Shown here piece after piece: positions 1 to 64,000 of a stretch of DNA of 64,000 nucleotides. The translations under genes were made by a program, and so were the position numbers. Source of the DNA: Candidatus Chisholmbacteria bacterium (GTDB lineage: Bacteria; Patescibacteriota; Microgenomatia; UBA1400; Chisholmbacteraceae). The stretch is from the NCBI GenBank assembly GCA_963704905.1, contig CAVPHZ010000001.1:65547-129546 (forward strand). Reading direction: 5' to 3'. Numbering within the stretch: the first letter of the stretch is position 1; each line of letters begins with the position of its first letter. A model generated the notes under the pieces. It had not been told where the DNA came from and did no database searches. It was given only the letters and a program-made list of their open reading frames with translations.

Positions 1-166
1 TTGGGGGTACATGCAAATGACTGAGAGAATAGATCGATCTTACTTTTCAAGAGCGTATTTTTTCGGCTCTGAAAACTCAAACTAAATAAATTATCAACAC
101 GTAGATAAAAACCGATGGTGGGCAGATGTTATTACGGTCATTGAAACGTATCAACTTACCGGACGC

Positions 167-688
167 ATGTTAGATGTTGGCTGTGCATTTGGATATCTTC
201 TAAAGCGAGCTGAACACTATTTTGACCAGGCAGTAGGAGTAGATCTTTCTCAGTTCGCTCTTCTCAGAGCTCGAGAAGAGGCTCCGCAAAAAGCTAGATA
301 TCCTGAGCAGCTTGTTCTCTCTGACGAACGACTACCTTTTCCACAGAGTTCGTTCGATTTCATCTCTGCGCTAGATGTTTTAGAACATACTCCTAGTTTA
401 AAAAAGAGTTTTCAGTGGATGCAAACCCATTTGAAGCCTGGAGGAATTCTAATGGCAACCATGCCCTTGGCAGATACTTTGGGAGGAAGGGTTTTTTCCT
501 GGTTTGACAAAGATCAAAGCCACATTAGCATTCCAACTCAGCAAGAACTCTCCAAAATATTGGATGAATCAGGATTTAATATAGTAGAACAAGATTATTC
601 GTTCTCATTTGCTCTCGGTCCTCTCGTTGTGAAGTCAAGTAAAATTAATTCCGGCGTTCAACTCGTTCTGCAAAAACCATCATTATAG
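167..688 (+). CDS. Class I SAM-dependent methyltransferase (Methyltransf_11-like); possibly N-terminally truncated
   Basis: The first ATG falls at motif I (LDVGCAFGYLL), so the usual 30-50 aa N-terminal lead is missing. The same frame is open upstream from 86 with no start codon. An in-frame TAA at 83-85 separates a short ATG-initiated ORF at 11-85. Motif II-like 'GGILMATMP' is present. Confidence 0.55.
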   Translation: MLDVGCAFGYLLKRAEHYFDQAVGVDLSQFALLRAREEAPQKARYPEQLVLSDERLPFPQSSFDFISALDVLEHTPSLKKSFQWMQTHLKPGGILMATMPLADTLGGRVFSWFDKDQSHISIPTQQELSKILDESGFNIVEQDYSFSFALGPLVVKSSKINSGVQLVLQKPSL

Positions 689-848
689 AGTTTCTCAATA
701 TACTGCATTTCATCTCATTCTAATGATTGTTATACTTGACTCATGAATGGATCCTCATTTGCAGCAGTTGCTGCTGTATTTATTGTTCTTATTGCCGTAG
801 CCGTAAAAAGAGAAAACAAAAGAAACGGAAAAATAACAATCATTCCTT

Positions 849-2633
849 ATGAATAATATTCTATCCCAAGCATTTGGAAAGAAATTGGATCGTACATCAG
901 TAAGAAGTGATCTTATCGCAGGTATTACAGTCGCATTAATACTCATTCCTCAGTCTCTTGCGTATGCACAACTAGCCGGATTACCCCCTCATTACGGTCT
1001 CTACGCATCATTTCTTCCGCCAATCATTGGGGCACTCTTTGGTTCAAGTCATCACTTATCAACTGGACCAACGGCTGTTATATCGATTATGACCTCTACG
1101 GCACTGAGTCCATTGGCAATCTCCGGCAGCAGTGAGTTTATTGCATACGCCATTCTTCTGGCATTTCTCCTCGGTTTGTTTCAGATCCTTCTTGGAGTTT
1201 TAAAAATCGGTGAGTTGGTAAATTTTTTATCCCATCCCGTCATTTATGGTTTTACGAATGCTGCTGCAATTATCATTGTCACTTCGCAATTTGCGAAATT
1301 ATTCGGCGTCAATGTCCCTCATTTTGAACATCATTTTCAAACCGTCGTCGCTGTAGCATCAGAAGCGATACGTCACACACACATACCAACATTCCTATTT
1401 GGAGCATTTTCATTAGTAATAATGTATGTGGTGCGTCGGTTTAACTCGCGATTACCATCAGTGTTGCTGATTTTGGTTGTCACTACATTAATTTCTCAGG
1501 TATACAAATATGACGGGGCTATTGTTGGGTCAGTTCCCCAAGGGATTGCATCTGTTTCATTGCCAGTTTTTGATTTATCTGCAGTCATCCGTCTTATTTT
1601 CCCAGTCATTATTATCGCACTTATCGGATTTACTGAGTCAGTCTCAGTTGCCCAAGCAATAGCAGTCAAGACGAAACAGCGACTTGATCCAAACAAAGAG
1701 CTTTTAGGCCAGGGGTTGGCAAATTTGGTTGGTTCGTTTTATCAAAGTTTTCCTGTTGCTGGATCATTCTCCCGTACCGCTGTAAATTTTCAAGCAGGTG
1801 CAAAGAGCGGATTAGCTAGCGTATTTACAGGTATAGTAACTCTGATTAGTCTTTTATTTTTCACAAAGTATTTATATTTTCTCCCCCAGGTTGTTTTGGC
1901 AGCAATCATCATACTGTCTGTTACTGGACTCATTGACTTTGCTAAATTTAAACATATTTGGTTCACTAACAAATTCGATGGTTATGCTGCGCTGCTAACT
2001 TTTTTTGGAACACTGCTCTTTGCGCCTGATCTAGAAAAAGGAGTATTTCTAGGAGTCATATTTTCGATTTCTCATTATTTGTACCAGAGTGTGCACCCTA
2101 AAGTTGTGTTCCTGTCAAGGTATAAAGATGGCTCGTTTCATGACGCAGAACGATATAAACTTGATCGCTGTCAAAATATTGCAGCTGTTCGGTTAGACGC
2201 CCCATTATTTTTTGCAAATGCAACGTTTTTTGAAAATGAAATTATCAAAGATCTTTCTGTCCATCCTCAAATCAACGACATTCTTATCGTTGCAAATGGT
2301 ATTAATGAAATTGATGCTACTGGAGAGCTAATGCTTTCATCCCTGGTTCATACATTAAAAAGTTCGAAGAAGAATTTATACTTTAGCTACATCAAGAGTT
2401 CGGTACGAGAAGTTTTGCAAAAAACCGGTTTGTGGAATGAGATAGGAGAAGACCATGTTTTCCACACGACTAAAGAGGCAGTTGAACATATCTTAGAGCA
2501 TGTGAATCATAATCATCAGGATGAAGACCATTGCCCACTAATGGCTCACATCGATGCTCCCATTGAGGCATTTATTACAAAAGATCGGCGAGAAACTATT
2601 GCCTATTACTATAAGAAAATATTTCGCTCGTAA
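849..2633 (+). CDS. SulP-family inorganic anion (sulfate/bicarbonate) transporter with C-terminal STAS domain
   Basis: The N-terminal 'IAGITVALILIPQSLAYAQLAGLPPHYGLYAS' is the SulP signature. There are more than 10 hydrophobic segments. The C-terminal region resembles STAS (anti-sigma-antagonist-like), followed by a His/Asp-rich tail. Confidence 0.85.
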   Translation: MNNILSQAFGKKLDRTSVRSDLIAGITVALILIPQSLAYAQLAGLPPHYGLYASFLPPIIGALFGSSHHLSTGPTAVISIMTSTALSPLAISGSSEFIAYAILLAFLLGLFQILLGVLKIGELVNFLSHPVIYGFTNAAAIIIVTSQFAKLFGVNVPHFEHHFQTVVAVASEAIRHTHIPTFLFGAFSLVIMYVVRRFNSRLPSVLLILVVTTLISQVYKYDGAIVGSVPQGIASVSLPVFDLSAVIRLIFPVIIIALIGFTESVSVAQAIAVKTKQRLDPNKELLGQGLANLVGSFYQSFPVAGSFSRTAVNFQAGAKSGLASVFTGIVTLISLLFFTKYLYFLPQVVLAAIIILSVTGLIDFAKFKHIWFTNKFDGYAALLTFFGTLLFAPDLEKGVFLGVIFSISHYLYQSVHPKVVFLSRYKDGSFHDAERYKLDRCQNIAAVRLDAPLFFANATFFENEIIKDLSVHPQINDILIVANGINEIDATGELMLSSLVHTLKSSKKNLYFSYIKSSVREVLQKTGLWNEIGEDHVFHTTKEAVEHILEHVNHNHQDEDHCPLMAHIDAPIEAFITKDRRETIAYYYKKIFRS

Positions 2634-2756
2634 TATCAGCCTTTATAATATTCATTTTTTTCTGCATTACTACTAGCTTCTTGTTAATCACTTATTCCGT
2701 TTCTGATCCCCGTTTTCTCAGGTTATTCTCAGCTACCTGATATACTATGCACTCAA

Positions 2757-3434
2757 ATGCGATTGTTAGTTGTTGAAGATGAACATAAAATTGCCAATTC
2801 TATTAAAAAAGGATTGGAGCAGGAATCCTATGCTGTTGATGTGGCGTTTGATGGCGAGGCTGGTTATGAGCTGGCATCAACTGAAGAGTTTGATGTGATT
2901 ATTCTTGATCTTATGCTGCCTAAGCTGGATGGAATCGAGATTTGTAGAAGGTTAAGAGAAATCAATATTCATATCCCTATTCTTATGCTCACGGCAAAAG
3001 CGGAACTTGATGACAAGGTCAATGGACTCAATGCTGGAGCGGATGATTATTTACCTAAGCCTTTTGCATTTACTGAGCTGTTAGCCCGCATCAAAGCGCT
3101 GACTAGGAGACCAAAGCAAGCGTTAACAACCACGCTTGAAGTTGAGGATCTGCAGCTAGATACACTATCGTACAATGTACTGCGATCTAAAAAAAAGGTT
3201 TCGTTGTCAAAGAAGGAATTCAGCTTGCTTCAATATATGATGCGACACGAGGGTAAGATTCTAACTAAAGATCAGATAATAAATCATGTGTGGGATTATG
3301 ATGCTAATATTTTACCTAACACAGTGGAGGTTTATATCGGATATTTACGAAACAAAATTGACAAGCCATTTAAGAATTATCCGCGTCTTATTCATACCAT
3401 TCGCGGTTTTGGGTACAAAATAGGGAGAGAGTAG
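2757..3434 (+). CDS. OmpR/PhoB-family response regulator (receiver + winged-helix DNA-binding)
   Basis: REC motifs are present: VEDE, the phospho-acceptor 'DVIILDLMLP' and 'LMLTAK'. The C-terminus is winged-helix-like ('TKDQIINHVWDYD...VYIGYLRNKID') and ends in 'IRGFGY'. Confidence 0.85.
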   Translation: MRLLVVEDEHKIANSIKKGLEQESYAVDVAFDGEAGYELASTEEFDVIILDLMLPKLDGIEICRRLREINIHIPILMLTAKAELDDKVNGLNAGADDYLPKPFAFTELLARIKALTRRPKQALTTTLEVEDLQLDTLSYNVLRSKKKVSLSKKEFSLLQYMMRHEGKILTKDQIINHVWDYDANILPNTVEVYIGYLRNKIDKPFKNYPRLIHTIRGFGYKIGRE

Positions 3435-3436
3435 CA

Positions 3437-4492
3437 ATGTTTCATTCAGCACGATTAAAACTAACTGGTTGGTATCTGCTGATTATCATGTTGGTGAGTG
3501 TATTTTTTAGCCTGTTATTATTTCAGGGGGTTTCTACGGAACTTGATCGTGGATTTCGACGTGCAGAGCTTCGTCTGTATGCGGAAGAAATGGGGATGCA
3601 TCTTCCGCGACAATTTTCAATGAAGAGAGATGATTTGCAACCTGATCTACAAAACCTGACTCCAAAATTCTTGCTGATAGAAGATCTGAAAGAAGCTAGG
3701 CAAAGTATTCTTATCAGACTCTTTCTCGTGAATGGAGTGATCTTGGTTGTTTCAGCTATTGCAAGTTATGCAATGGCTGGAAAAACTCTCGCACCACTTG
3801 AGAAAGCATTAGAGGATCAGAAACGATTCGTAGCTGATGCCAGCCACGAGCTGCGCACGCCACTCACTGCTCTTAAAACTTCTATAGAGGTTGCACTTCG
3901 CGATAAGCGTTTTTCACTTACCAAGGCTAGATCAGTTCTATCGGAAAGCCTTAAAGATATCGACCAACTTTCACATCTTTCTACAAAGTTGTTGCAACTT
4001 TCAAAGTTACAACAAGGTGTGAAGCTGCAGCTCAGATCTGTAGACTTTAAGAAGCTGGTGCAAGAATCAATTAAAACAATTGCACCTCTAGCTAAGGCAA
4101 AACAAATTATTGTTACTTCCAAACTTGAATCGGGAACTATTTTAGCGGAAACAGAGCAGGTTAAGGAGATGATTTTAATCATCCTGGACAACGCAATCAA
4201 GTACACAGCAAAAAGAGGGAGAGTTGAAATTGTTTTGAAATCTCAAAAGAAGCAAATGGTTTTAGCTGTCAAAGACAGTGGTGTTGGAATTTCACAGAAA
4301 GATCTTCCATTCATCTTTGATCGTTTTTACCAAGTTGATACAGCCAGAGGAAAAACGAACACTGACGGATTCGGACTTGGATTGTCTCTAGCGGAACAAA
4401 TAATTAAAGCTCATCATGGCTCGATACATGTACAAAGTCGTGAAGGAGAAGGTACTACTTTTTCTATTAAACTTCCCCGAAAGCAGGGTTAA
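3437..4492 (+). CDS. Sensor histidine kinase (2 TM, HisKA + HATPase_c), cognate of the 2757 regulator
   Basis: H-box 'ASHELRTPL'; N/G boxes 'DNAIKYT', 'DSGVGI', 'GFGLGLS'. The start is 3 nt after the regulator's stop, indicating an operon. Confidence 0.85.
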   Translation: MFHSARLKLTGWYLLIIMLVSVFFSLLLFQGVSTELDRGFRRAELRLYAEEMGMHLPRQFSMKRDDLQPDLQNLTPKFLLIEDLKEARQSILIRLFLVNGVILVVSAIASYAMAGKTLAPLEKALEDQKRFVADASHELRTPLTALKTSIEVALRDKRFSLTKARSVLSESLKDIDQLSHLSTKLLQLSKLQQGVKLQLRSVDFKKLVQESIKTIAPLAKAKQIIVTSKLESGTILAETEQVKEMILIILDNAIKYTAKRGRVEIVLKSQKKQMVLAVKDSGVGISQKDLPFIFDRFYQVDTARGKTNTDGFGLGLSLAEQIIKAHHGSIHVQSREGEGTTFSIKLPRKQG

Positions 4493-4567
4493 TTTCTTTT
4501 AAGCGTTTTCTCAGTTTTGATGTGTATCCTTGTTTTTGATCATTAGAAATGGAAGGAGGTGAACAAC

Positions 4568-5077
4568 ATGAATAAGAAAATTATTATCCCAGCATTAACG
4601 ATCGTCATTGGCGGAGGACTACTTTATGGAGCTAGTCAGGTTGCTGCACATGGGTTTGGGTCTCGATCAGGAAATGAGAGTGTGGTAACTCGATTTGCTG
4701 AAGCCTTTGGCAAGAGTGAAGATGAAGTCAGAGCTGTGTTTGATCAACTTCATGAAGAGCATCAAGCAGAAATGATGACAACGTTTGAAGAGCGACTGAG
4801 CCAGGCCGTAGCAGATGGAACTCTTACTGATGCTCAAAAACAACTCATTCTTGATAAGCATGAAGAACTCATGGCTGATAAAGAATCAAGTTGGGAGACA
4901 TATAAAGATATGACTCCGCAGGAGCGACGCGCTGCTATGCAAGCAAAACACGATGAGCTTGAAGCTTGGGCAGAAAAAAATGGCATTGACCTAGATTTCC
5001 TGGGTGGATTTGGACGGAAGATGGGTATGCATGGCGGACATGGTGGATTTGGAGAGAAATTTGGAAAATCGCTTTAG
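4568..5077 (+). CDS. Secreted LTXXQ-motif protein, CpxP/Spy-like periplasmic chaperone/adaptor candidate with Gly/His-rich tail
   Basis: A GGAGGT ribosome-binding site lies 9 nt upstream. There is a signal peptide ('IIIPALTIVIGGGLLYGASQVAA') and an 'LTDAQKQ' LTXXQ motif. The protein is helical and acidic. The C-terminus is 'GGFGRKMGMHGGHGGFGEKFGK'. It sits directly downstream of a two-component system. Confidence 0.4.
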   Translation: MNKKIIIPALTIVIGGGLLYGASQVAAHGFGSRSGNESVVTRFAEAFGKSEDEVRAVFDQLHEEHQAEMMTTFEERLSQAVADGTLTDAQKQLILDKHEELMADKESSWETYKDMTPQERRAAMQAKHDELEAWAEKNGIDLDFLGGFGRKMGMHGGHGGFGEKFGKSL

Positions 5078-5201
5078 AAATAGCTCTTGCTCTTTTCCTA
5101 GACACTCCCTTTTCAATGGGGGTGTTTAGGATGCCAAATAACTAATGTGATCTCGCTCATATATTTTCTATATTTATTAAGGTAGCATTACATCTCACTT
5201 T

Positions 5202-6260
5202 ATGAAAAAACGATTTATTCTCTCAATTACTGTGCTCTTGATTGCGGTTCTTTTTTTCGGATTGAGTGAGTTTAGAAATCGAGAAATACATGAAGGTCAA
5301 ACATTATCCGTGTTCGAGGAAAGCGTGATTCGTGATGAAGGTGGTCCAGCACTTGAACCCCACCCGCTCTCAATTGAGACGCTAAGGCAAGGTGAGTATT
5401 CAGGGAGCGAGATTGTTATTGAACAAACATTGAGCCATGGCTCAAATTACTCCCGCTACATTGCTTCACATAAATCAGAAGGTCTGAAGATATTCGGACT
5501 TCTCACCATCCCAGATGGAACTCCTCCTGATAGTGGATGGCCAGCGATAGTTTTTAACCACGGTTACATTTCTCCCTCTGTCTATCGAACCACGGAAAAG
5601 TATGTTGCCTACCAGGATGCGTTTGCAAGAAATGGTTATGTTACATTTAAATCGGATTATCGAGGACACGGCAACTCTGAAGGCGATGCACGAGGTGGGT
5701 ATGGAGCTAACGACTACACCATCGACGTATTGAACGCGCTGGCTTCAGTTCAAAAGCTGGAGGAAGTAAATCCTGACAAGATCGGCATGTGGGGTCACTC
5801 TATGGGTGGGCACATTACTCTAGAGAGTATGGTGGTAAATACGGATATAAAGGCTGGAGTTATTTGGGCTGGTGTCGTCGGTTCCTATGAAGACCTGTTT
5901 GAGCGATGGAGAAGACGCTCCGGTCCCACTCCAACTCCAAATCCAAATAGCCAGCGAGGTCGCTGGCGACGGGAGTTGTCTGAGCTTTTTGGTGATCCAA
6001 GCGAAAATCCTGAGTTTTGGAATTCATTATCTGCTACCTCTTACCTTGATGATATCTCCGGTCCAGTGCAACTTCATCACGGAACCGCTGATTCCTCAGT
6101 GGAGGTTGAGCAGTCCACAGGGCTGGAACAACGACTTAAGGATGCCGACAAACCTGTAGAGCTGTTTGTCTATGAGGGAGATGATCATAATATTTCCAGT
6201 AATCTTTCACTTGCCCTTTCCCGCTCGGTTGCGTTTTTTGACAAATACCTCAAGGATTAA
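5202..6260 (+). CDS. Secreted alpha/beta hydrolase, prolyl-oligopeptidase (S9)/dienelactone-hydrolase-like serine hydrolase
   Basis: It has a signal peptide, a nucleophile elbow 'GHSMGG', and Asp and His ('GDDHN') late in the sequence. Confidence 0.7.
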   Translation: MKKRFILSITVLLIAVLFFGLSEFRNREIHEGQTLSVFEESVIRDEGGPALEPHPLSIETLRQGEYSGSEIVIEQTLSHGSNYSRYIASHKSEGLKIFGLLTIPDGTPPDSGWPAIVFNHGYISPSVYRTTEKYVAYQDAFARNGYVTFKSDYRGHGNSEGDARGGYGANDYTIDVLNALASVQKLEEVNPDKIGMWGHSMGGHITLESMVVNTDIKAGVIWAGVVGSYEDLFERWRRRSGPTPTPNPNSQRGRWRRELSELFGDPSENPEFWNSLSATSYLDDISGPVQLHHGTADSSVEVEQSTGLEQRLKDADKPVELFVYEGDDHNISSNLSLALSRSVAFFDKYLKD

Positions 6261-6264
6261 TTTT

Positions 6265-7059
6265 ATGAAAAAAATTTTTCTCGTTGTTTTATTGATCACT
6301 TCCGTTTCGGTGGGAGTGTTTCTTTCTAAACCACAACCTCCAGCAGAATTGTACGGGGCTCCTCCTTATATTGAGGACGACGGGTCGGCGGAGCTTGATT
6401 TTGGAAGGTTTGGTAATCTATCAAACTGGACGCGTCCAGAAGGGCCACTTCGGGTCGGACTTCAGGCAGGACACTGGAAACACCAGGAGCTTCCCGACGA
6501 ACTAGCAAGACTTAGGGCGCGAGGAGGAGGAACGAGCAGCGGTTCGGTAGCAGAGTGGGAAGTTAATTTGGTGATCGCTGAAGAGACGAAGAAGCTGTTG
6601 GAGGCGGAAGGAATTGTGGTTGATATTTTACCGGCTACCATACCTCCCGCTTATTACGCTGATGTTGTGGTAGCTATCCACGCAGATGGGAGTACGAGTC
6701 CGGCTACATCCGGATTTAAAGTAGCCGCTCCCAGAAGAGATAGGAGCGGAAAAGCGCCAACGCTTGCTAGGGTGATTGAAGAGGTTTACCAGCAACAAAC
6801 AAAATTAGCAATAGATCCAAATATCACCAGGAACATGACTGGGTATTATGCTTTTAACTGGAGAAGATATGATCATTCCATCCATCCCATGGCTCCCGCA
6901 GTTATTTTAGAAATGGGATTTTTAACCAACCCCACCGAAGCGAGGTTACTCATTCAAACACCAGAAATTCCGGCTAAGGCTTTGATGTTGGGAATATTGA
7001 CTTATCTTGACTCCGAAAGTTCATTGAGCTTTAGTCCAAATTCTCTTAGGAGAGGGTAA
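6265..7059 (+). CDS. N-acetylmuramoyl-L-alanine amidase (Amidase_3 / CwlD-like), secreted
   Basis: The true start is taken as ATG at 6265, preceded by a signal peptide 'MKKIFLVVLLITSVSVGVF'. The upstream portion of the six-frame ORF overlaps the hydrolase gene. 'VVAIHADGS' and 'ILEMGFLTNPTEARLL' match Amidase_3 motifs. Confidence 0.6.
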   Translation: MKKIFLVVLLITSVSVGVFLSKPQPPAELYGAPPYIEDDGSAELDFGRFGNLSNWTRPEGPLRVGLQAGHWKHQELPDELARLRARGGGTSSGSVAEWEVNLVIAEETKKLLEAEGIVVDILPATIPPAYYADVVVAIHADGSTSPATSGFKVAAPRRDRSGKAPTLARVIEEVYQQQTKLAIDPNITRNMTGYYAFNWRRYDHSIHPMAPAVILEMGFLTNPTEARLLIQTPEIPAKALMLGILTYLDSESSLSFSPNSLRRG

Positions 7060-7241
7060 TGATGTGCTAGATTGAGAACTTTTTTGAGCAGTCTGCGATT
7101 TACCTTAATTATAGTGTTCTCGATCAATGCTCCTCTTGGATTCAATATCAGAGACAAATACAACACCTGTCCTAGTTAAGGTTCACCTCGATAGTGTATT
7201 ATTATTTCTTTCCAGATCGGGGGAGGAAAAAATAAACAATC

Positions 7242-7712
7242 TCAGCTTATAGCTTCTATTGTGTAGATTATTGTTCCGGCGGGTGCTGAGACTTTAACCG
7301 TATCACCAGCTTTTTTTCCTAGAATCGCTTTTCCAATTGGACTTTGGATGGAGAGTTTTTGCTTTGACGGATTTGACTCTTTATCTTCTACGAGCATGAA
7401 CTCAAGAAGTTTTTCATTATTTTTTAGCTTGACTTTACTTCCGAATTCGATAATACCTGATTTACTTGTTTTTTTTATCACATCTGCTGATCGGAGCAAA
7501 TAGCTTAATTTCCGCAGTTCACGATCGATGGAGCCGAGTTCAAATCGAGCAGCTTTATAGGCTCCGTTTTCAGATAAATCCCCCATCTCCCGAGCGGTTT
7601 GCAGACGAACAATAACTTCTGTCCTTTCTTTAAGCAGTTTTTCATTTCTCTTTTCCATTTCCTCATATCCTTCGGTTGTAAATTTTATTGTTTTTTTCAT
7701 TTCTATCCTCAA
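7242..7712 (-). CDS. greA: Transcription elongation factor GreA
   Basis: The N-terminal coiled coil carries 'REMGDLSENGAYKAAR'. The C-terminal FKBP-like domain carries 'SPIGKAILGKKAGDTV'. Confidence 0.9.
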   Translation of the reverse strand: MRIEMKKTIKFTTEGYEEMEKRNEKLLKERTEVIVRLQTAREMGDLSENGAYKAARFELGSIDRELRKLSYLLRSADVIKKTSKSGIIEFGSKVKLKNNEKLLEFMLVEDKESNPSKQKLSIQSPIGKAILGKKAGDTVKVSAPAGTIIYTIEAIS

Positions 7713-7791
7713 GGTAATTATATGTTAATCAGATCTAAAGTTGAATTTATTCCAGTACTTGACATTGCTTCTGCTATAATTCCCTCAAGTT

Positions 7792-8586
7792 ATGAATTTT
7801 GTAGCTCTTGATCCAAGACAAGTCTTGCAACGATTGGAGCGAGCGGAAACGCTACTTGACGCTGATTCAACGACAAAAGCAAAATTTTATGCACTCCGTA
7901 AGCTGGTCAAAGGGATCAACCCTGCTCTTGATAAAAAACTATCAACAATTTCTAGGACGCTCAAACAAATCGATTTGTATAAACATGGTAAAGTGGTGGA
8001 ACTTACGGTTCACCACTTGCCTGAGGATACGAAGGAGAGAAAAAAACGAAAAAAATATTTACTTCTCCTTCTTAAACAATGGAAGGGTTTGAAAAGTGAG
8101 GTTAAGCGAGTAAAAAAGGAGCTGCAAAAATCGTCGCAGCAATCTTCTGCCAGTAAAGTACGTTCTGGAGGAAAACTTCTTGCCACTGCGAAGGGTCCGC
8201 TGGGCCTTGTCACGGTAATGGCAGCGGTTATTGCTGGTGGGGTTATCTATCTGAACACACAATCAGTGACAATAACTATTAAGAATGTTAATTGTGAAAC
8301 TATCGAACCAATTGGGATGAACTTCAATCTTCCTGGGATCAAACTACCAAATGAACCCATTCCTGCTGGCGGACAAACTACCCTGATGCTTCCACCATTT
8401 TTAGTTCAAGTTGACGCGAGTAATCCAAACAAAATTAATCTTTCCGCTCTCCGGATGAATTTAAATTTTGATCGATCTCGAGTCGGTGGTGATATTCTTT
8501 TCAACGGACAGTCATTGCTTAACAGAGTTACTGACATTAAACTCGGCTCACAAAAATCTCACATTATCACAGTAACTTGTCAGTAG
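7792..8586 (+). CDS. Hypothetical single-pass membrane protein (Lys-rich cytoplasmic N-terminus, about 110-aa external C-terminal domain)
   Basis: The ORF is 264 aa with one TM segment ('LGLVTVMAAVIAGGVIYL'). No recognisable family. Confidence 0.4.
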   Translation: MNFVALDPRQVLQRLERAETLLDADSTTKAKFYALRKLVKGINPALDKKLSTISRTLKQIDLYKHGKVVELTVHHLPEDTKERKKRKKYLLLLLKQWKGLKSEVKRVKKELQKSSQQSSASKVRSGGKLLATAKGPLGLVTVMAAVIAGGVIYLNTQSVTITIKNVNCETIEPIGMNFNLPGIKLPNEPIPAGGQTTLMLPPFLVQVDASNPNKINLSALRMNLNFDRSRVGGDILFNGQSLLNRVTDIKLGSQKSHIITVTCQ

Positions 8587-8600
8587 ATGTTCACTTTCCT

Positions 8601-9707
8601 TTAGCTACTTATCACCAACAATTCTTCAGATATTTTCTCTAGATTTCTCAAAATTAGTTGCCTTCTATCCCCAGTGACTACTCTAGGTTGACCGAAGTCT
8701 TCTATGAGTACAGGTTCAAAAGTTGCATCCACAAGCTTTCCTTCATAGAACATAAATGCTCCTACTAAACCTTCACGAGTTTTTTGTGACCACATTTGGT
8801 CGAAGATAAAATTACCTAGCGAATATACGATCAGTTTGTCGTTGTAGATTTCAATTGGTTGAATCCAGTGTGGATGGTGTCCGATGATGAGATCTGCTCC
8901 AGAGTCAATTATTTTGTGAGCGAGATCGATCTGTTCTTTGGATGGCTTCTCAGTGTATTCGCTTCCCCAGTGAAACGAGACGATCACAATGTCTGCATTT
9001 TTTTTAGCTACTCTAACATCAACTAACGTTTTGTTCTCATCTAACCATGAAACATCTGATCTTCTTGGAATTATCTGATTGTATCCCATAACAGCAATTT
9101 TCTTGCCCTTCTTATGTATGTACTCAATGTTGTTTAATCCGACTGTAGAAATTAACTTCTCTTCCAACAATATTTTTGTTTGTTCTATACCAATCTTTCC
9201 ATAATCTCCTGAGTGATTGTTCGCGAGTGTGACGATATCAATCCCTGCAAGTAGGAGTCCTTCAATATTTCTTGGATCACTACAGAATCGAGTATTCTCG
9301 TTGGTTATTGGGCAGTTTTCTATAAATGGCCCTTCAAGGTTTACTAGAGTCAGATCAGCTTCCTGTAAGTAATGGGCTGTTTTTTCAAATGGCCAGGGAA
9401 AGTTGTTGTCCTGTGTTGTTTTCATATTCACTGATCTACCAAGCATGACATCACCAGTTGCTATGAGCTTCAGAGAATTGCTTTCATCGAGATCAATGAT
9501 CCAATGAGGTTTTTCTCCGAAGATTTGATCAAGAGTGAGAGTATGTTGGTCAGTGGGTGTTCTTTCCACCTTTTGAGTGAGTTTTTGAGAAGTTGGAGTC
9601 GGCAGTCGAGTTTTGAGGCTTTGGTTTGGGTTTGAATGAATTTGATAGTAGTAAATTGTGAGAAATACAAGTAAGAATAAATATGCTACTGGAGCTACGT
9701 ACTTCAT
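8601..9707 (-). CDS. CapA/PGA_cap-family metallophosphoesterase (poly-gamma-glutamate CapA-like), signal-anchored
   Basis: 'GADLIIGHHPHWIQPIE', 'YSLGNF' and 'VSFHWGSEY' are typical of the CapA metallophosphatase family. The six-frame ORF begins at a TTG at 9743. ATG 'MKYVAPVAYLFLLVFL...' at about 9707 is the likelier start and gives an N-terminal TM anchor. Confidence 0.75.
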   Translation of the reverse strand: MKYVAPVAYLFLLVFLTIYYYQIHSNPNQSLKTRLPTPTSQKLTQKVERTPTDQHTLTLDQIFGEKPHWIIDLDESNSLKLIATGDVMLGRSVNMKTTQDNNFPWPFEKTAHYLQEADLTLVNLEGPFIENCPITNENTRFCSDPRNIEGLLLAGIDIVTLANNHSGDYGKIGIEQTKILLEEKLISTVGLNNIEYIHKKGKKIAVMGYNQIIPRRSDVSWLDENKTLVDVRVAKKNADIVIVSFHWGSEYTEKPSKEQIDLAHKIIDSGADLIIGHHPHWIQPIEIYNDKLIVYSLGNFIFDQMWSQKTREGLVGAFMFYEGKLVDATFEPVLIEDFGQPRVVTGDRRQLILRNLEKISEELLVISS

Positions 9708-9726
9708 GAAAATAAGTTGGTGTGGG

Positions 9727-10521
9727 TTAGTAAAACACGCCAATGACGTAACTTGTTCCTTGAAGCGTTGGATTGTCGAGGATTAATGCTCCGTGGGTAT
9801 TGTGCCATACTTCAAAATCAGTTGCTCCGAGGCTGTTCATCGTTAATAAAAACTCTGCCATTGCGACTGGAGAGTCTAGGTGATCATCCTCGTAGTTCAG
9901 GAGTGATGGATAATCGAAATTACTAATTGTCGATATTGTTTCATCATTCTTTTCCATTGCTTCCAGTTGCATAAATTCATGAGAAAAATCGACACTAGCG
10001 ATAAATAATGATCCTGTGGGAAGTAACTGCGTGAAGAACTTGGCTTTGCTTTCCAGATCATCGAGGTTATATTGAGCGGAAATGATGAGTGGTATAACTT
10101 TCGCATTTGGAAAATACTCAGTCACATACGGAAGCAGTTCCTGAATGCTATGCTCTGTAGCAACTCGTTCATCATCAATGATAATTTCGGGAAATTCCTC
10201 TGTAATAGCTAGGATGATATCTTTTGCAAGATTAATACCCTCTAATTGCTCAGCGGTTTTAAAGGTTGCTACCTCGGTTTCAAGGTGATTTGGACCAAAA
10301 ATGATGATATGGGAAAACTCTTTCTCCTGTGAAAGATTCTTAAGTGATTCGTTTATAAGTTCGCTCGCAACAGCGTGGTGCGGAAGAATAATTCCCCTCA
10401 CCTCTTCATAGGTTTTCGTTCCTGCTACTTCTCCACTTGAATGTTGATTGAGGTAGTATGTTAGTAAAGATGAAATTACTAAAGCAACAAGTGCAATACC
10501 AAAGCTTTTCTTCATATTCAT
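9727..10521 (-). CDS. Memo-family (MEMO1 / AmmeMemoRadiSam protein B-like, LigB superfamily) protein, signal-anchored or secreted
   Basis: The N-terminus has a hydrophobic signal. 'ILPHHAVAS', 'IIIFGPNH', 'EHSIQELLPYV...AKVIPLII' and 'ASVDFSHEF' align with Memo motifs (PHAGyxYSG / vvlGPsH / EHSlEmQLPfL...kivPilvg / SDfSHyg). It overlaps and abuts the flanking genes, indicating an operon. Confidence 0.6.
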   Translation of the reverse strand: MNMKKSFGIALVALVISSLLTYYLNQHSSGEVAGTKTYEEVRGIILPHHAVASELINESLKNLSQEKEFSHIIIFGPNHLETEVATFKTAEQLEGINLAKDIILAITEEFPEIIIDDERVATEHSIQELLPYVTEYFPNAKVIPLIISAQYNLDDLESKAKFFTQLLPTGSLFIASVDFSHEFMQLEAMEKNDETISTISNFDYPSLLNYEDDHLDSPVAMAEFLLTMNSLGATDFEVWHNTHGALILDNPTLQGTSYVIGVFY

Positions 10522-10524
10522 AGA

Positions 10525-13500
10525 CTACTTTCTTTCATTAATTGATATTGGCTCTTCAGCCACGCTAGAAAATACTGACAACGCTCTGGTTGATTGGAAT
10601 ACAATTGGTTCCGCAATATATGTACCCACTGCGTTGGCTCTCGCATAATACACCAGCTGTCTACTTCCATGCACTTGCCACCATGGAGAGTTGTAGAAGG
10701 AATAATTCATTATATTCCGTTCACTTTCTCGGATCCACCCGTTTTGCTTCAAACCATACGCACTTGGATTTTTAATGTAAGTTAATCCAGATGGGAGATA
10801 ATCCGTGATTGTATAACCTCCTAGTGGTGCTGTATCAATATTGAGATTAAAGTCAATTGTGACTTGAATGATATCACCAGGAACAATTGAGTCTCCCTCA
10901 CCTCGTGCTTTTGAATATGTTCGCTTGAGAGTCAATCTGTCATCTGATGGAGCTTGAGCAAATTTATCCGGCCCAACAAAATACGTGGTTGTGACTTCTG
11001 CTTTTCCGTCAGTGACTTCTACAGTAGAGTTGTTTAGCTCGTTTTTCTCAAGGTTCAGTACCCAATTTCTTCCACCTTCGAGAGTCTTTGAAAGATTTCT
11101 TGCGTTTGAAGTAAACGTCACCGCGGTATCTTCCTCTGGTAGTTTTTCTAATTCACTCGTTATGAAGGCAATATCCCCCAGGTCGAGGACAATATCTTCA
11201 GCTTGAGTTTTGTAATCTCTGAGGTATTCATAGAAGCCATCGTTATATTGCTTCTCAACTAAATTGCCAAGAAGGAGGGCAAGGCTAGTATCTTGGATGT
11301 AGCTATCGAGTTGATTTCCTTTCTTGTCTTCAGCTTGGATTCGAATATACGGAGTGTAGGTGTAAGCATAATCTGCGAGGATGTCATAGTAGAGATCCCG
11401 GGCAACTTCAACTTCTCCACTACTTGCTAATGCAATGCCTGCCACTACTTTTTCCTCAAAGGTTGTTGCTGAATCTGCTAAGGCACGCAACCTGTTCACT
11501 TCGGGCTCGTCTAGACTTGATAATCCCCAAGCCGCATATATCTGTTGAATCGTACCACCTCTGCTTTGAGCAAGTTGAGCCTCAAGATAGCTGATGAGCT
11601 CGGCTTTATCGAATGACTCTGAGTGGATATATAACGCCCAGGCAGTCGACTTTAAATGACTTCCACCCCAATTTACTTGTGCCAACCCCCCATCTTCATT
11701 TTGGAACTTGGTTATGTCTTCTTTTTGGATTTGACAAGAAGTGTCGTTATACTTATCGAATAGAATATTTCCTGCGGCTATTCGTGCAAGTTGCTTCTCG
11801 AGTCTATTGCTGTATAAATAACAAAATCTCGTTAGATTACGATAGTAGCTCCCCTTCCCTTCATCACTAATCACAACAGTTACCGGCCGTTCTTCAAGGA
11901 TATTATCTTGTTTTACCGCATCTGTTCTGTCTCCTTTGTTGAGAATGCTCTTTTCTTCACTGTTGAACACAAATCTCGTGTCCAAGACATTGAACGGTAA
12001 TGCAATACCATCATCATAGGAGGAAGTATGTCCGCTTAGCGTAACTTTATACTCGCCTAAGGGGAGGAATGGAAAGGCAAAATTCACAGGTTTGAATGCG
12101 GTGGCAGTCTTATTCTCTTTCTTGACTTCCTCTTCACCGTTTAGAAAGATTGCTTCAAACTGTACAGTATCGCTGCTTGATAGTGCATTTCCGAATGAAT
12201 TCCCGGTAATATATGGTTTTTCTTTATTGAGATACTCCCTGGGAAATTGGCTAGTTACAAAAAAGTCTTTGCTCACGATGAGGCTTGACTCTAGTTGACC
12301 TGCATCGACGTTCCCTGATAACGCTTGGGCATAGATAATCCATGATGTGATATTGTCAGGAAGGTCAAATTCAAAGTTCGCGTATCCTTCAGCGTTGGTT
12401 GTAGCTTTTCCAAAAAAGGCCGTGTCCTTAAACAACTCCCGCATACCTCCACCGCCGCCTTTTTCGGCTTGAGCTTTGTCAGGAAATAGTGGTTTGTGAG
12501 AATTGTAGGTGTAATAGATAAAGCTCGATTCAGTTTCATAGAGCGATGGGAGAATGTTTGGCTCCCGTACACCACCAATCGCTGCTAAGGCTTGATCGAT
12601 TAAGGCGAGGTTGACAGATGCGTTTGAGATTGGACTCTCATCTTTTTTTACCCTTACACTTATCGAGGCTTTTCTACCTGGCTCAAAAGACGATTGGCTG
12701 GGAATGATTTCAAGATCTAACTGACTATCCAGTTGTTTGTAACGAATTTCTAGTCCACTGAAGTAATCTTCCCCATATCCATAGTATGAGTAACAGCTCC
12801 AACCCCATCGGCATGGAGTGGATACGGCTTCATAGTATCTTCCTGTAAAGGAGATTGCTGCTAAATAAATATTTGGAATATGAATCTGTTCAAATATAAA
12901 TGAAGTGTTCGGACTTTCTGAAACAATAGTTTTTTGCTCACCTTTCTTGGCAATTATAAAGAGGAAGCGATTTTTGTCATTGTCCGGATAATCCTCGTCG
13001 TTAATGATGATTTTTGCATCGATTAACTCTCCAACTGAGTAGGAATTTTCATCTTTGTTTACGGTAAGTTCCGGGTTTCGTTGCTCGGAGTAGCTCCCCT
13101 CACCTCGGCCTGGATAATAGTAGTACCACTCTGTCCGATTTGTTTCATGATTGTCACTGTCTACAATACTTATGTCAGCCCTGTATGATTTTCTTGGTTC
13201 CATCTGAAATTCTTTGTAAATCTGACCATTTTGATCAGTATTCATTTGAATATCTTCGACAATTTCTTTATGTTGTATGTACTGATATCTCGGTCGAGTT
13301 ACTTTCTCAATAAAATCATAGTAGACACCAGCTTCTTTTCTTTCTGACCATTGTTTGGTAATTTTAAGATTTACCTTGTGATTCTGAGAAGGACTCCCTT
13401 TTACCTCATTTGTTGTTCCCGCATTCATGCCGCTGAGGTCAACATGATTAACCGTTGCTATTAGCTTGGCTTTGTCGTTTTCCTGTTCGTTTTCCGTTGA

Positions 13501-15753
13501 AATCATTACTTTACTACCATAGACATAGACACTTCCATGACCTTCGATAGTTGCTTGCTCAGCGAGGGCCGGTGTAATCGTAATGCTTTCGTAGCGGGGG
13601 TAATTGTATCCACCTGTTTTATAGACAGGAGTGTAGGTAAATGTTGCTTCTCCGTTAAGGCTGGTTTCTAATTCGGAAGTTTTGTTGTTTTGTGATTCAT
13701 GGATTTTGATAGGAATATTACTAGCTGGAGTTTCATCAAAAAATTTTACTTGGGATGTATATTTTACTGTTTGATCGGTAAATATCGCTTTTTTATTTGC
13801 ATCGACTTCGATTTTCATTTCAGGTTTCTCGTATTCCAATACCTGAAACCCAAGACTCGTGATCTGTAAATCATTTACCGAAAGCGATAAGGTGTACCAA
13901 CCAGTTGGCGCGTCTACTAGAGCAAAGCTTTCAAGAAATGTTCCATCAGGTTGTGGATTTACAGTTTTCTTTAATACATCACTTTCCCCTCGCTGATACC
14001 CTATTGAGAGACTGAGCGTCGCGGAGGGGGTAAAATTCGAATCTTTTTCTTTAATTACGCCCCAGAAGTAGACTGTGTCGTTTGGCTTGTACATCCGACG
14101 TTCGTTATAGAGATAGGACCAGTAATCATCTGCAGTTTTTTGATTTGGCCGAGCATTACCTCCAAGCGATCGTACTGGAAGGAGGAGTTTTTTCTGATCT
14201 GGGTTTGTGATTTCAAGGTAATGTCTTCCTTTTTCAAAAAAGATTTCTGGGGTATTAAACCTTGCGATTCCATCTTGACTGGTTGAATAACTCAGACCAG
14301 TATCAATAACTTGTATATTTGCCAAACTGGCTGGTTGACTATTCACGATATTAGCCCATACTATTGATTGTTCCTTCCCCGCTGAGACATAGCCAGAAAG
14401 AAAGGTAGATTGGAGCCAAATTTGCTCTAATTTCGTTCCGTCTTCATACCACAGTTGAACAAGATAATAGCCCTCCGGCAAGGCTTGTGGAAGTTGGATG
14501 AAGGAAATATTTTCTTTATTTTGAATTTGAATATCTGCTTCTAAGACTTTTGAAAGGTTGCTCGTTTCAACAGCTTCCTCTTCAGCATAATAATTTCTCC
14601 AACTATCCAAGACTTCGTCGATCTTCTTCCTTGAGTCTAAATACTCTTGACTTGAAGGAAATTGATACACCTGGGCTTTAAGAACATCCTCTGGTTTCCA
14701 ATTTAAAGCGAAGACTTTTGCCATGTATTCTTCATTGGGAACAATTTGAGCAAAATCTACATCAATACTTACTCTGGCAGGTCTCTCCTCTTTTTCCTTG
14801 GTTTGGAAGGTGAATGAATAATCTTCAGAGATGGGATCGTCTCGCGACTCGAGTTTCAACCCTGCTTTGAGGGTCACTCTGTAGACAAATTTTTCGATGA
14901 GTGGTGCTTGTGGAACAATGGCAAGTGTATCTCCGTGCCGTTCGAGTCTGTAATTAATCTTGGGTTCTATGGAAATGAAAGGTGATGGATCTTCATAATC
15001 ATCTTGACTAAACACTAATTCAATTCCGGTATTGATTGGAACATTATTTTTCTTATCACCCGGAATATTACTTATGACTCTAAATTTTCCTTGTGTTTGA
15101 TATGCCCAGCTATAATCACGATCGAATGTATGTCCTTCATGCTCAACGCCTTCTACTGCGAGCTGAACTTTAAACACCTTATCTAAACCTAAAGGTGACT
15201 GTGGAGATATCGTTACTTCCTGGTCATTCCTGGCTGTTATTTGAATTGGAGCGCTACTTTGAATGTTTTGACGAATGAATTGTTCGGTGACTGGTTCTTT
15301 TGACTTTAAAATAAAAACCTCTTTGGGAAGGATTCCGTATGTACTCTGTGTTTGTGCTTCAAGCAAGAAAAACGGTGGTTCACGGTCAGGAATTTCCAGT
15401 CTTTTCCAGTCACCAACAGCCTGAAATCCAGTTGGAGAAGGTCGTTGAAGGAATGAAGGGAGTTTACCTTCCCTGTTTAAGCTGATTAAAACCGTCAATA
15501 ACGCAATAGTTACCAGGCTTGTTGATGTAGCTAAAAGAATTTTCTTTCTACTAGAGAATGTTTGCCAAAATGATTTAAACTGATCTCTTTTGGACGATAA
15601 GGATAGTGAAAGCTTTTTTAATAGTGAGGCGGGTTTACCTAGAATTGATTCCTGATTAGGACCAAGATTTTTAGGATTTGTTGATTGATCCTGAGAAGAA
15701 GGACTTTGATTGTTGTCTGTTGTGTTATTAATCTCAGTGCTGTTTTCGTCCAC
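10525..15753 (-). CDS. Giant (1742 aa) alpha-2-macroglobulin-family protein, N-terminal TM anchor, apparently thioester-less
   Basis: It has a GTG start and an N-terminal Ser/Asn/Gln-rich low-complexity region followed by a TM helix ('ILLATSTSLVTIALLTVLISL'). The A2M hallmark 'FKDTAFF...LPDNITSW' at about nt 12341-12455 matches FPETWLW...PDSITTW. The TED-like region 'FCYLYSNRLEKQ' sits where GCGEQ is expected and has no Cys-x-E-Q. 'EDGGLAQVNWGGSHLKSTAWALY' is TED-like. The C-terminal 'VYYARANAVGTYIAEPIVFQS' resembles the A2M receptor-binding region. Confidence 0.65.
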   Translation of the reverse strand: MDENSTEINNTTDNNQSPSSQDQSTNPKNLGPNQESILGKPASLLKKLSLSLSSKRDQFKSFWQTFSSRKKILLATSTSLVTIALLTVLISLNREGKLPSFLQRPSPTGFQAVGDWKRLEIPDREPPFFLLEAQTQSTYGILPKEVFILKSKEPVTEQFIRQNIQSSAPIQITARNDQEVTISPQSPLGLDKVFKVQLAVEGVEHEGHTFDRDYSWAYQTQGKFRVISNIPGDKKNNVPINTGIELVFSQDDYEDPSPFISIEPKINYRLERHGDTLAIVPQAPLIEKFVYRVTLKAGLKLESRDDPISEDYSFTFQTKEKEERPARVSIDVDFAQIVPNEEYMAKVFALNWKPEDVLKAQVYQFPSSQEYLDSRKKIDEVLDSWRNYYAEEEAVETSNLSKVLEADIQIQNKENISFIQLPQALPEGYYLVQLWYEDGTKLEQIWLQSTFLSGYVSAGKEQSIVWANIVNSQPASLANIQVIDTGLSYSTSQDGIARFNTPEIFFEKGRHYLEITNPDQKKLLLPVRSLGGNARPNQKTADDYWSYLYNERRMYKPNDTVYFWGVIKEKDSNFTPSATLSLSIGYQRGESDVLKKTVNPQPDGTFLESFALVDAPTGWYTLSLSVNDLQITSLGFQVLEYEKPEMKIEVDANKKAIFTDQTVKYTSQVKFFDETPASNIPIKIHESQNNKTSELETSLNGEATFTYTPVYKTGGYNYPRYESITITPALAEQATIEGHGSVYVYGSKVMISTENEQENDKAKLIATVNHVDLSGMNAGTTNEVKGSPSQNHKVNLKITKQWSERKEAGVYYDFIEKVTRPRYQYIQHKEIVEDIQMNTDQNGQIYKEFQMEPRKSYRADISIVDSDNHETNRTEWYYYYPGRGEGSYSEQRNPELTVNKDENSYSVGELIDAKIIINDEDYPDNDKNRFLFIIAKKGEQKTIVSESPNTSFIFEQIHIPNIYLAAISFTGRYYEAVSTPCRWGWSCYSYYGYGEDYFSGLEIRYKQLDSQLDLEIIPSQSSFEPGRKASISVRVKKDESPISNASVNLALIDQALAAIGGVREPNILPSLYETESSFIYYTYNSHKPLFPDKAQAEKGGGGGMRELFKDTAFFGKATTNAEGYANFEFDLPDNITSWIIYAQALSGNVDAGQLESSLIVSKDFFVTSQFPREYLNKEKPYITGNSFGNALSSSDTVQFEAIFLNGEEEVKKENKTATAFKPVNFAFPFLPLGEYKVTLSGHTSSYDDGIALPFNVLDTRFVFNSEEKSILNKGDRTDAVKQDNILEERPVTVVISDEGKGSYYRNLTRFCYLYSNRLEKQLARIAAGNILFDKYNDTSCQIQKEDITKFQNEDGGLAQVNWGGSHLKSTAWALYIHSESFDKAELISYLEAQLAQSRGGTIQQIYAAWGLSSLDEPEVNRLRALADSATTFEEKVVAGIALASSGEVEVARDLYYDILADYAYTYTPYIRIQAEDKKGNQLDSYIQDTSLALLLGNLVEKQYNDGFYEYLRDYKTQAEDIVLDLGDIAFITSELEKLPEEDTAVTFTSNARNLSKTLEGGRNWVLNLEKNELNNSTVEVTDGKAEVTTTYFVGPDKFAQAPSDDRLTLKRTYSKARGEGDSIVPGDIIQVTIDFNLNIDTAPLGGYTITDYLPSGLTYIKNPSAYGLKQNGWIRESERNIMNYSFYNSPWWQVHGSRQLVYYARANAVGTYIAEPIVFQSTRALSVFSSVAEEPISINERK

Positions 15754-15914
15754 GTCTTCAGTATATTATTATTCGTAATTATTTATCAATTTTTTATTTA
15801 GTTTGATATTTTTAATTTTCTGACTATCTATGTCGGAATTTACAATATTTTCGTGTTAGGGATTAAATTAAATCATTGATATGATGGGTGAAGTATTTAT
15901 TATGGGCAACTGAA

Positions 15915-16589
15915 ATGATACAAATTTCATCATCAACACTAGCATTTATTCAAAATCTTAAGAAGAATAATACTCGTGAGTGGTTTAACAGCCATAAAGT
16001 TGAATTCAAAAGAGCTCAAGTTGAATTTTCTGAGTTTGTTCATGAGCTCGCGATGCGAATATCAGTATTTGATTCTTCAATAAAAAAAGCACTTTTGATC
16101 CCTGGAACTGTTAAAATCTTCCGTATCTACCGTGATGTTCGATTTAGCAAAGATAAATCCCCTTACAAAACAAATTTTGGTGGGGTCATTACTGCAGGAG
16201 GAATGGAAGGTGGAAATCCAGGTTATTATTTACATCTTCAACCTGGTGAATCGTTTTTTGGCGGTGGACTTCATATGCCTTCAGCTCCAGTGCTAGGTAA
16301 GATCCGCGATGCAATCGATCAAGATGCAAAGCCTTTGAGAACAGTGGTTACGTCTGCGAATTTTAGAAAATACTTTCATGGCTTAGAAACCTATGATTCG
16401 CTGAAAACTGTTCCGAGAGGATATGATAAACAACACCCAGATGCAGATCTTCTAAAACTCAAAAGTCTTACTGTCTTTCATCAACTTAGTAATTCGCAAA
16501 TAACTGAGAAGGATTTTCTTGAACAATGTGTACGCATGTCAAAAGCAATGAAACCGTTTAATGATTATCTTCGTACTGTATCTCTTTAA
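15915..16589 (+). CDS. DUF2461 (TIGR02453) family protein
   Basis: 'NNTREWFNSHKVEF', 'FRIYRDVRFSKDKSPYKT' and 'GYYLHLQPGESFFGGGLHMP' match the DUF2461 consensus. ATG 15915 is preferred over GTG 15888. Confidence 0.7.
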   Translation: MIQISSSTLAFIQNLKKNNTREWFNSHKVEFKRAQVEFSEFVHELAMRISVFDSSIKKALLIPGTVKIFRIYRDVRFSKDKSPYKTNFGGVITAGGMEGGNPGYYLHLQPGESFFGGGLHMPSAPVLGKIRDAIDQDAKPLRTVVTSANFRKYFHGLETYDSLKTVPRGYDKQHPDADLLKLKSLTVFHQLSNSQITEKDFLEQCVRMSKAMKPFNDYLRTVSL

Positions 16590-16639
16590 ATAATTTTTTA
16601 TTTGAATATTGAACTGAAACAATGATGTGTGCGACACTT

Positions 16640-17197
16640 CTAATGTTTCAAAACTCGAAGGATAAATGATTGAATTTCTCGAGCAAGTTTGTCCTTATCT
16701 TTTCCTCGAGGCATGCTTGGGAAGTATTCAAGTAAGTATCCGTTTATGACATGTGTAAGAACTTTTGCGTCTTTTTGTATATCTCTCGCCTTGAATTGCT
16801 TGTTCTTTATTCCAAATTCAAGAACTTCGAGGATTTGGAGATATGCTTTGCCTGGAAGATATCCTGTTTTGAGCCTGCGAAATTTATCTCTGAACGATTG
16901 ATAGTACTTTAGCGATGCTACAAGCTCTTCTGCGTGATCTAATTGAAACAAGATCACCTGCATGAGCAACGCGGAGGCTGTTCGAGGTTTTTGAATTTTT
17001 CCACGTTCCTCTTCTAAGTTAGTATTGATCGAGTTATACATTGCTCTTAACAGTTGATCCTTATTTTCAAAGTGGTGATAGAGTACCGATGGCGCAATTC
17101 CTGTTTCCTTTGCAAGCTTTCTCATACTTAGGCCTTCATATCCCTTACGAGCAAAGATTTTTGTTGCTTCACTTATAGCTTTTTCAGAGGTAGTCAT
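16640..17197 (-). CDS. TetR/AcrR-family transcriptional regulator
   Basis: The HTH is 'ATKIFARKGYEGLSMRKLAKETGIAPSVLYHHFENKDQL'. The start is taken at internal ATG 'MTTSEK'. The long upstream extension in the ORF track has no start context. Confidence 0.8.
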   Translation of the reverse strand: MTTSEKAISEATKIFARKGYEGLSMRKLAKETGIAPSVLYHHFENKDQLLRAMYNSINTNLEEERGKIQKPRTASALLMQVILFQLDHAEELVASLKYYQSFRDKFRRLKTGYLPGKAYLQILEVLEFGIKNKQFKARDIQKDAKVLTHVINGYLLEYFPSMPRGKDKDKLAREIQSFILRVLKH

Positions 17198-17215
17198 TTG
17201 TTTCCTTTCAGTTCG

Positions 17216-17225
17216 AACGATCGTT
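17216..17225. promoter_or_regulatory. Perfect 10-bp palindrome AACGATCGTT in the TetR / Memo-AMMECR1 divergent intergenic region; candidate TetR operator
   Basis: The palindrome lies in the 95-bp divergent intergenic region between TetR and the Memo-AMMECR1 gene. Confidence 0.25.
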
Positions 17226-17292
17226 ATGTCTAAGTTATTAGAAACATTTCGTAAAGTCAATTCCAAATAAAGAATGTTGTATATTGGTTTTA

Positions 17293-18855
17293 ATGAATAA
17301 GAAAAGGATTGGTATTGTTGTTGGAATTTTTGGATTTGTATTGCTTCTATTTTTGATTCCTGGACTAGTAGACAAGGGCAGCAAACCTGATTCAGGTGAT
17401 TCCAACTCTTCTTCTGAAGCAACTCTTCAACAAGTAAGTGTTAGAAAAGCGGCAGTATCCGGACAGTTTTATCCAAAAGATCAAGATGAGCTGAAGGAAA
17501 CTATCACAGGGTATCTGTTAAGCGCTGCTAAACAAAACAGTGAAATTAAACCAAGGATACTATTTGCTCCCCACGCCGGATTAGAATTCTCTGGAAAAAC
17601 TGCTGCATATGCTTATAAGCAAATAGAAGGTCACCAATACTCGAGGGTAATTATCCTTAGTGGAAATCATCATCATAAGAGTAAAAAAGCTGCGGTATAT
17701 GATCAGGGATCTTGGGAAACACCACTTGGTGCTGTTGATGTCGATGAAACCATTGGTCTTATGCTTATTGATGAGGAGAAAAGTATTATTTCGAATCCAA
17801 CTATGTTCACTCAAGATCATACGATTGAAATGGAGATACTCTTTCTTCAATCCGTACTAAATGACTTTAAAATTGTACCAATTCTTCTTGGTCAGGTAGA
17901 TGAAAGTGTCATCGAAGCGTTAGCACAGAAGCTCTACGAAATCATGGATGAGAACACACTGATTGTAGTAAGTACTGACCTTTCCCACTATCCAACATGG
18001 GAAGTTGCTAACCAAGTTGATCATCAGACGATTAATGCAATTGTCGGTGGTAGTCGGGAAACTTATCTCAATTCAGTTGAACATTTAACTCAAGAATATG
18101 CTTCACAAATCGATACTCATGCATGTGGAACCAAAGCCGTTGAGGTTGCACTGCAAACTGCTGAACTACTTGAGATATCAGACTTTGAGCTGATTGTTTA
18201 TTCAAATTCTGGAGATATTACAGGTGATCATTCTCGAGTTGTTGGGTATGCTGCAATTGTTGCTAGCAAAGATCATCTTCCTGGTTCATTTCTTAATGAA
18301 TCAGCAAAGAAAGAGGCGCTGGCTATTGCTCGAGAAACACTTGAGTCATATTTGACAGGTGGCGGCACGCCTCAATTTTCACCACATTCACGGTATCTCT
18401 ATTTTCCCCTTGGTGCATTTGTTACTCTGGAGAATGGTGATCAGCTTCGAGGTTGTATTGGTCATTTTGAACCTGCCATACCACTCCATAGAGTCATCCA
18501 GCAGGCAGCGATTGATGCGGCAACCAAGGATCACCGTTTTAAAAATGTCACTTCGTCCGAGATGAATGAGATTGAGATTGAAGTATCAATCATGACACCT
18601 CGGAGGAAAATAGACTCTTGGGAAGAAATCGAACTTGGCAAGCATGGTGTAGTTGTGCAAAAATCTAAAATATCTGGTACTTTTTTACCTCAGGTTGCAA
18701 CCGATACCGGGTGGAGCAAGGAAGAATTCTTAAAAGAGCTTTGTAGTCAGAAAGCCGGTCTTGCCAGAAATTGCTACCAAGACCCTTCGGTTGCACTTTA
18801 TGTATTTGAAGCACAGATTTTTGCAGATTATGAAGTCTCGGGATCACATATCTGA
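17293..18855 (+). CDS. Memo (AmmeMemoRadiSam protein B-like) - AMMECR1 fusion protein with N-terminal signal anchor
   Basis: N-terminus 'MNKKRIGIVVGIFGFVLLLFLIPGLV' followed by a Ser-rich linker. Memo motifs are 'LFAPHAGLEFSGKTAA', 'VIILSGNHH', 'DHTIEMEILFLQ...FKIVPILLG' and 'VVSTDLSHYP'. The C-terminal half has the AMMECR1 signature 'LRGCIGHFEP' at nt 18436-18474. Confidence 0.7.
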   Translation: MNKKRIGIVVGIFGFVLLLFLIPGLVDKGSKPDSGDSNSSSEATLQQVSVRKAAVSGQFYPKDQDELKETITGYLLSAAKQNSEIKPRILFAPHAGLEFSGKTAAYAYKQIEGHQYSRVIILSGNHHHKSKKAAVYDQGSWETPLGAVDVDETIGLMLIDEEKSIISNPTMFTQDHTIEMEILFLQSVLNDFKIVPILLGQVDESVIEALAQKLYEIMDENTLIVVSTDLSHYPTWEVANQVDHQTINAIVGGSRETYLNSVEHLTQEYASQIDTHACGTKAVEVALQTAELLEISDFELIVYSNSGDITGDHSRVVGYAAIVASKDHLPGSFLNESAKKEALAIARETLESYLTGGGTPQFSPHSRYLYFPLGAFVTLENGDQLRGCIGHFEPAIPLHRVIQQAAIDAATKDHRFKNVTSSEMNEIEIEVSIMTPRRKIDSWEEIELGKHGVVVQKSKISGTFLPQVATDTGWSKEEFLKELCSQKAGLARNCYQDPSVALYVFEAQIFADYEVSGSHI

Positions 18856-18861
18856 GCTAAC

Positions 18862-19545
18862 TTAATCTCCCTTAGCTGCTGTCGCGCATAGATTACATCC
18901 TCTTAGCATGTTAGATTTGTTTCCTTTTCGATCGACATAAAAGATATCAGTATTTTTAAACCCTGCTTCGTTAAGAAGTTTTCTCAAATACGCTTTATCA
19001 AACGCTACGTAAAATCTATTCCATTTATTTTGGTAGGGTTCATACAAGTATCGCCAATTTTTTCGTTTGAGTTTCAAGCTTTCTTTGGAAAAATGAGTAT
19101 CTAAATGACGAAAGTTCAGAAAATTCCATACAGAAATGTTGAGTACCCCTCCGTTTTTTAAGATAGATCTCGATTTATTTAGAACATACAATTGCTTTTT
19201 TCGCTCAGAAATGTGATGGAGTACAGCAATACAAAAGATAGCATCAAACTTAGGCAACCCTTTCCATACTTTTGACTTTGTGATATCCCCGTAGATAAAT
19301 TTTCGTTCAGGGTGTATATGTCGAGCATTCTTGAGAAGTGTCTTTGAAAAATCGATACCAATATATTCCACATTATTTTTTATTCCTGTCAGCAACCTTC
19401 CATTTCCACAACCAAGATCTAAGAGTTGATCACCACTTTTTAATTTTTCAAGTTCTTTCAATGTTTCCGGCCATACAAAACGCCTAGTTTTGCTAAAATG
19501 TTCTGCAATCTGGTTATATGTATCTTTTACCTGGTCTTGAATCAT
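18862..19545 (-). CDS. Class I SAM-dependent methyltransferase
   Basis: Motif I is 'LLDLGCGNGRLL' and motif post-I is 'EYIGIDFS'. The start codon overlaps the Elp3 start on the other strand. Confidence 0.75.
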   Translation of the reverse strand: MIQDQVKDTYNQIAEHFSKTRRFVWPETLKELEKLKSGDQLLDLGCGNGRLLTGIKNNVEYIGIDFSKTLLKNARHIHPERKFIYGDITKSKVWKGLPKFDAIFCIAVLHHISERKKQLYVLNKSRSILKNGGVLNISVWNFLNFRHLDTHFSKESLKLKRKNWRYLYEPYQNKWNRFYVAFDKAYLRKLLNEAGFKNTDIFYVDRKGNKSNMLRGCNLCATAAKGD

Positions 19546-21097
19546 GACATTATCACAACTTCTCTTAAGAGATTTTACGAAACTTTCAGAGAAAAATCTT
19601 TCTCAATATAAAAGACGTTGGGCAAAGTCCTTGGGTCATACTCCAAAGAATTCGAGTATACTCTCGACGTATTTTCGCCTCGTAGATCAAGGTGAGATCA
19701 ACCGTAATCAAAGTCTTGAAAGGCTATTTCAGGTAAAAAGCATGAGAAGTGTTTCCGGTGTAACACCTATGGCTGTGATGACTAAGGCATTTTATTGTCC
19801 CGGACAATGCACCTTCTGCCCAATTGATCTCAACCTTCCAAAAAGTTATTTGCGAGATGAGCCAGCTGCACAGAGGGCTTTGAAAGTGAACTTTAATCCG
19901 TATGAACAAGTCCGTAATCGTCTTAGACAGCTGGCATTAACTGGGCATGTAACAGATAAAGTTGAGCTGATTGTAATTGGTGGAACTTTCTCGGTGTACT
20001 CTAAAGAGTACAGGCGGTCTTTTTTTAAAGGATTGTTTGATGCGTGCAACGGCATTCAAAGCAAAACACTAAAAGCTGCTCAAAAGAAAAATGAATCCGC
20101 CAAACATCGCATTGTTGGCATTAGTATCGAGACACGGCCTGACTGGATTGATGAAAAAGAAGTTCGCCTGCTACGCGAGCTTGGAGTAACAAAACTCCAA
20201 GTTGGTGTTCAAGCTTTTGACCCTGTGATACTCAAGAAGGTGAAACGAGGACACTCTTTGAAACCTGTAGCAAATGCGACGCTGATGCTACGTAATGCTG
20301 GATTTAAGATTTGCTATCACTTCATGCCAAATCTTCCTGGGTCTAATCCAGAGAAAGATGTCGAAATGGCAAAAGTAATGTATCAGGATTCGCGGTTTAA
20401 GCCTGATTTTGTGAAAATTTATCCCACACAAGTGATACCTCGAACAGAGTTGTATGAACAATGGAAGCGAGGAGAATTCAGGACATATGATGATGAAATA
20501 ATGAAAGAAGTGCTTAAAAAGATAAAACTTATCACTCCACCTTGGGTTCGTATTGATCGGCTAGTACGAGATATCTCAAAGCAATGGGTTGCAGGAGGCA
20601 CGCTGCAGACTAATATGCGTCAGGTGATCCAACAGGAACTAGCTATGGAAGGCAAGCAATGTCAATGTATTCGATGCAGGGAGGTGAAAAGAAAGCTCTC
20701 TAACGAAACACCTCGTATGAAACGGATTACTATCGATACACTGGGTGGCACAGAAGTGTTTCTTGAGTATTCAACTGGAAAACATCTCTATTCTTTGTTG
20801 AGGATGCGACTGCCGAATGAAAAGCAAACGATGCTGTTTACTGAACTGAACGGTGCCGCGATTATTAGGGAAATCCATACCTATGGAGGTGTAGTTCCGG
20901 TTAATGAAAAACAGGATGACAGAGCTCAACATACGGGGTTTGGCAAGTCACTGCTTGAAAGAGCAGAAAGAATAGCAACAAAGAACGGTTTTAAGAAGGT
21001 TGCTGTCATTTCAGCGATTGGAACTCGTAATTATTATCGCAAGCTTGGTTATCTGCTTGAAGGTATGTATATGTTGAAACACCTTGCTAGTGATTAA
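19544..21097 (+). CDS. Elp3-family radical SAM + GNAT protein (tRNA uridine-34 carboxymethylation / acetyltransferase homolog)
   Basis: The Elp3 N-terminal signature is 'RSVSGVTPMAVMTKAFYCPGQCTFCP', with CxxxCxxC at nt 19791-19824. The C-terminal GNAT has 'QHTGFGKSLLERAERIA' (QHxGxG). Confidence 0.75.
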   Translation: MTLSQLLLRDFTKLSEKNLSQYKRRWAKSLGHTPKNSSILSTYFRLVDQGEINRNQSLERLFQVKSMRSVSGVTPMAVMTKAFYCPGQCTFCPIDLNLPKSYLRDEPAAQRALKVNFNPYEQVRNRLRQLALTGHVTDKVELIVIGGTFSVYSKEYRRSFFKGLFDACNGIQSKTLKAAQKKNESAKHRIVGISIETRPDWIDEKEVRLLRELGVTKLQVGVQAFDPVILKKVKRGHSLKPVANATLMLRNAGFKICYHFMPNLPGSNPEKDVEMAKVMYQDSRFKPDFVKIYPTQVIPRTELYEQWKRGEFRTYDDEIMKEVLKKIKLITPPWVRIDRLVRDISKQWVAGGTLQTNMRQVIQQELAMEGKQCQCIRCREVKRKLSNETPRMKRITIDTLGGTEVFLEYSTGKHLYSLLRMRLPNEKQTMLFTELNGAAIIREIHTYGGVVPVNEKQDDRAQHTGFGKSLLERAERIATKNGFKKVAVISAIGTRNYYRKLGYLLEGMYMLKHLASD

Positions 21098-21285
21098 GCG
21101 TCCTGAAGCTTGATTATGTTTGAGGAAGAATTGCATTGATGAGTAGCAATGCTAATCAAAGTGCGAAGAATACTTGACTAAAACAATATTATATTTTCTT
21201 AGCTCTGAAGACTTTAACTTGGTTCTATCAATGACAATGTAGATAAAGGTTATGAGGATAAGAAATATAAGCAGTGGGGGTGGCT

Positions 21286-21780
21286 TCATTTATTTTTTTC
21301 TAACTCTAGAAATGTGTATTTATATTTTCCGGATTTGCCTTCTTTTCTTGAAATAACTTTTGTAAAATTACTGTACTCTGGAAAAAAGATGTCGGCTTGG
21401 AAGTTGCCTTTCACAAGAGTGATGTAGAGCTTGTCAGCGATTTTGATCCCCTGTTTATAAACCATTCCACCGCCGATGATGAAGATTTTATTTTTATCGT
21501 GCTCTTTTCCCTCTTTAATTGCATCTTCAAATGAATTGACGACAATACACCCAGGTGCCTTGTAGGCAATCACGTCGGAGATGATGATGTTGGTTCTTCC
21601 TGAAAGTGGTTTTCCGATAGATTCGTAGGTATTTTTTCCCATGATGACAGGATGACCGAGTGTAATTTTCTTAAATCGTTTAAGATCTTCTGGGAGATGC
21701 CAGAGAAGTTGATTGTCTTTCCCTATCGCCAGATTTTCAGCGACAGCGGCAATCATAGAGATCGTTGGTTTTCTTTTCAT
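21286..21780 (-). CDS. folA: Dihydrofolate reductase
   Basis: 'ISMIAAVAENLAIGKDNQLLWHLPEDLKRFKKITLGHPVIMGKNTYESIG' matches DHFR almost position for position. It is downstream of thyA. Confidence 0.85.
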   Translation of the reverse strand: MKRKPTISMIAAVAENLAIGKDNQLLWHLPEDLKRFKKITLGHPVIMGKNTYESIGKPLSGRTNIIISDVIAYKAPGCIVVNSFEDAIKEGKEHDKNKIFIIGGGMVYKQGIKIADKLYITLVKGNFQADIFFPEYSNFTKVISRKEGKSGKYKYTFLELEKNK

Positions 21781-21824
21781 CAGCGTATCAATACCTCACC
21801 ACATCACAAACTAAGAAGGTCTTT

Positions 21825-22805
21825 TTACACTTTATCACGCCCAAATCCTCCGATGACAGCGATGGGAGCTTTGATAGATGGGTGAGGTTTGTATCCCTCT
21901 ACCGTGAAGTCTGCGAATTTGAAGTCGTCGATATCTTTGACTTTGGAATTTATTTTCATTGTAGGAAATGGTTGTGGTTTCCTCTTCAGTTGTTCTCTTA
22001 CTTGCTCAACGTGGTTTTCATAGATGTGCACATCTCCAAACGTGTGAACAAAATCGCCTGGTTCATATCCTGCTACATGGGCAAGCATCATAGTAAGCAG
22101 TGCATAGCTGGCAATGTTAAATGGCACGCCTAAGAAAATATCGGCACTACGTTGATAGAGTTGTAGAGAGAGTTTGTTCGTTTCGACATTGATGATGACA
22201 TGAAAAAATGTATGACAAGGCACAATCGACATCGAAGTCTTGGCTGAGGCGGCCATCTCATAAGTGAATTCTGGATTCCAAGCTGAGATGACATAATGTT
22301 TTTTGTGTGGTTTTTTCTTCATCTTATCGAGCATCCAACGTATTTGGTCGACCTCCCTACCATCTGAACATTTCCAATGTCGCCATTGAACGCCATAAAT
22401 CGGGCCAAGATCATCCCATTTTTTCTTGAACTTCTTATCTGTTTTTAACTTAGAAAAGAATTGTTCCAGAGTAAGTTTGGGTGCTTTTCCCTCTTCCATA
22501 GCCAGCTTGTATGGCTTATACGCCCAATCATCCCAAAAGTGGACATCATTATCCATTAAATACTCTATTGAGTCACACTCTCCGGATAAGAACCAGAGCA
22601 GTTCATGGATAATCCCTCTGATAAAGACTTTTTTGGTTGTCAGTAGTGGAAATCCTTGTGAAAGATCAAAGCGAATTTGTCTACCAAAAACACTTTTTAA
22701 TTTAATTCCCGTACTATGGCTGACTTTAATGACCCCATTATCAAGAATGTCTTGCAGAAGTTCTAAATACTGATATTCCGGATGTCGATTTTTTACATTT
22801 GCCAT
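21825..22805 (-). CDS. thyA: Thymidylate synthase (ThyA, long form about 326 aa)
   Basis: 'RFDLSQGFPLLTTKKV', 'IHELLWFLSG' and 'GPIYGVQWRHW' are present, with the active-site Cys region 'MSIVPCHTFF'. Confidence 0.9.
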   Translation of the reverse strand: MANVKNRHPEYQYLELLQDILDNGVIKVSHSTGIKLKSVFGRQIRFDLSQGFPLLTTKKVFIRGIIHELLWFLSGECDSIEYLMDNDVHFWDDWAYKPYKLAMEEGKAPKLTLEQFFSKLKTDKKFKKKWDDLGPIYGVQWRHWKCSDGREVDQIRWMLDKMKKKPHKKHYVISAWNPEFTYEMAASAKTSMSIVPCHTFFHVIINVETNKLSLQLYQRSADIFLGVPFNIASYALLTMMLAHVAGYEPGDFVHTFGDVHIYENHVEQVREQLKRKPQPFPTMKINSKVKDIDDFKFADFTVEGYKPHPSIKAPIAVIGGFGRDKV

Positions 22806-22907
22806 ACTCCTCCTTTAATTTAACTTTCTTGTCAAAGACAATAACATCTGTCATTGTAAAGAGCGTAATCTGTATAGTAAAGAACGATTTTAATAGATAG
22901 ACCAAAT

Positions 22908-23759
22908 ATGAATGTCGTCATTTTAGGGCATGTGTGTATTGACCAGAATGTGACAGAACATGCTGAGTACGTATCTGCTGGTAGTCCGGCGATGTTTATG
23001 ACGAAGATTTTTAGAAAGTTTCCTGAAGTTAAGTCGAGAATTGTTTCTACATATGGGCCAGATTTTCTTACCTATCTGGATAGTGTTGAAATTCACCCGA
23101 AACATCCAAATTGCAATACAACATTGATTTATAAGAATCTGGTTTCAAAGCGTGGTCGTATTCAAAAAGCTATGAATCGAGGTTGTGCTGTACCAGTACC
23201 GATTAACAATCGACTAGGCTTACATCTTTAATCAGCTCAGGTTGCTATTTTTGCACCATTACTTGCTAATTATTCTCCCAGATATGTAAGGCAAGTGGTA
23301 AGACATCTGTCTGATACTACCGTAAAAGTGTTGCTCCCCCAAGGATACTTTCGCCGATTTGATCGAAATAATCAGGTTATTGTTCGTGATTTTAGAGAAG
23401 AAAATAAGATTTTGCCAATGATGGACTTTGTAATTCTTTCTGATGAGGACCATCCAAGATTCCTATCCATCGCAAAAAGATGGTCTGTTACTTATAATCT
23501 TTCTGCAATAGCTACAAAAGGAGAGAAGGGAGCGCAGATATTTACACGCGGCACTTCGGTATTGGTCAAAACACAATCAATTCCAAAACATGAGGTTGTA
23601 GATTCAGTTGGAGCTGGAGATGTTTTTAGTGCAAGCTTCATTTAGTACTATCAAAAGTCTGGGCGACTTCAACATGCAGTTCGCACCGCAAATTCCGTTG
23701 CGAGGCAGTCACTTTTCTTCACTCCCCTTGAGATTTCTTCCATGAATCTTGGTCTCTAG
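22908..23759 (+). pseudogene. PfkB-family carbohydrate kinase, disrupted (in-frame TAA at 23229-23231 plus frameshift near 23645)
   Basis: The N-terminal part (22908-23231) and middle part (to 23645, '...DSVGAGDVFSASFI') lie in one frame separated by a stop. The C-terminal part continues in another frame ('YYQKSGRLQHAVRTANSVARQSL...') to about 23759. GAGD is the PfkB signature. Confidence 0.5.
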
Positions 23760-23811
23760 CAGTACTAAAACTAAACTCTTTGTTTATTGGAGAGACACGG
23801 CATACGCGTAG

Positions 23812-24189
23812 TTAGCTGTTGAGTTGTTTCTTCACTCGTTTTACAACGTCTTTAAGTGACATATCTGATTTGACGATATACTCATCTGCACCTAGTTGCT
23901 TTGCTCTGTTAATCTCCTCTTCCCTACTTAAATTTGATATGACGATGACTTTGGTTTTTGGGTGCTCCAGATGAATGATATTTAAGACATCATAACCGCC
24001 CAACCCTGGCATGAGAATATCCAATAGTATAAGATCAAACGATTGTTTTTCTAAGGTTTTGAGTGCCTGCACACCATCAGAAGCAACTTGCGCCTTCACC
24101 CCCTCATTGTTAAGTAATTCATTTAATGCGCTTGCAATCGGTTTTTCGTCTTCGACTATTAATACACGTTTCTTATGTTTCATTATCAA
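23812..24189 (-). CDS. Stand-alone response-regulator receiver (CheY-like) protein
   Basis: 'VLIVEDE', 'DLILLDILMPG' and 'VIVISN...K'. No output domain. Confidence 0.8.
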   Translation of the reverse strand: MIMKHKKRVLIVEDEKPIASALNELLNNEGVKAQVASDGVQALKTLEKQSFDLILLDILMPGLGGYDVLNIIHLEHPKTKVIVISNLSREEEINRAKQLGADEYIVKSDMSLKDVVKRVKKQLNS

Positions 24190-24598
24190 TCTCCTCTTTA
24201 ATGTTGGATGTATCTTGTTTTGATTGTAATAATATTTTTACCTCCTCTACTATCTGATCAAGGCTATAGTTTGATTTTATGAAGTATTTTGATATTCCAA
24301 TGTCAGAATAAGACAACACTCTTCCTGACCAGCCAACGTTTGAAACAACAATTATCGGAATATCTTTAAACTGCTCCTGTTTCTTGATCCGAGTGATGAG
24401 TTCCGCTCCTGTTAGATCTCCAGGAAGATAGTGATCGAGCCAAAATAAATCAATTCTTGGCGCATTTTGAAGCATTAGGAGTGCACCTTCAGCGGTTTTT
24501 GAAGTGAGAACCTTATATCCCTTCTCTCCAAGTTTATCTTGAATAGCATCAAGAAGCGTTTTATCGTCCTCGACGACACAGATCGTAAAGTTATTCAT
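24173..24598 (-). CDS. Stand-alone response-regulator receiver protein
   Basis: 'ICVVEDD', 'DLFWLDHYLPG', 'IIVVSN'. It overlaps both neighbouring genes, indicating an operon. Confidence 0.8.
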   Translation of the reverse strand: MNNFTICVVEDDKTLLDAIQDKLGEKGYKVLTSKTAEGALLMLQNAPRIDLFWLDHYLPGDLTGAELITRIKKQEQFKDIPIIVVSNVGWSGRVLSYSDIGISKYFIKSNYSLDQIVEEVKILLQSKQDTSNIKEEIDNET

Positions 24599-24601
24599 TG
24601 T

Positions 24602-26536
24602 TTACTCCAATTTTTTCTTACCTGCTTTTTTATTCATTCCTTTTGTAGGTATAGTCAGGGTAAATATTGTTCCTTTATTTTCCACAGAGGAAAACCAAAT
24701 TTCTCCTCCAATGTGATCTAGAATCGATTTTACTATATATAATCCTAAGCCTGTACCTGATGTATCTTTTTTCCGTACGTTATCGGCTCTGTATAGTTTT
24801 GAAAATATCTGGTTTTGTTGATCTTTTGGAATTCCATACCCCGTATCTTCTATGATAATTGCTATACTATCTTCCTTCGTTTTGTGATGATCTATTTCAT
24901 GGCCTTTTCTGATCTGCTTGGTAGTTATTGAGACTATTCCTTGTTGAGGCGTATATTTCACAGCATTTGATATGAGATTTTGCAAAATCATCCGAGTTAA
25001 TTTCGGATCCAATGGAATCTTTTTGGTTTTTTCGTACTTCTTTACTAGCTTTATTTTCTTCTCTTTAATTTGCGGTTTTAATTCTTGAGTGATGGAATCT
25101 ATGAGTTCGGTAATTTCAATATTTTCTGGCTCGACTGAAAATGTTCCTAACTCTAATCTTGAGACATTGAGGAGTGCGTTCACTAGATCAATCATTCGCA
25201 GGTTTGACTTGTAAATTTCTTCGATTCTTTCTTTCTGTTTTGTTGTAAGATTTTGTTTATTTGCAAGAAGCATTTCAGAATACCAACGTATGGTTGAAAG
25301 AGGTGTTCGAAGTTGGTGGCTTGCCAGAGAAACAAATTCTGACTTTGCCTTATCTATCGCCCTTTCTCTTGAGATATCCCTAAAGATAATTGCTGTTCCA
25401 ATAGTTTTTCCGTGTAATTGAACTGGTGAGACGGTAATAGCAACTGGAAATGTGACTCCGTTATTCTTTCTCAGTGACAGATTACCAACCCTAATTGTCT
25501 TGCCATTTCTTAATACTTGATTAATTGGTAAATTTTCATTTTGAATTCCTTGTCCGTTTTTATCAATGACTGCATCTTTTCCTAAGAAGTCTGGCCAGAC
25601 TTGACCAATGGGTTGATCGTTTAGATCTAACATTTGTCTAGCCGATTCGTTCATGAGGACTATTTTTCTCTGCTCATCCGCTACAACCAGACCGTCGCCC
25701 ATACTTTTTAATATTGCCTCATCTTTGGCTTTTGCTTGTGCAAGCTGTGACGTACGCTCACGAACTTTATGCTCAAGACCTTCGTATAAACTCTTTAACT
25801 CTTCTGTCATTGTGTTAAAAGCTCTTGCTAATTCACCAATCTCGTCTTTTGATTTTGCATCGTCGAGTCTAATGGTGAGATTTCCGTGAGCAATTTCTTT
25901 CGTAGTTTCCACAACACTTGTTAATCTCCTACTAATCCCTCTCATGAGGATTAAGAAATTTCCTATCATCACAAGCGCTAAAAATGTCATCCCTCCGAGA
26001 GCTATGAATCCTCTAGTTTGCGTGGTGGCAACTACTTCTTGGCTTTCAAGCCTATCGAGTTCGAGCGCATTTGCCACAATAAGCTCTGCTCGTATGAATA
26101 GTTTCTCAAAGGATTGATATGTTGTAATGTTTCCACTATTTTTATCCTCTTCAGTTTCTTGATTAACATCTTGAACTAACTCATCAAAGGCAATTTCCAT
26201 TCCAGTGATGTCTTCATGTATCTGGGAAGCTATTTCATTTGTAGATCTTGATTGTAATGCTAGGGAGGACATTTTCTGTTGAATTTGTTTGAGATTTTCT
26301 TTCCACTGTTCTTGTATTTGCTCGTCTGGTTCGATGAGATAATTTGTCGTTTGTACATTTAATGAGATTGTTTCCTTCATTACCTGATTAATTATTGCTC
26401 GCTGCTGTTCAATACGCGCTATTCGCTGTGCGAATGCGTAAAATGATACGAATACTATTGATGCAACAACGAGAGAAATCAGGAAGCTCAGTGTAATTTT
26501 TGTTTTTATTGTCATTATGGCAGTATGAGGTAGCAA
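24602..26536 (-). CDS. Membrane sensor histidine kinase (TM-HAMP-PAS-HisKA-HATPase_c)
   Basis: H-box 'ASHQLRTPL'; N/G boxes 'SNAVKYT', 'DTGYGI', 'GTGLGL'. The N-terminus has a TM pair and a HAMP-like segment. Confidence 0.85.
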   Translation of the reverse strand: MLPHTAIMTIKTKITLSFLISLVVASIVFVSFYAFAQRIARIEQQRAIINQVMKETISLNVQTTNYLIEPDEQIQEQWKENLKQIQQKMSSLALQSRSTNEIASQIHEDITGMEIAFDELVQDVNQETEEDKNSGNITTYQSFEKLFIRAELIVANALELDRLESQEVVATTQTRGFIALGGMTFLALVMIGNFLILMRGISRRLTSVVETTKEIAHGNLTIRLDDAKSKDEIGELARAFNTMTEELKSLYEGLEHKVRERTSQLAQAKAKDEAILKSMGDGLVVADEQRKIVLMNESARQMLDLNDQPIGQVWPDFLGKDAVIDKNGQGIQNENLPINQVLRNGKTIRVGNLSLRKNNGVTFPVAITVSPVQLHGKTIGTAIIFRDISRERAIDKAKSEFVSLASHQLRTPLSTIRWYSEMLLANKQNLTTKQKERIEEIYKSNLRMIDLVNALLNVSRLELGTFSVEPENIEITELIDSITQELKPQIKEKKIKLVKKYEKTKKIPLDPKLTRMILQNLISNAVKYTPQQGIVSITTKQIRKGHEIDHHKTKEDSIAIIIEDTGYGIPKDQQNQIFSKLYRADNVRKKDTSGTGLGLYIVKSILDHIGGEIWFSSVENKGTIFTLTIPTKGMNKKAGKKKLE

Positions 26537-26945
26537 CCAATTTCAACCTAATAATCGTCTAAAGATCGTTGTTATACCATTATTTCCTATTCTTCAAGTA
26601 GCGTCAATTTTGTGAATCATTTGTTGTAGTGATGAAGGTGGAATAACTTGGATTTGTATCAAGTAAATTTAGATTTCTTCTGTGTGATGTTCCTCATTGT
26701 TGGCCGATGTAGTCTGTGTTGAATCTGAAGAGTCTATGACCAACAATACAACTCCAGAGACAATGACCATCCCCAGCAAAATGTGTTCATATGTGGCAAA
26801 AAATGAATTTCAATTCATATCCATTGCAAAAGCAGAATTCAAATAAATTATTTAGGCAGGAGCACATAACAGTACGAGCCGTTATATTTAGTTATACTTT
26901 CCTTATAACTTGCAATTCTGTTTCGATTCATATACTATAGGCACC

Positions 26946-27638
26946 ATGCAAAAAGGATTTAGTGTGGTTCTTATCATTGTTGTATTGCTTGCTCTTGTTG
27001 GTGGTGCATACTACTTTATGCAATCAAATTCTTCCCAAGAAACTACAAATAGTACATCGTCTGCGGATTCTTCTGATGAGATGAGTCAGACAGAAAAACA
27101 GATGACAGGAAATGACACAGAAAGTTTTATTGGATCATTTACAGATTTGTTAAAACTTGGAAGAAATATTACGTGTACTTTTGATACACGTGATGATTCA
27201 GGAAATGAGACGAAAGGAACTGTGTACATCTCCGGAGAAAAAATGCGAGGAACTTTTCAACTATCACAAGTTGATGGAACTCAAATGGATGCCGATGTTC
27301 TCCAAGATGGAGAATACAATTATTTTTGGAGCCCGCAACAACCACAAGGTACGAAATTAAAAATTGCTGAGCTTGAGAACGATGAAGTTGACACTCCGGA
27401 TAAGAAATCCCCTGCAGATTTCAGTGATGACGAGTTTGACTATTCTTGTCAACCCTGGGTCGTAAATTCTTCAATATTTACTCCTCCCTCAACCGTTCAG
27501 TTTGTAGATATCACCTCCAATGTCCAACAAATAGATGATGTGATGCAACAGGCTGGTGAGGATAAATGTGCAGTGTGTAACCAGGCTCCAGCAGGTACTG
27601 CACGGGAGCAATGTTTGCAAGCTCTCGGTTGTAATTAA
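26946..27638 (+). CDS. Secreted acidic Cys-containing hypothetical protein
   Basis: It has a signal or TM segment 'FSVVLIIVVLLALVGG', a Ser/Thr-rich linker and 8 Cys (for example 'CAVCNQ...CLQALGCN'). No family recognised. Confidence 0.4.
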   Translation: MQKGFSVVLIIVVLLALVGGAYYFMQSNSSQETTNSTSSADSSDEMSQTEKQMTGNDTESFIGSFTDLLKLGRNITCTFDTRDDSGNETKGTVYISGEKMRGTFQLSQVDGTQMDADVLQDGEYNYFWSPQQPQGTKLKIAELENDEVDTPDKKSPADFSDDEFDYSCQPWVVNSSIFTPPSTVQFVDITSNVQQIDDVMQQAGEDKCAVCNQAPAGTAREQCLQALGCN

Positions 27639-27725
27639 CTTCTTTTTCCATATAGTTTGACACATATATTTCTAGTTGACAGTGTAATTCATAAACTATT
27701 AGTATGAGCTATAGTTTTTATTTAA

Positions 27726-28580
27726 ATGAAAAAGAAACTGCTCATTTTTAGCCTTTCAGGATTAATTCTTTCACTTCTAGGTTTCTTCGTTTTACGAACA
27801 CCATCAAAAGTTTTTTCTGTTTTCGCCGATCATATTGTCTTTTCTGAGATCCAACTTGCAGGCGGAAGTTTTACTGATGAGTTTATTGAACTTTATAATC
27901 CAACTGATTCTGTAATTGATCTTTCTGGATGGAGATTGACTCGGAAAACATCTGGGGGGAGTGAATCTAATCTCATATCAAGCTTATCAGATTCTATATC
28001 CCCAAAGAGTTATTTTCTCATTGGTCATTCCGATTATGACGGTTCTGTGGCACTTGATGCTACGTATTCAGCATCTACTAATTCAATAGCAGTAAATAAC
28101 ACCATTCTTCTATACAGTGATGCAGGGTCTACTCTTGTAGACAAGATCGGATTGGGAACAGCTTCAGACTATGAAGCCTCAGCATCTGCAAATCCGAGTT
28201 CGGATGGAAGTTTAGAGCGAAAAGCATTTGCTTCATCGACAACTGATTCAATGGGTTCAGGTGGTCTTGATGAAATGGAAGGAAATGGAGAGGATACTGA
28301 TAACAACTACAATGATTATGTTTTACAAACTGAGAGTAACCCTCAAAACTCAAGTTCTGCTGTAGAGCCAGTTGCGACACCTTCACCGACGCCTACAGTA
28401 ACTCCATCGCCGACACCAACAATTTCTCCTACACCTTCACCAACCCCTCCGCCGTCCCCTTGGAGAGGGTTTAGAGCACACTTTCTACGGACTGTGCTTT
28501 CTTGTGAATATGAGATGAGATCGGTGATACTAGTAGGTCGAGTTTTCTATTTTCCAAAGCTCGTTTGCGAACGAATATAG
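27726..28580 (+). CDS. Lamin-tail-domain (LTD) surface protein with Pro/Thr-rich linker
   Basis: It has a signal peptide. 'IVFSEIQLAGGSFTDEFIELYNPTDSVIDLSGWRL...YFLIG' is the LTD signature. A 'PSPTPTVTPSPTPTISPTPSPTPPPSP' linker follows. The C-terminal 40 aa look atypical, which may reflect a frameshift. Confidence 0.6.
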   Translation: MKKKLLIFSLSGLILSLLGFFVLRTPSKVFSVFADHIVFSEIQLAGGSFTDEFIELYNPTDSVIDLSGWRLTRKTSGGSESNLISSLSDSISPKSYFLIGHSDYDGSVALDATYSASTNSIAVNNTILLYSDAGSTLVDKIGLGTASDYEASASANPSSDGSLERKAFASSTTDSMGSGGLDEMEGNGEDTDNNYNDYVLQTESNPQNSSSAVEPVATPSPTPTVTPSPTPTISPTPSPTPPPSPWRGFRAHFLRTVLSCEYEMRSVILVGRVFYFPKLVCERI

Positions 28581-28673
28581 CCTTAATTTAGTTTTAAGTG
28601 TTTTCTTCTCGGTTCTTGCTTGTTGGTTCTTCTCCGTGGTAGTTTTGTAAGAGTATGTTCATTAATCACATTT

Positions 28674-30320
28674 ATGAATCAAATTTCCACTGAACATCCA
28701 GTTGCGTATTTTTGCGCTGAGTATGGTCTACAAGCTGATCTCCCCCTCTATGCTGGAGGTCTTGGAGTGTTGGCTGGTGATACTGTAAAAGCAGCTGCAG
28801 ATATCAATTTTCCTATGGTTGCCATTGGACTTTTGTATCGAAAAAATAAAGCTATTCAACACATTGATGAACATGGCTGGCAAACTGAAGAGGATCTTCT
28901 TATTGAACCTGAAAAAAGTGGTTTTGAACAAGTGAATTCTCCCGATGATCAAAGTCAGCCACTTTTCATCAAGGTTAATCTGATGAAACAAGTTGTCTGG
29001 GCAAGGGTTTGGAAACGATCGATAAATCAAGTTATTGTATATCTTCTTGATACCGATACAGACCAGAATACTTCAGATGATCGTGATGTTACACATGCTC
29101 TGTACTATGGTAGCGAAGATGACTTGATCAAGCAGCAAATGGTTCTGGGTATCGGGGGCGTTAAAATACTGGACAAACTTAATATTCGTCCAAGTATTTA
29201 TCATATTAACGAAGGTAGACCTGCATTATGTTATTGGCAACTGATTCGCAGGTTAATGGATCAGGATAAACTGACATATGAACAAGCTGCTTCAAAGGCG
29301 AGATCACTCATTGTTTATACTAACCACACTTTAGTTCGTGCCGGTAACTTGGTCTATGATCCGAGTCTTCTTGAATACTATGCTTTGTATTATGCTAATA
29401 AGATGGGAGTGACGGCTCAGGAGCTCTTAAAACCTGGAATCGATGAGCAAACCGGAAAATTTCAAATGACGAAATTTGCTCTAAATACTTCTCGTAAAGC
29501 TTCGGCTGTTAGTCGAATGCATTATGAGCTCTCCCAAACTATTTGGCCAGAATATTCCTGGGTGGGCATTACCAATGGAGTGCATCTAGCAACCTGGCAG
29601 GATGCGGATATCAGAAACTGCGATATGTTCGGTAACGATCTTTGGCAGGTCCATATGAAAAAAAAATCAAATTTAGCTCATTTTGTGAAAGAAAGAACTG
29701 GTTATATCTATAATCCGAATAGTTTAATACTCGGCTGGGCTCGCAGAATCGCAGGCTACAAACGACCAAATGCACTCTTTGAAGACATTTCCCGATTGAA
29801 GCGGATAGTACAAAACACCAATCGGCCAGTCCATATTCTTTTCTCAGGAAAAGCACATGCTAAAAATACAGCGGCAAAAAAACTCATTCAAGATATCATT
29901 CATCGAATGCAACATGAATTGTCTGGTCATATCTTGTTTATACCAAATTATGATATAGATATTGCTCAAATGTTAGTTAAGGGAGTTGATGTTTGGTTAA
30001 ATACACCCTTGCTCGGACATGAAGCCTGTGGAACTTCCGGAATGAAAGCTATAGCTAACGGAGTGCTGCAGTTAACAGTCAAGGATGGATGGGCAGCTGA
30101 GCATAACTGGGATGACACTGGATGGATACTGGATGGAACAAATGTTTCCGAGTCTTTATATACTTTACTTGAAAAAGTAATTGTACCTACGTTTTATAAC
30201 CGAGACGAATTCGGAGTTCCTCAGGCGTGGATAGAGAGAATGAAAAAGTCTATAGAGCTTGCTGAACAATACTCCGCGAAGCGTATGCTCCAAGAATACC
30301 GAGACCTTCTGTATCGGTAA
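28674..30320 (+). CDS. Alpha-glucan phosphorylase (GT35, short TIGR02094-like form)
   Basis: 'YFCAEYGLQADLPLYAGGLGVLAGD' is present. The PLP-lysine motif is 'EACGTSGMKAIANG'. Confidence 0.75.
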   Translation: MNQISTEHPVAYFCAEYGLQADLPLYAGGLGVLAGDTVKAAADINFPMVAIGLLYRKNKAIQHIDEHGWQTEEDLLIEPEKSGFEQVNSPDDQSQPLFIKVNLMKQVVWARVWKRSINQVIVYLLDTDTDQNTSDDRDVTHALYYGSEDDLIKQQMVLGIGGVKILDKLNIRPSIYHINEGRPALCYWQLIRRLMDQDKLTYEQAASKARSLIVYTNHTLVRAGNLVYDPSLLEYYALYYANKMGVTAQELLKPGIDEQTGKFQMTKFALNTSRKASAVSRMHYELSQTIWPEYSWVGITNGVHLATWQDADIRNCDMFGNDLWQVHMKKKSNLAHFVKERTGYIYNPNSLILGWARRIAGYKRPNALFEDISRLKRIVQNTNRPVHILFSGKAHAKNTAAKKLIQDIIHRMQHELSGHILFIPNYDIDIAQMLVKGVDVWLNTPLLGHEACGTSGMKAIANGVLQLTVKDGWAAEHNWDDTGWILDGTNVSESLYTLLEKVIVPTFYNRDEFGVPQAWIERMKKSIELAEQYSAKRMLQEYRDLLYR

Positions 30321-30321
30321 A

Positions 30322-32676
30322 TTAAGCGTTTTTCTTAAATATCCTCTGAAATACTGAAAGCACTTTACTCTTTTGTTTTTCTGCTGATCCTTGAGGATGA
30401 TCGGTCAACTCTTGCTCAGCATGGTGAACGATGAGGCGAGTTTTGTTGATCATATCTGGACTTACGGAAACACTTGTTGCACCCCATGATACAAGATTCT
30501 TTGTAATTTCCGGGTACATTGATGGTGCTTGTCCGCAAATTGAGCAGGCTATTCCACGACGCTTGCAGGTTCGAACGATGATTTCTAAGGCTTTCTGTAC
30601 TCCAGGATTTCTCTCATCATATACGTCAGCAACAAGTTCGTTGTCTCGGTCTGTTCCTAGCACAAGCATGGTTAAGTCATTGCTACCAATTGAGATCCCA
30701 TCAATTCCGACGTCAATGAATTCATCAAGCATGAAGACGTTATTGGGAATCTCAGCCATCATAAAGAGCTTGAAATTTTCGCTTCTTGTTAAGCCATATT
30801 TTTTCATGAGACGTTTCACTTCCACCATTTGAGAGACGGTCCGAACAAATGGAATCATGACATGAAGATTTTTATACCCTAGCTCATTTCTTACTTTCCT
30901 TACTGCCTGGATTTCCATCTTAAACACTTCGTCATCTTTGATATAACGAAATGCTCCCCTGAATCCAAGCATTGGATTTGCTTCAACTCCTTCAAATTTT
31001 TCTCCCCCTTTAAGACCCCGGTATTCATTGGTTTTAAAATCTGTCGTACGGTAAATGATCGGCCGAGGATTGAACTGTTTGCAGAATTCTTCCAAACCTT
31101 CTGCGAGTTTGTCGATGAAGAATTTTCTCCTCTTTTGCTCAATCAGTGTTCTAGGATGAACACCTATGTACTCAGATATGATGAACTCAGCCCGCAAAAG
31201 TCCAACGCCGTCCACATATTCTTTTGCTACTTTAGATGCCATTTCTGGTTCACCAAGGTTTACATAGACTTTGGTTTTAGTTTTAATATCACGAATGCTC
31301 TCAACCCCTTTGGGAAGTTCTATTTTTGAGCGTTTTATTTTCAACTCACCGTTATACACTTTTCCGTTTTGTGCATCGACCGTAATGATTTGGTTGGTTT
31401 TAAGCTTTTTCGTTGCGATCCCAGTTCCTACGATGCACGGAACACCTAATTCACGACTGACAATTGCCGCGTGGGACGTTTGTCCGCCTTGATCGGTTAC
31501 AATTGCCGCTGCTCTTTTCATTGCTGGAACAAAATCAGGAGTTGTCATTGGAGCAACAAGTATGTCTCCTTTTTGTATCTTGTCATTTTCCTCAGGGCTT
31601 TTTAGCAGTTTCACTGTTCCAACAATAATGCCTGGGCTTGCAGCTGAACCTTGAAGTAATGGTTTTGGCAGAGTACCAATGATACTTGCAGTTTCACCTA
31701 CTGATTCAACCACATCCATGGTTGTGATTGGACGAGTTTGGACAATGTATATCTTTCCATCCTCAAATGCCCATTCGACATCCTGAGGAAAGTTATAGTG
31801 CTTGTGGAGTGTTTCTCCGATTTTTGCAACTTCTACGATGGTTTCATCTGATATTTTTTGTATATTCACTTTTGCTTCTGGCACCTTCATTTCTTTCGTA
31901 TCGCCGTCTGTCTTGGTGAGCAAGACTTCTTGCTTGGATATTTCCTTCTTGTTAATTTTCCAGGTTTTTTTATCGACCTCAAAATGATCCGGAGTGACTG
32001 ATCCTTGGACAATCATTTCCCCTAATCCCCAGACAGACTCTACAACGATGACGCTTTTATCGTTATTAATCGGATTTATAGTAAACATCACACCACTTAC
32101 TTCTGACTGCACCATTTTTTGGACAGGAACTGCGATTCCAACTTTGAAGTGGTTAAAGTTCTTTTCTACCCGATAGAAAATCGCTCTTGACTCAAAAAGT
32201 GATGCCCAACACTTCTGTACAGCCTTTACAACATCTTCTTCTCCTGAGATGTTGAGATAGGTTGCTTGCTGTCCAGCAAATGAGGCATCAGGTAAATCTT
32301 CAGCTGTGGCTGATGATCGGACTGCAACTTCCTGATCTTTTATTGAAAATTTCTTGTATGCTTCGATGATTGCCTGCCTAAGGTCATCAGGAATAGGTGC
32401 ATCCAGAATGAGTTTTTTCACATTTCTGCTTGCTTCATTGAGCTTCTTTCCATCATTGACATCAAGTCCCGTGAGTACATCTTTAATTTTTTGTTGAAGT
32501 TGGTTTTGTTCTACGAAGTAAAAATATGCAGGAGCAGTCACACAAAAACCATCGGGAACCGGAATCTTAGCCTGGGTCATCTCGCCTAAGTTTGCTCCCT
32601 TCCCCCCGACCAGAGGAATGTCTTTTTTGTTGATGTCTTTAAACCAAATTGTATGTGGAAATGATGTATTCGTCAT
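30322..32676 (-). CDS. ppsA: Phosphoenolpyruvate synthase (pyruvate, water dikinase)
   Basis: At 784 aa. The N-terminus has 'VGGKGANLGEM'. The phosphohistidine domain is 'GGQTSHAAIVSRELGVPCIVG'. The C-terminal PEP-utilising TIM barrel ends in 'CGQAPS'. Confidence 0.85.
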   Translation of the reverse strand: MTNTSFPHTIWFKDINKKDIPLVGGKGANLGEMTQAKIPVPDGFCVTAPAYFYFVEQNQLQQKIKDVLTGLDVNDGKKLNEASRNVKKLILDAPIPDDLRQAIIEAYKKFSIKDQEVAVRSSATAEDLPDASFAGQQATYLNISGEEDVVKAVQKCWASLFESRAIFYRVEKNFNHFKVGIAVPVQKMVQSEVSGVMFTINPINNDKSVIVVESVWGLGEMIVQGSVTPDHFEVDKKTWKINKKEISKQEVLLTKTDGDTKEMKVPEAKVNIQKISDETIVEVAKIGETLHKHYNFPQDVEWAFEDGKIYIVQTRPITTMDVVESVGETASIIGTLPKPLLQGSAASPGIIVGTVKLLKSPEENDKIQKGDILVAPMTTPDFVPAMKRAAAIVTDQGGQTSHAAIVSRELGVPCIVGTGIATKKLKTNQIITVDAQNGKVYNGELKIKRSKIELPKGVESIRDIKTKTKVYVNLGEPEMASKVAKEYVDGVGLLRAEFIISEYIGVHPRTLIEQKRRKFFIDKLAEGLEEFCKQFNPRPIIYRTTDFKTNEYRGLKGGEKFEGVEANPMLGFRGAFRYIKDDEVFKMEIQAVRKVRNELGYKNLHVMIPFVRTVSQMVEVKRLMKKYGLTRSENFKLFMMAEIPNNVFMLDEFIDVGIDGISIGSNDLTMLVLGTDRDNELVADVYDERNPGVQKALEIIVRTCKRRGIACSICGQAPSMYPEITKNLVSWGATSVSVSPDMINKTRLIVHHAEQELTDHPQGSAEKQKSKVLSVFQRIFKKNA

Positions 32677-32778
32677 GGGCAGTACCTTTTTTTACTGTAC
32701 TTGTTGATGGTAAAGCAATTATTACGCTTGGTCAAATTGTAGTGGAAATATGACGAACTGTTTGAGAAGATAGTGAAT

Positions 32779-33723
32779 ATGTACGATGTGATTACCATCG
32801 GATCTGCTTTTCTTGATGTGCTGGTAAAGTCTCAGAGATTTAAGATTATGCAGTCAAAGGAGTTCTTGGGTGGTGTGGCCTTATGCGAGGCGTATGGAGG
32901 AAAAATGGAAGCGGATGAAATTCAACTCGCTTCTGGAGGTGGGGGAACTAATTCAGCGGTTTCGTTTGCGCGAAAAAAGTTAAAAACTGCGGTGATTGTG
33001 GAAATGGGAGTTGATGCTGCAGGGAAGATGATTCAGTCTGAACTGCTGAGAGAACATGTTGAAACAGGATTTGTAGTTGCTGAAGAAGGGGAACAGACAG
33101 GTGTTTCTGTCATTCTTATATCCGGTGATGCAGGTCGCTCGGTGATGAGTCATCGAGGTGCAAGTCGAATGCTTACACATAAAGATATTCCGTGGAAAAA
33201 GCTCAATACCCAATGGTTATATGTGACTTCTCTTGGCGGTAGACTTTCGCTACTTGAAGAGTTATGTACATTTGCGAAGCAGAAGAAGATTAAGATTGCG
33301 ATCAATCCAGGAGCTAGTGAGCTCCGTCAACCGAAACGTCTTATGAAATGCATCCGACAGGTTGATGTGTTATTTCTCAATCAAGAAGAGGCAACCATGC
33401 TCACAGGGACAGATTACAGTGATATGAAAATCTTTCGAAGTGAAAGTTGTTTGATCGGTCCAACTATTAGTGTCATTACCGCAGGTAAGAATGGTGGAAA
33501 GATTTGCTCAGATGGAGAGTGTATTTTTTATGAAGGAAAGGATACAAAACCGAGCAGTAGTTTAGGGGCTGGCGATGCTTTTGGAAGTGGGTTTATCGCC
33601 GCGCTCATCCATGAAAAGTCCATACAAACTGCGATGGATTGGGGACAAAAGAATGCAGAGTCGGTTATTAAATATCTTTCAGCAAAAGAAGGACTACTGC
33701 GACTCTCTGAACTCTCCTCATAG
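32779..33723 (+). CDS. PfkB-family sugar kinase (ribokinase-like)
   Basis: 'GGGGTNSA' and the C-terminal 'LGAGDAFGSGFIAAL'. Confidence 0.75.
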   Translation: MYDVITIGSAFLDVLVKSQRFKIMQSKEFLGGVALCEAYGGKMEADEIQLASGGGGTNSAVSFARKKLKTAVIVEMGVDAAGKMIQSELLREHVETGFVVAEEGEQTGVSVILISGDAGRSVMSHRGASRMLTHKDIPWKKLNTQWLYVTSLGGRLSLLEELCTFAKQKKIKIAINPGASELRQPKRLMKCIRQVDVLFLNQEEATMLTGTDYSDMKIFRSESCLIGPTISVITAGKNGGKICSDGECIFYEGKDTKPSSSLGAGDAFGSGFIAALIHEKSIQTAMDWGQKNAESVIKYLSAKEGLLRLSELSS

Positions 33724-33735
33724 CAAATAAACTAT

Positions 33736-34401
33736 TTATCCCAGCCAGAAATGCTTGAATCTAATTGCAATGTCAATCACTTTATTTTTTCGTAGTTTGC
33801 GGATAAGACTTTTCCTCATGTGGAAAAGACCTGGCAGGACGGATAAGAAAATGATCGTTAGAACAATTGGTAATAAATACTTGTCAACACCAGGAATTAT
33901 TTTTCCTAAGTAATAGCCAGCCAACGACATGCCTGCACCCCAAAACAGACCCCCAAGTATATTGTAGGTGATGAATTTCTGGTATTTCATCTCTGCCATG
34001 CCGGCAACAATCGGGACAAAGGTTCTCACTGCTGGAATAAACCGGGCAAGGATGAGTGTTTTCCCACCGTGTGAATCGTAAAAATCCTGAGCTTGTTCCA
34101 TGTGTTCTTTTTTAAAGAAAAATGAATCTCTTTGGCGCATAAGCCACCGTCCAAATTTGTTTCCCATCCAATATCCGGCGCTATCGCCGCCAATCGCACC
34201 TATTACTACAATTGGCACTAGAACATGAATATTCATGAATCCCTGAGAAGCAAGAAATCCGGCTGTAAATAACAGACTATCGCCGGGAAGAAAGAAGCCA
34301 AAAAAGAGGCCGGATTCAGCAAAAACGATTGAGAAGATACCCAAATATCCTATGGTTTTAATAAGCTCTGTGAGATCGATGTCAATAAATGGTATATGCA
34401 T
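33736..34401 (-). CDS. DedA-family (SNARE-associated/VTT) membrane protein
   Basis: 'ESGLFFGFFLPGDSLLFTAGFLAS' is the DedA motif. A start at ATG 34401 is preferred over 34449. Confidence 0.75.
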   Translation of the reverse strand: MHIPFIDIDLTELIKTIGYLGIFSIVFAESGLFFGFFLPGDSLLFTAGFLASQGFMNIHVLVPIVVIGAIGGDSAGYWMGNKFGRWLMRQRDSFFFKKEHMEQAQDFYDSHGGKTLILARFIPAVRTFVPIVAGMAEMKYQKFITYNILGGLFWGAGMSLAGYYLGKIIPGVDKYLLPIVLTIIFLSVLPGLFHMRKSLIRKLRKNKVIDIAIRFKHFWLG

Positions 34402-34886
34402 AAATGAGAATAACCTTTCAATAATGCAAGAGATTATACTAAAAGTCAAAAGTACTTCATCTCTCTAAAAGATTTAGAAAGGGAATATTTGAATCTTTTT
34501 TCAATGATAGAGTTCAATTGCACCAAATTATTATATTCATTATTGATGTCTGAGACAGGCTATTAGATTATTGGATATTTTTGCTATACATCATAGTTGT
34601 CAGTCATAACACCGAAAAGAATTTCAAATGAGTGGGTATTGTTTAGTGTCTTATACTTCAACGCCTGCTTGTTTTCATCTCTATTTAGAAGGAGCACTAC
34701 TCACTTAACGTGTGAGTCTAAGCATTCCGTGTAGCAAAGATTTTTGGAAGTATGTTGGATTTGTTTCTCGGACACTTGAAATCAACATACCAAATGCATG
34801 CTTTCCTGGTTTTAACACATTGATTACTTTTTTCAGGTTAATCACAGGTTTTGATTTTTCTTTTTTCATGATATAACAGTACGGTT

Positions 34887-35393
34887 ATGAAAACTAGCTA
34901 TTCATTTTTATCCTTGCTCGCTTTCGGACTTGTGTTGTCATCATGTACCCTTCTACAAACACCAACACAAGAAATTCTTCCCGAAGATCTTTCCCTTACA
35001 TCTAATAATAATCAACAGACCTCTGGTTTACAACAATCTCAATCAACACAGGAGGATACCATGACTGTTACAGAGCTTCAGGTAGAAGATCTTGAATTAG
35101 GAACAGGAGCAGAGGCAACGGCAGGTTCGACCATCCAAGTGCATTATACTGGTACGTTAACGGACGGCACAAAATTCGATAGTTCACTTGACCGCGGTCG
35201 ACCGTTTCAATTTGTTCTTGGAGTTGGGGATGTCATTCAGGGATGGGATCAGGGATTCGAAGGAATGAACGTTGGAGGAAAGAGAAAACTTATAATCCCA
35301 CCTACTCTTGGTTATGGTTCTAGAGCTGTTGGATCAATACCTCCTAATTCGACACTTATTTTTGAAGTAGAGCTTCTGGGAGTAAATCCTTAA
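34887..35393 (+). CDS. FKBP-type peptidyl-prolyl isomerase, predicted lipoprotein
   Basis: Lipobox-like 'LSSCTL'. The FKBP domain is '[16 protein letters not shown]...[24 protein letters not shown]'. Confidence 0.85.
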
Positions 35394-35398
35394 GAGGC

Positions 35399-35779
35399 TC
35401 AGTTATTGGCGTAAACACGCAATACTTCTCGAATTGTATTTACCAGTTCTTCCATAGAAGTATCAGCTTTCACAAGAAGGCGGTACGCTCCAAGTGAAAC
35501 TACTTTTGCCACTTTTTCACCTTCAGCTAGGTTAGTAAAAACAATAACTGGAGTTTTTGATTTTAATTCACTTGCTCTTAAATGTTCTAAAAACCAGACT
35601 CCATCAGTCTCAGGCATAACGACGTCGAGGATAATACAGTCAACATCATTTTGTTCAAGCTTTTCCCAACCGTCTTTACCATTTATTGCTGTAATGATTT
35701 TTAATCCAGCTTTTTCTAATTTGATTTGGATTGGTTTGATCAAATCAGGGTCGTCTTCAATCACCAGGATTGTCTTCAT
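35399..35779 (-). CDS. Stand-alone response-regulator receiver protein (paralog of 23812-24189)
   Basis: 'ILVIEDD', 'DCIILDVVMPETDG', 'VIVFTN'. Confidence 0.8.
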   Translation of the reverse strand: MKTILVIEDDPDLIKPIQIKLEKAGLKIITAINGKDGWEKLEQNDVDCIILDVVMPETDGVWFLEHLRASELKSKTPVIVFTNLAEGEKVAKVVSLGAYRLLVKADTSMEELVNTIREVLRVYANN

Positions 35780-36177
35780 TTCTTTCCTCTCTTTGAGAGA
35801 AGCCGATTAATTTCATATATAATCTCATCCAAGCGTTTCTCGGCTTTGATGAAGTATTTGTGTACTCCGAGTGCCATCATCGTAGCAACTTTTTCTGGCC
35901 CGGCAGTGTTGCTGACTACAAAGACAGGTATACTTTTGTATTTTGGATTTTCTTTAATCTTGGTTAAAAACTCTAATCCATTCATAGATGGCAAGTAATA
36001 GTCTAGCCAGATGACGTCCGGTCTATTTTTCGGATCTTGTAACAATTCTAATGCTTCTTCTGCGCTAGTTGCTGCTACAGTTTCAAAACCAGTTTTTTCA
36101 AGCTTCTTTTGAATAGCCATTTTTAAAGTTCGCTCATCTTCAACTATAAGAACTCGATTGAAAGATTTGCTTATCAT
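35776..36177 (-). CDS. Stand-alone response-regulator receiver protein (paralog of 24173-24598)
   Basis: 'WLDYYLPSMNGLEFLTKIKENPKYKSIPVFVVSN...KYFIKA' parallels 'WLDHYLPGDLTGAELITRIKKQEQFKDIPIIVVSN...KYFIKS'. Confidence 0.8.
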   Translation of the reverse strand: MISKSFNRVLIVEDERTLKMAIQKKLEKTGFETVAATSAEEALELLQDPKNRPDVIWLDYYLPSMNGLEFLTKIKENPKYKSIPVFVVSNTAGPEKVATMMALGVHKYFIKAEKRLDEIIYEINRLLSKRGKK

Positions 36178-36204
36178 AGTTTCCTTTCTTGTCTAAGTGT
36201 ATCT

Positions 36205-38499
36205 TTATAGGTAAGCATCTTCAAGTGTTCGCTCTCCTTTTTTTGGAGGAGTGCCTGATAATGGGAGAGTAAACCAAAATGTTGTTCCTTTACCTTCTTT
36301 TGATTCAAACCAAATTTTACCTCCAGAAGATTGAACTACCGACTTGACGATGTAAAGTCCTAAGCCAGTCCCGTCTGGAATTACGGATCGAATGTTATCA
36401 GCACGGAAAAATTTATTAAACACTCTCCCTTGCTGATCCTCAGGTATTCCAACTCCATTATCTTGAATTTGAGATATAACGTCGTCTCCTTTTTTTGAAA
36501 TATAGATTTGGATTTCGCCATTTTCCGGTGTGTATTTCACTGCATTTGATATGAGATTTGCATATACTTGTCTGACAAGCTTAGGATCTACTGATATTTT
36601 TGGGAGTTGTTTGTGCTTACTTACTATTATGTGAAGTTTCTTTTCTTTGATTTTTGGAGTGAGCTCAACAATTACCTGATCAATGAGTTTAATAAGATCA
36701 ATTATTTCTGGTTCTATGGTTATTCTTCCCTGTTCAATTCTTGAAACATTAAGAAGAGCATTCACCAGTTCGATCATGCGATCGTTTGAGTCATACATTT
36801 GCTGAACGTATTCCTTCTGTTCTTTGTTAAGCTTCCCTGCATCACCAGAAATGAGCATTTCCGCAAACCAGCGAACTGCAGAAAGAGGAGTTCTCAGCTG
36901 ATGCGAAGCAACTGAAATAAACTCTGTCTTCATTCTGTCTACAGCCTTTTCTTTGGTGATATCTCTTTCTATCCCAACGAAATATTTCACTTCTCCTTTC
37001 ACGTCAAGAATCGGTGAGATGCTCAATGCGGCAATATATGTTTTTCCATTTTTCTTTTTATTTGTCACTTCTCCTTGCCACTTTTGTCTCTTCTTGTGAA
37101 TCGTCGTCCACATATGGTTGTAATACTTCTCATCCATCTGTCCGCCCCAAAGATTTTTTCCAGGATTTTGACCCATGACTTCAACTCGAGTATATCCAGT
37201 ATTCATCACCATTGCTTCGTTTGCATAGATAATTATCCCCTTTGCATCGGTAATGATTATTTGATCTGATGCATTTTCAACGGCTTGTAAAAATTTCTTC
37301 AAATCATCTGCAAGTCGTTCGGAGGTTTCTTTTTCTTTTTCAAGCTCGGCTGTTCGTACCTGCACCCGTTGCTCAAGTTTTCCATAAAGTCCACTCAGCT
37401 CAACAGCCATTCTTCTGAACTCCTGAGCAAGTCGTTCCACCTCATCTCCTGTATCAATATTTAATTGGTAGTCCCATTTCCCTTTTGCGATTTCTTCAGC
37501 CCCTTTCTGCAGTTTTTTTAAAGGTTCTGATATCGTGCGGCTTACTAAGTAAGCGACCAATGAAAAAAGAGCGAGTGTGAGTACTGACACGCCGATTAGT
37601 TCTTGTCTCAGTTGATCTAGCGGTGCAAATACTTCCTCAGCGTCTTGTTTAACCACTAGACCCCAACCTGCAACTAATGGGTTACCATAGGTGGCGATTA
37701 CGTCAACACCTCTATAATCTCTGGTCCTCTCTGTTCCGGATAGACCTTGAGTTGCAAGAACAATGGGGGCTCGTGAATTTTCTTCTATTTTTATCCTATT
37801 TGAGTACTCAGCATTAGAAGCATTGGTTGGTTTATTTATCAAAATAATTTCTTCTCCTTCTCGTTTTCCGAGTAAAACTTCACCGCTTTTTCCCAGACCG
37901 GTAAAATCGTTTGCAATATTTTGAATGGCATTCAGCTTCATGGTTGCGATCAAATAATGAGAAGATTCAAAGCTTAACTGCACTGATCTTTTTACAAAGA
38001 GAGAAGTTCCATTTTCAATAATTCCTACATCTGTATCTTTGTCGAGTACAGCTTTAGATTCCCAATGTTGTTGATTACTATTTCCAGATCTGGAAGATGC
38101 AGAAACTGTTCCTTCAGGTGAGATTATTGCTATCTCGTCAAACGTGGAATTGTTTACAACTGCAGTAGTTAGAATATCTAGAATATCATTCTGAGTATTT
38201 GCATTGCTTACCGCAGCTTTGGTCGCTATATTGCTTACTGTATTTGAAAGTAACTCTACTTCCTTTCTGTACATATTCACTGTCACATCTAACTGGTCTT
38301 GCTTAATACTTATAATTGATTCTACTTGCTTGAATGCTTGATCGCTAAGAAGGTTTTGTGCATTTCGAAAACTCAGATATGATAGAAGAATAACTACGGG
38401 AGTTGTGATCAATGCAATGATGAGGGTTAACTTTGATTGAATGGTGCTCAATCGATGATGTTTCAATCTTGTCTTTTGGTAGTGAGCAGTGTTTTGCAT
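36205..38499 (-). CDS. Membrane sensor histidine kinase with large extracytoplasmic (Cache-like) domain, HAMP, PAS, HisKA, HATPase_c
   Basis: Two TM segments flank an extracytoplasmic domain of about 270 aa. H-box 'ASHQLRTPL'; 'SNAVKYT', 'DNGVGI', 'GTGLGL'. Confidence 0.85.
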   Translation of the reverse strand: MQNTAHYQKTRLKHHRLSTIQSKLTLIIALITTPVVILLSYLSFRNAQNLLSDQAFKQVESIISIKQDQLDVTVNMYRKEVELLSNTVSNIATKAAVSNANTQNDILDILTTAVVNNSTFDEIAIISPEGTVSASSRSGNSNQQHWESKAVLDKDTDVGIIENGTSLFVKRSVQLSFESSHYLIATMKLNAIQNIANDFTGLGKSGEVLLGKREGEEIILINKPTNASNAEYSNRIKIEENSRAPIVLATQGLSGTERTRDYRGVDVIATYGNPLVAGWGLVVKQDAEEVFAPLDQLRQELIGVSVLTLALFSLVAYLVSRTISEPLKKLQKGAEEIAKGKWDYQLNIDTGDEVERLAQEFRRMAVELSGLYGKLEQRVQVRTAELEKEKETSERLADDLKKFLQAVENASDQIIITDAKGIIIYANEAMVMNTGYTRVEVMGQNPGKNLWGGQMDEKYYNHMWTTIHKKRQKWQGEVTNKKKNGKTYIAALSISPILDVKGEVKYFVGIERDITKEKAVDRMKTEFISVASHQLRTPLSAVRWFAEMLISGDAGKLNKEQKEYVQQMYDSNDRMIELVNALLNVSRIEQGRITIEPEIIDLIKLIDQVIVELTPKIKEKKLHIIVSKHKQLPKISVDPKLVRQVYANLISNAVKYTPENGEIQIYISKKGDDVISQIQDNGVGIPEDQQGRVFNKFFRADNIRSVIPDGTGLGLYIVKSVVQSSGGKIWFESKEGKGTTFWFTLPLSGTPPKKGERTLEDAYL

Positions 38500-38511
38500 A
38501 TCGCTTCTTGG

Positions 38512-39384
38512 CTACGATTCTTCCCGAGAATCTTTGCAGATAATACTAATTTCTTGTCTCACAGATTTCCTATGCTCCTTATTCAATCCAATATTTTTCA
38601 ATGTATTTTGTTTATCATCTAGAATATCCTTACACAACACGAATCCTAGGCTCAGTAAGTGCTTCTTTTGATCTTCTGAGAGTGTTGTTAAGCATGTAAT
38701 TGGATGTAGATTTGCATCTTCGATCAATTCCCTCAGATTACCGACTCGAGGATAGCCCCAGCTCACAATCTGCATTCCAACGCATTTAGCATATTTAATC
38801 GCTTCGGTGGTTGCTTTGGTGTTCGTGACTAGCCAGACATCATGAAATCTGTCTGTACTAACAATATCTTGCTCTCCTTGAATTGCGACATCATCAAACC
38901 TTGCTTTTGTATAGAGAGCAACTTTTACATCTGAACGGGCACCCGGCTGATTGTGAAATTTGCATTCCAGCATGTGGCGTTTTTTGTTTTTCTCAGCAAT
39001 GACATCTATTTCATGTTCAATACAGTTTCCCATTACAATTTGGTTTGCTTTTGTCTCATAGCCATATCGACCTAGAATAGCAGCAATAAATTTTTCAAAA
39101 GGATATCCACTCGGTCCTAGTTGCATAATCGCACGTTTGAGTGTGTACTTTGCGCTTTGATAGGGAGTTTTTGACTTACCGATAAATTCAATGATGTGTT
39201 TGTAAATTTCAGAAGTTGGAATGCCATCGTAGAGAATATCATTAACGTGAATAATGACATCATTTTCAAGTTCATTTGGGATACGTGCTCTACGTATCGA
39301 CCGGCGCAATTTTTTTTCACTAAATTGCTGTCTTGCACCTGAAGCTTTTGTTACTGAAATGCCAGACCCGTAATTTTGTTTCAT
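38512..39384 (-). CDS. ATP-cone domain fused to Mrr-like PD-(D/E)xK restriction-endonuclease-fold domain
   Basis: The N-terminal 'ISVTKASGARQQFSEKKLRRSIRRA' is ATP-cone-like. The middle 'GYETKANQIVMGNCIEHEIDVIAEKNKKRHMLECKF' is an Mrr_cat-like E-D...E-x-K core. Confidence 0.55.
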   Translation of the reverse strand: MKQNYGSGISVTKASGARQQFSEKKLRRSIRRARIPNELENDVIIHVNDILYDGIPTSEIYKHIIEFIGKSKTPYQSAKYTLKRAIMQLGPSGYPFEKFIAAILGRYGYETKANQIVMGNCIEHEIDVIAEKNKKRHMLECKFHNQPGARSDVKVALYTKARFDDVAIQGEQDIVSTDRFHDVWLVTNTKATTEAIKYAKCVGMQIVSWGYPRVGNLRELIEDANLHPITCLTTLSEDQKKHLLSLGFVLCKDILDDKQNTLKNIGLNKEHRKSVRQEISIICKDSREES

Positions 39385-39409
39385 GATTGTGTATTTCCAG
39401 ATAAGTTTA

Positions 39410-41500
39410 TCAAACTTTAAGTTTTTCTTTACGAAGCGTCATCGCATTGAAAACGACAATTACCGAAGACATGCTCATGAGAATTGCACCAATTGCTGGA
39501 GTGAGTCGAAATCCCAATGGTATAAATAGCCCTGCTGCAGCAGGAATAGCTATGACGTTATATCCTAAAGCCCAGATAAGATTTTGGACCATCTTCCGAT
39601 ATGCCTTTTTGCTGAGCATTATTAATCGCTGGATATCGAGTGGATTATTTCGAGTCAAGACAACATCTCCTGCTTCGACTGCAATATCTGTTCCAGCTCC
39701 AATTGCGACTCCTACATCTGCCTGTGTTAAGGCCGGGGCATCATTTACACCATCTCCGACCATCATCACTTGGTACCCTTCATCCTGAAGGGTTTTTATA
39801 TGCTCATATTTTTTTTCTGGTATCACCTGAGAGAAATATGTTTCAATTTTTAATTTTGTTGCCACGCCCTTTGCTACCAGCTCATTGTCCCCAGTCAACA
39901 TTGCTGTTTTTACATCCATATTATTTAGATTTATAATTGTTTCAAACGCCTCTGGTTTAATCTCATCTTCAAGTGCTATAAGGCCTATCACGCTTTCATT
40001 ATTGGCTACTAATATTACTGTTTTTCCTTCTGCAGACATTTCATCGTATAATTTTTCAGTTTCTCGATCGAGTTTGCCTTTTTCTTGTATCAATGACTTG
40101 TTTCCGATAAAGAATATTACCTTATTCATTTCTCCAAATATGCCCTTTCCTGCTACTGTTTTCATGCTGTCTATCTGTTTTAGATTCACTCCTTGAACAA
40201 TGGCATAGTCTACGATAGACCTACCAATTACGTGCGTCGAATGGGCTTCTAAGGAGGCGGCTATTTGAATTAAATTAATCTGATGTGAAGTGAGTTTCTG
40301 CGATGGTATGTTTGTCGTTTCAGAAAATGATATGACATCAGTTACACCAAGTTTTCCCCTAGTCAACGTACCCGTCTTGTCAAAAACAACGTAGTCGATG
40401 TCTTTGATAATCTCAAGTTTGGATAAATCCTTCAGAAAAACTCCATTTTTTACCGCCAAACTTGTGGCGATTGTAGATACCGTTGGAATTGCTAGACCAA
40501 GTGCATGTGGGCAAGCAATAACTAAGACGCTTATTCCGAGGGTAATAGCGAATACGAATGTTTGCCCAATGATAAGCGACCAGATGAGTAGTGTGAAAAT
40601 TGAAACTGTTATTGCTGTAAATGTTAATATGCGTGCCGCTCTATCAGCAATGCGTTGGGTAGCCGGTTTTGATTCCTGCGCTTCGCTGATCAATTTCTCT
40701 ATCTGTGCAATAGTTGAGTTTTCTCCAACTTTATCGAGTTGTGCTTCAACAGATCCATCATCACAAATTGATCCTGCAACGATCTTTTCACCTTTCGATT
40801 TTCTTATAGGTATTGATTCTCCTGTGATATGCGCTTCGTTGAAATGCGCTTCCCCTTTGACGATAATTCCGTCAGCTGGTACCTTTTCACCTGGTTTTAT
40901 AAGTACATGATCACCTTTCTTCAACGTTACTACATTGACATCAATCATTTTCCCGTTTATCAAAAGATGAGCATGACTCGGAAGTAGTTTGGCGACTTCC
41001 TGTAAAGCGCTACCTGCAGCAGAGCTTGAGCGAGCTTCTAGGAAATGGCCAAATAAAAGAATCCAAATTAAAGTCGTTATTTCTAGGTAAAACTCCTCTT
41101 TTATGGCTGGAATAAATGTTGAAGAAGCTGAGAAAAGATAACCCGCTCCTATTGCGAGTGAGACAAGCGTCATCATGCCAAAATTTTGAGTTTTTATTTC
41201 ATGAAATGCATGTTTAAAAAATATTAGAGAAAAATAAAATATTCCAGATGCAATGAAGAATTCTATTAATCCTCGAGCAGGAAAGTCTGGGATGCTCAGC
41301 AGAGTTATTCCGAATTTACTAAATATAGCTAGAGGTATGAGTAGAACGGTGACGATATAGAAACGACGAAGGAAATCTTTTGCAGACTCAGGTCCTAATC
41401 GACCAAGGTTGTGCTGTTTATGATCACTCGTAATATGTTCATGTTCCTGTTGATGTTTACCTCCGCCTACCAGATGATTATTTTCACTTGAGTGTTCCAT
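39410..41500 (-). CDS. copB: Heavy-metal P1B-type ATPase, CopB-like (CPH motif, His-rich N-terminus)
   Basis: 'DKTGTLT', 'MVGDGVNDAPAL' and the TM6 'CPH' motif, with a His-rich N-terminus 'HQQEHEHITSDHKQHN'. Confidence 0.8.
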   Translation of the reverse strand: MEHSSENNHLVGGGKHQQEHEHITSDHKQHNLGRLGPESAKDFLRRFYIVTVLLIPLAIFSKFGITLLSIPDFPARGLIEFFIASGIFYFSLIFFKHAFHEIKTQNFGMMTLVSLAIGAGYLFSASSTFIPAIKEEFYLEITTLIWILLFGHFLEARSSSAAGSALQEVAKLLPSHAHLLINGKMIDVNVVTLKKGDHVLIKPGEKVPADGIIVKGEAHFNEAHITGESIPIRKSKGEKIVAGSICDDGSVEAQLDKVGENSTIAQIEKLISEAQESKPATQRIADRAARILTFTAITVSIFTLLIWSLIIGQTFVFAITLGISVLVIACPHALGLAIPTVSTIATSLAVKNGVFLKDLSKLEIIKDIDYVVFDKTGTLTRGKLGVTDVISFSETTNIPSQKLTSHQINLIQIAASLEAHSTHVIGRSIVDYAIVQGVNLKQIDSMKTVAGKGIFGEMNKVIFFIGNKSLIQEKGKLDRETEKLYDEMSAEGKTVILVANNESVIGLIALEDEIKPEAFETIINLNNMDVKTAMLTGDNELVAKGVATKLKIETYFSQVIPEKKYEHIKTLQDEGYQVMMVGDGVNDAPALTQADVGVAIGAGTDIAVEAGDVVLTRNNPLDIQRLIMLSKKAYRKMVQNLIWALGYNVIAIPAAAGLFIPLGFRLTPAIGAILMSMSSVIVVFNAMTLRKEKLKV

Positions 41501-41566
41501 AACTTCCTAGGAAATTTCACTGAACCTACTGTAAAGTGTACCAAATTGTTTATAATACCATTGGTT

Positions 41567-41899
41567 ATGGATCTGACGAAAAAACATTGTAAACCGTGTG
41601 AGGGTGGAGTTACTCCATATCATAAACAGAATGCTCAAGCGTACCTCAAGAATCTTGATGGATGGTCGATTAGCAGAGACAATAAAAATATCTTTAAAGA
41701 ATTGACTTTTCCAAATTTCGTTGAGGTGATTACATTTGTTCATAGGGTAGCTAATCTTGCGGAGGAAGAAGGTCACCATCCGGATATGAATATTCATAGC
41801 TACAAAAAACTAATAATCACACTCTCAACACATGCGATCGGTGGTCTTTCGGAAAATGATTTTATTTTGGCTGCAAAAATTGATGCTCTTGAGAGGTAA
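41567..41899 (+). CDS. Pterin-4a-carbinolamine dehydratase (PCD/DCoH)
   Basis: The hallmark 'EEGHHPD' is present within 'FVHRVANLAEEEGHHPDMNIHSYKKLIITLSTH'. Confidence 0.8.
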   Translation: MDLTKKHCKPCEGGVTPYHKQNAQAYLKNLDGWSISRDNKNIFKELTFPNFVEVITFVHRVANLAEEEGHHPDMNIHSYKKLIITLSTHAIGGLSENDFILAAKIDALER

Positions 41900-41901
41900 G
41901 C

Positions 41902-42924
41902 TTATTTCGAAATCTTCTCCATTAAGTGTAGTGTTTCTGTCTTCTTATTTTCTGTTACCGGTACAATAACTACTCCGTGTTCGAAATGTCCATATATTAC
42001 AACTGCATTAAGCGGGGCAGCTAATATACACGGTAACACAGCCAAATCTTCCTCTCCAATAACCTCTATTACCACTGGGCTATTATGTATCTGTTCAAGC
42101 AATAGAATTGAAAGATCTGATGTAATTGTTCCCGCAGGGTTTATTACTTTGTTATGTTGAATATTATTTGGCCACCGATATTCCGAAATATCCTTATATT
42201 TTCGTTTCCTTCTTACATGAAGGTCCACAATTGATACATCTGGCAATGTTCCTATCGCTAATAATGAACTCGTAACATCATCTCCAACACTTACAATAGG
42301 CGATAATTTCTCAGTTCTAACGAAATTCATTACTTTATGAATAACTTCATTAGAATCCTTTACGTCACCGAGAATAATTTTCCCGTATGGCTCTCTAAAC
42401 GTAGCACGATGCTTTCGAGATATAGTAATAGGAGCAGCATTTAAGAGTTTGGTTGAGTAATGCTCTCCTTCTCTGGAGATATAACCTTGTCGGATCCTGG
42501 TTGAAGAGATTGGCTTTCCGTCTTCAGCTAAAGTTAGTTCGCAGTTGAAAAGTTTGAGAGGTCTTAAATTCAATTCTCTTCGCTGTTGATTAATCCTTTT
42601 TCCTCCGACTCTCGTATTTTCGGTAACGAGTAGAGCTTCTAAAAACCTATCGTGAGTGGTTGGACCATATGGATCTGATAAGGTGATTATCTCTGAGTTC
42701 TTTTCTGTTTGTGTCTGATGTAAATAGCTTTTTACGCTTTCCCTTCTTTGTTTATATGGTTGAAGTAATTCATTATAATGCACTTTTCGTGCATACGATT
42801 CATCGGTAACACCGATTGTTACTTTTTTTGAAATTGAAAATGCATTATTTAGAAAGTGGCGATGTCCTTTATGAAACCTGTCAAATGTTCCACCTAAGGC
42901 GAGGTGTTTAATTTTCTTTCCCAT
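41902..42924 (-). CDS. Fusion of archaeal-type phosphopantetheine adenylyltransferase (COG1019) and DUF359 GTP-dependent dephospho-CoA kinase (COG1909)
   Basis: The N-terminal half has 'LALGGTFDRFHKGHRHFL' (T/HxGH nucleotidyltransferase) and 'DGKPISSTRIRQG'. The C-terminal half has 'VGDDVTSSLL', 'NPAGTITSDL' and 'VIEVIGEEDLAVLPCILAAP...VIYGHFEHGVVIVPV', which is DUF359-like. The alternative start 42966 overlaps gltX. Confidence 0.6.
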   Translation of the reverse strand: MGKKIKHLALGGTFDRFHKGHRHFLNNAFSISKKVTIGVTDESYARKVHYNELLQPYKQRRESVKSYLHQTQTEKNSEIITLSDPYGPTTHDRFLEALLVTENTRVGGKRINQQRRELNLRPLKLFNCELTLAEDGKPISSTRIRQGYISREGEHYSTKLLNAAPITISRKHRATFREPYGKIILGDVKDSNEVIHKVMNFVRTEKLSPIVSVGDDVTSSLLAIGTLPDVSIVDLHVRRKRKYKDISEYRWPNNIQHNKVINPAGTITSDLSILLLEQIHNSPVVIEVIGEEDLAVLPCILAAPLNAVVIYGHFEHGVVIVPVTENKKTETLHLMEKISK

Positions 42925-42940
42925 TGGCTGGGGACTATTT

Positions 42941-44377
42941 TTATTCTTGAAGTGTGGTTGCGGCATGTTTAAGCCTTTTCATTGATTCTTTTTTTCCCAA
43001 TATTTCCAGGCTCTCAAATAATGGAGGACTGATTTCTTTCCCTGTAATTGCGACTCTTAATGTCATAAATACTTTTCTTGTTGACCAGTTATTTGATATG
43101 AGTGATCTTGTTTTTGATTCTAGTTCTATTGTTTTGAAACTCTCATTCTTCACAGACTTTAAAAGCTCATTAGCTTTTATAATAAGTCTCTTCGTTTCAT
43201 TCGCATTGTGCTTGCTCTGTTTAAGAAGATTTTCCGCTGTTGGCTTCGGCGCAGTGAAAAAGAATTCGGAATACTCTTTGAATTCACTTAGCGTGTGAAT
43301 TCTTTCTTTAACGAGTGGTATTATTTTCATCACAATCATTTTTTTTGATTCCTTCGGCAAGAAATCTGTAAGTTCGTTGTATAACTCTCCATTGTTCATG
43401 TTTCTAATATAGCGGCCATTCATCCAGGTAAGCTTTTCAATATCGAATATTGGTTGGGTGGTTTTTATTCTTTTAAGAGAGAATTTACTGACATATTCTT
43501 TGAGTGAAAATATTTCCTTTTCCTCGGGATGAGACCACCCTAATAAAGCTAGATAGTTGACTAAAGCTTTTGGAAGATATCCATGTTCTTTATACCAGGA
43601 AACCGAGACAGGATTTCGACGCTTAGAGAGCTTTGAACGATCTGGATTTCGCAGGAGTGGAGTATGTGCATATATTGGAAGCTTCCACCCAAATGCTTTG
43701 TAGATTAAAATATGCTTCGGAGTTGAAGAAATCCACTCCTCTGCACGAATAACATGTGATATTTTCATCAAATGATCATCAACTACTACAGCAAGGTGAT
43801 AGGTTGGATAACCATCTGACTTGAGAATTATCTGGTCGTCTATTGTAATATTTTCAAAGCTGATTTCTCCTCTAATGACATCATTCCAGCTTGTATTTCC
43901 TGACTTTGGTATATTGAATCGGATAACATGTTTTTCCTTTTTTGACCTATCTTGAGCTATTTTTTTGTCGATATGCTTACATTTTCCATCGTACATTGAA
44001 AGTTTTCCGGCTTTTTGTTGTGCTTTTCGCATTGCAGATAATCTCTCAGAGGAGCAAAAGCAATAATATGCAAATTGATTATGAACTAATTCTTCAGCAA
44101 ATTTTCTATACAGCTCCAGTCGTTTCGATTGTGTATATGGAGCGTATTTCCCGCCGATATCAGGTCCTTCGTCGTACTTAATTCCGAGCCATTGAAGCGA
44201 CTTATATATAATAGTTTCAGCACCAGGGACGTATCGATCACGGTCTGTATCTTCGATACGCAGTACAAATTTTCCTTTATTATTTTTTGAAAATACGTAG
44301 TTGATTAGCGCTGTATACATGTTTCCAACATGCGCAATACCGGTTGGGCTTGGTGCGATTCGAGTTCTGACTTTCAT
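42941..44377 (-). CDS. gltX: Glutamate--tRNA ligase
   Basis: 'RIAPSPTGIAHVGNMYTAL' is a HIGH-like motif. 'VLRIEDTD' is present. The KMSKS equivalent is 'KLSKR'. Confidence 0.9.
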   Translation of the reverse strand: MKVRTRIAPSPTGIAHVGNMYTALINYVFSKNNKGKFVLRIEDTDRDRYVPGAETIIYKSLQWLGIKYDEGPDIGGKYAPYTQSKRLELYRKFAEELVHNQFAYYCFCSSERLSAMRKAQQKAGKLSMYDGKCKHIDKKIAQDRSKKEKHVIRFNIPKSGNTSWNDVIRGEISFENITIDDQIILKSDGYPTYHLAVVVDDHLMKISHVIRAEEWISSTPKHILIYKAFGWKLPIYAHTPLLRNPDRSKLSKRRNPVSVSWYKEHGYLPKALVNYLALLGWSHPEEKEIFSLKEYVSKFSLKRIKTTQPIFDIEKLTWMNGRYIRNMNNGELYNELTDFLPKESKKMIVMKIIPLVKERIHTLSEFKEYSEFFFTAPKPTAENLLKQSKHNANETKRLIIKANELLKSVKNESFKTIELESKTRSLISNNWSTRKVFMTLRVAITGKEISPPLFESLEILGKKESMKRLKHAATTLQE

Positions 44378-44429
44378 ATCACCGGTTGCATTTTATCAGA
44401 GGTAGTCGTTATACTCAAAGGAGTAATCT

Positions 44430-45494
44430 ATGGCCACACTCACAGAAACTGCCCACATCACAAGACAGCTCATTAAATATGGCTCGATTTCACTTGTTGT
44501 AATTCTTTTTCTCCGTTTAGGTTTTGCAGCGTTTTTCCGGTGGTGGGATCTTTCCCATCCACCTCCTCCTCCGCCGGCAACTGTTACTTTTGGAAAGCTC
44601 CCTGCAATCCCTTTTCCTGAACAAAATCAAAAAACGTTTCATTTTGAGCTGCAAACCATATCTGGAGATACTGGTGAATTTAATTTACTTGGTAATGTGT
44701 ATTTTATGCCAAAGAAGACTGCTAGCCTCCTAGCTCTTGATAGAGCCACGGGACTCGCGAGAAAATTAGATTTTATCTTCGAGCCAGTAAAGATATCTGA
44801 AACAGCATATGAGTGGACTAAAGATGAACCGTTTCCTTCAACATTGCGCATAGAGACTCTGACAGATCAGTTTACATATGAAACTAATTGGCAAGTGCGA
44901 CCTGACTTATTGACTACTGCTCGAGCTCCCTCAGAAGCCGAGGCAATCAGTATTGTACGAAGCTGGTTATCGGGCATTGGAAAATTACCATCTGATCTTG
45001 CTTCAGGAGAAGCCGAAGTATCGTATTTAAAATTAGTTGGAACCGAAATTGTCCCTGCTTTATCTCAATCTGAAGCACAATTGATTCGCGTTGATCTTTT
45101 TCGTGCACCTATTGAAGAGAAGATTGTCAGACCCTTAAATCCAGATAAAGGAATTGTTAGAGTGATGTATATCCCAAGCCGCTCACGTTCGCAAAATGAA
45201 CTAACGGTAATTGATGCTCAATACAACTATCATCCTGTTGAGTATGAACAGAGTGCGACTTATCCACTAATTAGTTCTCGAGAGGCTTGGAAAATACTTC
45301 AAGAAGGTGAAGGCTACTTTGCTCAATTTCCAAACAATGTCGATAGCATTATTATTCGCAGTATACGCCTTGGATATTTTGACCCACCTGAACCTGGATT
45401 CTTCCTTCAACCGGTGTTTATTTTTGAAGGTGATCCGGATTTTATCGGATATACCTCTGCCATTATTGATGAGTGGATATCAAAACCCGAATGA
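44430..45494 (+). CDS. Hypothetical signal-anchored protein with poly-Pro tract and about 290-aa extracytoplasmic domain
   Basis: TM segment 'ISLVVILFLRLGFAAFF', then 'HPPPPPPATV'. No recognisable family. Confidence 0.4.
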   Translation: MATLTETAHITRQLIKYGSISLVVILFLRLGFAAFFRWWDLSHPPPPPPATVTFGKLPAIPFPEQNQKTFHFELQTISGDTGEFNLLGNVYFMPKKTASLLALDRATGLARKLDFIFEPVKISETAYEWTKDEPFPSTLRIETLTDQFTYETNWQVRPDLLTTARAPSEAEAISIVRSWLSGIGKLPSDLASGEAEVSYLKLVGTEIVPALSQSEAQLIRVDLFRAPIEEKIVRPLNPDKGIVRVMYIPSRSRSQNELTVIDAQYNYHPVEYEQSATYPLISSREAWKILQEGEGYFAQFPNNVDSIIIRSIRLGYFDPPEPGFFLQPVFIFEGDPDFIGYTSAIIDEWISKPE

Positions 45495-45502
45495 AATATG
45501 CA

Positions 45503-46546
45503 TTATATTGGACCAGGTTCTACCCAATCATGAGCTCTGTATGCCCATTCAATAAGCGATTTTGATTCGCCGAAACGATCGCTACTTCGAAGTAATACCG
45601 TGATGATCTCTTTATTATCCCGGATTGTACTTGTTACTAAACACTCTCCTGCTTGTTCTGTCCAGCCTGTCTTTATGCCCCGAACACCCTCAACAGGTCC
45701 CAGTAAATCATTTATATTTCTAAGCGGATGTGTAATTTTTTGATCAACATCCGTGATGAGTTGGTTCTGCGTCGATACGATCTTTTCAAATATTGGATTC
45801 TGCATTGCGACTTTTGCAAGTTTCGCCAAGTCTGAAACTGTTGTAAAGTGGCCTATCTGATCAATACCTGAGACATTTTGAAAGTGCGTATTGTACATGT
45901 GATACTTTGTTGCCAACTGGTTCATTTCTTGAATATAAGCGTTGTATCCCCCATCAAAATTTTCGGCAAGTGCATATGCTGCATCGTTTCCTGAGTGGAG
46001 GAGCAAACCATAGAGTAAGTCCTCGACTGTAATCCTTTCTCCTTTTACGAGATCCATCGTTTGACCGACGCTTCTATCCGCAAGTTTTACGGTTATAACC
46101 TTGTCGAGAGAGTAATGTTTCAGCGCAACTAGGGCGGTCATGATTTTGGTCGTTGATGCTGGAAGAAGTGGTTCGTTAGGATTTTTTTCGTACATCACTA
46201 CACCCGACTTCACATCCATAACAATTGCTGACTTGGCAGTAAGTTCGGGAACATCAATATCAACATTTTGAACTGGATATGGAGCTGGGTCAGGAAGTTT
46301 AGTTGAAACATTGCGAAGATAGGGAGGTTGTGGTTTGATTTGTAATTGAAAATACGGATTATCTCCAGGAAGAAGTAGAAAAGTCAGGCCCAAGCAAATA
46401 AAAGCAGGATTTTTTTGGAGTGAAAAAGCAACGGTAACAAAACTTTTGATATCTTTCTTCCATTGTTGAACTTTTTTCTTCTTTTTTATATTTTTTTGAA
46501 GGTCGCGAAGGTTTCTACGAAGCTGTTTGAGACTTATTGCTTTCAT
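45503..46546 (-). CDS. D-alanyl-D-alanine carboxypeptidase (peptidase S11, PBP5/6-like)
   Basis: SxxK 'ASTTKIM', SxN 'HSGND' and KTG 'IKTGWT'. The N-terminus is Lys-rich and there is a TM anchor. Confidence 0.8.
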   Translation of the reverse strand: MKAISLKQLRRNLRDLQKNIKKKKKVQQWKKDIKSFVTVAFSLQKNPAFICLGLTFLLLPGDNPYFQLQIKPQPPYLRNVSTKLPDPAPYPVQNVDIDVPELTAKSAIVMDVKSGVVMYEKNPNEPLLPASTTKIMTALVALKHYSLDKVITVKLADRSVGQTMDLVKGERITVEDLLYGLLLHSGNDAAYALAENFDGGYNAYIQEMNQLATKYHMYNTHFQNVSGIDQIGHFTTVSDLAKLAKVAMQNPIFEKIVSTQNQLITDVDQKITHPLRNINDLLGPVEGVRGIKTGWTEQAGECLVTSTIRDNKEIITVLLRSSDRFGESKSLIEWAYRAHDWVEPGPI

Positions 46547-46554
46547 TCGTGAAA

Positions 46555-48405
46555 TTATTTTGAAAATGAACCAATTGTTGGGTTGACAATTTTTTCATAG
46601 TCTTGATATCTCATATCTATTGATTGGCTGTGAAGACCTGCATTGAAACTGATAGTTTTTTGGGTTTTAAGTTTCTCATCAACATATACCGGTAATTCAA
46701 ATATGTTTCCAAACGGAGGAATCGCACCAATCTCAATACCAGTTATTTCTATAACTTCTTGGGCTGATGCCATATGTAAGTCTTTCACGTTATATAATTT
46801 TTTAAAGGTCTTGTTGTCGATTCTTGTTGCTGCAGAAAGCACAAGCATCGCTGGTTTCTTGTCGGTATACATGATGAGTGCTTTTGCGCCTTGTTCTAAT
46901 TTTGTGCCTCGGACCTTGGCTGCTTGTTCGCTAGTGTAAATAGGTTCGTGCTTATAGCTCTTGAACTTCGCTTTGTTTTTTTTCAGCAATTCAGATATTT
47001 TTTCCAAGACTTCTTCTCCTGTAAAAGTTGTCTGTTTGGAGATGACTTTAATGTGGAGCTCTTCCAGCTGTGCATCATCGAGTGTTGAGGGAGCATCCAT
47101 GATAGATGTTCTCCCTCTTCCCGTTTGTGGAAAAGCCTGTACTTCTCGTAAATAGTCCTCGCCAAAATATGCCATGAGTAAGCGTTCGAACCCTTGAGCG
47201 CATCCACCGTGGGGTGGCGTTCCATATTCAAATGCTTGTAACATATGTCCAAATTGGTCTTCAATCTGCTCGTCAGAATACCCTAATATTTCAAATACCG
47301 ACCGGAGCACCTCCGGTCTATGAGAGCGAATGCTCCCCCCAGAAACCTCAAGGCCATTGCATACCAAGTCATATTGTGAAGTGATAATATTTCCAATGTT
47401 CTTTTTTTCAAGCAGCCATTTTTCGTGGTCCTCAGATACAGGTTGAGAGAATGGATTGTGAGTAAATGTCCAATTTCCTTCACCATCTTTTTCAAAAAAC
47501 GGAAAGTCAATAACCCATGCAAATGATAGAAGACCTTTCTCCTGTTCTTTGTTACTTCGCAGGTCAAATTTATCTGCTCCAAATTTTTTTAATGCTTCGT
47601 TGTAGGTAAACACCGGGAATGGTTTTTTTACTATTTTAGCGCCAATATTTTCTATAGCAAAAACTGTCATATCTTCGATCATTTGCATTACTTCTTTTCT
47701 TGTCGTAAAGCTCATTTCCATGTCAATTTGAGTATGTTCGAAACCTCTATCAGCTCTAGGATCCTCGTCTCTCAAGCAACGAGCTATTTGGAAGTATCGC
47801 TCAAAACCTGCTGTCATCAAGAGCTGTTTGTATTGTTGTGGACTTTGTGGAAGAGCAAAAAATTTCTCGGGTTGCAAGCGACTTGGTGTAATAAAGTCGC
47901 GAGAGCCTTCCGGTGTTGATTTTGTTAAAATTGGGGTTTCAATCTCGATAAAGTTATTTGAGAAAAGATACTCTCGAGCCGCTTGTACGTAGGCTGACCT
48001 CAACCTGATGTTTCTCTGTAATCGTTTTCGTCGCAAGTCTAAATATCTGTATTTTAATCGTATCTCTTCTTCGATGTTGTATCCATCGGTATCAAGAGGA
48101 AACGGCATCTCTTTTGACTGGTTGAGCACGACAACACTCAACTCCTCAACTTCAACAGTTCCTGTATGTAAATTTGGATTGATGAGATGGTTCGGGCGTC
48201 TTTTTACTCTGCCTTCAATTTCGACAACGAATTCGGGTCGGAGTCTTTTTAGATCTTTTCCACCCACTACTTGAACTAATCCTGTACGGTCGCGAAGATC
48301 GATAAATACAACTTTCCCATGATCACGCCTGGAATGAATCCAACCTTTAAGAAGTACTTTCTGTTCAATTTTATCTATGGTTTCACTCGCAAGCGTTCGA
48401 ATCAT
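46555..48405 (-). CDS. aspS: Aspartate--tRNA ligase (archaeal/eukaryal short type, no GAD insertion) fused to a C-terminal YbaK/ProX-like aminoacyl-tRNA deacylase domain
   Basis: The N-terminus has an anticodon-binding OB fold. Class II motifs are 'FERYFQIARCLRDED' and 'GGSIRSHRPEV...GTPPHGGCAQGFERLLM'. The core is about 445 aa. The last 170 aa or so contain 'ASAQEVIEITGIEIGAIPPFG', which matches YbaK 'ASPEEVEEITGYPVGGVSPFG'. Confidence 0.75.
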   Translation of the reverse strand: MIRTLASETIDKIEQKVLLKGWIHSRRDHGKVVFIDLRDRTGLVQVVGGKDLKRLRPEFVVEIEGRVKRRPNHLINPNLHTGTVEVEELSVVVLNQSKEMPFPLDTDGYNIEEEIRLKYRYLDLRRKRLQRNIRLRSAYVQAAREYLFSNNFIEIETPILTKSTPEGSRDFITPSRLQPEKFFALPQSPQQYKQLLMTAGFERYFQIARCLRDEDPRADRGFEHTQIDMEMSFTTRKEVMQMIEDMTVFAIENIGAKIVKKPFPVFTYNEALKKFGADKFDLRSNKEQEKGLLSFAWVIDFPFFEKDGEGNWTFTHNPFSQPVSEDHEKWLLEKKNIGNIITSQYDLVCNGLEVSGGSIRSHRPEVLRSVFEILGYSDEQIEDQFGHMLQAFEYGTPPHGGCAQGFERLLMAYFGEDYLREVQAFPQTGRGRTSIMDAPSTLDDAQLEELHIKVISKQTTFTGEEVLEKISELLKKNKAKFKSYKHEPIYTSEQAAKVRGTKLEQGAKALIMYTDKKPAMLVLSAATRIDNKTFKKLYNVKDLHMASAQEVIEITGIEIGAIPPFGNIFELPVYVDEKLKTQKTISFNAGLHSQSIDMRYQDYEKIVNPTIGSFSK

Positions 48406-48520
48406 AATTTTCTGATGGCTGTATTGTAACTTCTTCCCTGGTACTTGACAAGCCTGGCGCTCGAGATGAATCTCGAGCATCACTACTTTATTTCAATCAA
48501 AATTCTCTCTAGAAAATAGT

Positions 48521-50212
48521 TTATTTTCGATCGATTTGCTGTGTTGATAAAATATCTTTTATCAATAGCTGTATTGTTGCTCTTCCTTTCCACTCATTCC
48601 TGTCGAGTGTGCAGACAATATCGATCTTAGACCCATTTGAAAGTTGAGAAAGTAAGAATCCTCTATTGAACCCGATTGCATCAAACGTGTTGTTACTACA
48701 CTCAAGCGTTAACTTTAGATGTTTTCCCTCCATACCTACACCTCTGCTGTCGATGAGATTACAGTTTCTTATTGCAAACGTTGGTCTGGAATTTCCCATT
48801 CCAAATGGTTCAAATATTTTTAATTCACGTAGAAGATCCCAGTGAATGTCTGCTCCAGAAATCTCGCAATCTATTGATAGACGTTTTTCTAAATGTTCCT
48901 CTGTAATGTGTTTTTCAGCTAACTCGATCATTAATGTTTTAAATTTTTCTAGATTTTTTGTTTCGAGCGTAAATCCGGCTGCCATTGGATGCCCGCCTGC
49001 GTCAATAAGATGCTCTTCAGTTTGACGAATTGCTTCGATAATATTGAATCCTGAAATTGAACGAGCGGAAGCTTTGGATACACGTTTTCCTTTTGAGATT
49101 ATAATTGCTGGACGATAGTACGACTCCACCATTTTTCCAGCTACTAGCCCGATGAGGCCTTCATGAAACTCACTATGATCGATGATGATAATTTTTGCAT
49201 CATGATTTCCATCGTTATCGTATAGCTCTTTTGCTTGAAATACTGCTTCTTCTGTCATGAGCTGTCTTCTTTTGTTCGTCTCATTAAGTGTGCTAATAAG
49301 TTGTTTGGCCCGCATTTTGTCTTTTGTACAAAGTAAACGTAGAGAGTCAAGAGCGTGCTCCAACCTACCCATCGCATTGATCCGGGGAGCAATCATGAAA
49401 TTGATATGATATGTTCCAAGATCCATTGGATTTAATCCTGCTTCTAGGAAGAGTTCTAACAAACCAACTCTTTGGGTCTTTTGCAGACTCTCTAAACCAT
49501 GTTTGACTATTGATCGATTAGGGCCAACGAGCGAGACCATATCTGCCACGGTACCAATTGCGGCAAGATCTAATAAGCTGTTCAATTTGGTGGATATTTT
49601 ACTTTTCTTCACTATCTCTTTTGCAAACATCCAGGTGACTCCTGCTCCTGCCAGCAAGGTTGTGTGGACTATTGCATGTGCATTGGGAACTATAGATGTT
49701 TTTTGATGATGATCACAGATAAGGACATCAACCCCTTTTTTTTGAGCGTAATTCACCGCGTTATAAGCGACTATCCCATTATCAACAGTAATAATGAGTG
49801 TGGGTTTTTTACGCTTGCTTTCGCTAAGAAGGTCATCGATTCCTTTCTTTGATAAACCGTATCCATGCTTCTCTCGATGAGGAATAAATGGAAGAACGTT
49901 TGCTTTAAGCGAGTTTAATGTTTCCCAAAGGATTGCGGTTGAACAAATACCATCCGCGTCATAATCGCCATAGATAATGATGTTCTCTTTGACTTTGATG
50001 GCTTTTTCAATTCTTCTGACTGCTTTTTGTAGATTTATTCTGTTGATTCCAACCTGAGAAAGCGTTAACTTTTTCGGTTTATGAGGTGATAAAAATATTT
50101 CAACATTTTCTTTTCCAGTTATCCCACGATTTCTAAGGAGTGATTGGATGATTTCTTCTCTTCGCTTTTCTTGGGTTTTTGCTTTGATGATCTGTTTAAT
50201 TTCCCACTTCAT
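48521..50212 (-). CDS. recJ: Single-stranded-DNA-specific exonuclease RecJ
   Basis: DHH motifs are 'YGDYDADGI', 'ICDHHQ' and 'DNGI'. DHHA1 is 'GGHPMAAG'. Confidence 0.85.
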   Translation of the reverse strand: MKWEIKQIIKAKTQEKRREEIIQSLLRNRGITGKENVEIFLSPHKPKKLTLSQVGINRINLQKAVRRIEKAIKVKENIIIYGDYDADGICSTAILWETLNSLKANVLPFIPHREKHGYGLSKKGIDDLLSESKRKKPTLIITVDNGIVAYNAVNYAQKKGVDVLICDHHQKTSIVPNAHAIVHTTLLAGAGVTWMFAKEIVKKSKISTKLNSLLDLAAIGTVADMVSLVGPNRSIVKHGLESLQKTQRVGLLELFLEAGLNPMDLGTYHINFMIAPRINAMGRLEHALDSLRLLCTKDKMRAKQLISTLNETNKRRQLMTEEAVFQAKELYDNDGNHDAKIIIIDHSEFHEGLIGLVAGKMVESYYRPAIIISKGKRVSKASARSISGFNIIEAIRQTEEHLIDAGGHPMAAGFTLETKNLEKFKTLMIELAEKHITEEHLEKRLSIDCEISGADIHWDLLRELKIFEPFGMGNSRPTFAIRNCNLIDSRGVGMEGKHLKLTLECSNNTFDAIGFNRGFLLSQLSNGSKIDIVCTLDRNEWKGRATIQLLIKDILSTQQIDRK

Positions 50213-50264
50213 GAATTTATGATCGATTATTTTTTAATGCACACGTTATAATAGTCTACAGGAT

Positions 50265-51692
50265 ATGATAACTCTCTCTCTACCCACTCTTGTCGTTAGC
50301 ATTCTTTCTACACTTTATGAAAACCGCTTTCAAGGCTATATCGTCGGAGGAGCAGTTCGAGATGTGATGCAAAAAAAGCCAGTTTATGATTGGGATTTCA
50401 CTACAAATGCCGTACCGCAGCAAATACAGAATCTGTTTAGAGAAAGTTTTTATGACAATGAATTTGGAACTGTACGAGTTGCTGGAAAGCATTTAAATAT
50501 TCAATTCCAACTTCCATCGTCTGACTGGGATGACATCCTGTTTGATATTACTACGTATCGCACGGAGTCCGGATATAGTGATCGTCGACGTCCAGATACG
50601 GTACGCTGGGGAACTGATATTCATGAAGATCTTTCTCGTCGGGATTTTACGATTAATGCAATGGCATTTAAACCAAAATCGGCTGAGCGATTAAAGCAGG
50701 CAGTAAAAATATCTAAAGGAAGATCAACTGTCGATCTTCGAATGACAATTGTTGATCCGTATTATGGAAGGGTTGATCTTTCGAAGAAACTGATTAAAAC
50801 CGTTGGTGATCCGGATATGCGGTTCAATGAAGACGCTCTCCGCATGATACGTGCAATTCGCATTGGTTCCCAACTTGCATTTCAAGTCGAAGGAAAAACC
50901 CTTGAGTCAATTCGTAAAAATTCTGGACTGCTGCGACATGTAAGTTGGGAAAGAACTCGAGATGAATTGTTAAAAATAATATGCTCCGAGTATCCAGCTG
51001 ATGGAGTATTGCTACTCCATTCTTCCGGTTTGTTGGACTATATTTTGCCAGAGCTCCTCGAATCGAGAGATGTTCCTCAAGCTGGGCATCATATTTATGA
51101 TGTATGGACACACAGTATTGAAAGTCTGCGACATTGTCCTTCTACTGATCCCTTGGTTCGCTTAGCTGCTCTCCTACACGATGTTGGCAAGCCCAGAGCC
51201 TTTCGTGATACCGATGGAAAGATAACTTTCTATAACCATGAGATGATCGGAGCTAAGATGGTTCTTTCTATTGCCGATCGATTACGATTGTCAAAAAAAG
51301 AGAAAGAGAGACTTTACACTCTGGTTCGTTGGCACATGTTTGCATATGATCCGAAAATGACAGATGCTTCCATTCGACGGTTCATTCGAAGAGTTGGAGT
51401 AGAAAATATTAATGACATGATGCTATTGCGCGTTGGAGATCGGAAGGGTGGTGGAAGTAAAGCTACATCCTGGAGGCTGAGAGAACTGCAACAGCGGATT
51501 GGAGACCAACTTTATGAACCTATGACTGTGCGAGATTTGAAAATAAATGGTCATGATTTAATGAAAGCACTCGGTATGGAACCTGGACCAAAAATTGGAG
51601 AAATATTAAATACGCTTTTCGAAGAAGTGATGGAAGATTCTAAAAATAATGAACGAGAATATTTACTACAGAGAGCAAAAGAATTAACTTAG
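50265..51692 (+). CDS. cca: CCA tRNA nucleotidyltransferase / poly(A) polymerase family with HD domain
   Basis: 'IVGGAVRDVM...DWDFTT' is the Pol-beta nucleotidyltransferase motif. The HD domain is 'LLHDVGKP'. Confidence 0.8.
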   Translation: MITLSLPTLVVSILSTLYENRFQGYIVGGAVRDVMQKKPVYDWDFTTNAVPQQIQNLFRESFYDNEFGTVRVAGKHLNIQFQLPSSDWDDILFDITTYRTESGYSDRRRPDTVRWGTDIHEDLSRRDFTINAMAFKPKSAERLKQAVKISKGRSTVDLRMTIVDPYYGRVDLSKKLIKTVGDPDMRFNEDALRMIRAIRIGSQLAFQVEGKTLESIRKNSGLLRHVSWERTRDELLKIICSEYPADGVLLLHSSGLLDYILPELLESRDVPQAGHHIYDVWTHSIESLRHCPSTDPLVRLAALLHDVGKPRAFRDTDGKITFYNHEMIGAKMVLSIADRLRLSKKEKERLYTLVRWHMFAYDPKMTDASIRRFIRRVGVENINDMMLLRVGDRKGGGSKATSWRLRELQQRIGDQLYEPMTVRDLKINGHDLMKALGMEPGPKIGEILNTLFEEVMEDSKNNEREYLLQRAKELT

Positions 51693-51782
51693 CTTTTCAA
51701 CTATTTTCCTCATTAACAATATTTGAGATAGCTGTCCTTTGACAGATGAAGGAAACTCACTGTAAACAAACTGAGGTAATAT

Positions 51783-52661
51783 TTAATGCTTTTTTGTCTT
51801 GAGATTCTCCCAGACCACGAGTAGGGGAGCGGCAGTAAATGTAGAACTATACGTTCCGGCTATAGTTCCTATCAGGAGTGCTAGCACAAACCAGTGGATC
51901 GTCACACCACCCATGAGAAAGAGTGATACCAACATAAAGATAATGGTCATTGAGTTGTTCAAACTTCTACCAAGGGTTTCAGCTACAGATAGATTTACGA
52001 TGTCTTCAAATGATGCTTTCGGATAGCGCCTGAGTGACTCTCTAATCCTGTCGTACACCACAATCGTGTCGTGAACTGAGAAGGAAAGCGTTGTAAGAAC
52101 CGCTGTTACGAATAAAGTATCTACTTCCACGTTTGCGAAATGACCAAGCAAACTAAACATACCAAGGAGTATTACCGTATCATGAAACATTGCCACTATC
52201 GCGCAAACACCATACTTTATTTCTTTAAACCGATAGGCGACGAAAAGAAGAATAAAGATCGATGCAATCACCGTGGCGGTAACTGTTTTTGTTAATAGTT
52301 CTTTTCCAATGGTTGGTCCAACAGTTTCAAATCGTCTTTCCTCAATTTCGCCTAGTTCATTTTGTATTTTGCCGATAAGTTTTTGCTTTTCTTCTTGAGT
52401 TAGAGATTTAGTACGAAGCAAGGAGGTCCCTTGTCCAGTCTGTTGAATAGCATGGATTTCATATTCCGATCCAATAGTTTCTCTAATTGAAGTTTCGTTA
52501 ACATCTATTCCTTCATTTGCGGTAATTGATATTTCTAACAATGCTCCTCCAGTAAAATCAATTGCTGGTTTTACTCCATAGATAATAAGTGAGACTGTGC
52601 TTGGTATCAAAATCAGCAGCGAAATTACGAAATAGATGATCTTAAAACGCATGAGTTTCAT
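51783..52661 (-). CDS. secF: Protein translocase subunit SecF
   Basis: It has six TM segments. 'IHDTVILLG...VHDTIVVYDRIRE' are the SecF signatures. It is adjacent to secD. Confidence 0.85.
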   Translation of the reverse strand: MKLMRFKIIYFVISLLILIPSTVSLIIYGVKPAIDFTGGALLEISITANEGIDVNETSIRETIGSEYEIHAIQQTGQGTSLLRTKSLTQEEKQKLIGKIQNELGEIEERRFETVGPTIGKELLTKTVTATVIASIFILLFVAYRFKEIKYGVCAIVAMFHDTVILLGMFSLLGHFANVEVDTLFVTAVLTTLSFSVHDTIVVYDRIRESLRRYPKASFEDIVNLSVAETLGRSLNNSMTIIFMLVSLFLMGGVTIHWFVLALLIGTIAGTYSSTFTAAPLLVVWENLKTKKH

Positions 52662-52664
52662 ATA

Positions 52665-54065
52665 CTACCGCTGCTCCTCTTCGGCTTTTGTGTATAGCAC
52701 CCGAAGGAATGTCCTTGTTACTACAATTCCTGTAAATAAGCTTATGAGTACTCCAATCCCTAGTGTCAGAGCAAATCCCCTAGCCATACCTGACGTGGGA
52801 AGAAATGACCATTCAAATGGGTTTAATAAGACGAATGTTGTTAATAGTGTTGCCACATTTGCGTCCTTTATGCTATCCCAAGCGCGTCCGAATCCTAACT
52901 CCATCGCAGCTTTCCACGGTTTTCCGCTTCTTTCTTCTTCTTTCATTCGCTCGAAAATCAGAATATTTGCATCCACTGCCATGCCAACTGAGAGAATGAA
53001 TCCTGCAAGACCTGGGAGTGAAATTGTGATTGGAATAAGTTTGTAGAGAGCAAGAGTTAAGAGTCCATAGACTATCAATGCTAAATCAGCAATTACTCCA
53101 AGCCAGCCATAATACACTGCCATGAATCCCATGACTAAGCTTAGACCGATTACTCCGGCCCTGATACTCTTTGTGACCGAATCTTGGCCAAGTGTTGCAC
53201 CGACGGTTCGCTCTTCGATTACTTCTATAGGAACTGGTAGTGCTCCAGCATTTAACTGAATAGCCAAGCTTTTAGCTTCATCGAGAGTAAAGTCACCGCT
53301 GATAACCGCCTCTCCTGTGGATATTGTTTGATTCACGATCGGGGCTGTGAGAAGTAACTCATCAAGAAAGATAGCAACTCGTTTCCCGACATTCTGTTTC
53401 GTCACCTCTCCGAATTTATCTTTCCCGTCTCCAGAAAAGGTGAGTGCAACAACCGGACTTCCGCTTCGCGTTTGGTCAAATTGCACTTGAGCTTTGGCTA
53501 GGTCTTTTCCTGTTAGACCAGTTGGTATAAATTCGTTGATTGCTGGTTGATTGATAACTGAGGGACTCGACTCTTCGAATTCCTCCCCTTCTTTTGGAGG
53601 TGGTTCCTGGCGAAAGTCAAGTTGAGCTGTTTGACCAATGAGCGCTATGGCTTCTTGTGTATCTGTGATCCCCGGTAATTCGACAATTATTCGATACACA
53701 TTTTCATTTACTGAAGTTTGAATGAGTGGTTCTGCCACCCCATAGAGATCAACTCTGCGCGATATGATTTCTGTTGCACTATTTAGGGCATCGTTTCTAT
53801 CAACCTCTGGTATTCCTGACATATCAGCTTCAAATGCGAGATGGGTTCCACCCTTCAGATCAAGACCTTGGCGGATTTCAAGATCACGATAGAAACGAAC
53901 TGGACCAATATTTAACTTTAGTGGTGGGCGATACAATGTGTATTCAATTTTTTTTGAACCCAAGGAGAGATTGACTGGAATTTTACCAGGAAGATCAATG
54001 TATGCTGCGAGTAGTGTAAAGAGAAGGACAATAAAAAATAACTTCTTTGGCTTCTTCATAACCAT
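52665..54065 (-). CDS. secD: Protein translocase subunit SecD
   Basis: A periplasmic domain plus a C-terminal 6-TM bundle. 'GMAVDANILIFERMKEE' is present. Confidence 0.85.
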   Translation of the reverse strand: MVMKKPKKLFFIVLLFTLLAAYIDLPGKIPVNLSLGSKKIEYTLYRPPLKLNIGPVRFYRDLEIRQGLDLKGGTHLAFEADMSGIPEVDRNDALNSATEIISRRVDLYGVAEPLIQTSVNENVYRIIVELPGITDTQEAIALIGQTAQLDFRQEPPPKEGEEFEESSPSVINQPAINEFIPTGLTGKDLAKAQVQFDQTRSGSPVVALTFSGDGKDKFGEVTKQNVGKRVAIFLDELLLTAPIVNQTISTGEAVISGDFTLDEAKSLAIQLNAGALPVPIEVIEERTVGATLGQDSVTKSIRAGVIGLSLVMGFMAVYYGWLGVIADLALIVYGLLTLALYKLIPITISLPGLAGFILSVGMAVDANILIFERMKEEERSGKPWKAAMELGFGRAWDSIKDANVATLLTTFVLLNPFEWSFLPTSGMARGFALTLGIGVLISLFTGIVVTRTFLRVLYTKAEEEQR

Positions 54066-54126
54066 TGCATTATAACGCGTCGAGTTGAGTTGTACAGCGG
54101 TTTTATTGAGAGATCTTAGAAGTACG

Positions 54127-54327
54127 TTAGGCTTTTCGTTTTGAGAAGAGACTACTCTTTAATGCCAGCTGTCTAATACCGGCGAAGGTATAGGTTACTT
54201 TTCCAGTTTCTAGGCTTGTTTTAACTTCTACCGTATCTCCAATTCGAACTCCAACTTTTTTAACAAAATCAGCTGGTACTGTCACTGCTGTCGAGTTTCC
54301 AGCTCTGATCACTTTCTGTTTCATCAT
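54127..54327 (-). CDS. AbrB/MazE/SpoVT-family swapped-hairpin small DNA-binding protein
   Basis: 'VIRAGNSTAVTVPADFVKKVGVRIGDTVEV' parallels MazE '[26 protein letters not shown]'. It is 66 aa. Confidence 0.5.
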   Translation of the reverse strand: MMKQKVIRAGNSTAVTVPADFVKKVGVRIGDTVEVKTSLETGKVTYTFAGIRQLALKSSLFSKRKA

Positions 54328-54328
54328 T

Positions 54329-54916
54329 TTATTCAGATCTCACTAATTCTTCCTCATCACCAATTATCATCACTCGGGATTCTGTCAATATCCCTAATAA
54401 AAATGGATCCCTTCGACGTCTACGAAACTCAAATTCATCCACAGCCATGACTGTGTAGTTAATTTCTTGTTTTTTCCGAGCTTCTTCTTCACGGACCAAG
54501 ACAGAGAGTTGCGGAAGTACGATATTCCCTACTACAAGCAGATCTACCTCACTATCCTGACGAGGTTTTCTACGAATATACCTTCCGGATAACATGACAA
54601 ATTTTACTTTTCCAAGCTTTTTTTGGTGTTTTCTGATAGCCCCTCCTAATCCTGAAGTTTTGACAACCAGTTGCAATAACTCTTGGTAAAACGGATAGTC
54701 TTTTCTAAATGTGTAATACAATCTGTTACCTCTTGGTTCACTTCGTGTCATCCCTCGTTTTTGCATTCTGCCAAGTTCTCTTCTAACTGCATTTATTTCC
54801 TCGTCTACCTTACGAGTAAGTTGACGAACATAAAACATCTCCTGAGGGTCTTGAAGAAAAACTTTTAAAAGTTTTGCTCTCACTCGTGAGACCATAAAAT
54901 CTGTTAGCTTTGCCAT
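54329..54916 (-). CDS. Winged-HTH + minimal nucleotidyltransferase (MNT, Pol-beta fold) protein
   Basis: The N-terminus is wHTH-like ('YVRQLTRKVDEEINAVRRELGRMQKRGM...GNRLYYTF'). 'LSGRYIRRKPRQDSEVDLLVVG' matches the MNT motif GSx(9-13)DxD. Confidence 0.5.
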   Translation of the reverse strand: MAKLTDFMVSRVRAKLLKVFLQDPQEMFYVRQLTRKVDEEINAVRRELGRMQKRGMTRSEPRGNRLYYTFRKDYPFYQELLQLVVKTSGLGGAIRKHQKKLGKVKFVMLSGRYIRRKPRQDSEVDLLVVGNIVLPQLSVLVREEEARKKQEINYTVMAVDEFEFRRRRRDPFLLGILTESRVMIIGDEEELVRSE

Positions 54917-55070
54917 ACGTTCTCCTTTATTAAAGCCCCAATCTCTCGGGGCAGTATTGAAGCATATATCGGTTATGAGATGTGCTCACAATAAGTGCTC
55001 AATCTCAATAGAGTAATCTTATTTATCTGTTACAAGTGAGAGTATTGTATACGAAATGTCTACTAGAAGT

Positions 55071-56237
55071 CTAGTAGTCTACGGTATTTCCGATCGGAAG
55101 AACCTCAATCCATACTCTTCCAGGGGAGAAGATGATTTCTTTTCCTGTTTTATCTGTAAAAATAGTACGTTCTTCTCTGTCAAGTTTTTTCCAGTTCGCT
55201 TCAACTACTTTTCCATCTTGGAATACTAGGGCTGTTCCTGAACCAGTTGTTTTGTAAAGGAGATGCTTGAGCTCGTCAATAGGACCCGTTTCTCGAGCAA
55301 ACTGAACAATTATGACTTTGCTATTTAGCTGTTCATCAGCATTTAAATCCTTATGTTCTCTCCCGCCATTGGAGCGAGTATACTGTTTCATCTCTGGGGA
55401 GTAGCTCCATGAGACATCATACTCATTAGAATCCCAAAATTTGAATGATATGTTTGTTGCATCATCTCCAGTATTTTCTCTTTCCTCAAATTTCCATGAT
55501 TGAAATCTATCTTGCCAATCTACACCTGCTTGATCTTCGTTGGACCACCCTCTATCTTCTCCTATCTTCCAAAGCTTCTCAGTAGTTGAGTACATCGTAT
55601 GTTCTGTCGCGACTGTCCTTCCAAGCCTTTCGTAGTCTCTCCAGAAAGTTGGATAACCAATCGAAAATTGATTTAGATCGTTTCCGTTCCTTCCACCCCA
55701 CCCATAATCTTGAATTTGACCTAAGGCGTTTGCTGGTCCAGCTAGATTTGCACCTCCCACATGTGCGTACAACGGAGTTTCTCCATACTCAGATGCCCAG
55801 TCAAGGTAATAGGTTCGTGCACTGCGAACCGGTCCTAATAGTGTTTCTTTGGCCTGAGCGTCACATAAATAAACAGCAAGAAAACGAGTGATTCCCCCTT
55901 CAGCAACTGCTTCATAAATAACATCGGCTGTATTTAGACCTGATTGTGGTCGAGATTCTTCGTGGTTTTCAATCATTACTGTAAGTGGTCGCCGCTGCTC
56001 CCAGGCTTCTTTCTCTGTTTTAGTGTAAAGCCTTCCGTTGAGCGGGCATTGTTCTGTTCTCGGCTCTGAAGGATCGATTGTCAATCTTCCCCCGTTATTT
56101 ATTGGGGCTTCGAAATCGAAATTTGGAGACGAGCGAAGATAATTAAATGTTGCATAAGATATTCCTGTTGTTAGTAGGTAGAGACCTAAACCAGCGATGA
56201 TGGGGAGAAGCTTGGTTGGAAGATTGGCAGTTTTCAT
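55071..56237 (-). CDS. DUF3048 (YerB-like) secreted or membrane-anchored protein
   Basis: 'VMIENHEESRPQSGLNTADVIYEAVAEGGITRFLAVY' matches the DUF3048 core. The N-terminus is hydrophobic. Confidence 0.65.
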   Translation of the reverse strand: MKTANLPTKLLPIIAGLGLYLLTTGISYATFNYLRSSPNFDFEAPINNGGRLTIDPSEPRTEQCPLNGRLYTKTEKEAWEQRRPLTVMIENHEESRPQSGLNTADVIYEAVAEGGITRFLAVYLCDAQAKETLLGPVRSARTYYLDWASEYGETPLYAHVGGANLAGPANALGQIQDYGWGGRNGNDLNQFSIGYPTFWRDYERLGRTVATEHTMYSTTEKLWKIGEDRGWSNEDQAGVDWQDRFQSWKFEERENTGDDATNISFKFWDSNEYDVSWSYSPEMKQYTRSNGGREHKDLNADEQLNSKVIIVQFARETGPIDELKHLLYKTTGSGTALVFQDGKVVEANWKKLDREERTIFTDKTGKEIIFSPGRVWIEVLPIGNTVDY

Positions 56238-56334
56238 GATATCTCTTGAGACTCTTTTCTTGAGAAAGGCACAATATTGTATTAAACCATGACTGGGAAG
56301 GTTTCGTCCAGAGCCTAATTTCCTCCGGAATGAG

Positions 56335-56799
56335 TTATTTTACCTGTACAGCTGTCTGTATCGTTTCTTTTTCTTCTTTGCTTAATTCCGGTCCGTCAGT
56401 TTTTCCATTTTTTATCCTCTTTGCATAAATTCGTGTTTGTTCTCTACTATGCAGTGAGCTAATGACAATCCCATCGTCATTTAGATCCAGAAGCGCCAAG
56501 CAAAAGCTCTGATTACCTCCAGTATCAGAAAATGGATTAAACCGTACAAATCCCACTTTTTGAATGTGATTTATTGCATCCTGTTCCAATCGCTCGATCC
56601 ATTTTTCTAATTCCTGGGTTGCTTTTTTTTGTTCCATTAACTTCGTATTTGCATTTTCTAGCAACTCCCTAAGTTCTTTCTTTTTAATTCCAGCTGTCAA
56701 TCGTTGATACCGTAACATCATCCGAACAAGTAACACAGTGAGTGCAACAACCCAGATTAATAAAACTACAATGCTGGTATTTATTAGTGTGGGATTCAT
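56335..56799 (-). CDS. DUF4446 family membrane protein
   Basis: A TM segment plus 'VGFVRFNPFSDTGGNQSFCLALLDLNDDGIVISSLHSREQTRIYAKR' (DUF4446 core). The internal ATG 'MNPTL' is preferred as the start. Confidence 0.6.
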   Translation of the reverse strand: MNPTLINTSIVVLLIWVVALTVLLVRMMLRYQRLTAGIKKKELRELLENANTKLMEQKKATQELEKWIERLEQDAINHIQKVGFVRFNPFSDTGGNQSFCLALLDLNDDGIVISSLHSREQTRIYAKRIKNGKTDGPELSKEEKETIQTAVQVK

Positions 56800-56901
56800 T
56801 TTTTTAATAAATTTTACATCCGATATAACGCAATTATAACTTACACGTTGATTTGTTTCATTCACATCTTGTTACGTCTGTTTTTTTATGCATGGTAGAA
56901 T

Positions 56902-57183
56902 GTGTCTATGGCACGCCGAAGAACAAAGAAAGATAAGATTATCGCAGGTCTGCGACGACAGGTTGTGAGCAAACAATCAACGTCTCAAGACAAACAACCG
57001 GAGAACACTGTTGTATATCTTCGACGTCAAAAGAAAGTAAATCGCCAACCGCTACAAACTGCAAGCGAGACATCCTTGTATTCATACGATCCAGCATTTC
57101 TGAGAAAAGATCTTGCTAAGACAGTGCTTCTCTCTATAGTTTCGTTCGGTGTGATTTTTGTCTTGTATTATGTATTACGATAG
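56902..57183 (+). CDS. Small basic hypothetical protein with C-terminal TM helix
   Basis: The ORF is 93 aa. The N-terminus is Arg/Lys-rich and the C-terminus is 'VLLSIVSFGVIFVLYYVL'. Confidence 0.3.
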   Translation: MSMARRRTKKDKIIAGLRRQVVSKQSTSQDKQPENTVVYLRRQKKVNRQPLQTASETSLYSYDPAFLRKDLAKTVLLSIVSFGVIFVLYYVLR

Positions 57184-57187
57184 ATGT

Positions 57188-57364
57188 TATGAGATTTTTT
57201 TGTTCACAGTGTAGAAAAGAGTATAACCTCGAAGCTTTTGAAGAATTTATAACCAAAACTGGTAAGAAAATGGGAAAGACAACTTGCCCAGTGTGCGGTA
57301 TGGTTCTCTTCCGACGCTTGGATACTGATTATCATGTGGAATCAGAGCAAGAGAAGCAGTAAAC
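57188..57364 (+). CDS. Small zinc-ribbon protein (CxxC...CxxC), 58 aa
   Basis: 'MRFFCSQCRKEY...KTTCPVCGMVLF'. It is shorter than the ORF-track cutoff and was read directly from the sequence. Confidence 0.3.
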
Positions 57365-57481
57365 ATATCACTTCTTTTCTTGTTTATTATGCTTGATCAA
57401 TCCAAAATATCTGATATTTTCCAAGCGAAATCCTAAGGATTACAATCCTATCTTTCTTTATTACAATATCTTCATGGTATA

Positions 57482-59080
57482 TTGGCTACGCCCAAATTGT
57501 TACTACTTATGAAAAAAACAATTACCGTCAATGATCTCGACTCAGTAAAAGAGAAATTAACCGCGGCTGTGAGCAATATTTTGCACAATAATATTGTTTC
57601 ATATGCTGATATTCGCCTGGAAGCAAGTGAAGGAGTCGGGGCGTATAGCGAAGATGGTCATCCAAAGGTAACCAGTCTTGATTGGGGTCTCTCTCTTGGA
57701 ATACGAGTTATCGCAGGAAAGCACATTCAAGCATCAGGATTTTATGGTCGCCAACTTGGTATTACTGATTATTTAGATCTTGAAAACATTTTACGGGATG
57801 GATTTCAAACTGCTTATCTGCGGGCAAAAGCAAACTCTATTGAAAAGAGATTATTTAAAAAACAAGCAGGTTCATTTGGAAAAACTCTTTCATCTACGCG
57901 ACTTGCGCCGATTGATGTGCGTCAAGAAGTTGTTAAGCCAGACTTTGATATTGATCCCCGCTCGGTTCGTCCAAAAGAAATGACCGATTTTGCATGTCAG
58001 GCTGCAGCCCGGGCAAAGGTATTTCACCCCCATGTGCGAAGAGTTGAGGTGGTTGTTAATACTGGAATTTCTCGCCAACTGTTTGTTTCTTCTGAAGGTA
58101 CGGTTATCGATCAGTGGACTTGTTCATCAGGTGGAACAATATTTATTTTGGCACAAAATGATGATGGAGGTAAACCTGCAGATCTCTATCACCATACTGG
58201 AAATCAACTCGGATTTGAAGCGTTAACAGAAGGAAAAAATGCTCATGAGCAATCCTTTGACATCTTTGCTGAGCAAATTGCCAATGAAACCGTTCAGCTT
58301 GCAAATGCAAAACCAGCACCAACTCAAGATAAACCGGTCACTATTGTTCTAGACCCTGATCTAGTTGCACTTTTTGCCCATGAAATCATTGGCCATCCTT
58401 CCGAACTTGATAGAGCGTTAAAAATGGAGGCGGGATATGCAGGTCGATCTTGGTTCTTCGATAATCTTAAGAAGACTATGCAAGGGAAGAAAATCGGTTC
58501 CTCGCTCCTTACTGCATTTTCCGATCCAACACTACGAGGAGGGTATGGATACTATCTTTATGATGATGAAGGAACTCCTGCCAAGCGTGTCTATCATATT
58601 AAAAACGGCATGTATAAGCAGTTCATGAATAGTCGACAAACAGCGGAGATTGTTGGAGCCCAACCTAATGGTCACTACAAAGCGAATGACGCTTCTGCGG
58701 TTCCTCTGATTAGAATGTCAGTCTCTGCTATTGCTCCTGGAAAACAAGATCCTCAAAAGATCATTTCTGAAGTGGAGTATGGCTATTACTGCGTGGGACA
58801 TCGCATACCATCGATATCAGAATCGCGTGAAAACTTCCAAATCGCGCCTCGCCTCATTTATGAAATTCGAAATGGAGAAATTGGAGAAGTTTACCGAGAT
58901 GGTCGAGTTACGGCAGATTCAAAAGACTTTTTCATGTCAATTGATGCCGTTGGACATGATTTTAAGGTATTTCCTATTCCAAACTGCGGAAAAGGTCAAC
59001 CGATGCAAGCAAAGCAAGTTGGAAACGGAGGACCAACATTACGTGCAAAAGCGAAAATCGCTAGAGGTGAATACTCATGA
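57482..59080 (+). CDS. tldD: TldD-family metallopeptidase (peptidase U62)
   Basis: 'FAHEIIGHPSELDR' is the HExxxH motif. The alternative start ATG is at 57512. The next gene overlaps it by 4 nt. Confidence 0.75.
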   Translation: MATPKLLLLMKKTITVNDLDSVKEKLTAAVSNILHNNIVSYADIRLEASEGVGAYSEDGHPKVTSLDWGLSLGIRVIAGKHIQASGFYGRQLGITDYLDLENILRDGFQTAYLRAKANSIEKRLFKKQAGSFGKTLSSTRLAPIDVRQEVVKPDFDIDPRSVRPKEMTDFACQAAARAKVFHPHVRRVEVVVNTGISRQLFVSSEGTVIDQWTCSSGGTIFILAQNDDGGKPADLYHHTGNQLGFEALTEGKNAHEQSFDIFAEQIANETVQLANAKPAPTQDKPVTIVLDPDLVALFAHEIIGHPSELDRALKMEAGYAGRSWFFDNLKKTMQGKKIGSSLLTAFSDPTLRGGYGYYLYDDEGTPAKRVYHIKNGMYKQFMNSRQTAEIVGAQPNGHYKANDASAVPLIRMSVSAIAPGKQDPQKIISEVEYGYYCVGHRIPSISESRENFQIAPRLIYEIRNGEIGEVYRDGRVTADSKDFFMSIDAVGHDFKVFPIPNCGKGQPMQAKQVGNGGPTLRAKAKIARGEYS

Positions 59081-60627
59081 TCACTTTAACTAATTTACAG
59101 ACTACGGTCGAACGAGGCTTGGAAAAAGTAAGGGCTATACCCGGAATCATTGAAGGGCTTGTTTATGCTTCCTCAAATAATCGAAGCGTCTCGAGAATTG
59201 CCTATACAACACACCTACCAAGTAATGGGTTAGAAGAACCAAAATCAGATGAAGACTTTGGTGTATGTGTTGAGCTTTGGTATAAAAAGAATGGTCAACA
59301 ACTCGTAGGAATTGGACACGAACCAAATGATCTTTCCCAGCCAGCAGTATTGCGAGCAATTTCGAAAGCAAAAAGAGATGCCGTTGCCGATCCTGATTTT
59401 CAAGGGTTTTTAAAGCCAGAAATACTGTTAAAGAAAAAAAAGATTCACAAACTCAACCTCGATAGTCGGTTACTGAACCTAGACAGAAAGAGTGAAGCAG
59501 AGATCTTAGCCAAGCTCAGTTGGGAGACAATAGATGGAGCTATTGATGTGCTGAAATCGTATGCAAAACGAAAGAAGGTTTCTCCAAAACAACTTGCCTT
59601 CATTTTAAATGGCGACCACTTTCTAATTACTGAACGCATGGCTCTAGCGACAACAAATGGCATTGTTGATCGAGAGGAGTCGACCGTCGTTCTCTCTTTT
59701 CTTACTGCAATGCTCGAATCTGACCTTTCAAAAGGATCATCCTGGGGTGCACAATTAACACTCGATGATTTTTCCGCCTTTGATATCGGTCGACGAGCTG
59801 CCTTGGCTGCGATCAATGGAGCCGGTGGAAAGCGTATTAAAAGTGGACGATACTCTGTTGTGTTCGGACCACAGGCCGTAACTGAGTTATTTGGGAGCCT
59901 GCTACTTACGCATCTTTCTTTAGGCATGGTCGATTTTGGAGCAACAATGTTTGGTGGAAAATACGGCCAGAAAATTGCATCAAACCTCCTCACACTCTAT
60001 GATGACGCAACACTTCCAAATGGTGCCGGCAGTAAGCGGATAACTTGTGAAGGTTGTCCGACTGGAAAAACATTGTTAATTGACAAGGGTAAATTGGTTG
60101 GGTATTTATCTGATTCACGCACAACAAATAAGATATTGGGAAAGCGGAAAGAATCGACTCAGAAACTAGGTATTGATCCTCATCAAATACGACATGCAAT
60201 TACACCAAGAAATGGATTTCGTTTCTCACGAGGAGGTGGAAGAATTGCGGCTTCTTCTGTTGGTATTCATGCAACTAACTTAGTTGTCGATACTCACAAG
60301 CCGGTAAGTGAAAGTGAGCTACTAAATAATGTGAAAGATGGAATTTTCATCGGTCGACTCTGGTATACCTATCCCGTTGGGGGATATTCAAGCGGTATCA
60401 TTTCAGGAACCGCGATTGCAGACTCTTATCGAATACGGAATGGAAAATTAGCTGAACCCTTACTTCCAAATACAATTCGGTTAGAAGATGACTTGTCAGA
60501 AATGATTCAGAATATCATTGGTATTGCGAATAACACTATCCCGACAATTCTTTGGGCTTCAGACGAAATTACTCATGCTCCTTGGGTTGCAATAGACAAT
60601 GTTCGACTACTTTCAATAAACGGATGA
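59077..60627 (+). CDS. pmbA: PmbA/TldE-family metallopeptidase partner (peptidase U62)
   Basis: It shows similar U62 architecture without HExxxH. It is translationally coupled to tldD. Confidence 0.7.
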   Translation: MITLTNLQTTVERGLEKVRAIPGIIEGLVYASSNNRSVSRIAYTTHLPSNGLEEPKSDEDFGVCVELWYKKNGQQLVGIGHEPNDLSQPAVLRAISKAKRDAVADPDFQGFLKPEILLKKKKIHKLNLDSRLLNLDRKSEAEILAKLSWETIDGAIDVLKSYAKRKKVSPKQLAFILNGDHFLITERMALATTNGIVDREESTVVLSFLTAMLESDLSKGSSWGAQLTLDDFSAFDIGRRAALAAINGAGGKRIKSGRYSVVFGPQAVTELFGSLLLTHLSLGMVDFGATMFGGKYGQKIASNLLTLYDDATLPNGAGSKRITCEGCPTGKTLLIDKGKLVGYLSDSRTTNKILGKRKESTQKLGIDPHQIRHAITPRNGFRFSRGGGRIAASSVGIHATNLVVDTHKPVSESELLNNVKDGIFIGRLWYTYPVGGYSSGIISGTAIADSYRIRNGKLAEPLLPNTIRLEDDLSEMIQNIIGIANNTIPTILWASDEITHAPWVAIDNVRLLSING

Positions 60628-60844
60628 TCTCTTCCTATTTTCTGAGCTTCATTGAAGAAGTTTGACCTTTTTTGAGCTATTTTTACCCTTTTGCTCTTAG
60701 CCTGTAGAGAGAATTACCAATTCTCAATAGATACATGTTTGATTTTCTCACCAGAGAAGTCGTAGTTTGTATGAGAAAAATGTATTTAGTACTGTTAAGC
60801 GTTTGTTGACTCATCACCTGCAGCGAAGTAGCATAGATCTAAAC

Positions 60845-60877
60845 TGCCCGGGCAGCATGGGGGCAGTTTTTTTCTGT
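60845..60877 (+). terminator. GC-rich hairpin (CTGCCC...GGGCAG) followed by a T7 run; rho-independent terminator candidate
   Basis: 'ctgcccgggcagcatgggggcagttttttt' lies in the 300-nt intergenic region downstream of pmbA. Confidence 0.35.
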
Positions 60878-60925
60878 CTCCATGCCTGCTCACTGCCCGC
60901 ATACTCTGACCCCTAATCGAAATAG

Positions 60926-61363
60926 ATGGACCAACACAACGCTCTCCTTGAGGAGTATCGAGTCTGTCTGCCCAAAGAACGACATATTATTAATGGTCTT
61001 GCATATGTTATTGGTTTTGTGCTTTTTCTTAGTCCATTTCTTTATCGATACACCTTTCTATTTGCAATGGTTACCTTGGTGTATTTTTTTTCTGTGTTTA
61101 CCTTTCTCATTTTTCAAAGTGGAATTGTATCAATTTGGATGCGAATATCTTTCATTACTCATGATATTGCGAGCGATGTGACTAGAATCTCTAGAAGAGT
61201 GAAGATGGGGTATCAGTTTGCTTTGGAAGAACTCAAATATTTTCGGAGAAATATTTTGGCTTTTCCTATGGCACGCGCGCGATGGGAAACTCTGTTTTTT
61301 TCCTTCGCTGTAGCTTGGGCAAATGTTTTTCCAAGTTCTAAGGAAAAGAAAATAGGGTCATAA
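60926..61363 (+). CDS. Hypothetical 2-TM membrane protein (doubtful; 3' end overlaps rdgB on the opposite strand)
   Basis: The ORF is 145 aa with hydrophobic segments. It overlaps the convergent rdgB by about 150 nt. Confidence 0.2.
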   Translation: MDQHNALLEEYRVCLPKERHIINGLAYVIGFVLFLSPFLYRYTFLFAMVTLVYFFSVFTFLIFQSGIVSIWMRISFITHDIASDVTRISRRVKMGYQFALEELKYFRRNILAFPMARARWETLFFSFAVAWANVFPSSKEKKIGS

Positions 61364-61833
61364 CCAAATCCGTTTTTTCCTCTTGACTCATCAATTATTA
61401 TTCCTTCTGTTTTCCCTTCAAAAAGTATGATTTCTTTGCTGTCAGGAATGTAAATTGCTATAACCGCTCGAAATCGTGCTGTTTTTTTTTCATACGGAAC
61501 ATTGTTTAATAATTGGTGCACTTTCTTAATTCTTTCATCATTGGTTCTACCAAAGCGTTTACTTTTTACTCCTGGTTGTCCGTCTAACGCGTTTATCTCT
61601 AGTCCTGAATCGTCGGAAAGGGTCAAGAGTCCCGTCAATTCTCCATACGTCTGCGCTTTCAATCGAGCATTTTGAGCAAATGATACCCTCCCTTCCTCAA
61701 TAGTGATCTCTCTCGGAATCGACCTGATGTCACCTATCGTTAATACATTGAGTGGAAGATCCTTTAGTAGAGTTTTGAATTCTCTTATTTTTCCTTGATT
61801 TGTGGTTGCTAGAAGTAGTTTTTGTTTATTCAT
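61213..61833 (-). CDS. rdgB: dITP/XTP pyrophosphatase (RdgB/HAM1 family)
   Basis: 'LLLATTNQGKIREFKTLL', 'SLELGKT' and 'SHRARA'. Confidence 0.85.
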   Translation of the reverse strand: MNKQKLLLATTNQGKIREFKTLLKDLPLNVLTIGDIRSIPREITIEEGRVSFAQNARLKAQTYGELTGLLTLSDDSGLEINALDGQPGVKSKRFGRTNDERIKKVHQLLNNVPYEKKTARFRAVIAIYIPDSKEIILFEGKTEGIIIDESRGKNGFGYDPIFFSLELGKTFAQATAKEKNRVSHRARAIGKAKIFLRKYLSSSKAN

Positions 61834-61909
61834 GCAGTACCTTCTTTAGGTAGTCGAACTTGATTTGCTGACTCACTAGAAATTGATAATCTCTAAATAA
61901 CTTTTTCGT

Positions 61910-62428
61910 TTATTGACTTAGCGGTTGTGCACCTTGTGTGGCTGTAATTGGTTGAGAAGAAGTCGGTTGGGGTTTTTTGGTTGGCTTCAGAAATGTTTCG
62001 AAGTTGCTACTCTGACTGGGTTTATTCTCACCACTTGGAGTGCTCATCTTCTTGGTTGGAATTGATGTTGGTTTAGGAAATTGCTCCTCATTAATTGGGG
62101 TTAAGATTTCTTGAGTTGAAGATGGATTATTTTCCAAGTTCGTTTTTACGTAATAGGCTATTGCAATGCCAGCGAGTATCGTAATTCCAATCGTCATAAG
62201 CGCAACAAAAAATGATTTTAGAGGCAAGTGAGGAGTTTTCTTTTCTTGTTCAAAATTCTCAATTATGTTCGGTTGCTGTGGTTGGAGTTTAGCTGTCTCG
62301 GCGGGTTCGGGTTCTGGAGTTACAGGTTTTAATTCCTCTCCAGGCTGGTCATTCTTTGACCCAGAATTTTTTTCAAGATTTGATTTATTTGATCCTTCTT
62401 GGCTATTTTTATGCTGCTCTTCTTCCAT
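61910..62428 (-). CDS. Hypothetical Pro/Gln-rich single-pass membrane protein
   Basis: TM segment 'FFVALMTIGITILAGIAIAYYV'. Both flanks are low-complexity and Pro-rich. Confidence 0.4.
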   Translation of the reverse strand: MEEEQHKNSQEGSNKSNLEKNSGSKNDQPGEELKPVTPEPEPAETAKLQPQQPNIIENFEQEKKTPHLPLKSFFVALMTIGITILAGIAIAYYVKTNLENNPSSTQEILTPINEEQFPKPTSIPTKKMSTPSGENKPSQSSNFETFLKPTKKPQPTSSQPITATQGAQPLSQ

Positions 62429-62489
62429 ATCTTGATAAGCATAGCATGTTTTAAAAAGTTGCTACAATACACTTCTCTTGATATATCGT

Positions 62490-63128
62490 ATGGGTCAACC
62501 TTCAAAAGTCCGTATCTTAACCATTCTCTCAACTTACTACCCAAGTCTCCCAATGACTTCTGTTGCTACTACCCCATTTAAAACGCTAATCGCCACTTTG
62601 ATCTCTCAGCGGGCACGAGATGACCAAATGATTCCGGTTGCACGAGAACTTTTTTTATTGGCAGATACTCCAAAAAAGATACTTCGACTCAATCAACGTA
62701 CGCTAGAAGATGTACTTCAACCGGCTGGTAAGCATCTTCAAAATGCACAACGTATAAAGCGGATATCGAGGATTCTCATTAGTGAATTTAACGGTCATGT
62801 CCCAAGTGATGAACAAAACCTTCTCTCGTTACCTGGTATAGGAAGAAAGACAGCAAATATTGTCCTCTCACATGCCTTTGGAAAGGATGCCATTGCAGTT
62901 GATACTCACGTGCATCGAATTACTAATCGCCTTGGCTGGATACGGACAACAACACCAGAGCAAACAGAGCTACGATTAAAACGTGCTATTCCTCAAGACT
63001 TATGGAGCATCGTTAATAGGGTATTTGTTCGTCATGGGCAAACAATTTGCACGCCTCTCTCACCAAAATGTTCCTCATGTCCGATTCGAACAAATTGCAG
63101 GAAGATTGGAGTGAATCGGTCTCGGTAG
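62490..63128 (+). CDS. nth: Endonuclease III (HhH-GPD with 4Fe-4S cluster)
   Basis: 'LPGIGRKTANIVL' and the cluster-binding 'CTPLSPKCSSCPIRTNC'. A start at ATG 62490 is preferred over TTG 62478. Confidence 0.85.
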   Translation: MGQPSKVRILTILSTYYPSLPMTSVATTPFKTLIATLISQRARDDQMIPVARELFLLADTPKKILRLNQRTLEDVLQPAGKHLQNAQRIKRISRILISEFNGHVPSDEQNLLSLPGIGRKTANIVLSHAFGKDAIAVDTHVHRITNRLGWIRTTTPEQTELRLKRAIPQDLWSIVNRVFVRHGQTICTPLSPKCSSCPIRTNCRKIGVNRSR

Positions 63129-63387
63129 TATTTACACAGGAAGTTATAATCCTGCCTTCTTCCAATCATTGAGAAACCGATCGAGTCCTGTATTGGTTAC
63201 TGGGTGATTTGGTAACTGCTCTACCATGCCGTAGTTTACTGTCGCGATATCGGCACCTAATAAAGCAACAGTTTTCAGCGTGCTCGACACTTCTATTACT
63301 GGCTGCAAGAAATTCTGTATGAAAGTTATTGTTCTCATACATTTCTCTTATGTGGGTTGCATTATCATTTATATGGTTGTTAGTTTT

Positions 63388-64000
63388 TCAAATCATTTTC
63401 TCTTGCGGCCGATACTGTAGTGCTTCGGCGATGTAGTTTGGTAATATTTCTTGATCTCCAGCAAGATCGGCTATGGTCCGGGCAACTTTTATGACTTTAA
63501 AATAACTTCTGGCAGTTAACCCCATTTTTGCGGTAGCTTGAGTGAGCAATGACTTACTCTCCTTTTTTAAAAGACAATACTCTCTCACTTGTCGGCTGTT
63601 CATCTCTGCGTTGGTGATAAGCTTAACTTTAGCAAAGCGATTTTGTTGCAGCTTTCTTGCTTTTGTGACCCGCTTCCTTATCGATTGAGAAGGTTCTCCA
63701 AAGCGCTCATCTGAAGTAAGTTTTTTTAATTCAACTTCTGGAACTTCTACATGCAAATCTATTCGATCTAAGATAGGACCTGATAACTTTTTCCGGTAGC
63801 GGCTAATATGACCAGGTAGGCAAACACATTGTTTCTTTTTACTTCCATAGTATCCGCATGGACAGGGATTTGCAGCAGCAATCAACATGAACTGTGCTGG
63901 GTAGATCATCGTACCAGCAGCTCTTGAAATTTGAACGACGCCATCTTCTATTGGCTGTCTCAGGCTTTCTAACACATGTCTGGGATATTCTGGAAACTCA
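63388..64000 (-). CDS. comM: YifB/ComM-family Mg-chelatase-like AAA+ ATPase (C-terminal part; N-terminus beyond window end)
   Basis: 'AANPCPCGYYG...CVC' and 'LSGPILDRIDLHVEVP'. The ORF runs off the window edge. Confidence 0.8.
   Translation of the reverse strand, partial: EFPEYPRHVLESLRQPIEDGVVQISRAAGTMIYPAQFMLIAAANPCPCGYYGSKKKQCVCLPGHISRYRKKLSGPILDRIDLHVEVPEVELKKLTSDERFGEPSQSIRKRVTKARKLQQNRFAKVKLITNAEMNSRQVREYCLLKKESKSLLTQATAKMGLTARSYFKVIKVARTIADLAGDQEILPNYIAEALQYRPQEKMI

Follow-up and report, generated by a model that had tools for sequence, protein, structure and literature searches.

A membrane-anchored macroglobulin-like protein lacking the thioester, encoded with a Memo-like protein and an optional CapA-type partner in a Chisholmbacteria genome

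The window is a stretch of 64,000 nucleotides from the genome of a Candidatus Chisholmbacteria bacterium, and three genes on its minus strand were analysed, encoding an alpha-2-macroglobulin (A2M) family protein (gene 1), a Memo-like protein (gene 2) and a CapA-type protein of the PGA_cap family (gene 3). They had been described in the initial annotation as overlapping or abutting, and this arrangement was found as follows, together with the features of gene 1:

10525-15753, minus strand: A2M open reading frame (gene 1), 1742 aa, GTG start
9727-10521, minus strand: Memo-like open reading frame (gene 2), 264 aa, ATG start
8601-9743, minus strand: CapA open reading frame (gene 3), 380 aa from a TTG start or 368 aa from the ATG at 9707
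15484-15540, minus strand: predicted transmembrane (TM) helix, A2M residues 72-90, the sole segment whose mean hydropathy (2.31) reaches 1.6
12583-13068, minus strand: bait-region domain, A2M residues 896-1057 (Pfam A2M_BRD, PF07703, 2.2e-5)
12430-12495, minus strand: disordered bait-like linker HKPLFPDKAQAEKGGGGGMREL, A2M residues 1087-1108, AF2 pLDDT below 50
12208-12423, minus strand: 'A2M' (MG7) domain, residues 1111-1182 (Pfam PF00207, 1.5e-11)
11143-11856, minus strand: all-helical TED-like domain, A2M residues 1300-1537, helices at positions 421-658 of the AF2 fragment
11791-11811, minus strand: SNRLEKQ at the site of the thioester motif (GCxEQ), A2M residues 1315-1321, with no Cys-Gln pair

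Reading of the junctions from the sequence gave a 3-nt spacer (tct) between the TAG of gene 1 and the ATG of gene 2, and 19 nt between the TAA of gene 2 and the ATG at 9707, which starts the 368-aa form of gene 3 present in public protein collections. Spacing of this kind is of the co-transcription type. A plus-strand gene (7792-8586) is convergent to gene 3 and ends 14 nt from its stop codon, and terminator-like sites across 9 kb number four against 7.0 expected from shuffles, none of them convincing inside the triplet. The sequence TTGATA-18-TATACT at 15789-15760, directly upstream of the GTG of gene 1, is promoter-like as a consensus match only. From the spacing, the convergent downstream gene and the lack of excess terminators, a single co-expressed module appears to be the best explanation for the three genes. 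Their neighbours in the window encode GreA, an amidase, DUF2461 and TetR proteins; pbpC is absent beside the A2M gene, as had been noted before.

The topology of all three proteins was assessed by hydropathy only. Each carries a single hydrophobic segment at its N-terminus (residues 72-90 in A2M, 6-24 in the Memo-like protein and about 3-21 in the 368-aa form of CapA), and this property is family-wide, being present in 59 of 61 full-length A2M relatives (within the first 150 residues), 72 of 75 Memo-like proteins and all eight CapA proteins. Export of the three proteins is deduced from these N-terminal anchors. In gene 1 the helix is preceded by SSRKK and by a low-complexity tail of about 70 aa, which is taken as cytoplasmic. 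The first cysteine of this protein is residue 981, and therefore there is no lipobox, in agreement with the earlier proposal of TM or signal anchors in place of a lipoprotein signal.

The family assignments of the initial annotation were all borne out by Pfam. Of the profiles listed there, A2M, A2M_BRD, Memo and PGA_cap were matched, while TED (PF07678) gave no match in the gene 1 protein. The matches in gene 1 are A2M (1.5e-11), MG2 (1.5e-8), Big_5 (7.8e-8), MG4 (2e-5) and A2M_BRD (2.2e-5), all above the curated cut-offs, MG2 and MG4 by a small margin, and a family profile of the protein finds E. coli ECAM/YfhM with an E value of 6e-26. The structural comparison that had been suggested gave a consistent picture: residues 880-1742, modelled with AF2 (pLDDT 86), retrieved ECAM (5a42, E 4e-37) in Foldseek, along with SaA2M, CD109, TEP1 and C3/C5. 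The fold of the gene 1 protein is that of the macroglobulins. The order BRD-MG7-CUB-TED-MG8 is complete and can be aligned over its entire length with genuine protease traps; the structural alignment with A2M, TEP and complement proteins, which is full-length, takes in the TED-like domain.

The SNRLEKQ segment is aligned to YGCVEQT in thioester-bearing relatives. CxEQ occurs nowhere in the gene 1 protein, the complete cysteine set of which is 981, 987, 1311 and 1340; in place of the thioester the motif S-N-R-x-E-K is found in the window protein and G-D-R-V-D-Q in other clades. The loss of the thioester had gone unnoticed in the initial annotation. In the profile alignment the linker at 1087-1108 corresponds to the bait segment of ECAM. 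Its AE-x-GGGGG motif is kept across clades, and a HINT insertion occupies the same site in other clades. The bait regions of classical A2Ms are hypervariable. An aromatic loop in the bait-region domain, between C981 and C987, is an insertion restricted to the window clade.

Gene 2 is predicted to be a signal-anchored Memo-like metalloprotein of the LigB superfamily, with its TM segment at 10450-10506. It matches Pfam Memo at 1.6e-14 (54 bits, cut-off 27) and TIGR04336 at 5e-18, and its AF2 model (pLDDT 94) has MEMO1 (7l5c, 7kq8, 3bcz) as best PDB matches, with a TM score of 0.70. With MEMO1 and AmmeMemoRadiSam protein B (PF01875, TIGR04336) it shares the fold and the His-rich pocket made of PHH, NH and D-F-S-H. 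In an alignment of 29 sequences, P47, H48, H49, H79, P144, D178, F179, H181 and D216 are invariant, and N78, H124 and P218 are conserved in at least 90%; E123 is invariant among the seven syntenic sequences only. The Cys ligand of canonical Memo (ACG) is replaced by the invariant D216, followed by S-P, and identity to the canonical Memo-AMMECR1 gene 7 kb away (17284-18855) is 20%. Canonical Memo is cytoplasmic, whereas gene 2 is predicted to be exported and membrane-anchored, and its link is to an A2M instead of AMMECR1 or a radical SAM enzyme. The public annotation 'AmmeMemoRadiSam system protein B' is therefore misleading.

Gene 3 is predicted to encode a PGA_cap/CapA-type protein that has a signal anchor and a calcineurin-like fold. 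The PGA_cap match is strong (4.6e-67, domain at 8796-9470), and at its N-terminus the protein has a membrane anchor similar to the one in PgsA. Ligand motifs of the calcineurin type are kept, and, as in the Memo-like protein, residues of catalytic type are invariant: GD, NLE, NNH, H246, HPH, N299 and D303 among the A2M/Memo-linked homologues. The closest solved structure is that of MslH (8gq9, E 5e-13), the epimerase of the C-terminal Trp of a lasso peptide and likewise a PGA_cap family member. MslH, the only enzyme of this family found with a solved mechanism, works on a peptide C terminus (PMC10406935). Gene 3 scores 67 bits in the MslH equivalog model against a cut-off of 700, and in the HxH metal site of MslH one His is aligned with a Gly of gene 3. 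In the neighbourhood of the locus CapB and CapC were not found.

Conservation was surveyed in 80 loci of GTDB species-representative genomes selected by the Memo-like gene alone, which come from Patescibacteria, Chloroflexota and cultured anaerobic Bacillota. The A2M gene lies immediately upstream of the Memo-like gene on the same strand in 59 of the 80 and within 1.7 kb in four more; about 20 pairs have a 4-nt overlap in our own ORF calls, and in all five close relatives examined the Memo-like gene directly follows the A2M gene. Clustering of the neighbours placed the A2M family in 74 loci and the runner-up family in ten. The pair is equally conserved in Dehalococcoidia among the Chloroflexota and in Sedimentibacter, Tepidanaerobacter and Brassicibacter among the Bacillota; therefore it is not specific to episymbionts, and the restriction to small-genome episymbionts that had been envisaged does not hold. 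At least two A2M relatives (L008 and L009) have no adjoining Memo-like gene. Conversely, in 12 of the 80 loci the Memo-like gene, or its fusion with CapA, has no A2M; in ten of these it lies beside an unrelated anchored protein of 550-800 aa, termed c3. Hence the enzyme pair has no strict need of A2M. The Memo-like partner is present whether the A2M has the CxEQ thioester, none or the HINT insertion, and some Memo-linked relatives retain both CxEQ and the Pfam TED match. CxEQ is also kept in some of the Memo-linked relatives from other Patescibacteria.

As to the triplet as a unit, CapA is no constant part of it: none of the five closest relatives examined has it alongside. The A2M-Memo-CapA order does recur in distant genomes (L007, L029, L068, L085, L126 and L139), at an A2M identity to the window protein of 28% in L007, so the conservation check set out in the initial annotation was positive in this respect. 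CapA stands beside the Memo-like gene in six of the 80 loci and is fused to it in four (L075, L081, L084 and L077); neither linkage nor fusion to a Memo-like domain is described for CapA/PgsA or MslH. Viewed from the CapA side, a Memo-like neighbour is found for only five of the 80 closest CapA relatives, most being in other contexts. CapA is thus a recurrent yet optional third partner of the pair.

Two contexts of bacterial A2Ms are known: type I goes with PBP1c, and type II with the mag operon. Type I proteins, E. coli ECAM/YfhM and Salmonella SaA2M, match the window protein best in both sequence and structure, share its domain order and likewise have a protease trap encoded beside an envelope enzyme, PBP1c. 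Their CxEQ thioester, lipoprotein anchor and pbpC neighbour are nevertheless all absent in the window protein. With type II (MagD of P. aeruginosa, YfaS of E. coli) the gene 1 protein shares the large A2M fold, the bait-region domain and the absence of CxEQ, as well as membrane association and an operon with dedicated accessory proteins; this likeness to MagD is by description, the best solved match being ECAM and not MagD. MagD, encoded by magABCDEF, traps proteases non-covalently without a thioester (PMC5764988), and it is degraded in the absence of MagB. No Memo or PGA_cap protein is among the six mag products as described (PMC5764988). MagD is periplasmic in a diderm, whereas the window protein has its own N-terminal TM helix and there is no outer membrane.

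The model which we propose, and which we consider about equally likely to be right or wrong as a whole, combines a membrane-anchored A2M trap, a Memo-like partner and a facultative CapA, with the enzymes working on envelope peptides. In a bacterium that lacks an outer membrane, three type-II-anchored ectodomains would be displayed on the outside of the cytoplasmic membrane. Gene 1 would be a monomeric, thioester-less A2M, most likely working like MagD: cleavage by a protease of the Gly-rich linker, which is exposed and disordered and joins the bait-region domain to MG7, would be followed by non-covalent closure of the MG/CUB/TED cage around that protease. Protease trapping and a physical association of the three proteins are both inferred. 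The Memo-like protein, with D216 replacing the Cys ligand of the Memo fold, would be a dedicated and evolutionarily obligate partner of such an A2M, and CapA an optional addition to the Memo-like enzyme that in some lineages is a single polypeptide with it. As regards substrate and chemistry, the two would form an enzyme pair acting on envelope peptides; the analogy with PBP1c and the known substrates of PGA_cap enzymes would make the stem peptides of peptidoglycan, or other peptide termini at the surface, the most plausible targets. The unusually conserved AE-x-GGGGG of the linker and the 12 loci with a Memo-like gene and no A2M speak against this model, as do the lack of CapA beside the closest relatives and the small number of Memo-like neighbours seen from the CapA side.

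Alternatively, the A2M itself and not the envelope might be the target of the Memo-like protein (and of CapA where there is one), which would install or remove a modification, load a metal or keep the trap 'cocked' on the membrane, a task of the kind that MagB has for MagD. The 3-nt gap and the 4-nt overlaps are typical for stoichiometric partners, seen from the Memo-like gene the pairing with A2M is almost obligate, the motif replacing the thioester could be a modification site, and the dependence of a type II A2M on MagA, MagB and MagF is a precedent (PMC5764988). Yet the equal pairing with CVEQ, thioester-less and HINT-containing A2Ms means that the Memo-like protein is not bound to one A2M chemistry; moreover, it occurs without A2M, beside c3 or fused to CapA, and at least two A2M relatives have no Memo-like gene next to them, which leaves such a maturation role rather unlikely. 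A structural surface or attachment function of the giant MG-domain protein, for example in host contact of episymbiotic Patescibacteria with the two enzymes remodelling the surface around it, is still less probable. The lost thioester, a linker conservation atypical for a bait, the N-terminal Big_5/Ig-like domain common among adhesins and the frequent reading of giant CPR surface proteins as attachment factors (PMC8080830) are in its favour, but the module is also found in free-living anaerobic Bacillota and Dehalococcoidia, the domain order is that of genuine protease traps along the entire alignment, intact CxEQ and TED persist in some Memo-linked relatives, and the Vampirococcus authors proposed protease defence for A2M-domain proteins (PMC8080830).

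The remaining two readings have very little probability. PGA_cap is named for CapA/PgsA of poly-gamma-glutamate synthetase, and the surface-polymer role suggested earlier would make CapA the marker of a capsule locus with A2M and Memo as bystanders; it found no support, as neighbour clustering revealed no further family accompanying CapA, only A2M, the Memo-like protein and c3 recur in the clustered loci, the window neighbours are those listed above, and the fusion partner of CapA is the Memo-like protein and not a ligase. Chance adjacency of three unrelated exported proteins is slightly less probable still. In its favour, genes are densely packed throughout CPR genomes and their spacers are short, and CapA is missing beside the closest relatives; against this stand the 59 of 80 independently sampled species in three phyla that keep A2M directly upstream of the Memo-like gene, the recurrence of the triplet at only 28% A2M identity and the Memo-CapA fusions, which are Rosetta-stone evidence of a functional link. 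For A2M and the Memo-like protein, chance adjacency is effectively refuted.

No paper connecting the A2M, Memo and PGA_cap families was found in the literature searched, in line with the initial view of the partnership as undescribed. Together with the pairing in three phyla, this leads us to suggest that A2M and the Memo-like protein make up what looks to be a third type of macroglobulin system in bacteria. The module may be read as a monoderm-type A2M surface system, in which the Memo-like protein and CapA would take the 'wall-maintenance' role that PBP1c has beside type I A2Ms.

The partnership between an alpha-2-macroglobulin (A2M) family protein and a Memo-like protein is apparently undescribed, robust and broadly conserved, and in the window it is found, together with a CapA protein, in three adjacent genes:

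10525-15753, minus strand: gene 1, A2M-family protein, 1742 aa, GTG start (ORF listing)
9727-10521, minus strand: gene 2, Memo-like protein, 264 aa, ATG start (ORF listing)
8601-9743, minus strand: gene 3, CapA/PGA_cap protein, 380 aa from TTG, or 368 aa from ATG at 9707

The 368-aa form of gene 3 is the version present in public protein collections. Genes 1 and 2 are separated by 3 nt (TAG, 'tct', ATG), and 19 nt lie between the TAA of gene 2 and the ATG of gene 3. The downstream neighbour of the block (7792-8586, plus strand) is convergent and the upstream neighbour, a DUF2461 gene (15888-16589, plus strand), is divergent, so the three genes constitute a self-contained, transcription-unit-like block. 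A consensus scan for terminators inside the block gave four sites vs 7.0 ± 3.2 in shuffles, no signal above chance, and a promoter-like TTGATA-18-TATACT, a consensus match only, is located directly upstream of the GTG of gene 1 (15789-15760). The operon-like arrangement of three adjacent minus-strand genes, put forward in the initial annotation, was thereby upheld. The surroundings of gene 1 comprise Memo-like, PGA_cap, DUF2461 and TetR genes, and no transglycosylase or transpeptidase gene was found among its neighbours. Downstream of the CapA gene (2757-7059, plus strand), the window encodes a response regulator, a histidine kinase, an S9/S15-type serine hydrolase and an Amidase_3 protein (N-acetylmuramoyl-L-alanine amidase). 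The same set is located near an A2M gene 42% identical to gene 1 in the related locus L006 (3-4335), but upstream of it; this may represent residual synteny or a shared envelope regulon.

Sequence and structure models have both been employed for gene 1. Pfam recognised A2M (residues 1111-1182, 1.5e-11), MG2, Big_5, MG4 and A2M_BRD (896-1057), all above the curated cut-offs, those for MG2 and MG4 being exceeded only narrowly. The A2M, Memo and PGA_cap assignments made initially are all borne out by matches above cut-off; among the models named for that purpose, A2M_BRD, A2M, Memo and PGA_cap were matched, and TED (PF07678) gave no match in the gene 1 protein. A profile built from 39 members of the gene 1 family matched E. 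coli ECAM/YfhM (E 6e-26) and Salmonella A2M (1e-22), and the matches cover the N-terminal, middle and C-terminal regions and leave out the TED. The AlphaFold2 (AF2) model of residues 880-1742 has a mean pLDDT of 86; apart from beta domains, one of them C-terminal, it contains an all-helical domain (~1300-1537), and residues 1087-1108 are disordered. The A2M fold expected for this protein was recovered in the Foldseek search, where the model aligned end to end with ECAM (E 4e-37), SaA2M, CD109, TEP1, A2ML1 and complement C3/C5 over ~950-1000 columns. The superfamily is delimited by the ordered succession of MG array, bait-region domain, MG7 ('A2M'), CUB, helical TED and C-terminal MG8/bMG10, and on this basis profile and model evidence place gene 1 in the A2M/thioester-containing protein superfamily. 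The CxEQ motif is absent throughout the protein, whose only cysteines are 981, 987, 1311 and 1340. In the multiple alignment, YGCVEQT of the thioester-bearing relatives stands opposite YSNRLEKQ in the window clade (Woese-/Amesbacteria-type sequences), and the Bacillota and Chloroflexota clades have WGDRVDQ or YGKRIDQ at this site. A CxEQ search of the window protein and 65 relatives found none in the window clade, and the motif is present in one Patescibacteria clade. As judged from alignment and predicted structure, gene 1 encodes a genuine A2M-fold protein without a thioester.

Between the bait-region domain and MG7, at the bait position, a 22-residue linker (1087-1108; window 12430-12495) has a pLDDT below 50. 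Unusually for a bait region, its sequence is not hypervariable but includes a conserved AE-x-GGGGG motif. The motif is conserved in the Patescibacteria, Bacillota and Chloroflexota A2M clades, and a Gly-rich version is retained even in Memo-less A2M relatives. Oligo-glycine resembles the Gly-rich peptidoglycan cross-bridges that are the targets of M23 endopeptidases; on a rather unlikely reading, the 'bait' may mimic them and act as a decoy for glycyl-glycine (M23/lysostaphin-type) wall-lytic endopeptidases of interbacterial warfare. Within the bait-region domain, a Tyr/Trp-rich aromatic loop between two cysteines, CRWGWSCYSYYGYGEDYF, is inserted at residues 981-1000 (12754-12813); among the A2M clades aligned, it is confined to the window clade of Woese-/Amesbacteria-type sequences. 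Several Memo-linked A2Ms from other genomes contain a HINT/bacterial-intein-like domain (L037 4575-9803, L043 4777-9819, L085 4662-9827 and L007 6001-11652), which interrupts precisely the conserved bait motif that joins the bait-region domain to MG7 (…SAERGAG|CFAAGT…WAHN|DKGGA…). As Asp follows HN, this domain probably cannot splice; it may cleave itself at the bait or form a thioester there, so that in some lineages self-cleavage or thioester chemistry could take the place of an external protease. The A2M of L085 has an intact CTEQ thioester in addition to the HINT insert.

For gene 2, matches to Pfam Memo (1.6e-14, 54 bits, cut-off 27) and TIGR04336 (65 bits, cut-off 26) were obtained. As a phmmer search of the protein against the PDB returned no match, its fold was established by modelling: the five best PDB matches of the AF2 model (pLDDT 94) are all MEMO1 structures (TM 0.70), followed by LigB-type extradiol dioxygenases. 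An alignment of 29 homologues revealed invariant P47, H48, H49, H79, P144, D178, F179, H181 and D216, with N78, H124 and P218 conserved in at least 90%; E123 does not vary in the seven syntenic sequences. Alignment and model assign gene 2 to the Memo family (PF01875; LigB superfamily), with a predicted His/His/Asp-x-x-His metal-type pocket. The Cys of the canonical Memo 'ACG' aligns with the D216-S-P218 motif, and this Cys to Asp swap suggests that a harder metal would be preferred. Several carriers of the Memo-like gene are strict anaerobes, so that a dioxygenase reaction of the LigB type, which depends on O2, is unlikely for the enzyme. The secreted Memo-like subfamily is large: at E ≤ 1e-30, its profile finds 1,515 of the 1.84 billion cluster representatives searched.

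Public databases name relatives of gene 2 'AmmeMemoRadiSam system protein B', and proteins closely related to gene 1 appear there as 'alpha-2-macroglobulin family protein' or 'Ig-like domain-containing protein'; taken individually, the family assignments were thus already available. In the AmmeMemoRadiSam system (TIGR04335-04337), the B protein is by definition cytoplasmic, and its gene accompanies those of AMMECR1 and a dedicated radical SAM enzyme. Gene 2, which carries an anchor at its N terminus and lies between the A2M and CapA genes, was not accepted as a member; for the exported Memo-like subfamily the label is misleading and represents a systematic mis-annotation. At 17284-18855, on the plus strand and thus opposite to the block, the window encodes a canonical cytoplasmic Memo domain in fusion with AMMECR1 (Pfam 3e-60 and 7e-52), ~1.5 kb upstream of gene 1 and ~7 kb from gene 2. 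It is followed by a methyltransferase gene and then by a 517-aa radical SAM protein (Radical_SAM and Radical_SAM_C; 19544-21097, plus strand). Two very different Memo paralogues are thus close together in the same genome, gene 2 being only 20% identical to the Memo domain of the fusion.

Gene 3 matches Pfam PGA_cap (PF09587) over the entire profile (1-255 of 255; 4.6e-67, 226.6 bits, cut-off 27), and the calcineurin-type motifs GD, NLE, NNH, H246, HPH, N299 and D303 are invariant in the A2M/Memo-linked homologues; by sequence it is a full-length PGA_cap/CapA family protein. The nearest solved structure is that of the peptide epimerase MslH (8gq9, E 5e-13), whose metal site consists of Glu44, Asn87, His259 and His261, along with two His/Asp dyads (PMC10406935). 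Assignment as an MslH-type epimerase (NF038314) was rejected at 67 bits vs a cut-off of 700, with a Gly opposite one of the two metal-site His (HxH) of MslH in the 8gq9 alignment; the resemblance is at the family level only. A poly-gamma-glutamate synthetase (CapBCA/PgsBCA) or capsule locus was likewise dismissed, with no CapB or CapC within ~7 kb on either side in the window. Neither is among the recurrent neighbours in related loci, which are confined to A2M, Memo-like and c3 proteins (c3 being an unrelated anchored family), so the surface-polymer role once suggested finds no support.

Exactly one N-terminal hydrophobic segment is present in each of the three window proteins, as it is in 59 of 61 A2M, 72 of 75 Memo-like and 8 of 8 CapA relatives. 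In gene 1 it is a single helix at residues 72-90 behind a low-complexity tail. The helices are preceded by Lys and Arg in A2M and Memo-like proteins and by a single Lys in CapA, which points to N-in/C-out type II anchoring of all three. A lipoprotein anchor for gene 1 was rejected: there is no lipobox and no Cys before residue 981, in agreement with the transmembrane or signal anchors predicted at the outset. From these anchors we infer that the three products are exported, membrane-anchored ectodomains.

The conservation of the arrangement was approached from the A2M and the Memo side. All five close A2M relatives examined (42-51% identity) have a 263-269-aa Memo gene directly downstream and no CapA gene. 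The complete A2M-Memo-PGA_cap triplet, with genes overlapping or abutting, was found in L007, whose HINT-bearing A2M is 28% identical to gene 1, and two Chloroflexota-type A2M relatives have neither a Memo-like nor a CapA partner. The expectation that the triplet recurs in related genomes was borne out in L007, L029, L068, L085, L126 and L139; CapA was absent beside the five close relatives. The Memo-side scan, covering one genome per GTDB species with a peptide pattern taken from the Memo-like alignment only, found 141 relatives, the best 80 of which were analysed. In 59 of these 80 loci an A2M gene is directly upstream on the same strand, mostly with gaps of −3 to +47 nt and with a 4-nt overlap in ~20 loci by our own ORF calls. 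Of the other loci among the best 80 of 141, four have A2M within 0.2-1.7 kb, one has it just downstream, 12 are without it and four are at contig ends. When every ORF of the best 80 loci was clustered all against all, A2M was present in 74 loci and the next family in 10; A2M is the only recurrent neighbour family of the Memo-like genes in the clustered loci.

The carriers include Woese-, Ames-, Morani-, Uhr-, Levy-, Davies-, Blackburn- and Woykebacteria, among others, in the Patescibacteria; Dehalococcoidia/Chloroflexota (L027, L045, L055, L059); and the cultured Bacillota Sedimentibacter acidaminivorans DSM 24004, S. hydroxybenzoicus DSM 7310 and Brassicibacter mesophilus DSM 24659, with Tepidanaerobacter, Clostridium thermobutyricum, Hungateiclostridiaceae and Tissierellales as further Bacillota. 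A system restricted to episymbionts, as proposed in the initial annotation, is contradicted by its occurrence in Chloroflexota and cultured Bacillota. The pairing was found with thioester-less A2M clades, with HINT-containing A2Ms and also in a Patescibacteria clade with an intact CVEQ and a Pfam TED match; it is independent of A2M chemistry. The A2M/Memo-like pair is evolutionarily obligate, which we count among the observations. Some Bacillota loci contain two nearby A2M homologues (L028 3-3977 and 4926-9779; L035 203-895 and 994-5874), and in L035 an A2M gene after the Memo-like gene suggests tandem A2M-Memo-A2M arrangements. A glycyl-radical enzyme with its activase, MatE, a DinB-like polymerase, PdaC/DUF3298 and cupin genes in Bacillota loci were set aside as lineage-level synteny.

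CapA is a recurrent, non-random but facultative partner. It adjoins the Memo-like gene in L019, L027, L029, L061, L068 and L085, in addition to L007 and the window, and lies within 7.2 kb of it in L026 and L043. Memo-like-PGA_cap fusions in one TM-anchored polypeptide occur in Magasanik-/Falkowbacteria (L075 3-1883, L081 1480-3357, L084 2-1603 and, split, L077 658-2484), with the domain order of genes 2 and 3; the Pfam matches of the L075 protein are Memo at 89-260 (1.5e-23) and PGA_cap at 327-552 (1.1e-56). Such fusions serve as Rosetta-stone evidence for a joint action of Memo-like and CapA proteins. From the CapA side, where metagenome contigs were scanned with the CapA alignment, only 5 of the nearest 80 relatives have a Memo-like neighbour (L121, L126, L139, L157, L169), three of them with A2M as well; together with its absence beside the close A2M relatives, this does not allow CapA to be a fixed member, as had been assumed.

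In known bacterial systems, type I A2M is found with PBP1c and type II in the mag operon (PMC5764988). Type I proteins (ECAM/SaA2M class) have a CxEQ thioester, a lipobox Cys and an adjacent pbpC, whereas gene 1 and its locus have none of these. Like gene 1, type II A2M (MagD/YfaS class) lacks the thioester, but it belongs to its own six-gene mag/yfa operon (PMC5764988), whereas the window has Memo-like and PGA_cap partners and no six-gene cluster. The lack of thioester, lipoprotein anchor and pbpC on the one hand and of the mag operon on the other, in a protein that has the features of the A2M superfamily, argues for a distinct system. On sequence criteria we classify it as a putative monoderm-type A2M system, characterised by an A2M with its own anchor and by an ecto-Memo-like partner, CapA being optional. 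The partnership had seemed unfamiliar at first reading, and in the literature searched, including the Patescibacteria/CPR and Gram-positive angles, no paper linking macroglobulin with Memo, AmmeMemoRadiSam or PGA_cap was found. NCBIfam contains no dedicated model for the A2M-Memo-like partnership. The only relevant mention found is that of A2M-domain membrane proteins, without partners, in the CPR bacterium Vampirococcus (PMC8080830).

By analogy with MagD, which is thioester-less and was shown to trap protease non-covalently (PMC5764988), gene 1 would act as a non-covalent protease trap. Its disordered linker 1087-1108 would be the cleavage-sensitive element, and the Memo-like and CapA enzymes would act on envelope peptides. 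Gamma-glutamyl polymers are the material on which CapA/PgsA works, and gamma-D-Glu and D-amino-acid termini occur in the stem peptides of peptidoglycan; the chemistry that we infer for the two partners draws on these facts and on that of MslH. The latter, the sole PGA_cap enzyme with a solved mechanism that was found, acts on a peptide C terminus (PMC10406935), and the logic of a trap plus a wall enzyme was proposed for A2M/PBP1c (PMC5764988). Carried to its full extent, this reading makes the secreted Memo-like protein, whether by itself, fused to CapA or paired with it, a hitherto unrecognised extracytoplasmic peptide-modifying enzyme wedded to a third, monoderm-type A2M class, which would arm or re-set the trap or edit wall peptides at the site of protease attack; in this complete form we consider it rather unlikely.

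The chief alternative gives the Memo-like protein a role in maturing or stabilising the A2M itself, comparable to that of MagB for MagD, and the tight translational coupling of the A2M and Memo-like genes speaks for it. An exclusive A2M client is nevertheless difficult to reconcile with Memo-like or Memo-CapA genes that occur without A2M, beside the unrelated c3. Of the 12 loci whose Memo-like (or Memo-CapA) gene has no A2M neighbour, 10 have a member of this TM-anchored family of 550-800 aa beside it (for instance L072 11022-12767, L073 7371-9794 and L075 1885-3645, also L078, L083, L088 and L089), and the C-terminal half of c3 is strongly conserved (ECGKPVIYLYP…YPYLFWEG…GFTVVEWGG). A hidden A2M relationship was discarded, as c3 has no profile similarity to A2M (hhalign probability 0.7%). 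It has no match in Pfam or the PDB, and in NCBIfam only weak, sub-cut-off matches to the N-terminal anchor region.

Two bacterial A2M types are established, both studied in Gram-negative bacteria. The present analysis points to a third arrangement, which is widely conserved among bacteria that lack an outer membrane (Patescibacteria, Chloroflexota and Bacillota) and in which the macroglobulin is self-anchored and the constant partner is an exported Memo-fold metalloprotein, so that two poorly understood families are joined. Experiments are feasible in the cultured carriers, the two Sedimentibacter isolates and the Brassicibacter isolate. To our knowledge, what Memo proteins do biochemically has remained unclear ever since the human protein became known. 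Through a link, tight and reinvented repeatedly, with a protease trap and a family of peptide-acting enzymes, they would gain a testable context, and the peptide-modifying reading, if true, would offer the first concrete access to the biochemistry of the family.

Follow-up and report, generated by a model that had tools for sequence, protein, structure and literature searches.

A Patescibacterial module of a HisKA-class sensor and stand-alone receivers, present as two anciently diverged copies and possibly linked to type IV pili

In the Pil-Chp system of Pseudomonas (ChpA with PilG and PilH) and the Tax1 system of Synechocystis (PixL with PixG and PixH), a kinase works with two CheY-like receivers that have no DNA-binding domain, one of which activates the pilus extension motor and the other of which antagonises it (PMC10519157, PMC11181946). 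Phosphorylated PixG binds PilB1 and PixH antagonises PixG (PMC11181946), and PilG and PilH have the same role in Pseudomonas (PMC10519157). The tandem-receiver protein DrdR of Xanthomonas campestris, a proteobacterial orphan that lacks any output domain, binds PilB and PilT and alters their ATPase activity (PMC13507683). The acid that follows the phospho-accepting histidine (His+1) is described as strictly conserved in HisKA kinases (PMC8292422) and is required for autophosphorylation (PMC8292422, PMC3510030); when it was substituted in four such kinases, with Gln among the replacements, kinase activity was lost every time (PMC3510030). CrdS E372Q and NtrB E140Q, and likewise HK853 E261A, are kinase-minus and phosphatase-plus (PMC3510030), and the natural His+1 variant DrBphP is a phosphatase (PMC8292422).

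We compared these systems with a sensor-receiver module that occurs twice in a 64-kb stretch of DNA, the whole of which we call the window. Patescibacteria form a large and mostly uncultured branch of bacteria whose genomes are tiny and encode very few transcription factors. Attachment to host cells is the presumed way of life of many of them, and in cultured Saccharibacteria attachment depends on type IV pili. For HisKA kinases, the acid beside the phospho-accepting His is regarded as a catalytic residue that defines the group. Our literature search for the module in Patescibacteria, or for the string SHQLRTPL, returned nothing relevant, which is not proof that the module is undescribed.

Each of two minus-strand operons, at 23812-26536 (copy 1) and 35399-38499 (copy 2), contains the gene of a membrane-bound HisKA sensor kinase and, after it, the genes of two receiver-only proteins. 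The open reading frames lie exactly where the sequence-only reading had placed them, and the strings it quoted (WLDHYLPG, IIVVSN and KYFIKS; WLDYYLPS, VFVVSN and KYFIKA) were confirmed. Copy 1 comprises HK1 (24602-26536, 644 aa), REC1a (24173-24598, 141 aa) and REC1b (23812-24189, 125 aa), with a gap of 3 nt between HK1 and REC1a and an overlap of 17 nt between REC1a and REC1b; copy 2 comprises HK2 (36205-38499, 764 aa), REC2a (35776-36177, 133 aa) and REC2b (35399-35779, 126 aa), with a gap of 27 nt and an overlap of 4 nt at the corresponding junctions. The genes of both copies are packed like operons. As the same order of kinase and then first receiver (REC-a) was found again in ~140 independent loci, the arrangement is not due to chance. 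Housekeeping genes surround both copies, and neither locus has an island-like shift in GC composition.

Both kinases contain HAMP, PAS, HisKA and HATPase_c domains in Pfam (HisKA E of 1.9e-15 in HK1 and 1.1e-19 in HK2; HATPase_c E of 6e-27 and 4e-31), and the phospho-accepting histidines are H407 and H533, respectively. Hydropathy and structural models place the membrane part of HK1 (all on the minus strand, as are the features that follow) as TM1 at 26441-26497, a helical-bundle ectodomain at 26006-26440 and TM2 at 25949-26005, and Pfam places its cytoplasmic part as HAMP at 25793-25948, PAS at 25361-25720, HisKA at 25148-25348 and HATPase_c at 24644-25009. The corresponding features of HK2 are TM1 at 38374-38430, a double-Cache ectodomain at 37600-38373, TM2 at 37543-37599, HAMP at 37393-37548, PAS at 36946-37287, HisKA at 36727-36933 and HATPase_c at 36256-36588. 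HK1 has 644 aa when read from a TTG, but the gene call on an identical public contig has 637 aa; its true length is probably 637 aa, from the ATG at 26515.

The sensor layout (TM, ectodomain, TM, HAMP, PAS, DHp, CA) is that of HK853, WalK and PhoR. Kinases of the WalK/PhoR/PnpS type share this order and gave the best NCBIfam similarities, but at scores far below the cut-offs (PnpS, 243 and 251 bits against 400; WalK, 232 and 285 against 725), and the partners here are receiver-only proteins rather than OmpR-type transcription factors. No protein of the module came up to any NCBIfam family cut-off, and HK1 and HK2 are not named as kinase equivalogs (WalK, PnpS, PhoR, NblS) by that scan. The nearest solved structure to the HK2 core is T. 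maritima HK853 (E 3e-45), and HK853-RR468 (PDB 3DGE) is the best solved match for both kinase and REC2a. That pair has in common with the module the HisKA DHp, the HATPase_c domain, the Thr at His+4 and a receiver-only partner whose gene accompanies that of the kinase. The CPR sensors have in addition an ectodomain, HAMP and PAS, and the module has a second receiver.

The two sensors had been proposed to be divergent, with HAMP-PAS in copy 1 and a Cache-like ectodomain in copy 2. The ectodomains do differ, but HAMP-PAS is common to both kinases. The HK1 ectodomain (~145 aa) gave an all-helical model (pLDDT 81.6, single sequence) that weakly matches periplasmic four-helix-bundle kinase sensors; a homologue search with the N-terminal 248 aa of HK1 returned nothing, and local BLAST with the ectodomain found one orthologue (L001, 41% identity) and one weak match. 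The Cache-like assignment for HK2 (~258 aa) held up, with a full-length but sub-threshold dCache_1 match (E 1e-3, 19 bits against 45), PF02743 recorded for HK2 orthologues that are 53-64% identical, and Foldseek matches of an AlphaFold model (pLDDT 82) to double-Cache ligand-binding domains, those of Mlp24, PctA, Tlp3 and kinases, with E values down to 6e-10.

All four small proteins (125-141 aa) matched Response_reg at 51-93 bits against the Pfam cut-off of 30.2, with no output domain or any other domain, which bears out the earlier statement that a DNA-binding output is missing from both copies. The acidic pair, the phospho-acceptor Asp, the Ser/Thr and the Lys are retained in all four. In REC1a (Response_reg E 1.6e-13) the acceptor is Asp55 in the motif W-L-D-H-Y (24428-24442), with E10/D11/D12, Ser86 and Lys108; in REC2a (E 1.3e-20) it is Asp59 in W-L-D-Y-Y (35995-36009). 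The nearest solved structure to REC2a is RR468, the stand-alone partner of HK853 (E 3e-14), and its Chisholmbacteria orthologue is 62% identical. We defined the REC-a family by W-L-D-[HY]-Y at the acceptor Asp, V-V-S-N at the Ser/Thr and a position directly downstream of a kinase with the H-Q motif; these family-specific sequence motifs set REC-a apart from RR468, and the definition takes in REC1a and REC2a but not REC1b and REC2b.

The REC-a pattern has 198 confirmed relatives in 185,579 species genomes, the best 80 of which are nearly all labelled Patescibacteria, and 272 further members in metagenomes. Receivers lying first after a kinase were REC-a in 72 of 77 instances. The family is almost confined to Patescibacteria and its members lie directly after a kinase. 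Separately, a REC-a profile search of 1.84 billion representatives was unusable for family size, because the scores of multi-receiver proteins add up and such proteins dominate the ranking, but it brought REC-a+REC-b fusions to light.

The second receivers are ordinary, variable accessories. One follows REC-a in 46 of 72 loci in one set and in 32 of 69 in another, and several genomes encode at least two such sensors. REC1b (Asp57 in L-L-D-I-L; Response_reg E 1.7e-26; 125 aa from a TTG or 123 aa from the ATG at 24183) is nearest among solved structures to OmpR-family receivers, Spo0F and TrrA, and elsewhere members of its subfamily lie upstream of a kinase or beside PilB or pilin genes. REC2b (Asp52 in I-L-D-V-V; E 3.8e-22) has Leu, not an aromatic residue, three positions before the conserved Lys, and forms a singleton cluster, with a 63% identical orthologue in the syntenic Chisholmbacteria locus. 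REC-a and REC-b also occur as natural single-chain fusions (P0014, P0017 and P0034), which recall DrdR at the level of the receiver fold, although the receivers in the window are separate genes, both with an acceptor Asp; in a further fusion, P0024, the first receiver is degenerate. Taken from these sequence comparisons, the module is a HisKA-class membrane sensor with a dedicated receiver, REC-a, and at least one ordinary stand-alone receiver.

HK1 and HK2 are 39% identical over 475 aa (BLASTP, E 2e-97). The claim that the receivers are paralogous between copies stood for REC1a and REC2a (41% identity, E 5e-33, against 26-33% for cross-type receiver pairs) but not for REC1b and REC2b, which are 31% identical when REC1b and REC2a are 33% identical (BLASTP). 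Clustering and best matches placed REC1b in the pilus/upstream-type subfamily and REC2b in a separate lineage, so that the second receivers are not specific paralogues. When the modules of other Patescibacteria were ranked, the sister copy came 16th to 32nd among 39 (for kinase core, first receiver and second receiver), and REC2a shares 50-54% identity with receivers from other candidate phyla but only 41% with REC1a. These ranks and identities rule out a recent local duplication, and the word "duplicated" does not apply in the sense of a local event; judged by them, the two loci are paralogues that diverged long ago, both belonging to one module that is spread throughout Patescibacteria.

One feature that separates these sensors from HK853 had been passed over in the sequence-only reading, as had the type IV pilus linkage. 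The H-box of HK1 is H407-Q-L-R-T-P (25301..25318), with Gln408 at His+1 and Thr at His+4, and that of HK2 is H533-Q-L-R-T-P (36886..36903), with Gln534 aligned to HK853 Glu261. At His+1 both kinases thus have Gln and not the acidic Glu or Asp of HisKA kinases, and both retain the phosphatase residue Thr at His+4. The motif is constant in the family: H-Q-L-R-T-P was present in 124 of 124 kinases directly upstream of a REC-a, among those with a readable H-box. Gln is also found in the closest 23 database relatives of HK2 but in none of 67 more distant kinases, all of which have Glu or Asp, and the kinase that partners an OmpR-type regulator in the same window is a canonical HELRTP. The N, G1, F and G2 boxes are at least ~90% conserved across the kinase family.

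This combination resembles that of DrBphP, CrdS E372Q and NtrB E140Q, in which the His+1 acid is lost (to Gln in CrdS and NtrB) and His+4 is kept (PMC3510030, PMC8292422); those are single proteins or laboratory mutants, whereas here the Gln, as read from sequence, is fixed in a family across many candidate phyla. Replacement of the catalytic acid by Gln, with His, Thr at His+4 and the ATP-binding boxes kept, suggests that HK1 and HK2 are probably phosphatase-dominant sensors whose kinase activity would be weak or unconventional. That they have no measurable autokinase at all is a more tentative proposal, to which we would give somewhat less than even weight: the invariant His and intact ATP-binding boxes argue that phosphotransfer from ATP persists, and a phosphatase-only version may be wrong.

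We also looked at whether kinase and receivers have evolved together. Mirror-tree correlations were 0.49 for kinase and REC-a and 0.43 for kinase and REC-b, a difference too small to name the cognate receiver. Mutual information (APC) between the DHp helix and REC-a, over 110 non-redundant kinase/REC-a pairs, reached 0.288 at most against a shuffle maximum of 0.248, the interface being too conserved for this excess to be read as coupling. Because these 110 pairs were selected on the HQ motif, we left them out of the evidence for conservation of the Gln.

The comparative link to type IV pili comes from the gene neighbourhoods of related modules. A PilB, PilC or pilin gene lay at most 7 genes away in 26 of 72 genome loci (14 of 29 with full context), and the metagenomes replicated this with 20 of 75 loci (13 of 21 with full context), giving pilus genes near 27-36% of related loci, or 48-62% with full context, set against a background that was assumed to be ~5% rather than taken from whole-genome controls. 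The neighbours were identified in Pfam as T2SSE with MshEN, T2SSF and N_methyl. Among the 150 nearest neighbours surveyed, pilus families were the sole recurrent non-sensor category, and in the subfamily of REC1b a pilus gene was immediately adjacent in 9 of 26. About half of the related loci with full context had no pilus gene nearby.

Like Pil-Chp and Tax1, then, the module pairs a kinase with two CheY-like receivers free of a DNA-binding domain, and related CPR modules lie inside pilus operons. The likeness has limits, since the pilus link is drawn from relatives' gene neighbourhoods and not from this window. Moreover, those systems have a CheA-type kinase, chemoreceptors and CheW, but the kinase here is itself a transmembrane HisKA sensor, and no match to the CheA, CheW or MCP families was found in the window; PixG also has a PATAN domain, unlike the receivers of the module.

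We propose that the sensor is biased towards phosphatase activity and governs stand-alone receivers, which in turn work through contact with other proteins, probably those of the pilus machinery; we consider this proposal about as likely to be right as wrong. Each sensor would combine an extracellular cue of its own with cytoplasmic PAS input and would set the phosphorylation level of REC-a and of the accessory receiver; if it has no autokinase, acetyl phosphate or another kinase would supply the phosphoryl groups. The receivers would bind other proteins, the likeliest target being PilB or PilC (motor or platform) encoded elsewhere in the genome, and one receiver may serve as effector and the other as a competitor or phosphate sink, as with PilG/PilH and PixG/PixH. 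The comparative data favour the protein-protein signalling output that had been suggested from the sequence. Against the pilus reading stands the window itself, which has no pilus gene and in which both copies lie among housekeeping genes. A six-frame search of the window for relatives of pilus proteins, PAS-only proteins and Cache-HAMP proteins found only the two kinases.

Copy 2 points to an alternative. Directly upstream of HK2, on the same strand, lie two genes (38512..41500) with gaps of 12 and 25 nt: an ATP-cone/Mrr_cat/AF1548-like protein that adjoins HK2 (38512-39384) and, upstream of it, a P-type ATPase (39410-41500), both identified in Pfam. They are possibly co-transcribed with HK2, and any connection that they have with the module is uncertain. 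The order P-type ATPase, ATP-cone/Mrr, HK2, receivers and FKBP is kept at the locus of the HK2 orthologue in Candidatus Chisholmbacteria, which makes a local, non-pilus role possible. The two copies might be paralogous two-component systems of an ordinary kind that share no target, each with a local output specific to its lineage. Copy 2 would serve the P-type ATPase and the ATP-cone/Mrr gene (e.g. in metal or nucleotide stress) and copy 1 something else, the pilus would be one context among many, and Gln would be tolerated in fully active kinases. The absence of pilus genes from the window, the conserved gene order, the intact His and ATP-binding boxes and the fact that more than half of all related loci have no nearby pilus gene are all in keeping with this explanation. 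However, the DHp helix and REC-a have changed very little from one candidate phylum to another, which suggests one conserved partner interface and function and not many; apart from sensor genes, only those of the pilus recur as neighbours; and substitution of the His+1 acid, Gln included, abolished kinase activity in four HisKA kinases (PMC3510030). We regard local outputs as an unlikely account.

REC-a could instead be a DivK-like allosteric modulator of the kinase/phosphatase switch in its own, and possibly in the sister, sensor, with the output elsewhere, such as in the accessory receiver. REC-a is always encoded beside the sensor and its DHp-facing surface is highly conserved, the unusual catalytic centre of the sensor might need an activator, and several genomes have two or more such sensors; but this would leave the pilus neighbourhood unexplained unless joined to control of receivers acting on the pilus, and HK853/RR468, the closest pair to have been characterised, works by plain phosphotransfer. 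We find this reading improbable.

A multi-step phosphorelay, which the sequence-only reading had suggested and which would run from the kinase through REC-a and an unrecognised Hpt or Spo0B-like protein to REC-b or a distant DNA-binding regulator such as the OmpR-type regulator at 2757-3434, is very improbable, because although each kinase has two receivers without an output domain, REC1b resembles Spo0F among solved structures and the window is 64 kb of a 773-kb contig, neither an Hpt nor any other output partner was found in the window ORFs scanned (with no transcription factor nearby), no Hpt was among the families matched by at least 2 of 150 proteins encoded beside related loci, the OmpR regulator is accompanied by a canonical kinase of its own in an adjacent gene, and REC-a/REC-b fusions fit joint action better than successive relay steps.

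A conserved sensor-receiver module that recurs in pilus operons is a concrete candidate for the link from host sensing to pili. The family-wide Gln, with His and ATP boxes kept, would mean either that a natural class of signal-regulated phosphatases is widespread or that the catalytic requirement for the acid is not universal. A broader version is that HisKA sensors which are naturally phosphatase-only, or which autophosphorylate without the acid, exist throughout Patescibacteria and form with REC-a and REC-b the main switch from cue to pilus motor without transcription; we think this rather doubtful. Were it true, host or prey could supply the extracellular cues, which dCache or helical-bundle ectodomains would read, and the paralogous sensors, several per genome and two in this window, would converge on one conserved receiver interface.

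Promoter and terminator scans gave counts at or below the shuffled expectation. The one candidate promoter lies upstream of HK1, where TTGACG and AATAAT are separated by 17 nt (10/12 matches) at 26579..26607 on the minus strand, 43 nt upstream of the HK1 start.

Both three-gene modules were recovered as open reading frames on the minus strand, exactly as the sequence-only reading had delimited them. In copy 1, the sensor kinase HK1 (24602-26536) is followed after 3 nt by the receiver REC1a (24173-24598), which overlaps the receiver REC1b (23812-24189) by 17 nt; in copy 2, 27 nt separate HK2 (36205-38499) from REC2a (35776-36177), and REC2a overlaps REC2b (35399-35779) by 4 nt. The spacing of both modules is operon-like. 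Pfam assigned HAMP, PAS, HisKA and HATPase_c domains to HK1 and HK2 alike and Response_reg as the sole domain of all four small proteins (125-141 aa), confirming that neither copy has a DNA-binding output. The acidic pair, acceptor Asp, Ser/Thr and Lys are retained in 4/4 receivers. The components of the module are familiar, and what sets it apart is that the catalytic acid is missing throughout the family and that the proposed output is pilus-linked and transcription-free. These features are specific, would be unexpected to a specialist and are open to direct test, in a poorly understood radiation. None of the NCBIfam models claims the module proteins, and the literature searched, whose coverage was incomplete, held no description of the module, the Gln variant or the pilus linkage in Patescibacteria.

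The H-box of HK1 and HK2 reads ...ASHQLRTPLS..., with Gln at the position after the phosphorylatable His (His+1) where Glu or Asp is usual. The window's single classical two-component pair, formed by an OmpR-type regulator (2757-3434, plus strand) and its short kinase (3437-4492, plus strand), provides an internal contrast, as this kinase carries the canonical HELRTP. Gln was present at His+1 in 124/124 kinases that lie directly upstream of REC-a, the family of kinase-proximal stand-alone receivers that includes REC1a and REC2a, and have their H-box on the contig; ten upstream genes without an H-box match comprised nine kinases cut by the contig end and one unrelated gene. When HK2 was searched against the database, the 23 closest proteins had Gln, and the next 67 readable ones had Glu (62) or Asp (5) and in no case Gln. 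The closest solved structure is that of HK853, in which Glu261 aligns to the family Gln. This acid has been termed strictly conserved in HisKA, and DrBphP, in which it is naturally missing, acts as a phosphatase regulated by light (PMC8292422). Its replacement in CrdS (E372A, D, G and Q), HK853 (E261A) and two more kinases eliminated autophosphorylation and left phosphatase activity fully intact, and NtrB E140Q likewise lost kinase and kept phosphatase activity in vivo (PMC3510030). The H-Q proteins have lost the acid but highly conserve the phosphorylatable His, Thr at His+4 and all four ATP-binding boxes (N, G1, F and G2), and are therefore predicted to be phosphatase-dominant or to be kinases of unconventional chemistry. 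We favour the view that they are phosphatase-biased bifunctional enzymes; that autokinase activity has been wholly lost is a real possibility, though we lean slightly against it.

To collect relatives of the first receivers we used the pattern [IVP][DS][LVA][FI]WLD[HY]Y, derived from an alignment of REC1a, REC2a and a few close database matches. One-genome-per-species collections yielded 198 confirmed REC-a relatives, and a second scan, of metagenomes, added 272. Among the best 80 of the 198, nearly all carry a Patescibacteria label, and these span Falkowbacteria, WWE3, Roizman-, Doudna-, Woese-, Magasanik- and Moranbacteria, Saccharibacteria and Parcubacteria. After open reading frames in the related loci had been called and sorted by HMMs built from the window proteins, the same-strand gene directly upstream of REC-a was a kinase wherever the contig shows that position. 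The stand-alone receivers formed two clean groups: REC-a (n=84, 72 of them first after the kinase), with the consensus ...IDxIWLDHYL.G...IPIFVVSNTAS..KV.SY..LGV.KYY.KS, and canonical receivers of the ordinary type (n=86), with the pattern DLILLD..MP.MDG / LTN / DYLVK. A second receiver followed REC-a in 46/72 and 32/69 loci of two locus sets, and in some loci there were three receivers, or a receiver preceded the kinase. REC-a is joined to a canonical receiver (REC-b) in one chain in the proteins P0014, P0017 and P0034; P0024 has His at the position of the first acceptor Asp (WLHHYL) and so pairs a pseudo-receiver with a receiver, as in DrdR. No DNA-binding output occurred in any related locus examined. 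Two H-Q kinase modules lie near each other in six loci of other Patescibacteria (L066, L070, L037, L053, L137 and L157), so that several paralogous sensors per genome seem to be common in this group.

By BLASTP, HK1 and HK2 were 39% identical over 475 aa (E 2e-97) and REC1a and REC2a 41% identical (E 5e-33), whereas REC1b and REC2b shared 31% identity, not above the 33% between REC1b and REC2a. On these identities the proposed paralogy of the receivers across copies held for the kinase-proximal pair but failed for the distal pair. A recent duplication was rejected: REC2a is closer to REC-a proteins of Doudna- and Buchananbacteria (50-54% identity) than to REC1a, and among 39 complete modules compared by kinase core, REC-a and REC-b, the similarity of the sister copy places it between 16th and 32nd. 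REC2b belongs to a separate lineage, with a 63% identical orthologue kept in Chisholmbacteria, and members of the REC1b subfamily in other loci either precede the kinase or come third. Among relatives of copy 1, thyA adjoins the kinase, REC-a and REC-b in two close ones (L001 and L002), and L003 has a tandem pair of REC-a genes.

Genes around REC-a in the genome loci were clustered and representatives annotated; these included PilB (T2SSE plus MshEN), PilC (T2SSF), several pilin families (N_methyl), and PAS-only and dCache-HAMP proteins that lack a kinase. Gene orders typical of these loci were pilins, PAS-only protein, Cache-HAMP protein, kinase, REC-a and REC-b, or kinase, REC-a, REC-b, PilB, PilC and pilins. 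At least one pilus gene lay within seven genes in 26/72 genome loci, and two or more in 21/72 (binomial P 3e-11 against a 5% background that is assumed, an estimate and not a measured rate). The proportion was 14/29 for genome loci that have at least six flanking genes on each side, and metagenome loci repeated the link (20/75 overall, 13/21 with full context). A census of the 150 nearest non-kinase, non-receiver proteins gave PAS (8), HAMP (6), N_methyl (5), and T2SSE, T2SSF, dCache_1 and MshEN (4 each), with no other Pfam family above three occurrences. The REC1b subfamily directly adjoins a pilus gene in 9/26 cases, and several receivers of pilus-linked modules are among the nearest relatives of REC2a. 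Scans of the 64-kb window found no pilus gene or candidate output protein, and copies 1 and 2 are putatively linked to the pilus only by family membership.

On the basis of the family data, of HK853/RR468 as the nearest solved pair and of what is established for two-component systems, we propose that each sensor would integrate an extracellular cue with PAS input and set the phosphorylation of REC-a and the accessory receiver, chiefly via regulated phosphatase activity. Since the receivers have no output domain, they would act by binding other proteins, for which the type IV pilus motor or platform is the best-supported candidate. Phosphorylated PixG binds PilB1 and is counteracted by PixH (PMC11181946), PilG and PilH are antagonistic in Pseudomonas (PMC10519157), and the tandem-receiver protein DrdR binds PilB and PilT (PMC13507683). 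Like the receivers described here, these are receiver-only proteins and offer precedents for a pilus-motor output, but they use CheA-type kinases or are orphans. The two modules might instead be ordinary paralogues with local outputs, and the main argument for this is conserved synteny of copy 2 with a P-type ATPase and an ATP-cone/Mrr protein. The nearest named relative of HK2 (56% identity), from Candidatus Chisholmbacteria (Microgenomates group, Patescibacteria), lies in a locus syntenic with the window, the shared order being GluRS, the P-type ATPase, the ATP-cone/Mrr protein, the kinase, the receivers and FKBP. Alternatively, the receivers could be DivK-like modulators of their own sensor. 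A phosphorelay through an unseen Hpt, a relay being one of the two outputs first suggested for the module, found no support in the neighbour census or in the window scans, from which Hpt was absent.

HK1 and HK2 each have two transmembrane helices. The HK2 ectodomain (~258 aa) gave a weak but full-length dCache_1 match, PF02743 is present in its orthologues, and an alignment-based model (pLDDT 82.3) matched the double-Cache domains with which chemoreceptors and kinases bind ligands (Foldseek E as low as 6e-10). The HK1 ectodomain (~145 aa), with one recognisable orthologue, was all-helical in a single-sequence model (pLDDT 81.6) that weakly resembled periplasmic four-helix-bundle sensors, among them LytS-N, Adeh_2942, QseE and NarQ (E 3e-3 or weaker). 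Residues 1-248 of HK1, used as query in a word-indexed protein search, gave zero matches and failed to recover even HK1, so that negatives of this search have little weight for the region. These domain and model results bear out a divergence of the sensors in their ectodomains, with Cache in HK2, but HAMP-PAS, ascribed by the sequence-only reading to copy 1, is common to both. In related loci, kinase-less PAS-only and dCache-HAMP proteins adjoin the module (e.g. L030:2013-3254 and L030:4273-5532), and 27 of these (L006-L165) share the motif N-x-L-M-[VI]-G-R-E-L-[KE]-M-[IV]-x-L-K-K, C-terminal in 26/27, and have a kinase core in 0/27. Such proteins may dock onto the kinase as split sensors; the window has no counterpart.

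The window (GC ~39%) contains compact housekeeping genes, and neither module lies in a compositional island. The ATP-cone/Mrr protein (38512-39384, minus strand), 12 nt upstream of HK2 and at the equivalent position in Candidatus Chisholmbacteria, combines an ATP-cone, an Mrr-type restriction-endonuclease core and an AF1548-like C-terminal domain. The P-type ATPase (39410-41500, minus strand), whose N-terminus is rich in His and whose membrane domain contains a C-P-H motif, presumably resembles a CopB-type copper exporter and may be co-transcribed with HK2. Two neighbouring short plus-strand open reading frames (22908-23231 and 23295-23645) resemble halves of one PfkB-family sugar kinase; the PfkB match is in the second only, limited to the C-terminal part of the profile, and gene calls on an independent public contig show the identical split. 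They may represent a pseudogene or a frameshift. An uncommon fusion (46555-48483, minus strand) joins a class II Asp/Lys/Asn-type aminoacyl-tRNA synthetase to an editing domain of the YbaK/ProX type at the C-terminus (tRNA_edit, E 1e-29). This very small genome also encodes an alpha-2-macroglobulin-like protein of 1742 aa (10525-15753, minus strand) with A2M, MG2, bait-region and Big_5 domains, a Memo-AMMECR1 fusion protein (17284-18855, plus strand) and a second, stand-alone Memo-like gene (9727-10521, minus strand) that adjoins a PGA_cap gene.

What the first reader, a model, noticed from the sequence alone, without database searches (positions are those of the whole stretch)
41902..42966. 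Single polypeptide combining archaeal-type PPAT and DUF359 GTP-dependent dephospho-CoA kinase
The N-terminal half is a cytidylyltransferase-fold PPAT of the archaeal COG1019 type ('GGTFDRFHKGH', 'ISSTRIR'). The C-terminal half matches the DUF359 family ('GEEDLAVLP', 'NPAGTIT'), recently shown to be the archaeal dephospho-CoA kinase. This would place the last two CoA-biosynthesis steps on one protein, in archaeal form, in a bacterium. I am not aware of this fusion being described.
Basis: partly seen in the sequence, partly recalled or inferred. Interest (0 to 1): 0.55.

Follow-up and report, generated by a model that had tools for sequence, protein, structure and literature searches.

The report
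Archaeal-type PPAT–DPCK fusion in CPR bacterium
A small-genome bacterium of the Patescibacteria (CPR) group carries one gene that joins the archaeal versions of the last two enzymes of coenzyme A synthesis; the call is correct, but the same fusion was described in archaea in 2019 and is common in public CPR genomes, so it is a further bacterial example rather than a new kind of enzyme.

Summary
ORF 41902-42966 (-) encodes a 354-aa protein. Its N-terminal half is an archaeal/eukaryotic-type phosphopantetheine adenylyltransferase (NF001985, 153.9 bits vs cut-off 104). Its C-terminal half is DUF359, the GTP-dependent dephospho-CoA kinase family (PF04019, 109.3 bits vs 25). The HxGH and ISSTRIR motifs and the three Asp residues tested by mutagenesis in TK1697 are all present and invariant. 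An AlphaFold model (pLDDT 93.7) matches 8JVC and 3DO8.

The host is bacterial (bacterial GluRS, AspRS, RecJ, SecDF, peptidoglycan enzymes). The gene lies in an eight-gene block that is syntenic with a Patescibacteria MAG.

The novelty claim does not hold. Shimosaka et al. 2019 identified the archaeal DPCK because arCOG04076 is fused to PPAT in uncultured archaea. I found the same fusion in Micrarchaeota, in MGII Poseidoniaceae, and in at least 150 (up to about 670) 50 %-identity clusters. Those that carry names are mostly Microgenomates-type CPR, and NCBI labels them only "pantetheine-phosphate adenylyltransferase". No paper I could search mentions the bacterial occurrence.

Absence of canonical coaD/coaE could not be tested beyond the 64-kb window, which has none. 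Verdict: a new bacterial member of a known kind, of modest interest.

The parts
41902..42966 (-). Whole gene: bifunctional archaeal-type PPAT / DUF359 dephospho-CoA kinase, 354 aa
   Evidence: ORF list; Pfam and NCBIfam; AlphaFold2 model pLDDT 93.7, pTM 0.89
42457..42915 (-). PPAT domain, aa 18-170 (archaeal/eukaryotic type, nucleotidyltransferase fold)
   Evidence: NF001985 153.9 bits over aa 18-170 against cut-off 104; 3DO8 E 2e-23; Foldseek TM(target) 0.81-0.87 to 3DO8, about 0.6 to bacterial CoaD
42862..42873 (-). HKGH, the (H/T)xGH nucleotidyltransferase signature, aa 32-35
   Evidence: Coordinates verified; H32, G34 and H35 are invariant in 63 fusion proteins from CPR and archaea
42490..42510 (-). 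ISSTRIR, the ISSTxxR nucleotide-phosphate-binding motif of the PPAT domain, aa 153-159
   Evidence: Coordinates verified; S155 invariant, I153/S154/R159 at least 90 % conserved; aligned to ISSTRIK of 3DO8
42421..42456 (-). Short junction between the domains, aa 171-182 (no real linker)
   Evidence: The spacing between conserved G167 and P193 is 23-27 residues in nearly all of 63 fusions from CPR, Micrarchaeota and MGII
41911..42420 (-). DPCK domain, aa 183-352 (DUF359 / arCOG04076 family)
   Evidence: PF04019 109.3 bits; NF041125 aligned over aa 183-352; 8JVC E 8e-17; Foldseek E 1.8e-14, TM(target) 0.83-0.87 to 8JVC/8JVG
42280..42282 (-). D229, equivalent to catalytic D48 of TK1697 (VGD motif)
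   Evidence: Residue mapping from the HMMER alignment to 8JVC; the D48A mutant is impaired (PMC6650551); invariant in 63 sequences
42223..42225 (-). D248, equivalent to catalytic D67 of TK1697
42046..42048 (-). D307, equivalent to D125 of TK1697, within GEEDLAVLP (42031-42057)
42121..42141 (-). NPAGTIT motif of the DPCK domain, aa 276-282
   Evidence: Coordinates verified; N276 at least 90 % conserved; aligned to NPPGTIT of TK1697
42941..44377 (-). Upstream gene gltX (bacterial-type glutamyl-tRNA synthetase). Its last 26 nt overlap the fusion's start, so the two are probably co-transcribed
   Evidence: TIGR00464 gltX_bact 535.7 bits against cut-off 290; junction sequence with GAAAAGG 7-13 nt upstream of ATG 42966; the same overlap occurs in the relative L081
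41492..41899 (+). Convergent downstream neighbour, pterin-4a-carbinolamine dehydratase. It is not functionally linked but belongs to the conserved synteny block
   Evidence: NF002019/NF002017; conserved position in L081 at 66 % identity

Best explanation
The gene encodes a bifunctional 'CoA synthase' of archaeal ancestry in a Patescibacteria (CPR) bacterium. The N-terminal domain (aa 18-170) is an archaeal/eukaryotic-type phosphopantetheine adenylyltransferase, which converts 4'-phosphopantetheine + ATP into dephospho-CoA + PPi. The C-terminal domain (aa 183-352) is a DUF359/arCOG04076 kinase, which phosphorylates the 3'-OH of dephospho-CoA to give CoA. By analogy with TK1697 it probably uses GTP. 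The two domains are joined head to tail with almost no linker and are predicted to pack into one compact body, so the product of the first site is made next to the second. The gene is probably co-transcribed with gltX and has been inherited vertically in this lineage.

Shown here: domain identities, conservation of catalytic residues, fold, bacterial host, recurrence of the fusion, and synteny. Inferred: enzymatic activities, GTP as donor, an archaeal origin by inter-domain transfer of an already fused gene (probably exchanged with DPANN Micrarchaeota), and the idea that it serves as the organism's terminal or salvage route to CoA.
For: Domain profiles are above curated cut-offs. Sequence matches to the solved structures are 3DO8 2e-23 and 8JVC 8e-17.

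HxGH and ISSTxxR are present. D229/D248/D307 correspond to D48/D67/D125 of TK1697, which were tested by mutagenesis, and all are invariant in 63 fusions from CPR and archaea.

The AF2 model has pLDDT 93.7 and pTM 0.89. Foldseek gives TM 0.83-0.87 to 8JVC/8JVG and 0.81-0.87 to 3DO8.

The context is bacterial: gltX_bact, aspS_bact, RecJ, DacA-like PBP, SecDF, GreA, amidase_3. The block CCA-RecJ-AspRS-PBP-hyp-GluRS-fusion-PCD is collinear with a Patescibacteria MAG (GCA_022564195.1), with neighbours 52-74 % identical and the fusion 45 % identical. GC (0.370) and GC3 (0.285) are at the low end of the range of nearby genes (GC 0.365-0.434, GC3 0.307-0.367).

The same architecture occurs in true archaea: L004, Ca. 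Norongarragalina (Micrarchaeota), flanked by archaeal CCA enzyme, GatE and Elp3, and MGII Poseidoniaceae. It also occurs in at least 150 clusters at 50 % identity.

The PPAT half is 50 % identical to a stand-alone Asgard PPAT, as close as to its own CPR relatives.

The published rationale and the biochemistry and genetics of TK1697 and TK2128 are in PMC6650551.
Against: No activity has been measured for any bacterial member. GTP versus ATP preference cannot be read from the sequence with the information available, because the 8JVC paper is not in the library.

The clade-specific NCBIfam equivalogs are far below their cut-offs (NF041125 79 bits against 300; NF041124 85 bits against 290), so orthology to the Thermococcales enzymes in the strict sense is not established.

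Whether the genome also has canonical CoaD/CoaE, or any upstream CoA enzyme, is unknown. Only 64 of about 773 kb was seen.

The deep nodes of my NJ trees have under 50 % bootstrap, so the direction and number of inter-domain transfers are not resolved.
Confidence: 0.85

Rival explanations
1. The fusion is a redundant or auxiliary copy. The genome also encodes canonical bacterial CoaD and CoaE elsewhere, and this gene is an accessory horizontally acquired paralogue rather than the organism's route to CoA.
For: Only 8 % of the roughly 773-kb contig was examined, so absence is untested.
Against: No coaD(bact)/coaE/coaBC/PanK in the 64-kb window, and no coaBC in any of the 51 fusion loci. The gene has been retained with all catalytic residues across hundreds of divergent CPR clusters and sits in a conserved housekeeping block. 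Together these argue for purifying selection on an essential function, and small CPR genomes rarely keep duplicates (general knowledge).
Confidence: 0.15
2. One or both domains have drifted to a different substrate. For example, the nucleotidyltransferase half could act on FMN, NMN or a sugar phosphate, or the DUF359 half could phosphorylate something other than dephospho-CoA (it is distantly related to thiamine pyrophosphokinases).
For: PF01467 is a broad superfamily. There are weak hits to FAD synthetase and NMNAT models. The DUF359 family has been characterised biochemically in a single archaeon. Equivalog cut-offs are not met.
Against: The best full-domain match is the PPAT subfamily model, above its cut-off, while other nucleotidyltransferase models score 11-36 bits. 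The structural best hits are PPAT and DPCK. The three functional Asp residues are invariant. The fusion of two consecutive pathway steps is itself the published functional argument. In the tri-domain relatives a separate, recognisable NMNAT domain is added rather than replacing PPAT.
Confidence: 0.08
3. Artefact: archaeal DNA was mis-assembled or mis-binned into a bacterial contig, or two adjacent genes were falsely joined by a sequencing error.
For: Both halves are archaeal in type, and CPR and DPANN co-occur in the same samples (general knowledge).
Against: The gene overlaps bacterial gltX by 26 nt. Composition matches the neighbours. The identical arrangement occurs in independent assemblies from NCBI and ENA. 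The single uninterrupted reading frame recurs in over 150 divergent clusters with a constant junction length.
Confidence: 0.01

Closest known systems
PPAT-arCOG04076 (DUF359) fusion proteins of uncultured archaea (e.g. AIF21550.1, MGII/III; Micrarchaeota such as Ca. Norongarragalina meridionalis), described in Shimosaka et al. 2019 mBio (PMC6650551)
   Same: Same two domains in the same order, same near-linkerless junction (23-27 residues between conserved G and P) and same invariant catalytic residues. Alignable end to end at 26-37 % identity. In the full-length NJ tree the Micrarchaeota fusions interleave with the CPR clades.
   Different: The host is a bacterium (Patescibacteria) rather than an archaeon. 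The gene is embedded in a bacterial housekeeping block and overlaps bacterial gltX. The 2019 paper reports homologues only in archaea.
Stand-alone archaeal enzymes: TK1697 GTP-dependent DPCK (PDB 8JVC/8JVF/8JVG) and archaeal PPAT (TK2128; A. fulgidus 3DO8)
   Same: Each half is homologous to, and has the same fold as, its stand-alone counterpart. D48/D67/D125 equivalents are conserved. The PPAT half is up to 50 % identical to stand-alone archaeal PPATs.
   Different: Here the two are one polypeptide. In 28 archaeal PPAT loci examined (plus L058, which is labelled Ca. Acidoferrum) no DUF359 gene lies within ±6 kb. Thermococcales equivalog thresholds are not reached.
Eukaryotic CoA synthase (COASY): bifunctional PPAT + DPCK
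   Same: Same logic and same domain order (PPAT, then DPCK) for the last two CoA steps. The PPAT domain belongs to the same archaeal/eukaryotic type (own knowledge; the COASY domain content is stated in the abstract of PMC10899607).
   Different: The COASY kinase domain is a P-loop CoaE-type DPCK and ATP-dependent. Here the kinase is the non-homologous DUF359 Rossmann-like fold, and there is no PF01121 hit. The architecture is therefore convergent, not homologous.
Canonical bacterial CoaD and CoaE
   Same: Same two reactions. CoaD shares the nucleotidyltransferase superfamily fold (TM about 0.6).
   Different: Bacterial CoaD (TIGR01510) scores only 13.6 bits against a cut-off of 103. CoaE is unrelated in fold. 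In typical bacteria these are separate genes.

Membership tests
Archaeal/eukaryotic-type PPAT (COG1019; NCBIfam NF001985 / PRK00777) | Profile score above the curated family cut-off over the whole domain | tested here: met
   153.9 bits against cut-off 104, aa 18-170 matching profile positions 3-153 of 157
Archaeal/eukaryotic-type PPAT (COG1019; NCBIfam NF001985 / PRK00777) | (H/T)xGH and ISSTxxR nucleotidyltransferase signatures | tested here: met
   HKGH aa 32-35 and ISSTRIR aa 153-159; invariant or nearly invariant in 63 homologues
Archaeal/eukaryotic-type PPAT (COG1019; NCBIfam NF001985 / PRK00777) | Fold of a solved archaeal PPAT | tested here: met
   Foldseek hit to 3DO8: E 4e-9, TM(target) 0.81-0.87, rmsd 2.1 Å for chain B
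Archaeal/eukaryotic-type PPAT (COG1019; NCBIfam NF001985 / PRK00777) | Adenylyl transfer to 4'-phosphopantetheine | not testable with these tools
   Needs an enzyme assay or complementation
GTP-dependent dephospho-CoA kinase (Pfam PF04019 DUF359 / arCOG04076) | Pfam profile above the gathering score, full-length domain | tested here: met
   109.3 bits against 25, profile positions 1-125 of 126
GTP-dependent dephospho-CoA kinase (Pfam PF04019 DUF359 / arCOG04076) | Three conserved Asp residues shown by mutagenesis to matter in TK1697 (D48, D67, D125) | tested here: met
   D229, D248 and D307 align to them (mutants) and are invariant in 63 sequences
GTP-dependent dephospho-CoA kinase (Pfam PF04019 DUF359 / arCOG04076) | Fold of the solved TK1697 structure | tested here: met
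   8JVC/8JVG: E about 1e-14, TM(target) 0.83-0.87, 30 % identity
GTP-dependent dephospho-CoA kinase (Pfam PF04019 DUF359 / arCOG04076) | Strict equivalog to the Thermococcales enzyme (NF041125 cut-off) | tested here: not met
   79.3 bits against cut-off 300. This model is clade-specific; failing it excludes membership of that narrow equivalog, not of the DUF359 family
GTP-dependent dephospho-CoA kinase (Pfam PF04019 DUF359 / arCOG04076) | GTP as preferred phosphate donor; dephospho-CoA as acceptor | not testable with these tools
   The paper on the solved complexes (8JVF/8JVG) is not in the library, and no specificity determinants were available to map
PPAT-DUF359 bifunctional fusion (as in MGII and Micrarchaeota archaea) | Both domains on one polypeptide, PPAT N-terminal, direct junction | tested here: met
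   Single ORF. The junction is 26 residues between G167 and P193, against 23-27 in the archaeal fusions. Full-length alignment to archaeal fusions
PPAT-DUF359 bifunctional fusion (as in MGII and Micrarchaeota archaea) | Archaeal host (as described in the literature) | tested here: not met
   The host has bacterial GluRS, AspRS, RecJ, SecDF and peptidoglycan enzymes. This is a difference in taxonomic range, not in architecture
Eukaryotic COASY-type CoA synthase | C-terminal P-loop CoaE-type DPCK domain (PF01121) | tested here: not met
   No PF01121 hit even at E ≤ 1. The kinase half is DUF359
Bacterial CoaD (TIGR01510) | Equivalog score above cut-off | tested here: not met
   13.6 bits against cut-off 103.3

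The most novel reading that the evidence does not exclude
Microgenomates-type CPR bacteria as a group have no CoaD/CoaE and make CoA solely through this archaeal-derived, single-polypeptide, GTP-dependent CoA synthase, fed by 4'-phosphopantetheine salvaged from hosts or the environment. The gene would have been exchanged as a ready-made fusion between CPR bacteria and DPANN (Micrarchaeota) archaea. That would be the first non-CoaE DPCK operating in Bacteria and a clear inter-domain replacement of a universal cofactor step. It would also mean that an 'archaeal' CheckM marker (PF04019) is native to a large bacterial clade.
Probability: 0.4. Interest if true: 0.45.

Novelty: new member of a known kind. 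Interest (0 to 1): 0.3.

Why it matters
The finding is modest but useful in four ways.

1. Annotation. NCBI's pipeline names these proteins only "pantetheine-phosphate adenylyltransferase". The CoA pathway of many CPR genomes will therefore look as if it lacks its last step. Recognising the DUF359 half as DPCK closes that gap.

2. Taxonomic range. The founding paper describes arCOG04076 as an archaeal family. At least 150 divergent clusters carry this fusion, and those with names are mostly bacterial, so the non-CoaE DPCK is not confined to Archaea.

3. Genome quality tools. PF04019 is used as an archaeal single-copy marker in CheckM. Its native presence in CPR bacteria is relevant to domain assignment and contamination estimates for mixed CPR/DPANN bins.

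4. Evolution. It adds a clean example to the list of genes shared between CPR and DPANN. It also suggests a minimal two-step CoA salvage module for ultra-small symbionts, convergent with eukaryotic COASY.

Tried and rejected
- Exact look-up of the window protein's contig failed: not on record. The cluster carries no name. The source organism is therefore inferred from synteny with GCA_022564195.1 and from the names of homologues.
- Separate NJ trees of each half, with archaeal PPATs and TK1697 as outgroups, were too poorly resolved to date or orient the transfer. The full-length tree firmly supports only shallow clades: window + P0002-P0017 at 96 %, and the MGII core at 99 %. My 'all fused monophyletic' support value for the C-half is an artefact of having a single outgroup and is not used.
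- The gltX linkage was tested as a possible conserved operon. It holds only in the close subclade, not in 80 distant loci, so no functional link to gltX is claimed.
- I looked for CoA-pathway neighbours. There are none in the window. CoaBC is adjacent to PPAT only in four loci with an archaeal-type stand-alone PPAT (three labelled Bathyarchaeota/Bathyarchaeia; L058 labelled Ca. Acidoferrum), and never next to a fusion.
- Literature searches for CPR/Patescibacteria/Microgenomates with PPAT, DPCK or CoA biosynthesis returned only irrelevant microbiome papers. An exact-word search for DUF359 returned only Makarova 2019.
- I tried to obtain the 8JVC structure paper to map GTP-specificity residues, but it is not in the library.
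- I considered recent horizontal acquisition or an assembly chimera. Both were rejected on composition, the overlap with gltX and synteny in independent assemblies.
- There are no tRNA or Rfam features in the window to help with taxonomy.
Full report
**1. The observation**

The window contains an uninterrupted 354-codon ORF at 41902..42966 on the minus strand.

- Pfam gives PF01467 (CTP_transf_like) over aa 24-160 (44.6 bits, gathering 21). It gives PF04019 (DUF359) over aa 231-352, covering the whole profile (109.3 bits, gathering 25, E 1.2e-31).
- NCBIfam places aa 18-170 in NF001985, the archaeal-type pantetheine-phosphate adenylyltransferase subfamily, above its curated cut-off (153.9 against 104 bits). 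It aligns aa 183-352 end to end with the Thermococcales GTP-dependent dephospho-CoA kinase model, though far below that clade-specific cut-off (79 against 300 bits). The bacterial CoaD model scores only 13.6 bits.
- Against the PDB by sequence, the two halves hit 3DO8 (PPAT, 2e-23) and 8JVC (GTP-dependent DPCK of T. kodakarensis, 8e-17).

**2. Catalytic apparatus and fold**

In the PPAT half, the HxGH signature (H32-K-G34-H35) and ISSTRIR (aa 153-159) are present.

In the kinase half, the HMMER alignment to 8JVC lets me number TK1697 directly. D48 (VGD), D67 and D125 (GEED) correspond to D229, D248 and D307. Ala replacement of these three residues impaired complementation of the T. kodakarensis ΔTK1697 strain: D48A and D67A dramatically, D125A more mildly (PMC6650551).

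In alignments of 27 CPR homologues and of 63 homologues spanning CPR, Micrarchaeota and MGII, H32, G34, H35, S155, D229, D248 and G304-E-E-D307 are invariant.

An AlphaFold2 model built on the 63-sequence alignment is confident throughout (mean pLDDT 93.7, pTM 0.89; only residues 1-8 are disordered). The pTM value suggests a defined packing of the two domains.

Foldseek against the PDB ranks the TK1697 structures first (8JVC/8JVG, E about 1e-14, TM normalised to target 0.83-0.87). The A. fulgidus archaeal PPAT 3DO8 comes next (TM 0.81-0.87), and bacterial CoaD structures are well behind (TM about 0.6).

**3. The host is a bacterium of the CPR**

The flanking genes are bacterial:
- gltX_bact (536 bits, cut-off 290), aspS_bact, bacterial RecJ, a DacA-like D-Ala-D-Ala carboxypeptidase and a bacterial CCA enzyme;
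- further out, SecD/SecF, GreA, a MurNAc-L-Ala amidase, ThyA/DHFR and several two-component systems.

The start ATG at 42966 lies 26 nt inside the end of gltX, with GAAAAGG 7-13 nt upstream. An alternative ATG (M15, 42924) would leave both domains intact. GC and GC3 of the gene (0.370 and 0.285) sit at the low end of the range of nearby genes.

The 100 %-identical database entry sits on a 772,908-nt contig but carries no name.

A 45 %-identical homologue (P0009, 'Patescibacteria group bacterium', GCA_022564195.1) lies in the same gene order: CCA, RecJ, AspRS, PBP, hypothetical, GluRS, fusion (again overlapping gltX), Pterin_4a. This is seen in independent NCBI and ENA assemblies. The neighbours are 52-74 % identical to those of the window.

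This shows stable vertical inheritance in a CPR lineage and excludes an assembly chimera.

**4. How common is the fusion, and where?**

- All 120 listed homologues of the window protein carry both Pfam domains. The names given by sources are Patescibacteria, Curtiss-, Levy- and Roizmanbacteria, usually just 'pantetheine-phosphate adenylyltransferase'.
- An exhaustive phmmer search of 1.84 billion 50 %-identity representatives finds 4695 hits at E ≤ 1e-3 and 672 at E ≤ 1e-30. All of the best 150 are matched over both halves (lengths 313-523 aa). The 672 probably include some stand-alone archaeal PPATs, so the number of fusion clusters lies between 150 and about 670.
- In one genome per GTDB species, 551 relatives were confirmed. 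Of the best 80 loci, 51 encode both halves contiguously. These are labelled Levy-, Roizman-, Gottesman- and Beckwithbacteria (including the complete genome CP011210.1), one 'Saccharibacteria', one 'Paceibacterota', a number of TPA assemblies labelled 'uncultured Gammaproteobacteria' that I regard as doubtful labels, and one archaeon.
- The other 29 loci, nearly all archaeal (Bathyarchaeia, Asgard, Odin, methanogens), have a stand-alone PPAT with no DUF359 within ±6 kb.
- The archaeal fusion locus L004 is truly archaeal: an archaeal CCA enzyme, GatE and Elp3 flank it. It belongs to Ca. Norongarragalina meridionalis (Micrarchaeota). Searching with it recovers more Micrarchaeia fusions, CPR fusions, and the MGII Poseidoniaceae fusions.

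**5. What is already known**

[quoted passage not shown] They then showed GTP-dependent DPCK activity and CoA auxotrophy for TK1697. Makarova et al. 2019 say the same of DUF359 domain fusions.

So the architecture is not new; it is the founding observation of the family.

The same paper reports that PSI-BLAST retrieved nothing apart from arCOG04076 members, which it describes as present in nearly all archaea. None of my literature searches found a paper that mentions this enzyme in CPR/Patescibacteria. The bacterial occurrence therefore appears to be visible in databases but not discussed, within the limits of the library searched.

**6. Origin**

The PPAT half is as similar to stand-alone archaeal PPATs (50 % to an Asgard enzyme, 45 % to Odin) as to its own CPR subclade (49-53 %). 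Both families are near-universal in Archaea; arCOG04076 is in the pan-archaeal core. An archaeal origin is thus the simplest inference.

The spacing between the last conserved PPAT glycine and the first conserved DPCK proline is 23-27 residues in nearly all fusions from all three lineages. This is compatible with a single fusion event, but it is also what a linkerless join would give by constraint.

In a full-length NJ tree (317 columns, 200 bootstraps):
- the window protein groups with P0002-P0017 (96 %);
- MGII forms a distinct long-branched group (core 99 %);
- the Micrarchaeota fusions interleave with CPR clades, but the deep nodes are below 50 %.

Trees of the separate halves are no better. 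I therefore infer, but have not shown, exchange of a ready-made fusion between DPANN and CPR. The direction is unresolved.

**7. Likely physiology**

Mechanistically the protein should convert 4'-phosphopantetheine to CoA in two steps on one polypeptide, as eukaryotic COASY does with a non-homologous (CoaE-type) kinase.

No PanK, CoaBC, CoaD(bact) or CoaE is encoded in the 64-kb window. No CoaBC lies beside any of the 51 fusion loci, whereas it does lie beside the stand-alone archaeal-type PPAT in four loci (three labelled Bathyarchaeota/Bathyarchaeia; L058 labelled Ca. Acidoferrum).

This is weakly consistent with a salvage-only terminal module in a reduced genome, but the whole genome could not be examined. 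Donor specificity (GTP) is assumed from TK1697.

**8. Verdict**

It is a new (bacterial) member of a known kind. Its value lies mainly in annotation (the DPCK half is unnamed by PGAP), in extending the range of the non-CoaE DPCK beyond Archaea, and as a caution that PF04019, an archaeal CheckM marker, is native to many CPR bacteria.

Noticed in passing
Proteins P0077, P0081, P0019, P0218 (relatives; the named members of P0077's cluster are Roizmanbacteria), not in the window: Variants of about 500 aa carry a third, N-terminal domain that matches archaeal-type nicotinamide-nucleotide adenylyltransferase (NF002243: P0081 130.7 bits against cut-off 127; P0077 118 bits). They are therefore NMNAT-PPAT-DPCK triple fusions, joining NAD and CoA terminal steps on one polypeptide. 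I did not find this architecture described.
   Followed up: partly
window 46555-48483 (-): The bacterial-type AspRS (642 aa) has an extra C-terminal YbaK/EbsC-like aminoacyl-tRNA deacylase domain (aa ~498-638, TIGR00011 62 bits). The syntenic AspRS in the relative L081 is only 471 aa and lacks it.
   Followed up: partly
window 9727-10521 (-), 17284-18855 (+), 19544-21097 (+): A Memo+AMMECR1 fusion protein (523 aa) lies close to a 517-aa radical SAM protein with a Radical_SAM_C domain (Elp3-like, or of the AmmeMemoRadiSam type). A second, shorter Memo-like gene lies further upstream. This is another gene set with archaeal/eukaryotic flavour in this bacterium.
   Followed up: no
window 10525-15753 (-): A very large (1742 aa) alpha-2-macroglobulin-like protein (A2M, MG2, Big_5 domains) in a genome whose contig is only about 773 kb.
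   Followed up: no
L058 3546-6486; also L061, L064, L069: Loci with a stand-alone archaeal-type PPAT have CoaBC immediately upstream of PPAT. L058 also has MfnA-type decarboxylase, giving MfnA-CoaBC-PPAT. L058 is labelled 'Candidatus Acidoferrum sp.' (a bacterial name) although its gene content looks archaeal.
   Followed up: partly
L003, L008, L009, L015, L018-L020, L027-L029, L035, L036, L039, L043, L046, L047, L073 and others: Many fusion-bearing TPA assemblies are titled 'uncultured Gammaproteobacteria' or 'Pseudomonadales', although their fusion proteins resemble those from labelled CPR genomes. The labels look like placeholders or mis-assignments. If they were real, the fusion would reach well beyond CPR.
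   Followed up: no
Literature: PMC8421398, PMC10134863: PF04019 (DUF359) is part of the CheckM archaeal marker set and is reported missing in several DPANN lineages. Its native presence in many CPR bacteria could affect domain-level quality estimates for mixed bins.
   Followed up: partly
window 2757-4492, 23812-26536, 35776-38499: There are three separate two-component signalling clusters (response regulators plus PAS/HAMP histidine kinases) within 64 kb, which seems rich for a genome of this size. No tRNA and no Rfam family was found anywhere in the window.
   Followed up: no
window 42457-42915 (PPAT half) vs L032 6001-6462: The PPAT half is 50 % identical to the stand-alone PPAT of an Asgard archaeon (Ca. 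Asgardarchaeum abyssi). This is as high as to its nearest CPR relatives and higher than to most CPR fusions (30-45 %). The kinase half evolves faster.
   Followed up: partly
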